A stretch of 64,000 bases of DNA from Yuukianura sp. NJ FZ-2021 (GCA_046563655.1 CM102285.1:5394001-5458000); one strand, 5' to 3'; shown: positions 1 through 64,000, numbered from the stretch's first letter. Notes: generated from the letters alone by a model not told the origin. Translations and numbers: made by a program.

Positions 1-147
1 CGCGAACAGAATCCACTCTTTAAGCTGCTAATTTGATAAATAAAATTGACGGAATTTCAAAATACAGCGACAAAATTCACAAATTAACGAATCGTGGCCC
101 ACGTCACTAAACCCTGAAACATCGCGGCGATGGTCCCCTTCCCCACT

Positions 148-3100
148 AAGTGGTCCATTTTTTTATCTCGATGGAGAACCGTGTTCTGGGGGGGGGGATT
201 GGCATATTTAAATTTCTTTTAACCGCAACTTTGAGGTGGTTCATTTTTATCGGAAGGGAGAACCGTGTTCTGGTGTAGACATATGTAACTTTCTTTTAAG
301 CCTAGCTTTGAAGTGGTCCATTTTTATCTCGATGGAGGACCATGTTCTGGGTTTGGCATATTTAAATTTCTTTTCAGCCTAACCTCGAGTTGGTTCATTT
401 TTATCGCGAGGTAGAACCGTGTTCTGGGATTGGCATATTTAAATTTCTTTTAACCGCAACTTTGAGGTGGTTCATTTTTATCGGAAGGGAGAACCGTGTT
501 CTGGTGTAGACATATTTAACTTTCTTTTAAGCCTAACTTTGAAGTGGTCCATTTTTATCTCGATGGAGAACCGTGTTCTGGGAATGGCATATTTAGATTT
601 CTTTTCAGCCTAACCTCGAGTTGGTTCATTTTTATCGCGAGGTAGAACCGTGTTCTGGAGTTGGCATATTTAAATTTCTTTTAATCGCAACTTTGAGGTG
701 GTTCATTTTTATCGGAAGGGGGAACCGTGTTCTGGTGTAGACATATTTAACTTTCTTTTAAGCCTTACTTTGAAGTGGTCCATTTTGATCTCGATGGAGA
801 ACCGTGTTCTGGGAATGGCATATCTAAATTTCTTTTCAGCCTAACCTCGAGTTGGTTCATTTTTATCGCGAGGTAGAACCGTGTTCTGGAGTTGGCATAT
901 TTAAATTTCTTTTAACCGCAACTTTGAGGTGGTTCATTTTTATCGGAAGGGAGAACCGTGTTCTGTTGTAGACATATTTAACTTTCTTTTAAGCCTAGCT
1001 TTGAAGTGGTCCATTTTTATCTCGATGGAGGACCATGTTCTGGGTTTGGCATATTTAAATTTCTTTTCAGCCTAACCTCGAGTTGGTTCATTTTTATCGC
1101 GAGGTAGAACCGTGTTCTGGGATTGGCATATTTAAATTTCTTTTAACCGCAACTTTGAGGTGGTTCATTTTTATCGGAAGGGAGAACCGTGTTCTGGTGT
1201 AGACATATTTAACTTTCTTTTAAGCCTAACTTTGAAGTGGTCCATTTTTATCTCGATGGAGGACCATGTTCTGGGTTTGGCATATTTAAACTTCTTTTCA
1301 GCCTAACCTCGAGTTGGTTCATTTTTATCGCGAGGTAGAACCGTGTTCTGGAGTTGGCATATTTAAATTTCTTTTAACCGCAACTTTGAGGTGGTTCATT
1401 TTTATCGGAAGGGAGAACCGTGTTCTGTTGTAGACATATTTAACTTTCTTTTAAGCCTAGCTTTGAAGTGGTCCATTTTTATCTCGATGGAGGACCATGT
1501 TCTGGGTTTGGCATATTTAAATTTCTTTTCAGCCTAACCTCGAGTTGGTTCATTTTTATCGCGAGGTAGAACCGTGTTCTGGGATTGGCATATTTAAATT
1601 TCTTTTAACCGCAACTTTGAGGTGGTTCATTTTTATCGGAAGGGAGAACCGTGTTCTGGTGTAGACATATTTAACTTTCTTTTAAGCCTAACTTTGAAGT
1701 GGTCCATTTTTATCTCGATGGAGGACCATGTTCTGGGTTTGGCATATTTAAACTTCTTTTCAGCCTAACCTCGAGTTGGTTCATTTTTATCGCGAGGTAG
1801 AACCGTGTTCTGGAGTTGGCATATTTAAATTTCTTTTAACCGCAACTTTGAGGTGGTTCATTTTTATCGGAAGGGGGAACCGTGTTCTGGTGTAGACATA
1901 TTTAACTTTCTTTTAAGCCTTACTTTGAAGTGGTCCATTTTGATCTCGATGGAGAACCGTGTTCTGGGAATGGCATATCTAAATTTCTTTTCAGCCTAAC
2001 CTCGAGTTGCTTCATTTTTATCGCGAGGTAGAACCGTGTTCTGGAGTTGGCATATTTAAATTTCTTTTAACCGCAACTTTGAGGTGGTTCATTTTTATCG
2101 GAAGGGAGAACCGTGTTCTGCTGTAGACATATTTAACTTTCTTTTAAGCCTAGCTTTGAAGTGGTCCATTTTTATCTCGATGGAGGACCATGTTCTGGGT
2201 TTGGCATATTTAAATTTCTTTTCAGCCTAACCTCGAGTTGGTTCATTTTTATCGCGAGGTAGAACCGTGTTCTGGGATTGGCATATTTAAATTTCTTTTA
2301 ACCGCAACTTTGAGGTGGTTCATTTTTATCGGAAGGGAGAACCGTGTTCTGGTGTAGACATATTTAACTTTCTTTTAAGCCTAACTTTGAAGTGGTCCAT
2401 TTTTATCTCGATGGAGAACCGTGTTCTGGGAATGGCATATTTAGATTTCTTTTCAGCCTAACCTCGAGTTGGTTCATTTTTATCGCGACGTAGAACCGTG
2501 TTCTGGAGTTGGCATATTTAAATTTCTTTTAACCGCAACTTTGAGGTGGTTCATTTTTATCGGAAGGGGGAACCGTGTTCTGGTGTAGACATATTTAACT
2601 TTCTTTTAAGCCTTACTTTGAAGTGGTCCATTTTGATCTCGATGGAGAACCGTGTTCTGGGAATGGCATATCTAAATTTCTTTTCAGCCTAACCTCGAGT
2701 TGGTTCATTTTTATCGCGAGGTAGAACCATGTTCTGGAGTTGGCATATTTAAATTTCTTTTAACCGCAACTTTGAGGTGGTTCATTTTTATCGGAAGGGA
2801 GAACCGTGTTCTGGTGTAGACATATGTAACTTTCTTTTAAGCCTAGCTTTGAAGTGGTCCATTTTTATCTCGATGGAGGACCATGTTCTGGGTTTGGCAT
2901 ATTTAAATTTCTTTTCAGCCTAACCTCGAGTTGGTTCATTTTTATCGCGAGGTAGAACCGTGTTCTGGGATTGGCATATTTAAATTTCTTTTAACCGCAA
3001 CTTTGAGGTAGTTCATTTTTATCGGAATGGAGAACCGTGTTCTGGTGTAGACATATTTAACTTTCTTTTAAGCCTAACTTTGAAGTGGTCCATTTTTATC

Positions 3101-3441
3101 TCGATGGAGGACCATGTTCTGGATTTGGCATATTTAAATTTCTTTTCAGCCTAACCTCGAGTTGGTTCATTTTTATCGCGAGGTAGAACCGTGTTCTGGA
3201 GTTGGCATATTTAAATTTCTTTTAACCGCAACTTTGAGGTGGTTCATTTTTATCGGAATGGAGAACCGTGTTCTGGTGTAGACATATTTAACTTTCTTTT
3301 AAGCCTAACTTTGAAGTGGTCCATTTTTATCTCGATGGAGGACCATGTTCTGGGTTTGGCATATTTAAATTTCTTTTCAGCCTAACCTCGAGTTGGTTCA
3401 TTTTTATCGCGAGGTAGAACCGTGTTCTGGAGTTGGCATAA
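148..3441. repeat. Tandem satellite array, 231-bp unit made of three diverged 77-bp subunits, ~14 units
   Basis: The AACCGCAACT marker recurs at 221, 452 and 683 (period 231). Each subunit shares GGT(T/C)CATTTTTATC...GAACCGTGTTCTGG...CATATTTAA.TTTCTTTT. The array is flanked by the direct repeat CCCTTCCCCACT at 136-147 and 3442-3453. Confidence 0.97.
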
Positions 3442-4694
3442 CCCTTCCCCACTCCCAGTGGTGTCCCGGGAGGTTTAAGTTTCATTCAGCGAGCTTGAAA
3501 AAATCGCCTTATCGCTTGAGCTATTTCGTCATGCGCGGTTTACAGCCGGTTTATTCTCACTAGTTTTATTTTGGTAAACAACCCTGTTTCATGAAGAGAC
3601 GATGACTTAGATGAACGAACATATTCTTAGACTAGACTAGATACTGGTGAGTTGGTTGATATCCTAATTGATGCTAGCTGAACTGTAATCTCATTATGAA
3701 GCTCGACTACATTAAAAATGGCTATGAGAAAAGCAGCCACGGTAACTCAGATATTTACGATACAGGAAAGAATTGTAAAATCTTAACTACCATTTGTAGT
3801 GTTATACTAGAACGTTAGAGAAATGAAGGAGATTCTACTTCCATTATTGAAGGTGAAATTACCGGATCTATTTTCATTTCTAATAACTTATTATATTTCA
3901 AATATCTATTAATTGTATAATACTTTGCCTCAATAATTCTCTTATTAAAACACTCGTATACTGTCCATGTTTGAACACGTTGATGGGTAGGAATGGAGTA
4001 AGAAATACGACCTCAAATTGCTAAAGTTGTGGTTTGCGTTGGTTTCGCCTCCGCAATTGGAACACATAAATGGTGAAGAACGAGTTGCTTTAAAGCTAGG
4101 CTTCTTCCAAAAAGTTTGGTCTTAAGGTGTTCCTCCAAAAAACGACTGTTGCAATCTGAGGTCGTAGTGGTATTCGGTAATTGTTTATATTGTGATATAT
4201 TTACCAATGGTCTCACCAATTCAAAAATGCTGAGTATGAATCTTGAGAAATAAGCATTTTTTACGTTAATTTGGTAAGGCTGAAAGACTTTTGTTCCTCT
4301 ATCTTCAATGAATATGAAAATAAGATGTAACGCGACGTAAGTGGCAAGTAGCGTGTAACTAAATAAAAATGATAACCTAACCTTTTACGAAACCTGATAT
4401 ATCTTTCCCAGGAACACTTGGGATCATGCGTTATACCGGAAAGTCCAGTGCATGCAGGGGTGATAGAGGCCATCAATTATTTACGAAAAAATGCTTGAAA
4501 CGTTAACCAGCCATGACTTTACTTCATGCGTCTGTAAAGTCTCTCCTGCTTCCTGCTTACTAATGCTAGGGCTCAATATTTTCGGAGGAAAGTGTATTGA
4601 AATTCGTGCTCAGCATACTTCAATTAGTTACAAGGGATAAGCACTATATCTCATTACCAACTACCAGCTCCATTTTTACCCCTAGATGCGCGTG

Positions 4695-7600
4695 TTAAAC
4701 ATGTGTAAGATTCTTGCCCCTGGGAATGGTGTTGAGATTCGAAGTATTGGGGTGACATACGGCTGACGTGAATTTTGAGCTGCTGCGACAACACAGCTTG
4801 TCCAGGAATACCTTCCAAGACTCGACTGTTTTCCCAGACCAAATCCACAGCCCAGAAGTGATTCCCACAGCCAGCGACATGAAGTACCTGATTATCAAAA
4901 ATCTATAGCTATTAGTGCTATTGGTTAAAATGCATATTGTGTAAGTCAATGGTTTGGGTGGAGAGTGTACCCCCCCCCCCCTACCCCCTTTTCTTTTGCA
5001 CTTTTGGTTTTTCTTTTTGCACTTTTGTGCAACTTTTTATATTTCGTTTTTTCCCATGTTCACTGTATGTTTAAGAGTTTAATTAGTTTTTAAAAATAAT
5101 TTTAAAAAATATTTTGCGGTTTTGTGGTTTGAGTCCCACCTGAAAAATCGTCTCTTCTTTGCACTTTTATGCAACTACTTTTTAGTTTTTTTTTTTATAG
5201 CTTGGGCTCATTTTAAACTTGGCATTTAATTTGGTTTTTAATTTTTTTTGTGTTTGAAAATACTACTTTCCCGGAAGCTATCTCTCTCGGAAACTTTTTA
5301 AATAGTAAATTCTCAAAAATATTTCTTTGTAAACATCAGGTTCCTTTCTAAATATCTTTCGAAAATATTTTGAGATGACACAAGACCTAACCTACGGTTC
5401 GTATTGCACGTTTGCGGTTTTTTAATTGCCAATTACTTCCGTGTCGCGATCGCTAATTAGAATGCACGAAAAAACTTACGACAAGTTCAAGCAATGAAAA
5501 CTTTTGACCTTGTGAATTGATTGACTCGTGTACAAAATACAAACTTATTTGCCATACAAACCTAATTTGCAAACACAAGGGCATTTGTGGGAGGTCTGCA
5601 GTCTAGCTTTTCGCCGAGTGAATAACGTTTCACTCACCGCAAAAGCATTGCGTAACCATTTCAATTTGACTAGTCAGCGTTTCCGTCTAGTTGCTTATGA
5701 TCCGTGGAGTGTTGGTACGCAAGTTTATACGACACCCAATGCTGATTTTGGTATTTTTCAAAATCACAAATTTCACCGACTAATTTGTGCCGCTAGACGT
5801 CAACCTCGGTTACTATTGGTCCGCTAGTCCTTCAAAACTACTAGTCGTTTTGAATGGGCAGGGAAATAGCTTTATCGCAAGTCAACTGCCCAAGGACGTT
5901 CAAATCCCTCGAGTTTGACGACAAAGTGCGTCAACCTGGCTTCTGATTGGCCGACGTGTCGTTCCCAGAGGGCGTGGCTAGTACAATACTGAAATTTGAT
6001 TGGTCAAAATCCCAGCCCGTGTATCAATTTCAGCCATTTGGCGTCCATCTCGCTTTTGATTGGTCGACTTGTTGTTGCCCCAGAGGGCTTTGCCAGTAAA
6101 ATACTGAAATTTGCTTGGTAAAAATCCCAACCTGTAAACCAATTTCAGCCATTTGGCGTCCATCTCGCTTCTGATTGGTCGACGAGTCGTTGCATCAGTG
6201 GGCGTGGCCAGTACATTGCTGCAATTTGATTGGTCAAAATCCCAAGCCCTTTACCAATTTTCAGCCAATGGGCGTGCAGCTCGCTTCTGATTGGTCGACA
6301 TGACGTTCAAAAATGGCCTAGTCCCACCAATGGGAGTAGCTGGTCGCAAAATGTTTTAAACTCCTCTGCCATTTTTTTCTAGAAAGTGCAATAAAATAAA
6401 CTCGTGGAATCATAAAAAAATGAGATGCAAACCACAGCCGGTCCACAAAAAGCCAACATAATGTGGTTCAGAAGTACATGCCGCGTCACCGATCCGCTTA
6501 AAAACTAGTTTTAAATAAATCCAAAGTTAGACTATTGGTTTTATTTAGCTTTAATGATGCTGGTTTTTATTTTCAAGCTCATACCATATATTACACAAGA
6601 CTATGAATTGTATAAAGTATTGTGAGTGGAATACATATGAAGGAACGCTTTGAAATTTTAAGTTGAAAAAAATTACTTGAAAAAAATGCTTTTCGTAGAT
6701 GCGAAACGCGTTAGTCCGCCTTCTCCAATTTCAAGTGTAACGTCTTCCACGGCAATGGTGATAACCATTAGCTCTTCCTTTGTCTTTTCGTCAAAGCTAA
6801 GGCCCAATGCAAATTGTCCAATTTTTCCAGGATTGAACGTGTCTGATCGCAAGTTTTGAGTGTCAAACACAAAAATCGCGTTGCCCTTTACAAATTGCTC
6901 ATACGTAATATCGTTTCCGTCGGTTCCATGTGAAATTAACTTGCACATGTTGTTGTAGGCTAGCATGTAATTTTTGTTTTCAAAGTTCATTTCCTCAAAA
7001 ACAACTCCCTTTCCTTCGAATTTGAGCTTCATGTTTTTGATTCCATGTGGTTTGAAATTAAACGGTGACTTTTCGAGTTTACCATTGACGACTTCGCTTG
7101 TCGTAATTGCAATGCAGAGGAGCTTTGGCCGAATTGCCGTAGGCATAATTTTTGGAATTTCAAATTCGGTGACCCCAACGGGTACATACGTAGAGAACTT
7201 GACGGCGTTGTCAAAAGAATACAATGCCATTTTCTTTTTGCAAATGCGGTGCGAAGTTGTGTAGTCAACTTTTCATTTAGACGATATTGGCGAACGTAAA
7301 AGTCTGCACACTCCACTTCAACCTTGTATTCAGTTGTAGAGGATGGTCCGCACAAGCAAAACTCTGGGTTGGTCCGTTGAATTTGAAAATTGAACCGTGT
7401 TCCTGGCGGGAAAAGTCGCGGCGAAGTGAAAATTCCAAGCATCGGGCGTCCAATCATCTCAAATTGATTACTTTTCTTTGCCAGCTCAAGTCGAGCTTTG
7501 AAGCTTGGGTTTGTGTCGTCAAAGTTGTCCATAACATTGCCGGGAAAATAAATTTCCCTGGACAATGTACTGCTTTTCGAACCAATCCCTTGCTGAAGTT

Positions 7601-10600
7601 GAGTAAATATCCAAGCCTCGTACGGGTATGCTCTTGGCCCCTGCGCTACGACTTGCGTGTTGTTGACAACGACTTTAAAATCTTCGATAAATGTGTGAAA
7701 GAACAGATTTTCCGGAGCAACCTTGTCTGTGTCACCGAGTGCCGAGCCATCTTTTTTTCGAATGGAAACTACAAATCTGAAAAACGAATCCGACAAATCC
7801 AGGTAGGCCATTTGCCAAAACGAAAAATGAATCGGATTTTCATTTCCTTTTGTTGCATAGTACGACTCTACTTTGAGATAATTGTCCAGCAAGCAAGAAA
7901 CTTCGGTATCTGGCATGGAAAACAAGTCCAATTTGGCATTTGTGTCCACCAGCTTCGAGTGCATTGGAACGGTAAGCTCCATTTCCGTGGTTAGTTGGCC
8001 TCGTTTTAGGTAAAGTCTGTGAGATATTGTTGGGGTATTTTAATTTGCTAAAAATCGCTGAACCTCAACAATGTAGAGCCAATTGTTGTCTAAAGTACGT
8101 CGAGAGATGAGGTCGATAAGAGGTGCCGATGCCGACTGGCGACCGTTTGGATGCAAATGTCAAACTTTTTGGCAGAAAACTGTATTAAATTTGGCTTTTT
8201 GGTACCGATTGGCGACCGTTTGAAGACAACTCTGCTCACTAAACGTACAATTTTGCACAATTTTTTGGCGGAGAGGTGTTGTCACCTCGGCTTTCGCATG
8301 CCGACTGGCCGCCAAACTGGCTAATAATGCTAATTTATAGTAGTCAAAAGGTGGGGAGACTTTAGTTTCTACTATACTTAATGACAAATGTGTAAAGGCA
8401 AGTGGTTTCACCGCAGAAGCAGGCTACCATTTGCACCATTCTTGTACGAAGTAGCATACTTAAGTCCAGTTTGCCCCCTTTTTGGTTTCCTTTTTGAAGT
8501 TTTTCTAGTTGATTTCTTTCCTGCAACCTCAGTTTGGGTGACTTTTTGATGTTTTTTGTTCTTTTTTGTTGAATCTGTATCAGATTCTGCTCCACTACAG
8601 CGTGGGGATTCGATTCTCTCCTCTTTTCTTCCGCCTTTTTTTCGTTTTCGCGTCAATTTCATAGACTTTGACTCTTTGCCGCGTGATTTTTTCGATGTTT
8701 TGCGTGCTTCTGTGTCATTTGGCGACATTTGGTGTGGGATATGCTGTTCATATGGCGACATTCTTCCATGTTGCAGCGACGTTTTTTGCAACTTGCGAGG
8801 TAACTTGGACCGTCCGTCAGAATCGTCATCCTCAACTCTCGCGTTTCTTCGATTACCCGATTCCAGAACTTGCAATTCTTCATTTGAGAGGAACCCCATT
8901 ACCTGATTTCCATCCTCGTTTTTCGTTTTCCTGCTATTCTTTGGCGTAACTTGTGCAGAATCCATTGTACCAGTGTCGCTCTCAGTCAAAAACACCCTTG
9001 AGGTTACTTTTGCTTCCTGCTTTGCCAGCACGTCCTTTCCCGTTGCTCGTCAAACTACAAATGAGTATGGTTTGGTAAAGCAGTGAAGATTAAATGTTTT
9101 CCAAACTGGCCAGTTTATAATGTTCTGGCGCACACAGCACGCTGTATATACGCCAGGGTTCAGCAACAAATGATGTCTCGAGACCACTTTTTATGATTCC
9201 ACGAGTTTATTTTAATGCACTTTCTAGAAAAAAATGGCAGAGGAGTTTAAAACATTTTGCGACCAGCCACTCCCATTGGTGGGACTAGGCCATTTTTGAA
9301 CGTCATGTCGACCAATCAGAAGCGAGCTGCACGCCCATTGGCTGAAAATTGGTAAAGGGCTTGGGATTTTGACCAATCAAATTGCAGCAATGTACTGGCC
9401 ACGCCCACTGATGCAACGACTCGTCGACCAATCAGAAGCGAGATGGACGCCAAATGGCTGAAATTGGTTTACAGGTTGGGATTTTTACCAAGCAAATTTC
9501 AGTATTTTACTGGCAAAGCCCTCTGGGGCAACAACAAGTCGACCAATCAAAAGCGAGATGGACGCCAAATGGCTGAAATTGATACACGGGCTGGGATTTT
9601 GACCAATCAAATTTCAGTATTGTACTAGCCACGCCCTCTGGGAACGACACGTCGGCCAATCAGAAGCCAGGTTGACGCACTTTGTCGTCAAACTCGAGGG
9701 ATTTGAACGTCCTTGGGCAGTTGACTTGCGATAAAGCTATTTCCCTGCCCATTCAAAACGACTAGTAGTTTTGAAGGACTAGCGGACCAATAGTAACCGA
9801 GGTTGACGTCTAGCGGCACAAATTAGTCGGTGAAATTTGTGATTTTGAAAAATACCAAAATCAGCATTGGGTGTCGTATAAACTTGCGTACCAACACTCC
9901 ACGGATCATAAGCAACTAGACGGAAACGCTGACTAGTCAAATTGCGGCATTGAAATGGTTACGCAATGCTTTTGCGGTGAGTGAAACGTTATTCACTCGG
10001 CGAAAAGCTAGACTGCAGACCTCCCACAAATGCCCTTGTGTTTGCAAATTAGGTTTGTATGGCAAATAAGTTTGTATTTTGTACACGAGTCAATCAATTC
10101 ACAAGGTCAAAAGTTTTCATTGCTTGAACTTGTCGTAAGTTTTTTTCGTGCATTCTAATTAGCGATCGCGACACGGAAGTAATTGGCAATTAAAAAACCG
10201 CAAACGTGCAATACGAACCGTAGGTTAGGTCTTGTGTCATCTCAAAATATTTTCGAAAGATATTTAGAAAGGAACCTGATGTTTACAAAGAAATATTTTT
10301 GAGAATTTACTATTTAAAAAGTTTCCGAGAGAGATAGCTTCCGGGAAAGTAGTATTTTCAAACACAAAAAAAATTAAAAACCAAATTAAATGCCAAGTTT
10401 AAAATGAGCCCAAGCTATAAAAAAAAAAACTAAAAAGTAGTTGCATAAAAGTGCAAAGAAGAGACGATTTTTCAGGTGGGACTCAAACCACAAAACCGCA
10501 AAATATTTTTTAAAATTATTTTTAAAAACTAATTAAACTCTTAAACATACAGTGAACATGGGAAAAAACGAAATATAAAAAGTTGCACAAAAGTGCAAAA

Positions 10601-13600
10601 AGAAAAACCAAAAGTGCAAAAGAAAAGGGGGTAGTGGGGGGTACACTCTCCACCCAAACCATTGACTTGTGTAAGCATTTACTTTAACATCAGAATCGAG
10701 TAGACTGGCTTCCGATTTAGGACTACTCCATTTCCACTGCAGTGGCACGTCAACGACTCAATCCATTTCCTCTTTGCGTAGATTTCGTAGATGTAGGCTG
10801 CAATAACGGCAGAAGCAGGAACAGTATACAAAATGGAAAATATTCCAATCCGAATCATGAGCTTTTCCAACTTCTCCGTTTTTGAACGACCTGCCTGTTT
10901 TGTCAGTACCTGAAAAACACGTCAACATTTTTGTTTCCGCATCTGCACAATTGTTGACAGTTGTATTTGCGATTTAAAAATACTGCTACTACTACAGTGA
11001 TGTTCAGCGGAAGACACCAATAATATCAACAGCGTGTTGATTTTTATAATTATGGGGGGAAATAACCACCAACTTCCAAAAAAAAAAAATATAAGCAGAA
11101 TACAGAAAGCACCTAACCTAACCGTTCTTCATGTCAGTTCGCCGTCGCCCAGACCTTCATTCAAGGTTTCTTGAGAATGAAACACCTAACCTTCTTTTAA
11201 AAATCAATTTTTTTTTCATCAACTAAGGAAATCAAAGTCATCCTACATTGTCTAACACAGTCAAAATTTAGCGGTTACGCTTGTAAACACTCCTTGATAT
11301 CAAAGTTACAGGGATGATGGACCCTTACATAAAAAAAAGCTTTCAAGTGTAAACCCCTTTAAATTTATTTACGCACTACCAAATGATGTTATGAACGAAA
11401 AAAAAAGTTTAGAGTGTCAAACTGAATTCTAAGCCCCAGCAAAATATTTCTGTTTTTTTTATCTTTTTTTTCAAACCTTTCAAATCGCTTTGCGATTAAA
11501 GAAATACTGTAATACATGCCCAGTACTTATTCACAAATTGTTTCCTACATTTTCAAAACTTTAATTCTTTACAATTAACTAATTCGATTAATTAGTAAAT
11601 CTTCGATACGTTTTGAAATGTCGTATCCCAAATACAGATCTGTATTACACAATAATCATCTCCTGGTTCTTCAGTTTTCAAAATTAGGGACTGTCCAATT
11701 ATCGACCTCGATTAAACTCAAAACTTTACATCATGGAAAGGACTCTATCATTTTTTTTCGAGTTTTTCCGATAACTTATACCATTTTTTAAAAAATTGAT
11801 AAGATTCTTTCTTGCAATTGCTACAATACGAAAGGGTTTATTCCTGCACAAATATTGCGTAGAAAAGAAAGCGTGTTTGCTAATTTTAGCTAACATGTTC
11901 AGCAACCCTCTTTCAGTTTGTTTGCCTGCATTCGAATGCATGCCACGCCTCGCGAATACTCGGTTACCAGAATATTTTAAATTATAATATATTGCAAATT
12001 AGCGAAACGACATTGTCTTTGTTGGTATCGATTTCCCCCCATAATTTGCAAATTGAAAAACAAATACAGTGGCATATGTTAATCTTGGGACTTAATTTTG
12101 GGTTATATTTTGTAGTGAATTCACAACCGTGATGTTAACATCACGGTAGTGTAGTGACAGACTTGGACTTTTTACAAGGACTGGATCGATGATGACAAGT
12201 ATCATCTTTCATCGTTTGTAATAAGTCAAAGGTGCTACGACAATTTCTGAACCTTTAACTTGCGGTGTACCCTTGTCGTTGTCATTCAATATTAATTAAA
12301 TCTTACATGGCGAATTCGAACTAGGGCTATGAATCCGGCCAGAAGAAATGATGTGCCGAGAATTAGAAGAATGCCCAACGGAATAATGATGTAAAGGACT
12401 AATCGTACTGGGTCCTGTAACAAACGAGTAAAACGCAGGAAACACATTAGATGACGCTTCCAATGTGGTGTAGTGTTAACTTTAATCAAAATCTTGCTGC
12501 ACCTGATTTCCGATAAAACAAATGCCTCCAACAGGGTCACCATCAACGGCGCTGTCAAAAATGGCAACAAGCGTCGAGAGAGCCGGCAATACCCATGCTA
12601 CAATGTGAAAAATATGCGAATGCGATGCAATCGCTTCCGATCCCCATTTGCAACCTGCGGCCAAGTACCACGTCAGGGAAAGGATGACCCACCTATTCAA
12701 CATCAAGTTAAACAAAAAATTCATTTTTACACAGCTTTTAGAATCATTCCAACCTAATAATAACTAATATAAGTTGTATTACAGACTACAGACAAAGACT
12801 GCAGACGCTAAGACAAACGTCTACAAACAAATAACTATAAAAGTTCAATTTCATAGACAGTACGTTTGTTTTTCTTTCGATTTTGTAAATCTGCGGAAAC
12901 TGCAGTTTCCGCTCTTAAGACCTCATGAGTAGACATGCCAAAAATATTTACTAAAAACCCACAAAATATTTAAATAATAAATATTTTTCCTCAAACCTCA
13001 AAATATTTACTTAACTACCATTAAGGGCATGGGAAAATCAATAAATATTTAGTAATAAAAAAGCCCAAAATATTGATTTTGTTAACATTACAGGCATGGG
13101 AACTAAATATTGTTTGCATGTCTATCATGAGATTTGCTTCTTCATTTCTCTGATACCATAAGTAAATAACCAGATTTGTCAAAAATATGTGCTAAAAACC
13201 CTAGAAATATGGACAAAAAATATGTTTTTTTTTTTAAAAAAATCGACCAAATATTTACTTATTTAACATAAAGGGCATGGGCAAATAAATAAATATTTAG
13301 CAACAAAAACACCGGAAATATTTTTTTTTGTTAACATTGCGGGCATGGAGACTAAATATGCTTGACATCCCTGGCAATAACTTAACTTATTAATTAAGCG
13401 TAGCATACAACTTGGTATTACTTACCAAATCGACGAAGCCATCCCAAAATAGTAATTGACCAGAAATACCAATGTACATCCCCAAGAGACCCCGCCAGTA
13501 TTTGCATTTCCGCCCCCTACGTCAATAGTGTAGCGAATGATAGGCCCTTTGCACGCAATTTCATCGTGGCCTTTGTACAGCCTTAATAGATATCCGGTTG

Positions 13601-15653
13601 AAACAAGCATGTAACACGCAGACAAGTAGACGATTGGCCTCTCAGGGTACTTGAACCTGATAAAATTGATAAAAACGTCAGCTCTCAATTCGGATTAGGC
13701 ATTTTTTAGAATAAGGGTAGGAGGGTCTCACCGAGCTGGGTCGATAACAAAAGTTAGCAAGGTCCAAAAAGTAACAAATGCACACACGCTTGACCAAATA
13801 AGGAGCCAGTAAGTAGTAAATGTGATTTCATCCGCTGATTTGTAAATATTACAAGGTAGTGCGCAATCTAGAAGGCCGTTGACTTCGATACGCTGGCGTG
13901 TATAGTTGAATGCCTCCATGCCAGTAAGTCGCACTAGAGGAGAGCGGCAGTCTTTACAGGAACATGTATTCGACGTATTCAGTGGAGAACCTACAGCCGC
14001 ATTGCCGAGGTTGTTTAAAGATATTGTAGATGACTCTTTGTTGTTGGTGAACGCCACTTTGTTTCCTTTTGGAACAATCCTCACGGTTGGAATAGTTTTA
14101 GGTTCCTTTGGAGGCATCTCTCCCATTTTTTCATCCATACATAATGACTTCTTGGTGCCATAATCTGGAAACCGTTCACACTTCATTTTTTCGGGCCATT
14201 GAAATCCATACTGTATCCTGCAATGCCAAACATATTAATACAGTAATGTACCTTTTGCAACAGAAAAATATGTGGAACACCCAATGGGGGGCCCATACGT
14301 ATACTTCGTGTACTCCATATCTGTAAGTTCGCGGGACCCTATTCACAATTTAATTCTCCTAACTGCGACACTAATACCTGTCGCTTATTAAGATAATTGT
14401 AGTTTTAATTTTTAAACTAGCGTCATTGCGTCATTTAAATTCAAACAAGCCTCACAAATATCACTTCATTTATTAAATTTTTATCAACTCTACTTCTTTT
14501 CTTTGGAGACTTGAAATATAAGAGAGAGTGATTTGAAATAAACTTACATAACTGGTTCACAGCCGTATTTTGCCCTCTCACAGACAGATTTACATACAGG
14601 AACTGTCCCAGCGAAATCCTCCATACATAGTGGAACATACAGGGAGCAAATGAAAAATCGTAAATCGCTGGAACACTTGATTTCCACAAGTGGCCAATAT
14701 TGGTGAACTTCCATGCCTGCTTCTTCCTGTATACAATTACATATTTGAATTTAATGTAATAAGTAATCATAATGAATTGACAACTGTCTTTAAATTTATT
14801 CTAAAAAGTTAAGGGCCGCTAATTTCCCGGTTTTATATAACGACCTCTAGGTTATAGGTTCGAGGGGGAATAAGATGCGGGACTGTAAATCTCTTAACTC
14901 AACAACACTACCGCGGCGCGCATGGCTTCATTTTATTTCTTTAGCATGACGCTTCCTGTGCAATGCGTACCTTGGAGGGCGCTACGGTACATTACGTTAA
15001 TGAACGTACTTTTTTGCTAACATCGAAGATCTTACTATCACCGACCACAAATACTACAACTTAGGACAAGAATAAACAGCTATACCACACAAAAGTGTAC
15101 ATCGTACGATTATACAGTATTAAGTAAAACGTTGGTTATAAATTTATTGCATAGTTTTTTCTTTAGAAATTTTTCGAAGTCGGTTTTCAAATTTAAAAAA
15201 ATTTCAGTTGCTTTCTTTCACGTTAATATTACTAGAAATTATCAATTTTTCAAAGCTAATGGAGAAAGTGCTTTATATTTAAATTCTAAGTTTTTCATAA
15301 GGGAAGCGAAAAAAAAAACAAAGAAAAGCGTCTTCTAAATAGAGACAAACTATTGTCTTAGCTTAAGCCCTTAAAGGTTATATGCGATTGTCCTATACGA
15401 AAAACACTTGTCTCGTAAACTTAAGTTGCGATTGAAAACACCAAAGAGAAACGTAACTGACCTGAGTGTCATGGTTAAATTGATTGGGCAACTCCGTTAG
15501 ATTATATCCGATAGCTTTACACATTGGAATCGTAATCTCTTGACATTTTGAATTGTTTGAAATCTGCTTCGTCGTTGAGCTTCCTCCGCCAGCGCTATTA
15601 CTACTGCGGATCTCCAGTATTGCCAGAATCAGCATAGGAAATAGAAATGCCAT
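4695..15653 (-). CDS. fz2: Frizzled family Wnt receptor (Fz2/FZD5-8 type), 8 coding exons: 15653-15462, 14726-14548, 14217-13732, 13656-13426, 12692-12503, 12414-12307, 10909-10683, 4887-4695; 1806 nt, 601 aa
   Basis: Signal peptide followed by the CRD ([47 protein letters not shown]...[15 protein letters not shown]). TM region includes [38 protein letters not shown] and [22 protein letters not shown]7 reads [20 protein letters not shown], followed by KTxxxW (KTVESW) and a C-terminal PDZ ligand LTHV. All introns are GT-AG and the phases join into one frame. The subfamily call rests on motif resemblance only. Confidence 0.95.
4944..6418 (+). repeat. Left terminal inverted repeat (~1475 bp) of the Polinton-like element
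   Basis: Reverse complement of 9188-10667. I see only a few differences: the poly-C tract, an 8-bp indel near 5667/9945, and single substitutions near 6348 and 6391. Confidence 0.95.
5941..6300. repeat. ~115-bp tandem repeat (about 3.2 copies) inside the TIR, rich in ATTGG/CCAAT and GGGCGTGG motifs; mirrored at ~9305-9667
   Basis: TGATTGG(T/C)CGAC recurs at ~5945, 6058, 6173 and 6289 (periods 113-116). Confidence 0.85.
6673..7982 (-). CDS. Polinton/adintovirus-type double jelly-roll major capsid protein, split by a 1-nt frameshift at ~7235 (reconstructed ~436 aa)
   Basis: ORF 7029-7982 contains [40 protein letters not shown] and [14 protein letters not shown], which match the Polinton PY/MCP pattern (LDLF..P.T...YIDLS...PVNN.LHSLF..V.V.LN...YPYRAY.E.LL). 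ORF 6673-7230 supplies the C-terminal half ([42 protein letters not shown]). One added A in GCAAAAAGAAAATG fuses the two. Confidence 0.85.
8408..8965 (-). CDS. Basic K/R/S-rich low-complexity protein (~185 aa from the first ATG; ORF open from 9031), possible virion core/DNA-condensing protein
   Basis: Uninterrupted ORF inside the element, co-oriented with and upstream of the MCP. Contains [12 protein letters not shown] and [14 protein letters not shown] tracts and TPK/SPY/SPN/SPR motifs. The function is inferred. Confidence 0.55.
   Translation of the reverse strand: MDSAQVTPKNSRKTKNEDGNQVMGFLSNEELQVLESGNRRNARVEDDDSDGRSKLPRKLQKTSLQHGRMSPYEQHIPHQMSPNDTEARKTSKKSRGKESKSMKLTRKRKKGGRKEERIESPRCSGAESDTDSTKKNKKHQKVTQTEVAGKKSTRKTSKRKPKRGQTGLKYATSYKNGANGSLLLR
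9188..10667 (-). repeat. Right terminal inverted repeat (~1480 bp) of the Polinton-like element
   Basis: Mirror of 4944-6418. It explains the identical 61-aa ORFs at 5978-6163 (-) and 9443-9628 (+). Confidence 0.95.
12929..13372. repeat. Two related short AT-rich MITE-like units in a Frizzled intron
   Basis: AGACATGC...GCATGTCT inverted ends at ~12931/13123. The CATTA.GGGCATGG and AAATATTT motifs repeat four or more times. Confidence 0.45.
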
Positions 15654-15846
15654 GACCCAGTCCTTCCAGAATCAGATTTGAAAGATTCGATGTGATTGCC
15701 AATTTACATACTGCACGACTTCCCGGTCAATATGTACATAACCGCTAATAAAGTGGTGCTGAAACAATCAAAATATAACGATTAAAGAATTAAAGTCCTA
15801 CGACGAACTATGCATGTACAGTAACGCATTTTGGAACAAGATAATT

Positions 15847-16065
15847 GAATGCCTTCGCGGAAAAGGGGCAACATGGAAATCGTTGTTTTGACTTTTTTCT
15901 TGCTCAATTTTTAAACAAACAACATCAGGCGAAAAAAACGGTTTCTCAGAGCGGTTTAGCGGTTTTTTCGTGTAGGATTTCAACAGAAAAACCAATGCGC
16001 AACTCGTTGGCCCTAGACACTCAAATTGCAATTTCCATGTTGCCCCCTTTTCCGCGAAGGCATTC
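15847..16065. mobile_element. MITE, ~220 bp, with ~35-bp TIRs, flanked by AATT
   Basis: GAATGCCTTCGCGGAAAAGGGGCAACATGGAAAT ... ATTTCCATGTTGCCCCCTTTTCCGCGAAGGCATTC, with AATT on both sides (15843-15846, 16066-16069). Confidence 0.8.
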
Positions 16066-16273
16066 AATTGAAGATGTTATGTATAACAAAAAAAAATTTT
16101 TTTTGAATGAAGTGAAAAATTGCGCGTCTTTCAGCATTTGTTTATGTCATCATAATTTTTTTCCCAGGATGATTGGCGGGTATTAGAAGTGTTTTTTCTA
16201 AATAAATATTTACGCATATTCAGCCCCCTGCGTTCAGCCCCCTTAGCAACCAACGCCAGCTTTTGTTTGTCCC

Positions 16274-16400
16274 GTCACTCGTTGAAAAAATACCGGAATT
16301 TGGGGAATAATTATGGTATCCTATAGAAACCCATATACCGTTTTTAGATACGCGCCTCGGATAATAAGCTGACGATTACGGTATTTTTCAACGAGTGACG
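16274..16400. repeat. Short inverted repeat/hairpin element
   Basis: CGTCACTCGTTGAAAAAATACCG ... CGGTATTTTTCAACGAGTGACG. Confidence 0.6.
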
Positions 16401-17859
16401 TTATAAAAAAAATGCCGTGGTAACCTAACAAAGTTTCTGTTCGCACTACCTAGTATTATTCGCTATCTACCTTGACGCATATTGCGAAAGTATGGATGAG
16501 GCCTACGCTCCAAAAGTTTAGGAGTTTTTGAATTTTACCTCAGTTGGGCTTAAAAAAATTTCAATTCAATTAAAAAGTCTTTGTCAATTCTGCGTTTTTA
16601 TAGCAATATGGTGCTAACAACGATACTTCACTGCATTATTCGTAATCACGTTGTATGTCGTTTCTCAATTCGAATTCCTTTGTGTAAATTACCTGCAATC
16701 AGCATCCCGCAGATTGCACAGTTACTTCCTGCTATATTCTGTTCAGACTCAACTAGTACCAATTTTAGTAGCGCCTAATTGTCTCGCCATGAAACATGCT
16801 TCATTTTTTCTATTTTGTACTACTTCTAGCCAATGAACTTCTAGACTGGTAGAAGTAATTAACACATTATACGTATTCACTTTAATATAGGGCTATTTGA
16901 TTGTATTTATTTTTATCTAATGGTGAAATTTTTCTAAAAACAAAATGCTTACAATTTTTTACTGCCTAATTTTGGAATAATGGTTGTATAAAATATTTTT
17001 TTTTGCTGGGTTAATTAATAAATAAAATAAAATAATAAACTTCTGATTTTCTGATTTTGATTGAATTTGACAATCTTTGTTAAGAAAAACCCAACCATGA
17101 CAATTAGTTTATAAGCTGAATTTTTTTTAGAAACACTTTCCTTAAAAACAGCCGACCTTTGGAATATTTTTTTTTTACAAACAAACGCGTGCTCCGATCC
17201 GGAATAGTTTGAACTCGTCAGTTATAGCTTGCGTCTTTAACACAAATAATAGACATCGAAATAGTTATGCACAAATATTCGAATGCAAAAGAAGCAGAAC
17301 CACAACAAATTTCGTAAATTCTAATTAAAACTGTATGCTTACTATGGTTTGGAGATTAATGTAATTTTGTGTGTGTGAATTCCAGGTGAACTATCTGTCA
17401 AAATCAGTTACTCGGAGGAGTCGCGTTTTGATGAAAACTTCGATTTAACTCTAAATACAAACCCCAAACTAGCGGCTAAATTCGATCGTGTTGGATCGTA
17501 TTCGTTATAGGATACTGTAGATTTTCAAAGAGATATGTACCACCACAGGAGGGTTACTGCAAGGCAGTGAGTACGTCAAGGGAGAGTCAGATTATTGATT
17601 TTTGTTTTATTTCTTCATTTTCGGAGAAAGTATATTTGGAAGAATCTGGCTGCCAGTGCTTTGAGAAGGGGAAAGCCAAACACCCTCGTAAAGAAGTATG
17701 AGGGCAGTTCTGTTGCGACAAGCGTTTCTGTGACTCCGTATTTTACAATAACCCTGATCAAAACCGAGTGAGTCGAGGCGCAACCTGCAATTTAGGTAAA
17801 GATATATGATATGCAAGTTAGTAAAGATATGCTGTGGGGTGCGAGAAGCCACCAATGAC

Positions 17860-18297
17860 CCAGAGTCCCAAGAAATATTTCTTACCAATATATTAAATAT
17901 TTTAAATATTTTTTTAATAAATATTTTTGAAAATAAAGAATATTTAATAAATATTTAGGATTTTGTTTTTGAAAAAATATTGGTTTTTAAACCATAATTC
18001 AAAAATTTTATTTCAAAAATCCATATTTTTCGGTATGAACGGTCAATAAAATTTTTAACGGCAATGACGTTCAGAGTAAATCACCAGCACAAGTTAATAG
18101 TCCGAATAAAAATTACAAGGCTAAAGGCACCCCATGTTGGGTTGGGACACATGTTGTGTTCTGGGGCGTGTAAATGCCATAATTTTCAGAAGTATTGGAG
18201 TTTTTAGGAAGTATTTAAGTAAATATTTTACCAGTTTTTGGTAAATATTTAAATAAATAATTCGGTAGTTTATAGAAAATATTTTTTGGGACTCTGG
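17860..18297. mobile_element. MITE-like element (~440 bp)
   Basis: TIRs CCAGAGTCCCAA.AAATATTTT / AAAATATTTTTTGGGACTCTGG, with imperfect flanking direct repeats (CAATGAC / TAATGAC). Confidence 0.6.
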
Positions 18298-19986
18298 TAA
18301 TGACGCTCTCATTGGGGGTCAGGTAAGTGAAATTTGTTCTAGTGTAGTAGTCGTCTCAGATCCAAAAATCAGGGGGACTCATCTACATCTTGGTCGACTA
18401 ATATGCCAAACATGAAAAGCGAGTGGAGCGACTTAGATTTTTCTTACATAAACAAAATTAGTTGCGAATACTCGTTTTTAGGTTTAAAAGTTAATTTCCG
18501 AGTCCTTTTTTTTTTAAATAGAAAACCCCGCAATCAATCACATTTAGATACCGTTCAACGTCTTTGTCCTTATCCTTGTCCTTCCATATATTTTACACAC
18601 TGATGAACAATTTTTCGAAATTTGATTTGAAATCACATCAAATCACACAGACGTCGGCAACATTTTGCTTGTACAGATAAGGGGTGCTGCGCGGACGACA
18701 AAATTAAAAACGTTTTATAATATAATCAGGCTAGTTTATTTTACTCTACATTATGTTTGATTAAGGTAGTTTAGGTTTGGTTAATGTGAACTACGACGTA
18801 AGGTTTTCGATACATCAAAGGACAACTAGGTTTTAATTTTCTAGTCTATGTTTGTCGGCGACGTTATTACTGTAGAATTGTCGCTTTTTGAATGTCGGCT
18901 GTGGGGTTTTCCGCTTTCAGATTGTTCGATTGTTGGCTATGGCATGGAATCTTTTTTCCTTCCGGAAGTCAATATTGAAGTTACAAAGCTTTAGGGGGTT
19001 TATTTTGCAAACTTCAACTTGCAATTGAAATCCGAAAGGCAAACATGTTTGGTTCAGATTAAGTTAGGCTAGGCTATAACAGGCGAAATAATTTTGTAAA
19101 ATTCGTGATTCCATGAATTAGTCGACAAAACGATTTTCAGCAAAACCGGAGATAAAAAAATTCATAATGTTTCTTGAAAGTTTTGGGTATTTCAGTTTTT
19201 GTTTCCGGAACGAAAAAAAAAAAGCTTGTTTTGAGATCAGGAGTAAAAGTTCAGTACGCGAGTCTTGAAATTTTTTTTGTCTATTCGAATTGTCATTTCA
19301 AAGAATGGGATAAGAGGATTCAGAGGGTTAGGTATCCCCTCGAATAACAGTCCTGGGTCTAAGTCGGAATTAGGCACTCTTCGCATCAGAGGCATTTATA
19401 GCCCAAAGCAAAACTGCCAAAGCTGTTAGTAAACGGATAATGCTTGTCACCATGCACCATGACGAGAATAAGGGACAACAAAAGACGCATAGTCCGCGCT
19501 AAATTAACTTCGACAATGTTAGATATTCGGCAACTTTGTCTTTGCATTAGTTTAAACCTCTGAATTAAAAGTTTTGAAATCTCATTAAATGGGTATGTTG
19601 GCTTTGGGTTAAGCCATGTTGTTTAAAAAAAATTGAACGCGAACGGCGAAAATTCTACCTGGCTTAATTCAGCCATTTACTAAAGACTGACTATTGCGTC
19701 GTCCTTAAGCTGAGGTTTTGTGGAGTAACTCTTTGAATCATAATGGGAACTGCCAACACACTTCTTTTCTGCACACCCGTGTTCACATCTCTGCCTTTGC
19801 TTTTTCATAACTTTCCACTAACCACTATCAAAGCCGTCTCTTGAGTTTGGGTTTACAAGTAGAGGACGGCAAGGAAGAAGCAGAGTAACATCTCATTTGG
19901 GAGCCACGCGGCGTAGTTTGGTGATTCTTCAGTCCCTGGTTAAGGTCAAATTGACCGATTGGCAGAAGCAGTAACAGGAACCTCGA

Positions 19987-19994
19987 CCTTTTCC
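19987..19994 (+). promoter_or_regulatory. Probable 5' terminal oligopyrimidine (TOP/TCT) start site of RPL41
   Basis: CCTTTTCC sits 4 nt upstream of the RPL41 ATG, as expected for ribosomal protein genes. Confidence 0.55.
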
Positions 19995-19998
19995 GGCG

Positions 19999-20513
19999 AT
20001 GAGAGACAAGGTAATACCGTAAAACGGTACCCGGAATTCCTAGGTTGGTCGCATATTACGTTACGGCGCGTAGTGCATTATGTCCCAGTATGCTTTACTT
20101 AACTAATAGATCAAATAGAATTTGCACTGTGTCATGTGTCTACTTCTCTTTTGTGTAAGTGTGGAAGTGTAGTCCTCGAAGTTAATTGGATTAAAATTAG
20201 AAATTAGGCTAGACTGTATGGATATTAAAAATTAGTACATGAGGACGGGTGGGCCAAGGGCCAGTGAGGCGAGGTAAAGAGAAGCGCCAAACACAGGTAG
20301 ACTCGTCGTTGTCTGTCACCCATATTTAGTAGCCATTGTCAGTGTTATCTACTCAAAGCGTTAGGAAATCCGTATTGTTTAGGTTAGGTTTGTGTTCCTG
20401 GTGTTTTGAAATCGATTTAAAATGTGTATTATTTTTTTCTGTTGCAGTGGCGTAAGAAGCGTATGCGACGGTTGAAGCGCAAGAGGAGGAAGATGCGTGC
20501 AAGGTCCAAATAA
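19999..20513 (+). CDS. RPL41: 60S ribosomal protein L41 (eL41/eS32), exons 19999-20010 and 20448-20513; 25 aa
   Basis: ATG AGA GAC AAG|gtaata...ttgcag|TGG CGT AAG AAG... translates to MRDKWRKKRMRRLKRKRRKMRARSK*. It is too short for the ORF track. Confidence 0.93.
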
Positions 20514-21183
20514 AGCTAATTCTGTCCTCCAAGACTAACTGGATTCATTGGTCCGCCTAAGGAGTTAATTGTTTGGTGAGTGAAGAATCTTACTAAACTA
20601 AAGCGAAGCACAATTTGTGACAAAACAAGTGTTTCAATTCCCCTAATTTATCCTCTCATTCTGGTTCATTTCAGAAATCCATTTCCGGAAAGTGTAGATG
20701 ACAAGATGACATACAAATTCATCCGGCTACTATTACCATCAATAGTTTCGAGTCTTAAGAACAGCGAGTCAATCCACTTTTCCCATAACTCCTCTAGGCG
20801 AGCTAAGTTTTGTCAAAACCATGCTTTTGTTAAACTTTGTTATCCAATAAATCCATTTCTATTTCCTAAAAAAAAATGATTCGTTTGAAATTCAACACTG
20901 TTTAACATAGCGTACTTCTTTATTTATTTGGAATTGATGAAAGAATGCCGAGAGTTTATATAGCAGAGGCTTTCTTGCATGGTTTCGATGACGTACTATA
21001 CGGTGTAAAGGGTGAGGGGCTGTATGGAAGTGTTTCTATTCTAACGCTGGGATGAATAAGTATTTAAATGGGACCGTCATCCAATGATCCAGAGTTGTAT
21101 CGGCAATTCAGCTTGGACTCATTCCCTTATCCGGTGAATATAACACTAAAGCCAGGTGCATACAATGCATTGGAACGCAATTC

Positions 21184-22871
21184 TTATTTGCAACAATTGG
21201 CTGATCGCGGGGTTGCATCTCGGTCGTCAAGTCTCCGTCCTTGAAGTTGACCAGTTCCAGCTGATTCTCCCTTCGGTAATTTTTTGGCTGAAAGGAATAA
21301 CAGTGACTCTGTTTTGTTAAGCCCACTTATTCTTTGGAATTCTGGCTAATAGCTTACTAATTATTCAATGTCTACTAGTTCGTAAGATTTATAACGAGGA
21401 TTTACCGATTGCAAGGAAAATATCAGTGACGTTCATGGCTGTTTTGGCCGATGTTTCCATAAAAAGGAGTCCATTTTCTTCGGCATATGTGTATGCCTCG
21501 TCGTGGTCCACCATACGCTTTGCGGAGAGATCTGACTTGTTACCTGCGAGAGCAATAACGATGGATGGTGATGCCTGACGTTGTAGCTCTTTCACCCATG
21601 TTTTGGCACGGGCAAACGTCTCCTGTGCAAAGAAATTATCACATTAGAGAAATGCCATAGCACAATCTTACAGAATTGGTAATTTGTCATGAATCAACTT
21701 GCCTGATTGGTTACATCATACACGACAACCGCTGCCTGAGCTCCTCTGTAATACATAGGCGCCAGGGAATGATACCTTTCCTGTCCAGCCGTATCCCAGA
21801 TTTCAAATTTTACAGTTGTGTCGTCTAACATTACCGTCTGCGTTAGGAAGGCAGCTGAAATGAAAAATAAGATAACGTTAATTAAGTTGCTGTTATTATA
21901 CTTTGATAATCGGTTAAATTATACCACTCGTACTTGGCAACTTTTAATGGTTAGTTACACTTACAAAGTGCGACAGACGCGCGTGCATTGAGCAACTGCA
22001 ACGCCATATCAATCCTTAATTAAGTAGCATACCGTTACAAATTGGAAATACGTTATACGATAATATTCACATACAAATGTAGAAGATGAGAAGACATAAG
22101 GAAATCAGGTTAGGGCATTTTTACCAAAATCCTAAAACATATATCGAAAAAACAACTTGTGACATGTCTACTATTGAATCGAACAAAAACCAGAATCACA
22201 TCATTGTTCGTTTTACTTTCAAGTTGTTATCAATTTCTTCTCACATTTAAAAAAAAAAACTATATTATAACTTTGACTTACTGAAATAAAAAAAAACAAT
22301 GATTTGAACATTACATTTTAAGTGTCATTTAGGAAACATTTTCATTTTCATTGATACTATCCTAGGTATTAATTTCAATGGTAAGGACCAATCCAGGAAA
22401 TGAGCCGATTCTGTGATAGTTATCGGACGACACGACGACAACCAGAAAGATTGACAAGTTCGACAGATGAAGTAGCTTTCGCTACTAAGTAGAGAGTTAA
22501 GGATAATTGACAACCACGACCCCCACTTACTTTTACATGAACTATTCGACCGACAGATACTAATAGTGCCAGTACAGTAAGATCCAGAACAACCTGTTTC
22601 TGGATTTCACGGCGTTAGATAGTAAACTGCTAATTAGATGTTGAATTCTCTGTCTTACCCCTATTGTGCTCTCCTGGTATTCATGGAATTGTCCCTTGAC
22701 GAACCTCAGAACTAAGCTGGATTTTCCAACGGCGGATTCACCGAGAAGTACCAACTTGAACTGGCAGATTTTGTTCTGGGTCGAGCCTCCGCCATTTGCT
22801 GGCCTGTCTCGTTGCTGACCTGTTGCAGTTGACGCAGCAGCAGCTCCACCACGGCTCACGTTCGAGGACAT
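21184..22871 (-). CDS. Rab5: Rab5 small GTPase; exons 22871-22659, 21854-21703, 21622-21406, 21287-21184 (~228 aa; needs one extra G at the exon 1 donor)
   Basis: Motifs [45 protein letters not shown]...[36 protein letters not shown] and FMETSAK, plus a C-terminal CCK prenylation motif. Confidence 0.95.
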
Positions 22872-24235
22872 GCTCTTCTTCTCGGTATACTATCCTGCAA
22901 ATCAAAGTAAACCCAACGTCATTATTATTATCGCAGCGTTTCTTCACTTGTCGATCGATACAGGAGGGTCTTAATTGGAAGCAAGTTATCGGTATCTACT
23001 CAGATGTCGGTATCAGAGGAAGGACTGGCGGCAGAGTTCGGGTCATTAGGGAGAGGTTTTAACTTTTAAGGGTTTGAATTCGTGGAATTAGGGAGAATTT
23101 AGGAAGTGTTTGGTTCCGAAACCATGGCAAGTCGGGACCGCGAGCCCAATTGTCAATGTGAGTTAAAAAATTTTGTTTAAGACATGATATGACTACAACA
23201 AAACCGTCTGTATAAGTTGTTCTACCTGAACGGGTAGTACTTTTACTTTTTGTCCTATTATGACTAAGACGATGACCCAATGACCAAAACCAGATTATTT
23301 CTTATTTACCTTTACTATTAATCTAATTGTGCCATCTAATTAGGAAGTGCCGTACAACTAATTAAAGGTGTGTCCCAGTCGCGGGACAGCGGGTCAATTT
23401 CAATTCTGTTATACATTTTCACACCACCGGGATAGTTATGATGTTGATGTACCTCAAAATCAAATCCTTAAATCCACCACACCCATTGTCCATTGTGTCC
23501 TCATATTGAATTAGTCCTTACGCATTGGAAAGGTACTAGATTATGACATAACTGTTATACCGTCATTTGAGAACATGAAACTACGGTTAGATACTCGTAT
23601 TCTTCGGTGTAAGATTCGTTAATATGCCTAACCAGTTACAAAAAGTGGATTTAGTATGTTTCTCTAATCAAGCACTAGCCCAATTATTCGCTAATTTAGC
23701 TAACAATTGTGAATTTTACCTTACTAGTAAAGTAATACTAGTTCTCACTTCGTAATCAAGTGGTGTCGCTACGTTTCTTGTTGATTTCGGAACAGTCGTC
23801 GTTGCAGAAGTTACTTGCAGTGGTTTCGATCCAACACCCGATTAAGTTTTTTATGTTTTAACCTGATTCCCTTTATTTTTAATTTTGAGTCAGATTGACA
23901 GCCTCTAAAGGAATCCTCCTACTTCTACTTCATGTTCGTACTTTAGAACTTTTATTACACATTCTGGTTGCAGTCAACTTAAGGCCGCACTTATGTACTC
24001 ATGTGTAGGAGGTGCGCCCGTTGATTCCAATTCGAACTCATCGAGGTGTACTCTGATGGCTTCAACGTAAACTTATATTCTTGGGAACGTGCTATCTTTA
24101 CTAAAATTGTTCTAAAAAAACGTATTAGTACACAACTCGATTAGAACAGGACAAAGTAGAGAATTCGAAAAGAAAAAGATCGGGATTGGGAACATAGTGT
24201 TGCCCACACCTCCAGGCGGTCCGCCGACGAAAGCG

Positions 24236-24357
24236 TAAATACAAATCGTACTCTTACAAAGGAGTAAAATTTACAAAAGCTACTTTACAAATTCGTAACC
24301 TTCAAAATAGTAAACCTACAAAACCGTATCCTTACAAAAAAGTATTCCTACAAAAGA
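24236..24357. repeat. Degenerate ~15-16-bp tandem repeat (..GTA....TACAAA) between the divergent Rab5 and TFIIS genes
   Basis: About 8 copies, e.g. GTAAATACAAA, GTACTCTTACAAA, GTAAAATTTACAAAA, GTATCCTTACAAAA. Confidence 0.5.
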
Positions 24358-25399
24358 GGATGTGGGTCAATAATACTTTTTTAATCTTTCTCAAAAGTAG
24401 CTTTGTGATTTGGGGTTAACAGAAAATTTTTTTTAGCAATCATTTTGGTTATGTTTTTCAAATTAGGTTAGGTTGTGCTGCTTTTTGTTTTTGGTATTTG
24501 GTTAGCTTAAATAGGTTATTTTAGTTTATAATAGGCAGTATGTAGGAATTCTCCAATTCTCTTAGGTTAGGTGTTTTGGGTGCGTGAACGTGTGTAAGTT
24601 CATGGACATTTAGAATCTACTAACAGTCGTTCTGCGAAAATGCCCCACTGCGGTGTTGGACTTTTTGGTTGTTTTGCAATTTTTGAGGTGAGGATTTTCA
24701 AGAAGATAGCAGAAGAAAGACTTACATGAGCGGAGCGCAGTAAATGACCAAAACAACAACGCACCGTATGGGTACAGCTGTCACTTCGTGCTGACTGCAA
24801 CCAGAGGATGCGATTTGAATCATCGGGCCAAAAGTAAGATATAAGGGATATACTTTACAAACAGAGAAACTGATTGGGCCTCCTATGCATTATACTGCCT
24901 GCCACCGGATTTCTACGTCTACCTCTAGTGTCTAGTACGTTGTCCACCAGTCTGATTCTCAAATTAAGAATTGCGAAGCTTTTTAGGAGGGAAAAGGGCA
25001 GAACGTACTAACGAAATAGTGCCGCCACACTGATACCACTGGCTGAACATCAAACGTTAACACTGTCGAGTCTCTGTTGCAATTTGCGCCTTGCCTTACC
25101 TGGAGACGACCGACAAGGAGGTGAGATAGGTAGATTCTTAAGTCTAAGTCATTCATAGTTTATAATTGTTCCGAGCCATCTTGATCAAGATCATGAACAC
25201 AAACATGAATTTCCGCAGTATTTTTCATTTGTTTTCAATCAGCGACGTTTACAAGTGGATGTCGCTTACAGTAAAGCAAAAGTTATTCTGTTCAGGTCAA
25301 TCATGTGACGTGTAAATTACAGATGGATTTACTGATTTCCTTTCTCTTGAATAGTTTGCAGCAGTCTCACCCTCTCAAATCGCTTCAAACAAGGGCCAG

Positions 25400-28225
25400 A
25401 TGTCAGGCACAATTTCCCCTGCGTCCGAAGAACGGATTTCTTCGATTCAAAGGAAGCTGGAGATAATGACAGAGGCAGGGGCGGTACGTACTATTAATTT
25501 AGGAGTGACTTATACTTACTAAGATACTATGACTATGAAAACTTGAGGAAGAGTGAATTTAGACAGTTTCTCCTTAAAAAGTACGGCATCACCTTTGAAA
25601 AATAAGTATAAGTACTAAGTAGAAAAAATAGTCACTGGAGATTGGGCGCAGGAAAGAACAAAAGGACGCGGATGAAACAGTTTTCCAATTTAACTTTCCT
25701 GACGACAACCTCAGAAAGTACTACTAAGTGCCCATATAAATTTGTTCAGTTGAATTACATGACGTGATTTTCTGATATCATGCATGACCCTGTCGTTATT
25801 GCGTCATTTTCGGTCATTCTCTTATGTCAAAAGTTATATTTGGCTAGTTCCTCACCAAACACGGTCGCATGCGCAAAGGAGATGCTGTACTCATTACCTA
25901 TTCCTTTCTAACTCTCAAATTGGCGTTGACTGATTGAGTAGTGAATGTGCTAACCTTTTACGGAACCATTACCTACCAAATAACTCAATTAATAGGCTTA
26001 GGTACATATTGGTTTGGTGTATTTATTTTTAGGATAAAAGTCGTGCTCTTGACTACTTGAAGACATTGAGAGACACTCCTATAAACCTCTCAATCCTTAC
26101 AAACACTCGAATTGGCATGACTGTTAACAAGCTGAGGAAGGCTAGCAACGACAAAGATGTGATCGTACTCGCAAAAACACTGATTCGGAAGTGGAAGAAA
26201 TGTCTCCCAGGTCTGTCATAAACGTTGTTATTATTATTATAGTCGCTATCTTATTATCACCGTTCGCTGATGTTATTGATTTAAGAATGGTTTAAATGCC
26301 TTTTGTAGACACTGATGGAAGCGAATCGCCTAGTACAACGGCCAGTAAATCGATAGATCGTCGTACGGACTCCGACGGCGACGGAGATAGTTCTAACCAA
26401 GGATGCACGAGCGTCAAACGCCAAAAAACTGAAGACCAGCCGCCTCCAGCACCAAATGTAACGTCACGCCCGCAGTTCCAGACTTCGTTTCCACCTCCTT
26501 CTAACACTACCGACTCAGTCAGGCTCAAGTGCAGGGAAATGCTGTGCGCCGCTATTAAAGGAGACGAGAGTGAGCTTTTTTAATATTTCGTATATCAACA
26601 ACCTGGGTTAATTTAGTTTGAGGAGGGACGGTAACATTCGACATCACATGATTTTCATTCACTTCTGGTGTTTGTGAATTCTGAAGTTCGTTTGTTCCCC
26701 TTTCCCATGGCTAAGCTGTTGGAAATTCCACCAGATATTTTGTACACAGACCCTCTGTATGATAGAATTGAGTGCCAATGAAAAAAAGGGATAGTTTTGT
26801 AGTGTCGTTTCTCTCTATGGTATTACTTATTCAGTTGTACTTAAAGTCTAATTGGAAATCAAATCATGTGCTAGCAAATTTTGGCAGTACCACCGCTTTA
26901 ATTCCCAATTCAGTAAATACTTTTTGTCATGGTTTCCATTAAACTTTGACATTGCCTCCCCGGACATAGGACAAGCGCTACCTCTACCTACAGTTTTACC
27001 AACTACACAAATTACGAGACTTAAAATATGATTTGTGTTATTTATGCAGATTTCCCAGATGGCTCCAACGATCCTGAGATGTTGGCTGAACGTCTGGAAG
27101 ACGAAATTTTTAAGGAGTTTAAAAACACAGATTTCAAGTATAAAAACAGAATTCGGAGTCGGGTGGCTAATTTGAAGGACACTAAAAATCCCAATCTGCG
27201 CATAAATTTTCTGCAAGGTTCTATTAGCGCAGCAAGGCTGGCTAAGATGACTGCGGAGGTAAAGTTATCTACCATTCTTGTCTTGGAAATCCTATTTCAG
27301 TTTCTGGTAATAAATACCCAACGTTGTGTTCTACTATGGTTGTTAGGAGATGGCGAGCGACGACATGAAGGCAATGCGGGAGAGTTTCATAAAAGAAGGC
27401 ATCAACGACTCTCAGCTGGCTATGAATCAAGGAACAAAGACTGACCTCCTTAAATGCTCGAAGTGCAACAAGAGAAATTGCACTTACAACCAGGTACTAT
27501 ATATTTTACAGATGAATGAACAAAGTGAAAGAAAAAAGTTGAAGGCGAAAGTCGCGCGAAACCTATCAAGCAGGCTACAACGCCTGATAGACGTTAACGC
27601 TGGTTTCGGTTAGCAAGTAGAATAAAGTAAATCGAACTGTCAAATGGCAAAACCTGAGTGGGGGCGAAGTTTTGTTGCTGCTGTTCGCGTAGTAGTAGTC
27701 TATTCCCTAGGCCACTTTTCGGACTTGTAGTGATTATTCGATGTTGATTTTTGTTGTTAGTCAAGTGTTTCGAATTCATTTTTGTAAGACTGATTTTAAG
27801 CTAACGTCGGGATGAAATGAGTCAGCATTTGAGAAAATATCCCAAGGCTTATGTCCATCGAAAAATTTCCTTTCGGAGACAATTTCTTATAAGATTGGTT
27901 AGTAGGCGAGCACTCCTAATAGTGTCACTTGAAATCATAATCAGTGCTGTGTTAAAAACTGATTAATATAAAGTTGGTAGCTCGTGATTTTGGTAGTAAC
28001 TCAACCTTCATTACTATAAGTGGTGAGATTACGGTCCTAATAATTCCCGCTCGGCTCAGAGTTAGTAGGAAATACATTCGGTGTTTCATCTTTCTGGTGT
28101 TCTTATTTACTCCGGATTTAATTTCTTGTTTTGATTCCTTATAGATCCAAACTAGGAGTGCAGATGAGCCGATGACTACCTTCGTCTTATGCAACGAGTG
28201 TGGGAACCGTTGGAAGTTTTGTTAA
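25400..28225 (+). CDS. TfIIS: Transcription elongation factor S-II; exons 25400-25483, 26033-26210, 26309-26569, 27050-27258, 27347-27493, 28145-28225; 960 nt, 319 aa
   Basis: Domain I ([15 protein letters not shown]...[10 protein letters not shown]), central domain ([34 protein letters not shown]) and Zn ribbon ([39 protein letters not shown]). All introns are GT-AG and in frame. Confidence 0.96.
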
Positions 28226-28486
28226 GTTAGCAGTAAGTATTGTTTACGACATGATCTAAATTGTTTAGAATATTAAATTATAAAGAAATTGATTAGAAAC
28301 CACAACTTCAATTTCGTCTAATTCCTTTTTCAAAGTTTATTGATTTTAAATAATACATGCGCTAGAGCTCTTGATCCAGTTGTGAGGTGATGTATCCGTA
28401 TTACTTAGATATCCCCGTCCTGTCTTTTGAAATGCCGAACGGTCTAGCAGTCATTTTGCACCTTTTTTTTTCTACGCCGCGTTTTC

Positions 28487-28995
28487 CGAAGCACGCCATT
28501 AGATCGAAAAAAATACATCGCAGAAAAAGACATCGAAAAGAAACACATCGAAAAGAAACACATCGAAAACGTAAACACATCGAAACTAAAGACATCGAAA
28601 AAAAGACATAGAAAATACAAACACATCGAAACAAAAGACATCGAAAACTAACCTCAGTCAGCCAAACCTACGCACGTAATCACTATTGCGTGCTTTGCCA
28701 ACCATAACGTGATTTACGAAAGCGTGCTTTACCAAACCTAAAGTTTTCATTTTTAGGCTGAAACTGCAAGCACAAGTTTCGTTGGAATTTCCGCGCCGAA
28801 GGCGTGGCGTTCGGTTTGGTAAAGCACGCAATAGTGATTGCGTGCGTAGGTTTGGCTGACTGAGGTTAGTTTTCGATGTCTTTTTTTATGTCGTTTGTTT
28901 CGATGTGTTTATATTTTCGATGTGTTTCTTTTCGATGTCTTTTTCTCCGATGTCTTTTTCTTCGATGTATTTTTTTTCGATGAAATGGCATGGAC
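28487..28995. mobile_element. Foldback/Mutator-like MITE (~510 bp) with long imperfect TIRs made of (ACATCGAAAA..)n repeats
   Basis: Arms 28492-28700 and 28813-28992 are inverted copies (AAAACTAACCTCAGTCAGCCAAACCTACGCACG / CGTGCGTAGGTTTGGCTGACTGAGGTTAGTTTT). The direct repeat CCGCGTTTTC flanks it at 28477-28486 and 28996-29005. Confidence 0.75.
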
Positions 28996-29221
28996 CCGCG
29001 TTTTCAGTTGCTGAAAAGAAAAGTCGACGTAGTAAAAATTTTTCGTTGCAGATTTTTTCAAATGTTTTTGCTGGTGATCTCCTCCCATATGTTTTAGCAT
29101 ATGTATTAGAGCTCCATTGTAAAAATAAGGTACCTAAGAAAGTTACTGCAAAAACATGTCATTTTACATTGGCTGCTCTTATTAATCCCCCTTAAGGTAA
29201 GAATTGTTATGTGGAAGTGCG

Positions 29222-29515
29222 AAGATGAACCTGTAAACCAAACGCGTACGTTATACGTCAAATACAGTATGGTACGCGCGCTAAAATATTTTAAAATATT
29301 TTTAGCGCTTTACTGAGGAATATGTTTTTTCCCTCAATAATAATGTCGCATTTATTTTTAGTACCTTGACTATTTGTTTCAAAGTAGCTACATACTCTTA
29401 TTTGCCTTTAACGTAATGGTATCACAATGCAAAGATGAACCTCCAAACCAAAGACGTACGCTCATCGTGAAATGTAATACTGTTCGCGTGCTAAAAATAT
29501 TTTTAAATATTTTTT
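29222..29515. repeat. Diverged direct duplication (~83-bp core, ~210-bp spacing)
   Basis: AAGATGAACCT..AAACCAAA..CGTACG...CGCG.GCTAAAA(A)TATTTT at 29222 and 29432. Confidence 0.6.
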
Positions 29516-29526
29516 ACCTATTAACC

Positions 29527-30290
29527 TAACTGAGATTAGCTGACACATATTCTAGACGCATGTGGGCCTGATCGTATGAATAGTTGGTCACTTTATTTTT
29601 GGCAAACCCTTGGCGGATTTGGGCAGCTAGTTTTTCGCTGGGATTCACTTGGCGAATATAATACTCGGCTGATTCGACTGTATTCTTGTATTTGGTGGTT
29701 GTTGCCGGACCTCGCCAACAAAATCATGCATCACCCTTTTTAATTTCAAAATTGAATTGAGTGTTGTGTGGGAACAGTTTTTGGGTGGTAAATATGCCCA
29801 GAAACGCACGCTCAATCATTTCAAACGTTTGACTATATTTTGCCAAGTTTAATCGCGCCTTGTAACTCGGGTTTGTGTCGTAGTTCTCCATGACATCTCC
29901 TGCATCATAACCCACTTTTGACAATGTGCTGCATTTATTTCCAATGTCGTTAAAATGTTGAGTGAGCATTCAGGCTTCATACGAGTATGCTCGGTATCCT
30001 TGGGCAATTATTGGGGAATTGTTGACCAAAACTTTGAAATAGTCAATGAACGTATGAAAAAAATAAATTTTCCATCGCAATTTTGTCTGCATCGGTGAGC
30101 GGAGTTCCATCGCTTTTTTTAATTGAAAACACGTGTTTCCAACTTGGTATACTTGGACATGTCCGATTCTTTGTTAAAACTAGTACTAGTTTTAAAAAAG
30201 AATCGGACATGTCCAAGTAACCATGCGCTGGTTGTTCCACTCGAAAGTAGATTGGGTTGTGTGTCGATGGTGAAAAGGGTTTCACTACTA
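29527..30290 (-). pseudogene. Second, divergent Polinton-type major capsid gene fragment (pseudogene)
   Basis: Translates as NPIYFRVEQPAHGYLDMSDSF...[31 protein letters not shown]...AYSYEA*MLTQ...TNPSYKARLNLAK...FEMI...FAKNKVTNYSYD. It aligns colinearly with the MCP at 6673-7982. Lesions: stops at 29970-29972 and 29724-29726, a frameshift in the A7 run at 30057-30063, and truncation at both ends. Confidence 0.88.
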
Positions 30291-30292
30291 TT

Positions 30293-31050
30293 TCGAGTCA
30301 AATTTTGGTTTAGCCACAGCGAACGACGACTGCTTCAACAATATTATACAAAATCTCCTTGCCAGCCTACATGGAGCTGGTGATAATGACTGTAACCTTT
30401 TCAATGGGTTGTCTAAATTTGAGTATTTCTGAACACAATTCTCCTTGAGGTTCCACTTCGCTTAAAATTAACTTATGGTTAAGTAGATATGGTACTAGAC
30501 AACTTAATCAAGCTGTTTATGTTTCCGTTTTTAAGTGAAAAAAGCTCATCAAGTTGTATTTTGACCGCTAGGCTAGGCTATGCATTCGTTCTGAAATTTT
30601 ATAAACGCGCAAACGCAGGGCAGTTGCTTGTCGGACACGATAATATTTTCAGTGCAATTGTTTTATATGTGATTGAAGTCTCCACTCGAGTCAAATTTTG
30701 GTTTAACCACAGCGGACGATGACTGCTTCAATGGTATTGTACAAAAACTACTTGCCAGCTTACATAGAGCTGGTGATAATGACTGTTTAACCTTTTCAAT
30801 GGGTTGTCTAAATTTGAGTATTTCTGAACACAATTCTCCTTGAGGTTCCACTTCGCTTAAAATTAACTTATGGTTAAGTAGATATGGTACTAGGCAACTT
30901 AATCAAGCTGTTTATGTTTCCGTTTTTAAGTGAAAAAAGCTCATTAAGTTGTATTCTGACCGCTAGGCTATGCATTCGTTCTGGAATTTTAGAAACGCGC
31001 AAACGCAGGGCAGTTGCTTGTCGGACACGACCATATAGTGCGATTGTTTT
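30293..31050. repeat. Two-copy tandem duplication, period ~393 bp
   Basis: TCGAGTCAAATTTTGGTTTA starts at 30293 and 30686. The copies are highly similar through GCAGTTGCTTGTCGGACACGA. Confidence 0.9.
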
Positions 31051-34000
31051 AGTAGTGACGCTAACGCTAAAAATTGAGAAAAAAAGGTCTTCGTGGCACT
31101 GTAAAATCGAAAATTGTTGGTGTCAGCCTCACTGAAATTCAGCTGTATGCACTAATTCCGGCTCTACTATGTGTTCACTAAACAGAGTAGGATGCTCCGG
31201 CGGACTGCAATGCTGTGAAATTAAAACTCTGAATGCAAACGAATAGAGCATGTATTTAAGAAACATGTAGTGACGCTAACGCTGAAAATTGAGGAAAAAA
31301 AGGTCTTCGTGGCACTGTAACATCGAAAATTGTTGGTCTCAGCCTCACTGAAATTCAGCTGTATGCACTAATTCCGGCTCTACTATGTGTTCACTAAACA
31401 GAGTAGGATGCGCCGGCGGACTGCAATGCTGTGAAATTAAAGCTCTGAATGCAAACGAATAGAGCATTTATTTAAGAAACATTTAGTGACGCTAACGCTG
31501 AAAATTGAGAAAAAAAGGTCTTCGTAGCACTGTAAAATCGAAAATTGTTGGTCTCAGCCTCACTGAAATTCAGCTGTATGCACTAATTCCGGCTCTACTA
31601 TGTGTTCACTACACAGAGTAGGATGCTCCGGCGGACTGCAATGCTGTGAAATTAAAACTCTGAATGCAAACGAATAGAGCATGTATTTAAGAAACATGTA
31701 CCGACTCTAACGCTGAAAATTGAGAAAAAAAGGTCTTCGTAGCACTGTAAAATCGAAAATTGTTGGTCTCAGCCTCACTGAAATTCAGCTGTATGCACTA
31801 ATTCCGGCTCTACTATGTGTTCACTAAACAGAGTAGGATGCTCCGGCGGACTGCAATGCTGTGAAATTAAAACTCTGAATGCAAACGAATAGAGCATGTA
31901 TTTAAGAAACATGTACTGACGCTAACGCTGAAAATTGAGAAAAAAAGGTCTTCGTAGCACTGTAAAATCGAAAATTGTTGGTCTCAGCCTCACTGAAATT
32001 CAGCTGTATGCACTAATTCCGGTTCTACTATGTGTTCACTAAACAGAGTAGGATGCGCCGGCGGACTGCAATGCTGTGAAATTAAAGCTCTGAATGCAAA
32101 CGAATAGAGCATTTATTTAAGAAACATTTAGTGACGCTAACGCTGAAAATTGAGAAAAAAAAGGTCTTCGTAGCACTGTAAAATCGAAAATTGTTGGTCT
32201 CAGCCTCACTTAAACTCAGCTGTATGCACTAATTCCGGCTCTACTATGTGTTCACTACACAGAGTAGGATGCTCCGGCGGACTGCAATGCTGTGAAATTA
32301 AAACTCTAAATGCAAACGAATAGAGCATTTATTTAAGAAACATGTACCGACTCTAACGCTGAAAATTGAGAAAAAAAGGTCTTCGTAGCACTATAAAATC
32401 GAAAATTGTTGGTCTCAGCCTCACTGAAATTCAGCTGTATGCACTAATTCCGGCTCTACTGTGTTCACTAAACAGAGTAGGATGCTCCGGCGGACTGCAA
32501 TGCTGTGAAATTAAAACTCTGAATGCAAACGAATAGAGCATTTATTTAAGAAACATTTAGTGACGCTAACGCTGAAAATTGAGGGAAAAAAGGTCTTCGT
32601 GGCACTGTAACATCGAAAATTGTTGGTCTCAGCCTCACTGAAATTCAGCTGTATGCACTAATTCCGGCTCTACTATGTGTTCACTAAACAGAGTAGGATG
32701 CTCCGGCGGACTGCAATGCTGTGAAATTAAAACTCTGAATGCAAACGAATAGAGCATGTATTTAAGAAACATGTACCGACTCTAACGCTGAAAATTGAGA
32801 AAAAAAGGTCTTCGTAGCACTGTAAAATCGAAAATTGTTGGTCTCAGCCTCACTGAAATTCAGCTGTATGCACTAATTCCGGCTCTACTGTGTTCACTAA
32901 ACAGAGTAGGATGCTCCGGCGGACTGCAATGCTGTGAAATTAAAACTCTGAATGCAAACGAATAGAGCATTTATTTAAGAAACATGTACCGACGCTAACG
33001 CTGAAAATTGAGAAAAAAAGGTCTTCGTAGCACTGTAAAATCGAAAATTGTTGGTCTCAGCCTCACTGAAATTCAGCTGTATGCACTAATTCCGGCTCTA
33101 CTGTGTTCACTAAACAGAGTAGGATGCTCCGGCGGACTGCAATGCTGTGAAATTAAAACTCTGAATGCAAACGAATAGAGCATTTATTTAAGAAACATTT
33201 AGTGACGCTAACGCTGAAAATTGAGAAAAAAAGGTCTTCGTAGCACTGTAAAATCGAAAATTGTTGGTCTCAGCCTCACTGAAATTCAGCTGTATGCACT
33301 AATTCCGGCTCTACTATGTGTTCACTAAACAGAGTAGGATGCTCCGGCTGACTGCAAAGCTGTGAAATTAAAACTCTGAATGCAAACGAATAGAGCATGT
33401 ATTTAAGAAACATGTACCGACGCTAACGCTGAAAATTGAGAAAAAAGGTCTTCGTAGCACTGTAAAATCGAAAATTGTTGGTCTCAGCCTCACTGAAATT
33501 CAGCTGTATGCACTAATTCCGGCTCTACTATGTGTTCACTAAACAGAGTAGGATGCTCCGGCGGACTGCAATGCTGTGAAATTAAAACTCTGAATGCAAA
33601 CGAATAGAGCATGTATTTAAGAAACATGTAGTGACGCTAACGCTGAAAATTGAGGAAAAAAGGTCTTCGTGGCACTGTAACATCGAAAATTGTTGGTCTC
33701 AGCCTCACTGAAATTCAACTGTATGCACTAATTCCGGCTCTACTATGTGTTCACTAAACAGAGTAGGATGCGCCGGCGGACTGCAATGCTGTGAAATTAA
33801 AGCTCTGAATGCAAACGAATAGAGCATTTATTTAAGAAACATTTAGTGACGCTAACGCTGAAAATTGAGAAAAAAGGTCTTCGTAGCACTGTAAAATCGA
33901 AAATTGTTGGTCTCAGCCTCACTTAAACTCAGCTGTATGCACTAATTCCGGCTCTACTATGTGTTCACTACACAGAGTAGGATGCTCCGGCGGACTGCAA

Positions 34001-37000
34001 TGCTGTGAAATTAAAACTCTAAATGCAAACGAATAGAGCATTTATTTAAGAAACATGTACCGACTATAACGCTGAAAATTGAGAAAAAAGGTCTTCGTAG
34101 CACTATAAAATCGAAAATTGTTGGTCTCAGCCTCACTGAAATTCAGCTGTATGCACTAATTCCGGCTCTACTGTGTTCACTAAACAGAGTAGGATGCTCC
34201 GGCGGACTGCAATGCTGTGAAATTAAAACTCTGAATGCAAACGAATAGAGCATTTATTTAAGAAACATTTAGTGACGCTAACGCTGAAAATTGAGAAAAA
34301 AAGGTCTTCATAGCACTGTAAAATCGAAAATTGTTGGTCTCAGCCTCACTGAAATTCAGCTGTATGCACTAATTCCGGATCTACTATGTGTTCACTAAAC
34401 AGAGTAGGATGCTCCGGCGGACTGCAAAGCTGTGAAATTAAAACTCTGAATGCAAACGAATAGAGCATGTATTTAAGAAACATGTACCGACGCTAACGCT
34501 GAAAATTGAGAAAAAAGGTCTTCGTAGCACTGTAAAATCGAAAATTGTTGGTCTCAGCCTCACTGAAATTCAGCTGTATGCACTAATTCCGGCTCTACTA
34601 TGTGTTCACTAAACAGAGTAGGATGCTCCGGCGGACTGCAATGCTGCGAAATTAAAACTCTGAATGCAAACGAATAGAGCATGTATTTAAGAAACATGTA
34701 GTGACGCTAACGCTGAAAATTGAGGAAAAAAGGTCTTCGTGGCACTGTAACATCGAAAATTGTTGGTCTCAGCCTCACTGAAATTCAGCTGTATGCACTA
34801 ATTCCGGCTCTACTGTGTTCACTAAACAGAGTAGGATGCTCCGGCGGACTGCAATGCTGTGAAATTAAAACTCTGAATGCAAACGAATAGAGCATTTATT
34901 TAAGAAACATTTAGTGACGCTAACGCTGAAAATTGAGAAAAAAGGTCTTCGTAGCACTGTAAAATCGAAAATTGTTGGTCTCAGCCTCACTGAAATTCAG
35001 CTGTATGCACTAATTCCGGCTCTACTATGTGTTCACTAAACAGAGTAGGATGCTCCGGCGGACTGCAAAGCTGTGAAATTAAAACTCTGAATGCAAACGA
35101 ATAGAGCATGTATTTAAGAAACATGTACCGACGCTAACGCTGAAAATTGAGAAAAAAAGGTCTTCGTAGCACTGTAAAATCGAAAATTGTTGGTCTCAGC
35201 CTCACTGAAATTCAGCTGTATGCACTAATTCCGGCTCTACTATTTATTCACTAAACAGAGTAGGATGCTCCGGCGGACTGCAATGCTGTAAAATTAAAAC
35301 TCTGAATGCAAACGAATAGAGCATGTATTTAAGAAACATGTAGTGACGCTAACGCTGAAAATTGAGGAAAAAAGGTCTTCGTGGCACTGTAACATCGAAA
35401 ATTGTTGGTCTCAGCCTCACTGAAATTCAGCTGTATGCACTAATTCCGGCTCTACTATGTGTTCACTAAACAGAGCAGGATGCGCCGGCGGACTGCAATG
35501 CTGTGAAATTAAAGCTCTGAATGCAAACGAATAGAGCATTTATTTAAGAAACATGTACCGACGCTAACGCTGAAAATTGAGAAAAAAAGGTCTTCGTAGC
35601 ACTGTAAAATCGAAAATTGTTGGTCTCAGCCTCACTGAAATTCAGCTGTATGCACTAATTCCGGCTCTACTATGTGTTCACTAAACAGAGTAGGATGCTC
35701 CGGCGGACTGCAAAGCTGTGAAATTAAAACTCTGAATGCAAACGAATAGAGCATGTATTTAAGAAACATGTACCGACGCTAACGCTGAAAATTGAGAAAA
35801 AAGGTCTTCGTAGCACTGTAAAATCGAAAATTGTTGGTCTCAGCCTCACTGAAATTCAGCTGTATGCACTAATTCCGGCTCTACTATGTGTTCACTAAAC
35901 AAAGTAGGATGCTCCGGCGGACTGCAATGCTATGAAATTAAAATTCTGAATGCAAACGAATAGAGCAAGTATTTAAGAAACATGTACTGACGCTAACGCT
36001 GAAAATTGAGAAAAAAAAGGTCTTCGTAGCACTGTAAAATCGAAAATTGTTGGTCTCAGCCTCACTGAAATTCAGCTGTATGCACTAATTCCGGCTCTAC
36101 TATGTGTTCACTAAACAGAGTAGGATGCGCCGGCGGACTGCAATGCTGTGAAATTAAAGCTCTGAATGCAAACGAATAGAGCATTTATTTAAGAAACAGT
36201 TAGTGACGCTAACGCTGAAAATTGAGAAAAAAAAGGTCTTCGTAGCACTGTAAAATCGAAAATTGTTGGTCTCAGCCTCACTTAAACTCAGCTGTATGCA
36301 CTAATTCCGGCTCTACTATGTGTTCACTACACAGAGTAGGATGCTCCGGCGGACTGCAATGCTGTGAAATTAAAACTCTGAATGCAAACGAATAGAGCAT
36401 TTATTTAAGAAACATTTAGTGACGCTAACGCTGAAAATTGAGGAAAAAAGGTCTTCGTGGCACTGTAACATCGAAAATTGTTGGTCTCAGCCTCACTGAA
36501 ATTCAGCTGTATGCACTAATTCCGGCTCTACTATGTGTTCACTAAACAGAGTAGGATGCTCCGGCGGACTGCAATGCTGTGAAATTAAAACTCTGAATGC
36601 AAACGAATAGAGCATTTATTTAAGAAACATGTACCGACGCTAACGCTGAAAATTGAGAAAAAAGGTCTTCGTAGCACTGTAAAATCGAAAATTGTTGGTC
36701 TCAGCCTCACTGAAATTCAGCTGTATGCACTAATTCCGGCTCTACTATGTGTTCACTAAACAGAGTAGGATGCTCCGGCGGACTGCAATGCTGTGAAATT
36801 AAAACTCTGAATGCAAACGAATAGAGCATGTATTTAAGAAACATGTACTGACGCTAACGCTGAAAATTGAGAAAAAAAGGTCTTCGTAGCACTGTAAAAT
36901 CGAAAATTGTTGGTCTCAGCCTCACTGAAATTCAGCTGTATGCACTAATTCCGGCTCTACTATTTATTCACTAAACAGAGTAGGATGCTCCGGCGGACTG

Positions 37001-40000
37001 CAATGCTGTAAAATTAAAACTCTGAATGCAAACGAATAGAGCATGTATTTAAGAAACATGTAGTGACGCTAACGCTGAAAATTGAGGAAAAAAGGTCTTC
37101 GTGGCACTGTAACATCGAAAATTGTTGGTCTCAGCCTCACTGAAATTCAGCTGTATGCACTAATTCCGGCTCTACTATGTGTTCACTAAACAGAGTAGGA
37201 TGCGCCGGCGGACTGCAATGCTGTGAAATTAAAGCTCTGAATGCAAACGAATAGAGCATTTATTTAAGAAACATTTAGTGACGCTAACGCTGAAAATTGA
37301 GAAAAAAAGGTCTTCGTAGCACTGTAAAATCGAAAATTGTTGGTCTCAGCCTCACTGAAATTCAGCTGTATGCACTAATTCCGGCTCTACTATGTGTTCA
37401 CTACACAGAGTAGGATGCTCCGGCGGACTGCAATGCTGTGAAATTAAAACTCTGAATGCAAACGAATAGAGCATGTATTTAAGAAACATGTACCGACTCT
37501 AACGCTGAAAATTGAGAAAAAAAGGTCTTCGTAGCACTGTAAAATCGAAAATTGTTGGTCTCAGCCTCACTGAAATTCAGCTGTATGCACTAATTCCGGC
37601 TCTACTATGTGTTCACTAAACAGAGTAGGATGCTCCGGCGGACTGCAATGCTGTGAAATTAAAACTCTGAATGCAAACGAATAGAGCATGTATTTAAGAA
37701 ACATGTACTGACGCTAACGCTGAAAATTGAGAAAAAAAGGTCTTCGTAGCACTGTAAAATCGAAAATTGTTGGTCTCAGCCTCACTGAAATTCAGCTGTA
37801 TGCACTAATTCCGGTTCTACTATGTGTTCACTAAACAGAGTAGGATGCGCCGGCGGACTGCAATGCTGTGAAATTAAAGCTCTGAATGCAAACGAATAGA
37901 GCATTTATTTAAGAAACATTTAGTGACGCTAACGCTGAAAATTGAGAAAAAAAAGGTCTTCGTAGCACTGTAAAATCGAAAATTGTTGGTCTCAGCCTCA
38001 CTTAAACTCAGCTGTATGCACTAATTCCGGCTCTACTATGTGTTCACTACACAGAGTAGGATGCTCCGGCGGACTGCAATGCTGTGAAATTAAAACTCTA
38101 AATGCAAACGAATAGAGCATTTATTTAAGAAACATGTACCGACTATAACGCTGAAAATTGAGAAAAAAGGTCTTCGTAGCACTATAAAATCGAAAATTGT
38201 TGGTCTCAGCCTCACTGAAATTCAGCTGTATGCACTAATTCCGGCTCTACTGTGTTCACTAAACAGAGTAGGATGCTCCGGCGGACTGCAATGCTGTGAA
38301 ATTAAAACTCTGAATGCAAACGAATAGAGCATTTATTTAAGAAACATTTAGTGACGCTAACGCTGAAAATTGAGAAAAAAAGGTCTTCATAGCACTGTAA
38401 AATCGAAAATTGTTGGTCTCAGCCTCACTGAAATTCAGCTGTATGCACTAATTCCGGATCTACTATGTGTTCACTAAACAGAGTAGGATGCTCCGGCGGA
38501 CTGCAAAGCTGTGAAATTAAAACTCTGAATGCAAACGAATAGAGCATGTATTTAAGAAACATGTACCGACGCTAACGCTGAAAATTGAGAAAAAAAGGTC
38601 TTCGTAGCACTGTAAAATCGAAAATTGTTGGTCTCAGCCTCACTGAAATTCAGCTGTATGCACTAATTCCGGCTCTACTATGTGTTCACTAAACAGAGTA
38701 GGATGCTCCGGCGGACTGCAATGCTGTGAAATTAAAACTCTGAATGCAAACGAATAGAGCATGTATTTAAGAAACATGTACCGACTCTAACGCTGAAAAT
38801 TGAGAAAAAAAGGTCTTCGTAGCACTGTAAAATCGAAAATTGTTGGTCTCAGCCTCACTGAAATTCAGCTGTATGCACTAATTCCGGCTCTACTATGTGT
38901 TCACTAAACAGAGTAGGATGCTCCGGCGGACTGCAATGCTGTGAAATTAAAACTCTGAATGCAAACGAATAGAGCATTTATTTAAGAAACATGTACCGAC
39001 GCTAACGCTGAAAATTGAGAAAAAAAGGTCTTCGTAGCACTGTAAAATCGAAAATTGTTGGTCTCAGCCTCACTGAAATTCAGCTGTATGCACTAATTCC
39101 GGCTCTACTGTGTTCACTAAACAGAGTAGGATGCTCCGGCGGACTGCAATGCTGTGAAATTAAAACTCTGAATGCAAACGAATAGAGCATTTATTTAAGA
39201 AACATTTAGTGACGCTAACGCTGAAAATTGAGAAAAAAAGGTCTTCGTAGCACTGTAAAATCGAAAATTGTTGGTCTCAGCCTCACTGAAATTCAGCTGT
39301 ATGCACTAATTCCGGCTCTACTATGTGTTCACTAAACAGAGTAGGATGCTCCGGCTGACTGCAAAGCTGTGAAATTAAAACTCTGAATGCAAACGAATAG
39401 AGCATGTATTTAAGAAACATGTACCGACGCTAACGCTGAAAATTGAGAAAAAATGGTCTTCGTAGCACTGTAAAATCGAAAATTGTTGGTCTCAGCCTCA
39501 CTGAAATTCAGCTGTATGCACTAATTCCGGCTCTACTATGTGTTCACTAAACAGAGTAGGATGCTCCGGCGGACTGCAATGCTGTGAAATTAAAACTCTG
39601 AATGCAAACGAATAGAGCATGTATTTAAGAAACATGTAGTGACGCTAACGCTGAAAATTGAGGAAAAAAGGTCTTCGTGGCACTGTAACATCGAAAATTG
39701 TTGGTCTCAGCCTCACTGAAATTCAACTGTATGCACTAATTCCGGCTCTACTATGTGTTCACTAAACAGAGTAGGATGCGCCGGCGGACTGCAATGCTGT
39801 GAAATTAAAGCTCTGAATGCAAACGAATAGAGCATTTATTTAAGAAACATTTAGTGACGCTAACGCTGAAAATTGAGAAAAAAAGGTCTTCGTAGCACTA
39901 TAAAATCGAAAATTGTTGGTCTCAGCCTCACTGAAATTCAGCTGTATGCACTAATTCCGGCTCTACTGTGTTCACTAAACAGAGTAGGATGCTCCGGCGG

Positions 40001-43000
40001 ACTGCAATGCTGTGAAATTAAAACTCTGAATGCAAACGAATAGAGCATTTATTTAAGAAACATTTAGTGACGCTAACGCTGAAAATTGAGAAAAAAAGGT
40101 CTTCATAGCACTGTAAAATCGAAAATTGTTGGTCTCAGCCTCACTGAAATTCAGCTGTATGCACTAATTCCGGATCTACTATGTGTTCACTAAACAGAGT
40201 AGGATGCTCCGGCGGACTGCAAAGCTGTGAAATTAAAACTCTGAATGCAAACGAATAGAGCATGTATTTAAGAAACATGTACCGACGCTAACGCTGAAAA
40301 TTGAGAAAAAAAGGTCTTCGTAGCACTGTAAAATCGAAAATTGTTGGTCTCAGCCTCACTGAAATTCAGCTGTATGCACTAATTCCGGCTCTACTATGTG
40401 TTCACTAAACAGAGTAGGATGCTCCGGCGGACTGCAATGCTGCGAAATTAAAACTCTGAATGCAAACGAATAGAGCATGTATTTAAGAAACATGTAGTGA
40501 CGCTAACGCTGAAAATTGAGGAAAAAAGGTCTTCGTGGCACTGTAACATCGAAAATTGTTGGTCTCAGCCTCACTGAAATTCAGCTGTATGCACTAATTC
40601 CGGCTCTACTGTGTTCACTAAACAGAGTAGGATGCTCCGGCGGACTGCAATGCTGTGAAATTAAAACTCTGAATGCAAACGAATAGAGCATTTATTTAAG
40701 AAACATTTAGTGACGCTAACGCTGAAAATTGAGAAAAAAGGTCTTCGTAGCACTGTAAAATCGAAAATTGTTGGTCTCAGCCTCACTGAAATTCAGCTGT
40801 ATGCACTAATTCCGGCTCTACTATGTGTTCACTAAACAGAGTAGGATGCTCCGGCGGACTGCAAAGCTGTGAAATTAAAACTCTGAATGCAAACGAATAG
40901 AGCATGTATTTAAGAAACATGTACCGACGCTAACGCTGAAAATTGAGAAAAAAAGGTCTTCGTAGCACTGTAAAATCGAAAATTGTTGGTCTCAGCCTCA
41001 CTGAAATTCAGCTGTATGCACTAATTCCGGCTCTACTATTTATTCACTAAACAGAGTAGGATGCTCCGGCGGACTGCAATGCTGTAAAATTAAAACTCTG
41101 AATGCAAACGAATAGAGCATGTATTTAAGAAACATGTAGTGACGCTAACGCTGAAAATTGAGGAAAAAAGGTCTTCGTGGCACTGTAACATCGAAAATTG
41201 TTGGTCTCAGCCTCACTGAAATTCAGCTGTATGCACTAATTCCGGCTCTACTATGTGTTCACTAAACAGAGCAGGATGCGCCGGCGGACTGCAATGCTGT
41301 GAAATTAAAGCTCTGAATGCAAACGAATAGAGCATTTATTTAAGAAACATGTACCGACGCTAACGCTGAAAATTGAGAAAAAAGGTCTTCGTAGCACTGT
41401 AAAATCGAAAATTGTTGGTCTCAGCCTCACTGAAATTCAGCTGTATGCACTAATTCCGGCTCTACTATGTGTTCACTAAACAGAGTAGGATGCTCCGGCG
41501 GACTGCAAAGCTGTGAAATTAAAACTCTGAATGCAAACGAATAGAGCATGTATTTAAGAAACATGTACCGACGCTAACGCTGAAAATTGAGAAAAAAAGG
41601 TCTTCGTAGCACTGTAAAATCGAAAATTGTTGGTCTCAGCCTCACTGAAATTCAGCTGTATGCACTAATTCCGGCTCTACTATGTGTTCACTAAACAAAG
41701 TAGGATGCTCCGGCGGACTGCAATGCGATGAAATTAAAATTCTGAATGCAAACGAATAGAGCAAGTATTTAAGAAACATGTACTGACGCTAACGCTGAAA
41801 ATTGAGAAAAAAAAGGTCTTCGTAGCACTGTAAAATCGAAAATTGTTGGTCTCAGCCTCACTGAAATTCAGCTGTATGCACTAATTCCGGCTCTACTATG
41901 TGTTCACTAAACAGAGTAGGATGCGCCGGCGGACTGCAATGCTGTGAAATTAAAGCTCTGAATGCAAACGAATAGAGCATTTATTTAAGAAACAGTTAGT
42001 GACGCTAACGCTGAAAATTGAGAAAAAAAAGGTCTTCGTAGCACTGTAAAATCGAAAATTGTTGGTCTCAGCCTCACTTAAACTCAGCTGTATGCACTAA
42101 TTCCGGCTCTACTATGTGTTCACTACACAGAGTAGGATGCTCCGGCGGACTGCAATGCTGTGAAATTAAAACTCTGAATGCAAACGAATAGAGCATTTAT
42201 TTAAGAAACATTTAGTGACGCTAACGCTGAAAATTGAGGAAAAAAAGGTCTTCGTGGCACTGTAACATCGAAAATTGTTGGTCTCAGCCTCACTGAAATT
42301 CAGCTGTATGCACTAATTCCGGCTCTACTATGTGTTCACTAAACAGAGTAGGATGCTCCGGCGGACTGCAATGCTGTGAAATTAAAACTCTGAATGCAAA
42401 CGAATAGAGCATTTATTTAAGAAACATGTACCGACGCTAACGCTGAAAATTGAGAAAAAAAGGTCTTCGTAGCACTGTAAAATCGAAAATTGTTGGTCTC
42501 AGCCTCACTGAAATTCAGCTGTATGCACTAATTCCGGCTCTACTATGTGTTCACTAAACAGAGTAGGATGCTCCGGCGGACTGCAATGCTGTGAAATTAA
42601 AACTCTGAATGCAAACGAATAGAGCATGTATTTAAGAAACATGTACTGACGCTAACGCTGAAAATTGAGAAAAAAAGGTCTTCGTAGCACTGTAAAATCG
42701 AAAATTGTTGGTCTCAGCCTCACTGAAATTCAGCTGTATGCACTAATTCCGGCTCTACTATTTATTCACTAAACAGAGTAGGATGCTCCGGCGGACTGCA
42801 ATGCTGTAAAATTAAAACTCTGAATGCAAACGAATAGAGCATGTATTTAAGAAACATGTAGTGACGCTAACGCTGAAAATTGAGGAAAAAAAGGTCTTCG
42901 TGGCACTGTAACATCGAAAATTGTTGGTCTCAGCCTCACTGAAATTCAGCTGTATGCACTAATTCCGGCTCTACTATGTGTTCACTAAACAGAGCAGGAT

Positions 43001-46000
43001 GCGCCGGCGGACTGCAATGCTGTGAAATTAAAGCTCTGAATGCAAACGAATAGAGCATTTATTTAAGAAACATGTACCGACGCTAACGCTGAAAATTGAG
43101 AAAAAAAGGTCTTCGTAGCACTGTAAAATCGAAAATTGTTGGTCTCAGCCTCACTGAAATTCAGCTGTATGCACTAATTCCGGCTCTACTATGTGTTCAC
43201 TAAACAGAGTAGGATGCTCCGGCGGACTGCAAAGCTGTGAAATTAAAACTCTGAATGCAAACGAATAGAGCATGTATTTAAGAAACATGTACCGACGCTA
43301 ACGCTGAAAATTGAGAAAAAAAGGTCTTCGTAGCACTGTAAAATCGAAAATTGTTGGTCTCAGCCTCACTGAAATTCAGCTGTATGCACTAATTCCGGCT
43401 CTACTATGTGTTCACTAAACAGAGTAGGATGCTCCGGCGGACTGCAATGCTGTGAAATTAAAACTCTGAATGCAAACGAATAGAGCATGTATTTAAGAAA
43501 CATGTAGTGACGCTAACGCTGAAAATTGAGGAAAAAAAGGTCTTCGTGGCACTGTAACATCGAAAATTGTTGGTCTCAGCCTCACTGAAATTCAGCTGTA
43601 TGCACTAATTCCGGCTCTACTATGTGTTCACTAAACAGAGTAGGATGCGCCGGCGGACTGCAATGCTGTGAAATTAAAGCTCTGAATGCAAACGAATAGA
43701 GCATTTATTTAAGAAACATTTAGTGACGCTAACGCTGAAAATTGAGAAAAAAAAGGTCTTCGTAGCACTGTAAAATCGAAAATTGTTGGTCTCAGCCTCA
43801 CTTAAACTCAGCTGTATGCACTAATTCCGGCTCTACTGTGTTCACTAAACAGAGTAGGATGCTCCGGCGGACTGCAATGCTGTGAAATTAAAACTCTGAA
43901 TGCAAACGAATAGAGCATTTATTTAAGAAACATGTACCGACGCTAACGCTGAAAATTGAGAAAAAAGGTCTTCGTAGCACTGTAAAATCGAAAATTGTTG
44001 GTCTCAGCCTCACTGAAATTCAGCTGTATGCACTAATTCCGGCTCTACTATGTGTTCACTAAACAGAGTAGGATGCTCCGGCGGACTGCAATGCTGTGAA
44101 ATTAAAACTCTGAATGCAAACGAATAGAGCATTTATTTAAGAAACATGTACCGACGCTAACGCTGAAAATTGAGAAAAAAAGGTCTTCGTAGCACTGTAA
44201 AATCGAAAATTGTTGGTCTCAGCCTCACTGAAATTCAGCTGCATGCACTAATTCCGGCTCTACTGTGTTCACTAAACAGAGTAGGATGCTCCGGCGGACT
44301 GCAATGCTGTGAAATTAAAACTCTGAATGCAAACGAATAGAGCATTTATTTAAGAAACATTTAGTGACGCTAACGCTGAAAATTGAGAAAAAAAGGTCTT
44401 CGTAGCACTGTAAAATCGAAAATTGTTGGTCTCAGCCTCACTGAAATTCAGCTGTATGCACTAATTCCGGCTCTACTATGTGTTCACTAAACAGAGTAGG
44501 ATGCTCCGGCGGACTGCAAAGCTGTGAAATTAAAACTCTGAATGCAAACGAATAGAGCATGTATTTAAGAAACATGTACCGACGCTAACGCTGAAAATTG
44601 AGAAAAAAGGTCTTCGTAGCACTGTAAAATCGAAAATTGTTGGTCTCAGCCTCACTGAAATTCAGCTGTATGCACTAATTCCGGCTCTACTATGTGTTCA
44701 CTAAACAGAGTAGGATGCTCCGGCGGACTGCAATGCTGTGAAATTAAAACTCTGAATGCAAACGAATAGAGCATGTATTTAAGAAACATGTAGTGACGCT
44801 AACGCTGAAAATTGAGGAAAAAAAGGTCTTCGTGGCACTGTAACATCGAAAATTGTTGGTCTCAGCCTCACTGAAATTCAGCTGTATGCACTAATTCCGG
44901 CTCTACTATGTGTTCACTAAACAGAGTAGGATGCGCCGGCGGACTGCAATGCTGTGAAATTAAAGCTCTGAATGCAAACGAATAGAGCATTTATTTAAGA
45001 AACATTTAGTGACGCTAACGCTGAAAATTGAGAAAAAAAAGGTCTTCGTAGCACTGTAAAATCGAAAATTGTTGGTCTCAGCCTCACTTAAACTCAGCTG
45101 TATGCACTAATTCCGGCTCTACTGTGTTCACTAAACAGAGTAGTATGCTCCGGCGGACTGCAATGCTGTGAAATTAAAACTCTGAATGCAAACGAATAGA
45201 GCATTTATTTAAGAAACATTTAGTGACGCTAACGCTGAAAATTGAGAAAAAAAGGTCTTCGTAGCACTGTAAAATCGAAAATTGTTGGTCTCAGCCTCAC
45301 TGAAATTCAGCTGTATGCACTAATTCCGGCTCTACTATGTGTTCACTAAACAGAGTAGGATGCTCCGGCGGACTGCAATGCTGTGAAATTCAAACTCTGA
45401 ATGCAAACGAATAGAGCATGTATTTAAGAAACATGTAGTGACGCTAACGCTGAAAATTGAGGAAAAAAGGTCTTCGTGGCACTGTAACATCGAAAATTGT
45501 TGGTCTCAGCCTCACTGAAATTCAGCTGTATGCACTAATTCCGGCTCTACTATGTGTTCACTAAACAGAGTAGGATGCGCCGGCGGACTGCAATGCTGTG
45601 AAATTAAAGCTCTGAATGCAAACGAATAGAGCATTTATTTAAGAAACTTTTAGTGACGCTAACGCTGAAAATTGAGAAAAAAAAGGTCTTCGTAGCACTG
45701 TAAAATCGAAAATTGTTGGTCTCAGCCTCACTTAAACTCAGCTGTATGCACTAATTCCGGCTCTACTATGTGTTCACTACACAGAGTAGGATGCTCCGGC
45801 GGACTGCAATGCTGTGAAATTAAAACTCTAAATGCAAACGAATAGAGCATTTATTTAAGAAACATGTACCGACTCTAACGCTGAAAATTGAGAAAAAAGG
45901 TCTTCGTAGCACTATAAAATCGAAAATTGTTGGTCTCAGCCTCACTGAAATTCAGCTGTATGCACTAATTCCGGCTCTACTGTGTTCACTAAACAGAGTA

Positions 46001-49000
46001 GGATGCTCCGGCGGACTGCAATGCTGTGAAATTAAAACTCTGAATGCAAACGAATAGAGCATTTATTTAAGAAACATTTAGTGACGCTAACGCTGAAAAT
46101 TGAGAAAAAAAGGTCTTCGTAGCACTGTAAAATCGAAAATTGTTGGTCTCAGCCTCACTGAAATTCAGCTGTATGCACTAATTCCGGCTCTACTATGTGT
46201 TCACTAAACAGAGTAGGATGCTCCGGCGGACTGCAAAGCTGTGAAATTAAAACTCTGAATGCAAACGAATAGAGCATGTATTTAAGAAACATGTACCGAC
46301 GCTAACGCTGAAAATTGAGAAAAAAGGTCTTCGTAGCACTGTAAAATCGAAAATTGTTGGTCTCAGCCTCACTGAAATTCAGCTGTATGCACTAATTCCG
46401 GCTCTACTATGTGTTCACTAAACAGAGTAGGATGCTCCGGCGGACTGCAATGCTGTGAAATTAAAACTCTGAATGCAAACGAATAGAGCATGTATTTAAG
46501 AAACATGTAGTGACGCTAACGCTGAAAATTGAGGAAAAAAGGTCTTCGTGGCACTGTTACATCGAAAATTGTTGGTCTCAGCCTCACTGAAATTCAGCTG
46601 TATGCACTAATTCCGGCTCTACTATGTGTTCACTAAACAGAGTAGGATGCGCCGGCGGACTGCAATGCTGTGAAATTAAAGCTCTGAATGCAAACGAATA
46701 GAGCATTTATTTAAGAAACATTTAGTGACGCTAACGCTGAAAATTGAGAAAAAAAAGGTCTTCGTAGCACTGTAAAATCGAAAATTGTTGGTCTCAGCCT
46801 CACTTAAACTCAGCTGTATGCACTAATTCCGGCTCTACTATGTGTTCACTAAACAGAGTAGGATGCTCCGGCGGACTGCAATGCTGTGAAATTAAAACTC
46901 TGAATGCAAACGAATAGAGCATGTATTTAAGAAACATGTACCGACTCTAACGCTGAAAATTGAGAAAAAAAGGTATTCGTAGCACTGTAAAATCGAAAAT
47001 TGTTGGTCTCAGCCTCACTGAAATTCAGCTGTATGCACTAATTCCGGCTCTACTATGTGTTCACTAAACAGAGTAGGATGCTCCGGCGGACTGCAATGCT
47101 GTGAAATTAAAACTCTGAATGCAAACGAATAGAGCATTTATTTAAGAAACATGTACCGACGCTAACGCTGAAAATTGAGAAAAAAAGGTCTTCGTAGCAC
47201 TGTAAAATTGAAAATTGTTGGTCTCAGCCTCACTGAAATTCAGCTGTATGCACTAATTCCGGCTCTACTATGTGTTCACTAAACAGAGTAGGATGCTCCG
47301 GCGGACTGCAATGCTGTGAAATTAAAACTCTGAATGCAAACGAATAGAGCATGTATTTAAGAAACATGTAGTGACGCTAACGCTGAAAATTGAGGAAAAA
47401 AAGGTCTTCGTGGCACTGTTACATCGAAAATTGTTGGTCTCAGCCTCACTGAAATTCAGCTGTATGCACTAATTCCGGCTCTACTATGTGTTCACTAAAC
47501 AGAGTAGGATGCGCCGGCGGACTGCAATGCTGTGAAATTAAAGCTCTGAATGCAAACGAATAGAGCATTTATTTAAGAAACATTTAGTGACGCTAACGCT
47601 GAAAATTGAGAAAAAAAAGGTCTTCGTAGCACTGTAAAATCGAAAATTGTTGGTCTCAGCCTCACTTAAACTCAGCTGTATGCACTAATTCCGGCTCTAC
47701 TATGTGTTCACTACACAGAGTAGGATGCTCCGGCGGACTGCAATGCTGTGAAATTAAAACTCTAAATGCAAACGAATAGAGCATTTATTTAAGAAACATG
47801 TACCGACTCTAACGCTGAAAATTGAGAAAAAAGGTCTTCGTAGCACTATAAAATCGAAAATTGTTGGTCTCAGCCTCACTGAAATTCAGCTGTATGCACT
47901 AATTCCGGCTCTACTGTGTTCACTAAACAGAGTAGGATGCTCCGGCGGACTGCAATGCTGTGAAATTAAAACTCTGAATGCAAACGAATAGAGCATTTAT
48001 TTAAGAAACATTTAGTGACGCTAACGCTGAAAATTGAGAAAAAAAAGGTCTTCGTAGCACTGTAAAATCGAAAATTGTTGGTCTCAGCCTCACTGAAATT
48101 CAGCTGTATGCACTAATTCCGGCTCTACTATGTGTTCACTAAACAGAGTAGGATGCTCCGGCGGACTGCAAAGCTGTGAAATTAAAACTCTGAATGCAAA
48201 CGAATAGAGCATGTATTTAAGAAACATGTACCGACGCTAACGCTGAAAATTGAGAAAAAAAGGTCTTCGTAGCACTGTAAAATCGAAAATTGTTGGTCTC
48301 AGCCTCACTGAAATTCAGCTGTATGCACTAATTCCGGCTCTACTATTTATTCACTAAACAGAGTAGGATGCTCCGGCGGACTGCAATGCTGTAAAATTAA
48401 AACTCTGAATGCAAACGAATAGAGCATGTATTTAAGAAACATGTAGTGACGCTAACGCTGAAAATTGAGGAAAAAAGGTCTTCGTGGCACTGTAACATCG
48501 AAAATTGTTGGTCTCAGCCTCACTGAAATTCAGCTGTATGCACTAATTCCGGCTCTACTATGTGTTCACTAAACAGAGTAGGATGCTCCGGCGGACTGCA
48601 ATGCTGTGAAATTAAAACTCTGAATGCAAACGAATAGAGCATGTATTTAAGAAACATGTACCGACTCTAACGCTGAAAATTGAGAAAAAAAGGTCTTCGT
48701 AGCACTGTAAAATCGAAAATTGTTGGTCTCAGCCTCACTGAAATTCAGCTGTATGCACTAATTCCGGCTCTACTATGTGTTCACTAAACAGAGTAGGATG
48801 CTCCGGCGGACTGCAATGCTGTGAAATTAAAACTCTGAATGCAAACGAATAGAGCATTTATTTAAGAAACATGTACCGACGCTAACGCTGAAAATTGAAA
48901 AAAAGGTCTTCGTAGCACTGTAAAATCGAAAATTGTTGGTCTCAGCCTCACTGAAATTCAGCTGTATGCACTAATTCCGGCTCTACTATGTGTTCACTAA

Positions 49001-52000
49001 ACAGAGTAGGATGCTCCGGCGGACTGCAATGCTGTGAAATTAAAACTCTGAATGCAAACGAATAGAGCATGTATTTAAGAAACATGTACCGACTCTAACG
49101 CTGAAAATTGAGAAAAAAAGGTCTTCGTAGCACTGTAAAATCGAAAATTGTTGGTCTCAGCCTCACTGAAATTCAGCTGTATGCACTAATTCCGGCTCTA
49201 CTATGTGTTCACTAAACAGAGTAGGATGCTCCGGCGGACTGCAATGCTGTGAAATTAAAACTCTGAATGCAAACGAATAGAGCATTTATTTAAGAAACAT
49301 GTACCGACGCTAACGCTGAAAATTGAGAAAAAAGGTCTTCGTAGCACTGTAAAATCGAAAATTGTTGGTCTCAGCCTCACTGAAATTCAGCTGTATGCAC
49401 TAATTCCGGCTCTACTATGTGTTCACTAAACAGAGTAGGATGCTCCGGCGGACTGCAATGCTGTGAAATTAAAACTCTGAATGCAAACGAATAGAGCATG
49501 TATTTAAGAAACATGTAGTGACGCTAACGCTGAAAATTGAGGAAAAAAAGGTCTTCGTGGCACTGTTACATCGAAAATTGTTGGTCTCAGCCTCACTGAA
49601 ATTCAGCTGTATGCACTAATTCCGGCTCTACTATGTGTTCACTAAACAGAGTAGGATGCGCCGGCGGACTGCAATGCTGTGAAATTAAAGCTCTGAATGC
49701 AAACGAATAGAGCATTTATTTAAGAAACATTTAGTGACGCTAACGCTGAAAATTGAGAAAAAAAAGGTCTTCGTAGCACTGTAAAATCGAAAATTGTTGG
49801 TCTCAGCCTCACTTAAACTCAGCTGTATGCACTAATTCCGGCTCTACTATGTGTTCACTACACAGAGTAGGATGCTCCGGCGGACTGCAATGCTGTGAAA
49901 TTAAAACTCTAAATGCAAACGAATAGAGCATTTATTTAAGAAACATGTACCGACTCTAACGCTGAAAATTGAGAAAAAAAGGTCTTCGTAGCACTATAAA
50001 ATCGAAAATTGTTGGTCTCAGCCTCACTGAAATTCAGCTGTATGCACTAATTCCGGCTCTACTATTTATTCACTAAACAGAGTAGGATGCTCCGGCGGAC
50101 TGCAATGCTGTAAAATTAAAACTCTGAATGCAAACGAATAGAGCATGTATTTAAGAAACATGTACCGACGCTAACGCTGAAAATTGAGAAAAAAAGGTCT
50201 TCGTAGCACTGTAAAATCGAAAATTGTTGGTCTCAGCCTCACTGAAATTCAGCTGTATGCACTAATTCCGGCTCTACTATTTATTCACTAAACAGAGTAG
50301 GATGCTCCGGCGGACTGCAATGCTGTAAAATTAAAACTCTGAATGCAAACGAATAGAGCATGTATTTAAGAAACATGTAGTGACGCTAACGCTGAAAATT
50401 GAGGAAAAAAAGGTCTTCGTGGCACTGTAACATCGAAAATTGTTGGTCTCAGCCTCACTGAAATTCAGCTGTATGCACTAATTCCGGCTCTACTATGTGT
50501 TCACTAAACAGAGTAGGATGCTCCGGCGGACTGCAATGCTGTGAAATTAAAACTCTGAATGCAAACGAATAGAGCATGTATTTAAGAAACATGTACCGAC
50601 TCTAACGCTGAAAATTGAGAAAAAAAGGTCTTCGTAGCACTGTAAAATCGAAAATTGTTGGTCTCAGCCTCACTGAAATTCAGCTGTATGCACTAATTCC
50701 GGCTCTACTATGTGTTCACTAAACAGAGTAGGATGCTCCGGCGGACTGCAATGCTGTGAAATTAAAACTCTGAATGCAAACGAATAGAGCATGTATTTAA
50801 GAAACATGTACCGACTCTAACGCTGAAAATTGAGAAAAAAAGGTCTTCGTAGCACTGTAAAATCGAAAATTGTTGGTCTCAGCCTCACTGAAATTCAGCT
50901 GTATGCACTAATTCCGGCTCTACTATGTGTTCACTAAACAGAGTAGGATGCTCAGGCGGACTGCAATGCTGTGAAATTAAAACTCTGAATGCAAACGAAT
51001 AGAGCATGTATTTAAGAAACATGTACCGACTCTAACGCTGAAAATTGAGAAAAAAAGGTCTTCGTAGCACTGTAAAATCGAAAATTGTTGGTCTCAGCCT
51101 CACTGAAATTCAGCTGTATGCACTAATTCCGGCTCTACTATGTGTTCACTAGACAGAGTAGGATGCTCCGGCGGACTGCAACGCTGTGAAATTAAAACTC
51201 TGAATGCAAACGAATAGAGCATTTATTTAAGAAACATGTACCGACGCTAACGCTGAAAATTGAGAAAAAAAGGTCTTCGTTGCACTGTAAAATCGAAAAT
51301 TGTTGGTCTCAGCCTCACTGAAATTCAGCTGTATGCACTAATTCCGGCTCTACTATGTGTTCACTAAACAGAGTAGGATGCTCCGGCGGACTGCAATGCT
51401 GTGAAATTAAAACTCTGAATGCAAACGAATAGAGCATGTATTTAAGAAACATGTACTGACGCTAACGCTGAAAATTGAGGAAAAAAAGGTCTTCGTGGCA
51501 CTGTAAAATCGAAAATTGCTGGTCTCAGCCTCACAGAAATTCAGCTCTATGCACTAATTCCGGCTCTACTATGTGTTCACTAAACAGAGTAGGATGCTCC
51601 GGCGGACTGCAATGCTGTGAAATTAAAACTCTGAATGCAAACGAATAGAGCATGTATTTAAGAAACATGTACCGACTCTAACGCTGAAAATTGAGAAAAA
51701 AAGGTCTTCGTAGCACTGTAAAATCGAAAATTGTTGGTCTCAGCTTCACTGAAATTCAGCTGTATGCACTAATTCCGGCTCTACTATGTGTTCACTAAAC
51801 AGAGTAGGATGCCCCGGCGGACTGCAATGCTGTGAAATTAAAACTCTGAATGCAAACGAATAGAGCATGTATTTAAGAAACATGTACCGACTCTAACGCT
51901 GAAAATTGAGAAAAAAGGTCTTCGTAGCACTGTAAAATCGAAAATTGTTGGTCTCAGCCTCACTGAAATTCAGCTGTATGCACTAATTCCGGCTCTACTA

Positions 52001-55000
52001 TGTGTTCACTAAACAAAGTAGGATGCTCCGGCGGACTGCAATGCTATGAAATTAAAATTCTGAATGCAAACGAATAGAGCAAGTATTCAAGAAACATGTA
52101 CTGACGCTAACGCTGAAAATTGAGAAAAAAAAGGTCTTCGTAGCACTGTAAAATCGAAAATTGTTGGTCTCAGCCTCACTGAAATTCAGCTGTATGCACT
52201 AATTCCGGCTCTACTATATGTTCACTAAACAGAGTAGGATGCTCCGGCGGACTGCAATGCTGTGAAATTAAAACTCTGAATGCAAACGAATAGAGCATTT
52301 ATTTAAGAAACATGTACCGACGCTAACGCTGAAAATTGAGAAAAAAGGTCTTCGTAGCACTGTAAAATCGAAAATTGTTGGTCTCAGCCTCACTGAAATT
52401 CAGCTGTATGCACTAATTCCGGCTCTACTATGTGTTCACTAAACAGAGTAGGATGCTCCGGCGGACTGCAATGCTGTGAAATTAAAACTCTGAATGCAAA
52501 CGAATAGAGCATTTATTTAAGAAACATGTACCGACGCTAACGCTGAAAATTGAGAAAAAAAGGTCTTCGTAGCACTGTAAAATCGAAAATTGTTGGTCTC
52601 AGCCTCACTGAAATTCAGCTGTATGCACTAATTCCGGCTCTACTGTGTTCACTAAACAGAGTAGGATGCTCCGGCGGACTGCAATGCTGTGAAATTAAAA
52701 CTCTGAATGCAAACGAATAGAGCATTTATTTAAGAAACATTTAGTGACGCTAACGCTGAAAATTGAGAAAAAAAGGTCTTCGTAGCACTGTAAAATCGAA
52801 AATTGTTGGTCTCAGCCTCACTGAAATTCAGCTGTATGCACTAATTCCGGCTCTACTATGTGTTCACTAAACAGAGTAGGATGCCCCGGCGGACTGCAAT
52901 GCTGTGAAATTAAAACTCTGAATGCAAACGAATAGAGCATGTATTTAAGAAACATGTACCGACTCTAACGCTGAAAATTGAGAAAAAAGGTCTTCGTAGC
53001 ACTGTAAAATCGAAAATTGTTGGTCTCAGCCTCACTGAAATTCAGCTGTATGCACTAATTCCGGCTCTACTATGTGTTCACTAAACAAAGTAGGATGCTC
53101 CGGCGGACTGCAATGCTATGAAATTAAAATTCTGAATGCAAACGAATAGAGCAAGTATTTAAGAAACATGTACTGACGCTAACGCTGAAAATTGAGAAAA
53201 AAAAGGTCTTCGTAGCACTGTAAAATCGAAAATTGTTGGTCTCAGCCTCACTGAAATTCAGCTGTATGCACTAATTCCGGCTCTACTATGTGTTCACTAA
53301 ACAAAGTAGGATGCTCCGGCGGACTGCAATGCTATGAAATTAAAATTCTGAATGCAAACGAATAGAGCAAGTATTTAAGAAACATGTACTGACGCTAACG
53401 CTGAAAATTGAGAAAAAAGGTCTTCGTAGCACTGTAAAATCGAAAATTGTTGGTCTCAGCCTCACTGAAATTCAGCTGTATGCACTAATTCCGGCTCTAC
53501 TATATGTTCACTAAACAGAGTAGGATGCTCCGGCGGACTGCAATGCTGTGAAATTAAAACTCTGAATGCAAACGAATAGAGCATTTATTTAAGAAACATG
53601 TACCGACGCTAACGCTGAAAATTTAGAAAAAAAGGTCTTCGTAGCACTGTAAAATCGAAAATTGTTGGTCTCAGCCTCACTGAAATTCAGCTGTATGCAC
53701 TAATTCCGGCTCTACTATGTGTTCACTAAACAGAGTAGGATGCTCCGGCGGACTGCAATGCTGTGAAATTAAAACTCTGAATGCAAACGAATAGAGCATT
53801 TATTTAAGAAACATGTACCGACGCTAACGCTGAAAATTGAGAAAAAAAGGTCTTCGTAGCACTGTAAAATCGAAAATTGTTGGTCTCAGCCTCACTGAAA
53901 TTCAGCTGTATGCACTAATTCCGGCTCTACTGTGTTCACTAAACAGAGTAGGATGCTCCGGCGGACTGCAATGCTGTGAAATTAAAACTCTGAATGCAAA
54001 CGAATAGAGCATGTATTTAAGAAACATGTACCGACTCTAACGCTGAAAATTGAGAAAAAAAGGTCTTCGTAGCACTGTAAAATCGAAAATTGTTGGTCTC
54101 AGCCTCACTGAAATTCAGCTGTATGCACTAATTCCGGCTCTACTATGTGTTCACTAAACAGAGTAGGATGCTCCGGCGGACTGCAATGCTGTGAAATTAT
54201 AACTCTGAATGCAAACGAATAGAGCATTTATTTAAGAAACATGTACCGACGCTAACGCTGAAAATTGAGAAAAAAGGTCTTCGTAGCACTGTAAAATCGA
54301 AAATTGTTGGTCTCAGCCTCACTGAAATTCAGCTGTATGCACTAATTCCGGCTCTACTATGTGTTCACTAAACAGAGTAGGATGCTCCGGCGGACTGCAA
54401 TGCTGTGAAATTAAAACTCTGAATGCAAACGAATAGAGCATGTATTTAAGAAACATGTACCGACTCTAACGCTGAAAATTGAGAAAAAAAGGTCTTCGTA
54501 GCACTGTAAAATCGAAAATTGTTGGTCTCAGCCTCACTGAAATTCAGCTGTATGCACTAATTCCGGCTCTACTATGTGTTCACTAGACAGAGTAGGATGC
54601 TCCGGCGGACTGCAACGCTGTGAAATTAAAACTCTGAATGCAAACGAATAGAGCATTTATTTAAGAAACATGTACCGACGCTAACGCTGAAAATTGAGAA
54701 AAAAAGGTCTTCGTTGCACTGTAAAATCGAAAATTGTTGGTCTCAGCCTCACTGAAATTCAGCTGTATGCACTAATTCCGGCTCTACTATGTGTTCACTA
54801 AACAGAGTAGGATGCTCCGGCGGACTGCAATGCTGTGAAATTAAAACTCTGAATGCAAACGAATAGAGCATGTATTTAAGAAACATGTACTGACGCTAAC
54901 GCTGAAAATTGAGGAAAAAAAGGTCTTCGTGGCACTGTAAAATCGAAAATTGCTGGTCTCAGCCTCACAGAAATTCAGCTCTATGCACTAATTCCGGCTC

Positions 55001-58000
55001 TACTATGTGTTCACTAAACAGAGTAGGATGCTCCGGCGGACTGCAATGCTGTGAAATTAAAACTCTGAATGCAAACGAATAGAGCATGTATTTAAGAAAC
55101 ATGTACCGACTCTAACGCTGAAAATTGAGAAAAAAAGGTCTTCGTAGCACTGTAAAATCGAAAATTGTTGGTCTCAGCCTCACTGAAATTCAGCTGTATG
55201 CACTAATTCCGGCTCTACTATGTGTTCACTAAACAGAGTAGGATGCCCCGGCGGACTGCAATGCTGTGAAATTAAAACTCTGAATGCAAACGAATAGAGC
55301 ATGTATTTAAGAAACATGTACCGACTCTAACGCTGAAAATTGAGAAAAAAGGTCTTCGTAGCACTGTAAAATCGAAAATTGTTGGTCTCAGCCTCACTGA
55401 AATTCAGCTGTATGCACTAATTCCGGCTCTACTATGTGTTCACTAAACAAAGTAGGATGCTCCGGCGGACTGCAATGCTATGAAATTAAAATTCTGAATG
55501 CAAACGAATAGAGCAAGTATTCAAGAAACATGTACTGACGCTAACGCTGAAAATTGAGAAAAAAAAGGTCTTCGTAGCACTGTAAAATCGAAAATTGTTG
55601 GTCTCAGCCTCACTGAAATTCAGCTGTATGCACTAATTCCGGCTCTACTATATGTTCACTAAACAGAGTAGGATGCTCCGGCGGACTGCAATGCTGTGAA
55701 ATTAAAACTCTGAATGCAAACGAATAGAGCATTTATTTAAGAAACATGTACCGACGCTAACGCTGAAAATTGAGAAAAAAAGGTCTTCGTAGCACTGTAA
55801 AATCGAAAATTGTTGGTCTCAGCCTCACTGAAATTCAGCTGTATGCACTAATTCCGGCTCTACTATGTGTTCACTAAACAGAGTAGGATGCTCCGGCGGA
55901 CTGCAATGCTGTGAAATTAAAACTCTGAATGCAAACGAATAGAGCATTTATTTAAGAAACATGTACTGACGCTAACGCTGAAAATTGAGGAAAAAAGGTG
56001 TTCGTGGCACTGTAAAATCGAAAATTGTTGGTCTCAGCCTCACAGAAATTCAGCTCTATGCACTAATTCCGGCTCTACTATGTGTTCACTAAACAGAGTA
56101 GGATGCTCCGGCGGACTGCAATGCTGTGAAATTAAAACTCTGAATGCGAACGAATAGAGCATGTATTTAAGAAACATGTACCGACTCTAACGCTGAAAAT
56201 TGAGAAAAAAAGGTCTTCGTAGCACTGTAAAATCGAAAATTGTTGGTCTCAGCCTCACTGAAATTCAGCTGTATGCACTAATTCCGGCTCTACTATGTGT
56301 TCACTAAACAGAGTAGGATGCTCCGGCGGACTGCAATGCTGTGAAATTAAAACTCTGAATGCAAACGAATAGAGCATTTATTTAAGAAACATTTAGTGAC
56401 GCTAACGCTGAAAATTGAGAAAAAAGGTCTTCGTAGCACTGTAAAATCGAAAATTGTTGGTCTCAGCCTCACTGAAATTCAGCTGTATGCACTAATTCCG
56501 GCTCTACTATGTGTTCACTAAACAGAGTAGGATGCCCCGGCGGACTGCAATGCTGTGAAATTAAAACTCTGAATGCAAACGAATAGAGCATGTATTTAAG
56601 AAACATGTACCGACTCTAACGCTGAAAATTGAGAAAAAAAGGTCTTCGTAGCACTGTAAAATCGAAAATTGTTGGTCTCAGCCTCACTGAAATTCAGCTG
56701 TATGCACTAATTCCGGCTCTACTATGTGTTCACTAAACAGAGTAGGATGCTCCGGCGGACTGCAATGCTGTGAAATTAAAACTCTGAATGCAAACGAATA
56801 GAGCATTTATTTAAGAAACATGTACCGACGCTAACGCTGAAAATTGAGAAAAAAGGTCTTCGTAGCACTGTAAAATCGAAAATTGTTGGTCTCAGCCTCA
56901 CTGAAATTCAGCTGTATGCACTAATTCCGGCTCTACTATGTGTTCACTAAACAGAGTAGGATGCTCCGGCGGACTGCAATGCTGTGAAATTAAAACTCTG
57001 AATGCAAACGAATAGAGCATTTATTTAAGAAACATGTACCGACGCTAACGCTGAAAATTGAGAAAAAAAGGTCTTCGTAGCACTGTAAAATCGAAAATTG
57101 TTGGTCTCAGCCTCACTGAAATTCAGCTGTATGCACTAATTCCGGCTCTACTGTGTTCACTAAACAGAGTAGGATGCTCCGGCGGACTGCAATGCTGTGA
57201 AATTAAAACTCTGAATGCAAACGAATAGAGCATTTATTTAAGAAACATTTAGTGACGCTAACGCTGAAAATTGAGAAAAAAGGTCTTCGTAGCGCTGTAA
57301 AATCGAAAATTGTTGGTCTCAGCCTCACTGAAATTCAGCTGTATGCACTAATTCCGGCTCTACTATGTGTTCACTAAACAGAGTAGGATGCTCCGGCGGA
57401 CTGCAAAGCTGTTAAATTAAAACTCTGAATGCAAACGAATAGAGCATGTATTTAAGAAACATGTACCGACGCTAACGCTGAAAATTGAGAAAAAAAGGTC
57501 TTCGTAGCACTGTAAAATCGAAAATTGTTGGTCTCAGCCTCACTGAAATTCAGCTGTATGCACTAATTCCGGCTCTACTATGTGTTCACTAAACAGAGTA
57601 GGATGCTCCGGCGGACTGCAATGCTGTGAAATTAAAACTCTGAATGCAAACGAATAGAGCATGTATTTAAGAAACATGTAGTGACGCTAACGCTGAAAAT
57701 TGAGGAAAAAAAGGTCTTCGTGGCACTGTAACATCGAAAATTGTTGGTCTCAGCCTCACTGAAATTCAGCTGTATGCACTAATTCCGGCTCTACTATGTG
57801 TTCACTAAACAGAGTAGGATGCGCCGGCCGACTGCAATGCTGTGAAATTAAAGCTCTGAATGCAAACGAATAGAGCATTTATTTAAGAAACATTTAGTGA
57901 CGCTAACGCTGAAAATTGAGAAAAAAAAAGGTCTTCGTAGCACTGTTAAATCGAAAATTGTTGGTCTCAGCCTCACTTAAACTCAGCTGTATGCACTAAT

Positions 58001-61000
58001 TCCGGCTCTACTGTGTTCAATAAACAGAGTAGGATGCTCCGGCGGACTGCAATGCTGTGAAATTAAAACTCTGAATGCAAACGAATAGAGCATTTATTTA
58101 AGAAACATTTAGTGACGCTAACGCTGAAAATTGAGAAAAAAGGTCTTCGTAGCACTGTAAAATCGAAAATTGTTGGTCTCAGCCTCACTGAAATTCAGCT
58201 GTATGCACTAATTCCGGCTCTACTATGTGTTCACTAAACAGAGTAGGATGCTCCGGCGGACTGCAATGCTGTGAAATTAAAACTCTGAATGCAAACGAAT
58301 AGAGCATTTATTTAAGAAACATGTACCGACGCTAACGCTGAAAATTGAGAAAAAAGGTCTTCGTAGCACTGTAAAATCGAAAATTGTTGGTCTCAGCCTC
58401 ACTGAAATTCAGCTGTATGCACTAATTCCGGCTCTACTATGTGTTCACTAAACAGAGTAGGATGCCCCGGCGGACTGCAATGCTGTGAAATTAAAACTCT
58501 GAATGCAAACGAATAGAGCATGTATTTAAGAAACATGTACCGACTCTAACGCTGAAAATTGAGAAAAAAAGGTCTTCGTAGCACTGTAAAATCGAAAATT
58601 GTTGGTCTCAGCCTCACTGAAATTCAGCTGTATGCACTAATTCCGGCTCTACTATGTGTTCACTAAACAAAGTAGGATGCTCCGGCGGACTGCAATGCTA
58701 TGAAATTAAAATTCTGAATGCAAACGAATAGAGCAAGTATTTAAGAAACATGTACTGACGCTAACGCTGAAAATTGAGAAAAAAAAGGTCTTCGTAGCAC
58801 TGTAAAATCGAAAATTGTTGGTCTCAGCCTCACTGAAATTCAGCTGTATGCACTAATTCCGGCTCTACTATATGTTCACTAAACAGAGTAGGATGCTCCG
58901 GCGGACTGCAATGCTGTGAAATTAAAACTCTGAATGCAAACGAATAGAGCATTTATTTAAGAAACATGTACCGACGCTAACGCTGAAAATTGAGAAAAAA
59001 GGTCTTCGTAGCACTGTAAAATCGAAAATTGTTGGTCTCAGCCTCACTGAAATTCAGCTGTATGCACTAATTCCGGCTCTACTGTGTTCACTAAACAGAG
59101 TAGGATGCTCCGGCGGACTGCAATGCTGTGAAATTAAAACTCTGAATGCAAACGAATAGAGCATTTATTTAAGAAACATTTAGTGACGCTAACGCTGAAA
59201 ATTGAGAAAAAAAAGGTCTTCGTAGCACTGTAAAATCGAAAATTGTTGGTCTCAGCCTCACTGAAATTCAGCTGTATGCACTAATTCCGGCTCTACTATG
59301 TGTTCACTAAACAGAGTAGGATGCCCCGGCGGACTGCAATGCTGTGAAATTAAAACTCTGAATGCAAACGAATAGAGCATGTATTTAAGAAACATGTACC
59401 GACTCTAACGCTGAAAATTGAGAAAAAAAGGTCTTCGTAGCACTGTAAAATCGAAAATTGTTGGTCTCAGCCTCACTGAAATTCAGCTGTATGCACTAAT
59501 TCCGGCTCTACTATGTGTTCACTAAACAGAGTAGGATGCTCCGGCGGACTGCAATGCTGTGAAATTAAAACTCTGAATGCAAACGAATAGAGCATTTATT
59601 TAAGAAACATGTACCGACGCTAACGCTGAAAATTGAGAAAAAAAGGTCTTCGTAGCACTGTAAAATCGAAAATTGTTGGTCTCAGCCTCACTGAAATTCA
59701 GCTGTATGCACTAATTCCGGCTCTACTGTGTTCACTAAACAGAGTAGGATGCTCCGGCGGACTGCAATGCTGTGAAATTAAAACTCTGAATGCAAACGAA
59801 TAGAGCATTTATTTAAGAAACATTTAGTGACGCTAACGCTGAAAATTGAGAAAAAAAGGTCTTCGTAGCACTGTAAAATCGAAAATTGTTGGTCTCAGCC
59901 TCACTGAAATTCAGCTGTATGCACTAATTCCGGCTCTACTATGTGTTCACTAAACAGAGTAGGATGCTCCGGCGGACTGCAAAGCTGTTAAATTAAAACT
60001 CTGAATGCAAACGAATAGAGCATGTATTTAAGAAACATGTACCGACGCTAACGCTGAAAATTGAGAAAAAAAGGTCTTCGTAGCACTGTAAAATCGAAAA
60101 TTGTTGGTCTCAGCCTCACTGAAATTCAGCTGTATGCACTAATTCCGGCTCTACTATGTGTTCACTAAACAGAGTAGGATGCTCCGGCGGACTGCAATGC
60201 TGTGAAATTAAAACTCTGAATGCAAACGAATAGAGCATGTATTTAAGAAACATGTAGTGACGCTAACGCTGAAAATTGAGGAAAAAAGGTCTTCGTGGCA
60301 CTGTAACATCGAAAATTGTTGGTCTCAGCCTCACTGAAATTCAGCTGTATGCACTAATTCCGGCTCTACTATGTGTTCACTAAACAGAGTAGGATGCGCC
60401 GGCCGACTGCAATGCTGTGAAATTAAAGCTCTGAATGCAAACGAATAGAGCATTTATTTAAGAAACATTTAGTGACGCTAACGCTGAAAATTGAGAAAAA
60501 AGGTCTTCGTAGCACTGTTAAATCGAAAATTGTTGGTCTCAGCCTCACTTAAACTCAGCTGTATGCACTAATTCCGGCTCTACTGTGTTCACTAAACAGA
60601 GTAGGATGCTCCGGCGGACTGCAATGCTGTGAAATTAAAACTCTGAATGCAAACGAATAGAGCATTTATTTAAGAAACATTTAGTGACGCTAACGCTGAA
60701 AATTGAGAAAAAAAGGTCTTCGTAGCACTGTAAAATCGAAAATTGTTGGTCTCAGCCTCACTGAAATTCAGCTGTATGCACTAATTCCGGCTCTACTATG
60801 TGTTCACTAAACAGAGTAGGATGCTCCGGCGGACTGCAATGCTGTGAAATTAAAACTCTGAATGCAAACGAATAGAGCATTTATTTAAGAAACATGTACC
60901 GACGCTAACGCTGAAAATTGAGAAAAAAAGGTCTTCGTAGCACTGTAAAATCGAAAATTGTTGGTCTCAGCCTCACTGAAATTCAGCTGTATGCACTAAT

Positions 61001-64000
61001 TCCGGCTCTACTATGTGTTCACTAAACAGAGTAGGATGCCCCGGCGGACTGCAATGCTGTGAAATTAAAACTCTGAATGCAAACGAATAGAGCATGTATT
61101 TAAGAAACATGTACCGACTCTAACGCTGAAAATTGAGAAAAAAGGTCTTCGTAGCACTGTAAAATCGAAAATTGTTGGTCTCAGCCTCACTGAAATTCAG
61201 CTGTATGCACTAATTCCGGCTCTACTATGTGTTCACTAAACAGAGTAGGATGCCCCGGCGGACTGCAATGCTGTGAAATTAAAACTCTGAATGCAAACGA
61301 ATAGAGCATGTATTTAAGAAACATGTACCGACTCTAACGCTGAAAATTGAGAAAAAAAGGTCTTCGTAGCACTGTAAAATCGAAAATTGTTGGTCTCAGC
61401 CTCACTGAAATTCAGCTGTATGCACTAATTCCGGCTCTACTATGTGTTCACTAAACAAAGTAGGATGCTCCGGCGGACTGCAATGCTATGAAATTAAAAT
61501 TCTGAATGCAAACGAATAGAGCAAGTATTTAAGAAACATGTACTGACGCTAACGCTGAAAATTGAGAAAAAAAAGGTCTTCGTAGCACTGTAAAATCGAA
61601 AATTGTTGGTCTCAGCCTCACTGAAATTCAGCTGTATGCACTAATTCCGGCTCTACTATATGTTCACTAAACAGAGTAGGATGCTCCGGCGGACTGCAAT
61701 GCTGTGAAATTAAAACTCTGAATGCAAACGAATAGAGCATTTATTTAAGAAACATGTACCGACGCTAACGCTGAAAATTGAGAAAAAAAGGTCTTCGTAG
61801 CACTGTAAAATCGAAAATTGTTGGTCTCAGCCTCACTGAAATTCAGCTGTATGCACTAATTCCGGCTCTACTGTGTTCACTAAACAGAGTAGGATGCTCC
61901 GGCGGACTGCAATGCTGTGAAATTAAAACTCTGAATGCAAACGAATAGAGCATTTATTTAAGAAACATTTAGTGACGCTAACGCTGAAAATTGAGAAAAA
62001 AAGGTCTTCGTAGCACTGTAAAATCGAAAATTGTTGGTCTCAGCCTCACTGAAATTCAGCTGTATGCACTAATTCCGGCTCTACTATGTGTTCACTAAAC
62101 AGAGTAGGATGCCCCGGCGGACTGCAATGCTGTGAAATTAAAACTCTGAATGCAAACGAATAGAGCATGTATTTAAGAAACATGTACCGACTCTAACGCT
62201 GAAAATTGAGAAAAAAAGGTCTTCGTAGCACTGTAAAATCGAAAATTGTTGGTCTCAGCCTCACTGAAATTCAGCTGTATGCACTAATTCCGGCTCTACT
62301 ATGTGTTCACTAAACAGAGTAGGATGCTCTGGCGGACTGCAATGCTGTGAAATTAAAACTCTGAATGCAAACGAATAGAGCATTTATTTAAGAAACATGT
62401 ACCGACGCTAACGCTGAAAATTGAGAAAAAAAGGTCTTCGTAGCACTGTAAAATCGAAAATTGTTGGTCTCAGCCTCACTGAAATTCAGCTGTATGCACT
62501 AATTCCGGCTCTACTATGTGTTCACTAAACAGAGTAGGATGCTCCGGCGGACTGCAATGCTGTGAAATTAAAACTCTGAATGCAAACGAATAGAGCATTT
62601 ATTTAAGAAACATGTACCGACGCTAACGCTGAAAATTGAGAAAAAAAGGTCTTCGTAGCACTGTAAAATCGAAAATTGTTGGTCTCAGCCTCACTGAAAT
62701 TCAGCTGTATGCACTAATTCCGGCTCTACTATGTGTTCACTAAACAAAGTAGGATGCTCCGGCGGACTGCAATGCTATGAAATTAAAATTCTGAATGCAA
62801 ACGAATAGAGCAAGTATTCAAGAAACATGTACTGACGCTAACGCTGAAAATTGAGGAAAAAAGGTCTTCGTAGCACTGTAAAATCGAAAATTGTTGGTCT
62901 CAGCCTCACTGAAATTCAGCTGTATGCACTAATTCCGGCTCTACTATATGTTCACTAAACAGAGTAGGATGCTCCGGCGGACTGCAATGCTGTGAAATTA
63001 AAACTCTGAATGCAAACGAATAGAGCATTTATTTAAGAAACATGTACCGACGCTAACGCTGAAAATTGAGAAAAAAGGTCTTCGTAGCACTGTAAAATCG
63101 AAAATTGTTGGTCTCAGCCTCACTGAAATTCAGCTGTATGCACTAATTCCGGCTCTACTATGTGTTCACTAAACAGAGTAGGATGCTCCGGCGGACTGCA
63201 ATGCTGTGAAATTAAAACTCTGAATGCAAACGAATAGAGCATTTATTTAAGAAACATGTACCGACGCTAACGCTGAAAATTGAGAAAAAAAGGTCTTCGT
63301 AGCACTGTAAAATCGAAAATTGTTGGTCTCAGCCTCACTGAAATTCACCTGTATGCACTAATTCCGGCTCTACTGTGTTCACTAAACAGAGTAGGATGCT
63401 CCGGCGGACTGCAATGCTGTGAAATTAAAACTCTGAATGCAAACGAATAGAGCATTTATTTAAGAAACATTTAGTGACGCTAACGCTGAAAATTGAGAAA
63501 AAAAGGTCTTCGTAGCACTGTAAAATCGAAAATTGTTGGTCTCAGCCTCACTGAAATTCAGCTGTATGCACTAATTCCGGCTCTACTATGTGTTCACTAA
63601 ACAGAGTAGGATGCCCCGGCGGACTGCAATGCTGTGAAATTAAAACTCTGAATGCAAACGAATAGAGCATGTATTTAAGAAACATGTACCGACTCTAACG
63701 CTGAAAATTGAGAAAAAAAGGTCTTCGTAGCACTGTAAAATCGAAAATTGTTGGTCTCAGCCTCACTGAAATTCAGCTGTATGCACTAATTCCGGCTCTA
63801 CTATGTGTTCACTAAACAGAGTAGGATGCTCCGGCGGACTGCAATGCTGTGAAATTAAAACTCTGAATGCAAACGAATAGAGCATTTATTTAAGAAACAT
63901 GTACCGACGCTAACGCTGAAAATTGAGAAAAAAGGTCTTCGTAGCACTGTAAAATCGAAAATTGTTGGTCTCAGCCTCACTGAAATTCAGCTGTATGCAC
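31051..64000. repeat. Large homogeneous satellite array, ~215-bp monomer, ~153 copies in window, running off the 3' end
   Basis: GTGACGCTAACGCT recurs at 31055, 31270 and 31486. Monomer: GACGCTAACGCTGAAAATTGAGA(n)GGTCTTCGTAGCACTGTAAAATCG...GAATAGAGCAT(G/T)TATTTAAGAAACAT. Monomers differ by only a few recurrent SNPs and indels. Confidence 0.99.

Follow-up and report, generated by a model that had tools for sequence, protein, structure and literature searches.

Polintons, also called Mavericks, are usually 15-20 kb in size, and their AG...CT tips were reportedly described by Kapitonov and Jurka in 2006. Non-autonomous DNA transposons commonly arise by internal deletion and, to our knowledge, neither internal-deletion derivatives nor MITEs normally retain an intact gene. 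Virophages, at 17-30 kb, possess a complete morphogenetic module as well as replication genes of their own, and mavirus has terminal inverted repeats (TIRs) and an integrase. Satellite viruses and cf-PICIs encode their own capsid protein and rely on a helper for replication or for other virion functions. Competition with full-length counterparts is known from defective interfering genomes and from restriction factors of capsid origin.

In the accessible text of the Anolis paper (PMC3014272), long TIRs and a 6-bp target duplication are given as typical Polinton features, and a complete lizard Polinton measures 17,487 bp. Polintons without a capsid gene were reported by Krupovic et al. 2014 (PMC4028283), according to the part of that article that is accessible. 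Transpovirons, as portrayed in the accessible sections of another article (PMC5499653), are ~7-kb TIR-bounded, linear plasmid-like mimivirus elements, which arose from the Polinton-centred class through gene loss and depend on a larger virus. They kept a helicase/inactivated-polymerase gene (with a fused Tlr1-like SF1 helicase) and lost the morphogenetic module. Here we describe how an element found in a 64,000-nt stretch of DNA from Yuukianura sp. NJ FZ-2021 (the window) compares with these systems.

Results

A compact Polinton/Maverick-type insertion in a Frizzled-family intron

The element (Table 1) is surrounded by a direct repeat of 9 nt in full, TTGTGTAAG, at 4937-4945 and 10667-10675. 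Its boundary was set at AG...CT/TGTGTA because this is the sole solution with symmetric ends. As in autonomous Polintons, long TIRs with 5'-AG...CT-3' tips are accompanied by a 6-bp target-site duplication (TGTGTA), which supports a Polinton/Maverick-type insertion. Between the two 1.48-kb arms there are 3 substitutions and 3 indels (4, 1 and 8 nt), and their aligned bases are ~99.8% identical. The 28-nt tip of the element has exactly two occurrences in the window, one on each strand, where shuffles expect 0. CCAAT/ATTGG-type motifs are found in every copy of the 115-bp repeat, and these repeats are candidate enhancer/promoter elements or binding sites for replication proteins. The interior between the TIRs spans 2769 nt and holds two co-oriented genes, both on the minus strand. 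Therefore, the first-pass annotation, which had described AG...CT ends, a perfect 6-bp duplication, near-identical TIRs and a ~2.8-kb interior with two co-oriented genes, was accurate on the architecture of the locus.

The insertion lies in an intron whose donor (AA/GTAAAT, 10682-10681) and acceptor (...AATCAG/, 4889-4888) are flanked by exons matching Pfam Frizzled, with 10682-10858 corresponding to positions 227-291 and 4698-4892 to positions 290-321. The GT donor is 9-15 nt upstream of the element, and the host gene and the element genes share the same orientation. With the element and one duplication copy, the intron is 5795 nt long; without both, it is 65 nt.

Table 1. Positions of the element, its genes and candidate signals, and the host intron in the window.
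Feature	Position	Strand	Description
Frizzled-family gene intron	4888-10682	-	Splice sites from sequence and Pfam exon matches
Target-site duplication, left copy	4938-4943		TGTGTA; identical to 10668-10673
Element	4944-10667		5.7 kb; AG at 4944-4945, CT at 10666-10667; from sequence
Left TIR	4944-6418	+	1475 nt; begins 5'-AG
115-bp tandem repeat, 3.3 copies	5928-6307		In left TIR; period 115, 81% matches
AATAAA	6540-6545	-	Candidate poly(A) signal, 128 nt 3' of capsid stop
Capsid gene, C-terminal part (second jelly roll) and stop	6673-7230	-	185-aa ORF; aligns with P0001 residues ~253-437
Frame-shift tract of capsid gene	7231-7241	-	Homopolymer-rich (A/T)
Capsid gene, N-terminal part (first jelly roll)	7242-7982	-	ATG at 7982-7980; 51-53% identity to P0001/P0002
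Intergenic region	7983-8407	-	Candidate capsid-gene promoter
Basic ORF	8408-8965	-	185 aa; 25% K+R; pI 10.4
TATATAC	9144-9150	-	Candidate TATA box, ~180 nt 5' of basic ORF ATG
Right TIR	9188-10667	-	1480 nt; CT-3' end on + strand
115-bp tandem repeat, mirror copy	9299-9678		In right TIR
Target-site duplication, right copy	10668-10673		TGTGTA; read from sequence

A capsid gene with a predicted double jelly-roll fold

The larger gene (~437 aa) is collinear over its full length with natural 437-aa homologs, with 51-55% identity, and its C-terminal half is 50% identical to a protein of the metagenome contig L001. All 11 near-invariant residues of the family are kept, six in the N-terminal half and five in the C-terminal half. 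In this assembly, the frame is broken once, in an A/T homopolymer, so that the gene is read in two frames, and contigs of all four public runs (X1 to X4) differ by one base in length at this tract (7231-7241). The earlier description of a full-length major capsid gene thus stands for its extent, collinear with the 437-aa homologs.

Because the window gene itself is split over two frames, the fold was examined in P0001, a natural homolog that is collinear with it and 51% identical. The structure predicted for P0001 (pLDDT 92.8, pTM 0.90) shows two consecutive eight-stranded jelly rolls in one chain, which is the hallmark of double jelly-roll proteins. Its alignments with capsid proteins have Z scores of 16-28 across 314-406 aligned residues (Foldseek E 1e-16 to 1e-13), with PBCV-1 (27.7), faustovirus (27.2) and ASFV p72 (24.8) followed by Sputnik (23.5), mavirus (21.2), adenovirus hexons (~17) and PRD1 P3 (~16). 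When the model was searched against a viral library, a bracovirus protein came out best (E 5.6e-22), ahead of adomavirus LO7, MELD-virus and adintovirus proteins. At the sequence level, the capsid family is common in animal genomes, its profile matching 6671 representative proteins (E<=1e-3). Lengths of 400-460 aa prevail among the 150 matches listed. A Pfam search with the window capsid pieces and P0001 gave no match; PF21738 (DJR-like_dom) matches 3 of 102 family members (best E 2.2e-5) and is carried by 15-24% of members in atlas neighbours of the family. Together, these predictions support the assignment of the large ORF to the double jelly-roll major capsid protein family, which had been proposed from the DNA and is upheld here through the P0001 model.

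As for the second gene, it encodes a very basic protein, as had been anticipated (Table 1). Its open frame, 213 codons from stop to stop, was equalled in 1 of 1000 dinucleotide shuffles. The product is predicted to be mostly disordered (pLDDT 58 for an AF2 single-sequence model), and homolog and family searches with it gave no match. Its composition and position make it a candidate DNA-condensing, core-like protein. The intergenic region contains a repeated CCGAnTGGCGACCGTTTG-like motif (8132-8156 and 8205-8229) and a TATAAAT at 8338-8332.

Enzyme genes of autonomous Polintons are missing

We searched all stop-to-stop frames of at least 45 aa across 4944-10667 (n=50) for polymerase, integrase, ATPase and protease families, and none of them matched (Pfam, E<=0.01), in agreement with the earlier view that replication and integration genes are absent. 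There was likewise no match to rve or a related integrase in any frame of this interval, and neither a helicase frame nor a second jelly-roll ORF was found in the element. The lone Pfam match in the 50 frames, to T-box_assoc (E 0.006), was rejected as a sub-threshold chance match. Only two genes fit in the interior. Hence, polymerase, RVE integrase and a full morphogenetic module, expected of an autonomous Polinton, are represented by the major capsid gene only, and the combination of Polinton-type ends and duplication with absent enzyme genes is that of a non-autonomous Polinton. Since penton, ATPase and protease are missing, the element is unable to build a closed, filled capsid on its own. 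No helper was seen, the window carrying no polymerase or integrase gene.

The two-gene layout recurs in a divergent relative

In the metagenome contig L001, a basic ORF and then a capsid gene are framed on both sides by inverted repeats, as in the window element. Its repeats (3-454 and 3365-3795, 83% identical) enclose a 2.9-kb interior; the contig ends inside the arms, so the termini and duplication lie outside view. The capsid ORF is intact (439 codons), its product being 50-51% identical to that of the window, and the basic ORF has a pI of 10.3. From capsid stop codon to arm there are 226 nt in L001 vs 254 nt in the window element. In a further locus, L002, the basic ORF is directly 5' of the capsid gene, and in both loci it occupies the same position relative to this gene as in the window. 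Across the three loci, no basic ORF has significant sequence similarity to the window's. Because L001 has the same layout at ~50% capsid identity, a one-off deletion is improbable, and the two-gene layout is probably a lineage trait rather than the product of a chance deletion.

Public-run contigs point to selection, a young insertion and more than one copy

Three X1 contigs (2, 3 and 4) cover 6737-7744, ~1 kb of the capsid gene, with 14 substitutions, every one of which is synonymous. The share expected under neutrality is 21.5%, and the chance of 14/14 is ~4e-10. Differing from the X1 copy at synonymous sites only, the capsid gene speaks against neutral decay, which argues for its maintenance by purifying selection.

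The filled right junction is bridged by an X4 contig (record 31, 10619-10988). A joint expected of an empty site, 4936->10667, occurs in X1 (depth 16.5, with flank contigs at 31-35) and X3 (105.6, with flanks at 200-226), and it skips 5730 nt, i.e., the element plus one duplication copy. These joints are weak evidence because their shorter sides are 21 and 26 letters, under the 31 required by the tool. X1, X3 and X4 being runs from one sample, short contigs suggest that filled and empty sites both occur in it. Near-identical arms and the apparent empty site support a young insertion.

The recent integration proposed in the first-pass annotation is therefore strengthened, and the neutral decay that would have spoken against its satellite reading is not the pattern seen in X1. 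In light of L001, the compact two-gene form is probably more than a one-off deletion.

The same contigs bear on an assembly artefact, in which a longer element would have been collapsed between its arms. Long inverted repeats and homopolymer differences (a poly-C run and the frame-break tract) reveal weak spots in this assembly. However, independent short-read contigs reproduce its structure. The 2228-nt X3 record 19, at 7060-9286, begins in the capsid gene, crosses the basic ORF and continues for 99 nt in the right arm, while X4 record 31 reproduces the right junction. Moreover, the length skipped at the empty site is that of the element plus one duplication, and L001 has the same layout, which leaves an artefact with next to no credibility.

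The depth of interior contigs exceeds that of flank contigs in X2 (141.7 vs 3.94), X3 (615 vs 200) and X1 (49.6 vs 31), and not in X4 (94.8 vs 121), contig depths not being copy numbers according to the tool's own warning. The greater depth in three of the four runs suggests that there is more than one copy of the element. Variant tips were seen in X2 and X4, one X2 contig joining such a tip to a different flank. Another X2 joint, 6911->8842, skips 1930 nt comprising most of both genes (depth 104.8 vs 141.7 for the intact contig); if it is real, an intact capsid gene in cis is not needed for copies to multiply. Loose ends in X1, placed as mirror images at 5330 and 10354, indicate another element that has just the outermost ~390 nt of each arm in common with this one. 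Together with the variant tips in X2 and X4, they are the only hints of an autonomous partner with matching termini. An X4 contig tracks the window to 6494, 76 nt inside the inner edge of the left arm, before diverging.

Some of these fragments would suit an ordinary internal-deletion derivative, in which a full-length Maverick recently lost the stretch from its left arm to the 3' end of the capsid gene, leaving the capsid as a passenger. The basic ORF/capsid cassette would then sit beside the right arm of the parent, the diverging X4 contig could be the parent's continuation and the synonymous-only differences could have accumulated while the parent lineage was still autonomous, with the deletion following only recently. 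The further-deleted form also appears abundant in X2, and the capsid frame is broken in the window copy. Against this, the same outcome would be required of two independent deletions, since the layout of L001, at ~50% protein identity, is the same down to a similar stop-to-arm distance, and the 2228-nt X3 contig, which has synonymous differences, shares the right-hand structure. We therefore consider such an origin unlikely.

The X1 loose ends would also fit a two-part Maverick, in which a same-ended partner holds the polymerase, integrase and other morphogenesis genes and no major capsid gene. Purifying selection on the capsid gene and a layout kept across ~50% divergence would be expected of an essential segment. 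Nevertheless, no partner sequence was seen, and in organism A the insertion appears to be polymorphic, with a low copy number. The capsid-less Polintons of PMC4028283 are, in the accessible part of that article, also devoid of protease and ATPase, which points to loss of the virus state rather than partition. A multipartite genome is thus very unlikely.

There is another way to account for a capsid gene that is selected though a whole virion cannot be built: its protein, or the element ends, could compete with a full-length Maverick, the element being kept because it damps its helper. Identical cis ends would be able to compete for the helper's polymerase and integrase. An interfering or defensive role of this kind is very doubtful indeed, considering that the insertion appears not to be fixed (empty site), that transposon ends and duplication are retained and that neither host-gene features nor signs of expression were seen.

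Discussion

Our analysis makes it somewhat probable that the element belongs to a non-autonomous Maverick/Polinton lineage in which capsid genes are retained under selection, with a satellite-like, helper-dependent way of life. The first-pass interpretation of a capsid-bearing element that relies on a helper is, overall, partly supported. The long inverted ends would supply the cis signals, with AG...CT tips used by a retroviral-type integrase making the 6-bp duplication and, presumably, a protein-primed replication origin. The interior would contribute virion-type genes only, a double jelly-roll major capsid protein and probably a DNA-condensing basic protein. Unable to copy or insert itself, the element would therefore be replicated and integrated by the enzymes of an autonomous Maverick, a putative co-resident helper with compatible ends supplying polymerase and integrase. 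If packaged, it would be closed and filled by the helper's penton, ATPase and protease. With its layout as a probable lineage trait and its capsid gene apparently under purifying selection, the element would thus behave as a satellite that encodes a capsid protein and depends on a larger, virus-like transposon.

More tentatively, there may be a persistent lineage of ~4-6 kb TIR-bounded, capsid-encoding satellites of animal Mavericks, or a capsid segment of a bipartite Maverick. If so, the genes for the major capsid protein and for a basic, core-like protein alone would have been carried since before the capsids diverged to ~50% identity, with polymerase, integrase, vertex, packaging and maturation functions borrowed from a helper. 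Such satellites would correspond, among eukaryotic dsDNA elements, to the capsid-forming satellites of phages. The literature found, in its accessible text, holds no description of such elements, hence no independent precedent.

Among known systems, the element resembles Polintons/Mavericks (polintoviruses, adintoviruses) in its long TIRs, 6-bp target duplication and double jelly-roll capsid family, and its capsid protein is, at the level of the predicted fold, similar to adintovirus, MELD-virus and bracovirus-borne proteins. It differs from autonomous members in its size of 5.7 kb and in lacking polymerase, integrase, penton, ATPase and protease. Like classical non-autonomous DNA transposons and MITEs, which keep cis ends, have no enzymes and are mobilised in trans, it has retained its ends; unlike them, it also retains a full-length structural gene, with synonymous-only divergence and a layout recurring at ~50% divergence.

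Transpovirons, on the accessible account of them, are likewise small and TIR-bounded, have lost genes and need a larger virus, but the loss is a mirror image, the element having kept the capsid gene and lost replication genes. Without a helicase or polymerase frame, and with a capsid gene, it is not a transpoviron. The virophages mavirus and Sputnik share the double jelly-roll capsid fold (Z 21-23.5) with a sequence identity of only 12-14% to the P0001 model, and they differ from the element, which at 5.7 kb has neither a full morphogenetic module nor replication genes. Satellite viruses and cf-PICIs would work in the same way if our reading of this element, known from sequence alone, is right: as in satellite viruses, an own capsid protein is found without replication genes. 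In contrast to them, the element resides as an insertion in animal DNA, has transposon-type ends and is devoid of a vertex protein.

Ends, arms and coordinates of the element

The direct repeat at the borders of the element measures 9 nt, TTGTGTAAG, because the 6-bp target-site duplication abuts matching bases. Only one of the four possible 6-nt solutions, AG...CT with TGTGTA, yields symmetric ends, and the window (64 kb) contains exactly two occurrences of the 28-nt tip, one per strand, against a shuffle expectation of 0. When aligned to each other, the two arms differ by three substitutions and three indels (4 nt in a poly-C run, 1 nt and 8 nt). The AG...CT ends, 6-bp duplication and near-identical terminal inverted repeats claimed in the first-pass annotation are therefore all borne out. 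AG...CT is reportedly the tip rule for Polintons set out by Kapitonov and Jurka in 2006. Long terminal inverted repeats and a 6-bp duplication are typical Polinton features according to PMC3014272. Each 115-bp repeat unit in the arms holds two CCAAT/ATTGG-type motifs, and the repeats are oriented inward, toward the genes; they may be promoter/enhancer elements or protein-binding sites of an origin.

Features of the element and its surroundings (window positions)
Feature	Position	Strand	Details
Element	4944-10667		starts AG, ends CT
Target-site duplication TGTGTA	4938-4943 and 10668-10673		flanks element
Left arm	4944-6418		1475 nt
Right arm	9188-10667		1480 nt
115-bp tandem repeat, 3.3 copies per arm	5928-6307 and 9299-9678		rich in CCAAT/ATTGG motifs
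Capsid gene, two frames in assembly	7242-7982 and 6673-7230	minus
Basic ORF	8408-8965	minus	185 aa, 25% K+R, pI 10.4
Frizzled-family gene with short introns	4698-15671	minus
Ras/Rab-like GTPase gene exons	22563-22889	minus	ordinary host gene
TFIIS-like gene exons	26296-27444	plus	TFIIS_M, E 3e-20; ordinary host gene

Gene content of the interior

The interior (2769 nt) holds two co-oriented genes, one of them encoding a very basic protein, as previously proposed. The proposed lack of enzyme genes is likewise confirmed, since none of the 50 frames of at least 45 aa in the whole element matches a polymerase, integrase, ATPase or protease family. Under the published definition, the element is thus a Polinton derivative and not a Polinton proper. 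No Rfam family was found in 4500-11100. Another transposon superfamily was ruled out, there being no transposase-like frame and the encoded protein having a capsid fold.

As for the capsid gene, the switch between its two frames sits in an A/T homopolymer tract. This switch apart, the gene aligns collinearly with natural 437-aa proteins over their whole length (51-55% identity). The earlier description of a full-length gene stands for its extent, while in the assembly it is read in two frames. Contigs from all four public sequencing runs matched to the window (X1-X4) show a one-base length difference in this tract, and the frame break is thus private to the window copy or an assembly error. 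A profile of the family retrieved 6671 representative proteins at E<=1e-3 and 3927 at E<=1e-10, most of those among the 150 matches listed being 400-460 aa long. The named relatives are hypothetical proteins of a snail, and the Atlas neighbours are eukaryotic clusters, most commonly from Arthropoda and Nematoda, some of them with PF21738 (DJR-like_dom). No relatives were found in prokaryote genome contigs, or in viral contigs queried with a three-protein alignment and the homologs P0009 and P0013. The locus search for capsid-gene relatives was queried with alignment A2, and the source contigs of the closest homologs include those of P0001 (2602 nt), P0002 (5991 nt) and P0004 (2577 nt).

A Pfam search with the three ORFs of the window gave no match, and sequence searches against solved structures gave chance-level matches only. 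The fold was predicted for the natural homolog P0001 from a 102-sequence alignment, the window pieces being left unjoined. The model (pLDDT 92.8, pTM 0.90) matches in Foldseek the capsid proteins of iridovirus, PBCV-1, mavirus and Sputnik (E 1e-16 to 1e-13). In VIA-align, its Z scores are 27.7 with PBCV-1, 27.2 with faustovirus, 24.8 with ASFV p72, 23.5 with Sputnik, 21.2 with mavirus, ~22 with vaccinia D13, ~17 with adenovirus hexons and ~16 with PRD1 P3. In a viral library, the best match is an uncharacterised bracovirus protein (E 5.6e-22, 21% identity), after which come adomavirus LO7, MELD-virus and adintovirus proteins. With this fold in P0001 and 11 of 11 near-invariant family residues retained in the window pieces, the assignment of the large ORF as a capsid protein holds. 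Surface towers of capsid proteins are often placed between the two jelly rolls, and it is at this site (residues ~232-340) that the 541-aa homolog P0003 has an insert of ~100 aa with a duplicated acidic/basic segment.

The basic ORF lies in a 213-codon open frame, a length reached just once when the region was dinucleotide-shuffled 1000 times. It has no Pfam family match and no Atlas neighbour. AlphaFold on its single sequence gave no fold (pLDDT 58, pTM 0.16), which is at best consistent with a disordered protein.

Layout and probable selection in relatives

The same architecture is found in L001, a metagenome contig of 3944 nt whose capsid protein is 50-51% identical to that of the window. 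Its inverted repeats (3-454 and 3365-3795, 83% identical) enclose a 2.9-kb interior with two ORFs, first a basic one (161 codons, pI 10.3, reached by 5 of 1000 shuffles) and then the capsid ORF, which is intact at 439 codons, and the distance from the capsid stop codon to the right arm is 226 nt, versus 254 nt in the window element. That both ORFs are intact between arms merely 83% identical would be odd if arms begin identical and neutral decay follows. Another locus, the fragment L002, has a basic ORF (pI 10.9) immediately upstream of its capsid gene, its longest open frame being no longer than in shuffles (241 of 1000 reach it). Homolog searches with the basic ORFs of the window and L001 found none, and the window ORF lacks similarity to those of L001 and L002, which have a marginal C-terminal motif in common (E 0.009, taking this one comparison alone).

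Near-identical copies occur in the public runs. In X1, ~1 kb of the 1.3-kb coding sequence (6737-7744) is represented by three contigs, which have eight, two and four substitutions. All 14 are synonymous, compared with 21.5% for random changes (~4e-10 by our own arithmetic). This pattern speaks against the neutral decay of the capsid gene that the first-pass annotation had associated with an ordinary deletion derivative. Divergence at synonymous sites is ~5-6%, versus 1-1.5% in flanking contigs (4/276 and 2/293). Judged from this excess, the X1 capsid contigs most likely represent a paralogous lineage, with purifying selection acting as it diverged, and not an allele of the same insertion.

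The heaviest of four rival explanations is that the element is a plain deletion derivative whose selection signal was inherited from its parent. Against a one-off deletion speak the same layout in the distant L001, the synonymous-only divergence and the continuous frame in the run copies, and on these sequence comparisons we argue that such an origin is unlikely.

Copies, probable polymorphism and related elements in public runs

An empty-site joint, 4936 to 10667, skips 5730 nt, which corresponds to the element plus one copy of the duplication. Its depth is 16.5 in X1, versus 31-35 for flank contigs, and 105.6 in X3, versus 200-226. The filled right junction is spanned by a contig from X4 (10619-10988), a run of the same sample. 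The insertion is therefore likely polymorphic, with filled and empty alleles; the basis is short contigs only, and since the shorter sides of the joints are just 21 and 26 letters, below the 31-letter bar, the polymorphism is not firm. A host-domesticated capsid gene was ruled out, as the transposon ends are intact and short contigs point to an empty allele. The least weight among the rivals goes to an assembly artefact; the frame break may be an assembly error, and the X4 contig crosses from the element into its flank.

Contig depths are not copy numbers, and with this proviso interior contigs compare with flank contigs at 141.7 versus 3.94 in X2, from a second, closely related organism label (organism B), 615 versus 200 in X3, 49.6 versus 31 in X1 and 94.8 versus 121 in X4. 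These depths are a sign of more than one element copy, possibly many in organism B. One X2 contig, in which a variant tip is followed by a different flank, points to another insertion site. Some bins lack contigs in some runs, e.g., 6268-6488 and 5605-5825 in X3, which counts neither for nor against the structure.

X1 also contains mirror-image loose ends at 5330 and 10354, from a second element whose match to both arms is limited to their outer ~390 nt, beyond which it continues differently. It is a candidate helper, relative or sister family. The second rival in weight is that our element is one segment of a bipartite Maverick. A joint in X2 (6911 to 8842, 6 nt of common letters, depth 104.8) marks a 1930-nt internal deletion that takes away most of both genes and so speaks against the capsid gene being required in cis.

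Host site

On the minus strand, the exons that flank the element correspond to successive stretches of the Pfam Frizzled membrane region (profile 227-291 at 10682-10858 and 290-321 at 4698-4892). The splice sites, as read, are the donor AA/GTAAAT at 10682-10681 and the acceptor AATCAG/ at 4889-4888, and the intron without the element would be 65 nt. Located 9-15 nt downstream of the donor, the element is oriented like the Frizzled gene, and the AATAAA signals that it carries could lead to truncated host transcripts. The final 33 kb of the window (31057-64000) consist of a 215-bp satellite (153 copies, 96% matches, very uniform composition), and a second one, at 199-3440, consists of a 77-bp unit in a 231-bp higher-order repeat (14 copies, 96% matches). 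The Frizzled, Ras/Rab-like and TFIIS-like exons, together with the satellite arrays, therefore identify the host as an animal genome with short introns.

Proposed mechanism and comparison with known systems

We propose that the element is a non-autonomous Maverick/Polinton. An autonomous relative would provide, in trans, both the integrase that uses its ends and produces the 6-bp duplication and the protein-primed polymerase that likewise uses them. For a long time its lineage would have carried two genes only, one for the capsid protein and maintained by selection, the other for a basic and probably DNA-condensing protein, and the element would work like a satellite virus that supplies its own coat. 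The satellite-like interpretation offered earlier is partly supported: the anatomy, the capsid family and fold, the lack of enzyme genes, the conserved layout and the synonymous-only divergence stand, while we infer the helper, trans-mobilisation, packaging and the role of the basic protein. Third in weight among the rivals is an interfering element.

Present models of how eukaryotic dsDNA viruses arose place Mavericks/Polintons at their centre, although to our knowledge little is known of how these elements live as viruses. If the capsid gene is indeed kept under selection across deep divergence, this would suggest that capsids are actually produced and important for spreading in animal genomes, and also that Mavericks come with parasites or partners of their own. 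The element would then be a compact, easily tracked marker (5.7 kb, polymorphic, intronic) for Maverick mobilisation in natural populations. Should it be a deletion derivative and nothing more, it would remain a clear case of a young, polymorphic non-autonomous Maverick inserted 9-15 nt from a Frizzled splice donor.

Transpovirons, small derivatives of the Maverick/Polinton class, kept replication genes and lost the capsid. We found no description of a capsid-only non-autonomous Polinton in the article text searched (including PMC4028283, PMC6431247, PMC3014272, PMC5499653, PMC8502044, 10.1101/2024.03.25.586562 and 10.1101/2025.02.07.637071); Repbase entries and supplements may list such elements. 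Among these sources, Krupovic et al. 2014 report Polintons without a capsid gene that lost the protease and ATPase too (PMC4028283), and transpovirons appear as derivatives that lost the morphogenetic module (PMC5499653). Our element is the reverse case, keeping the capsid gene.
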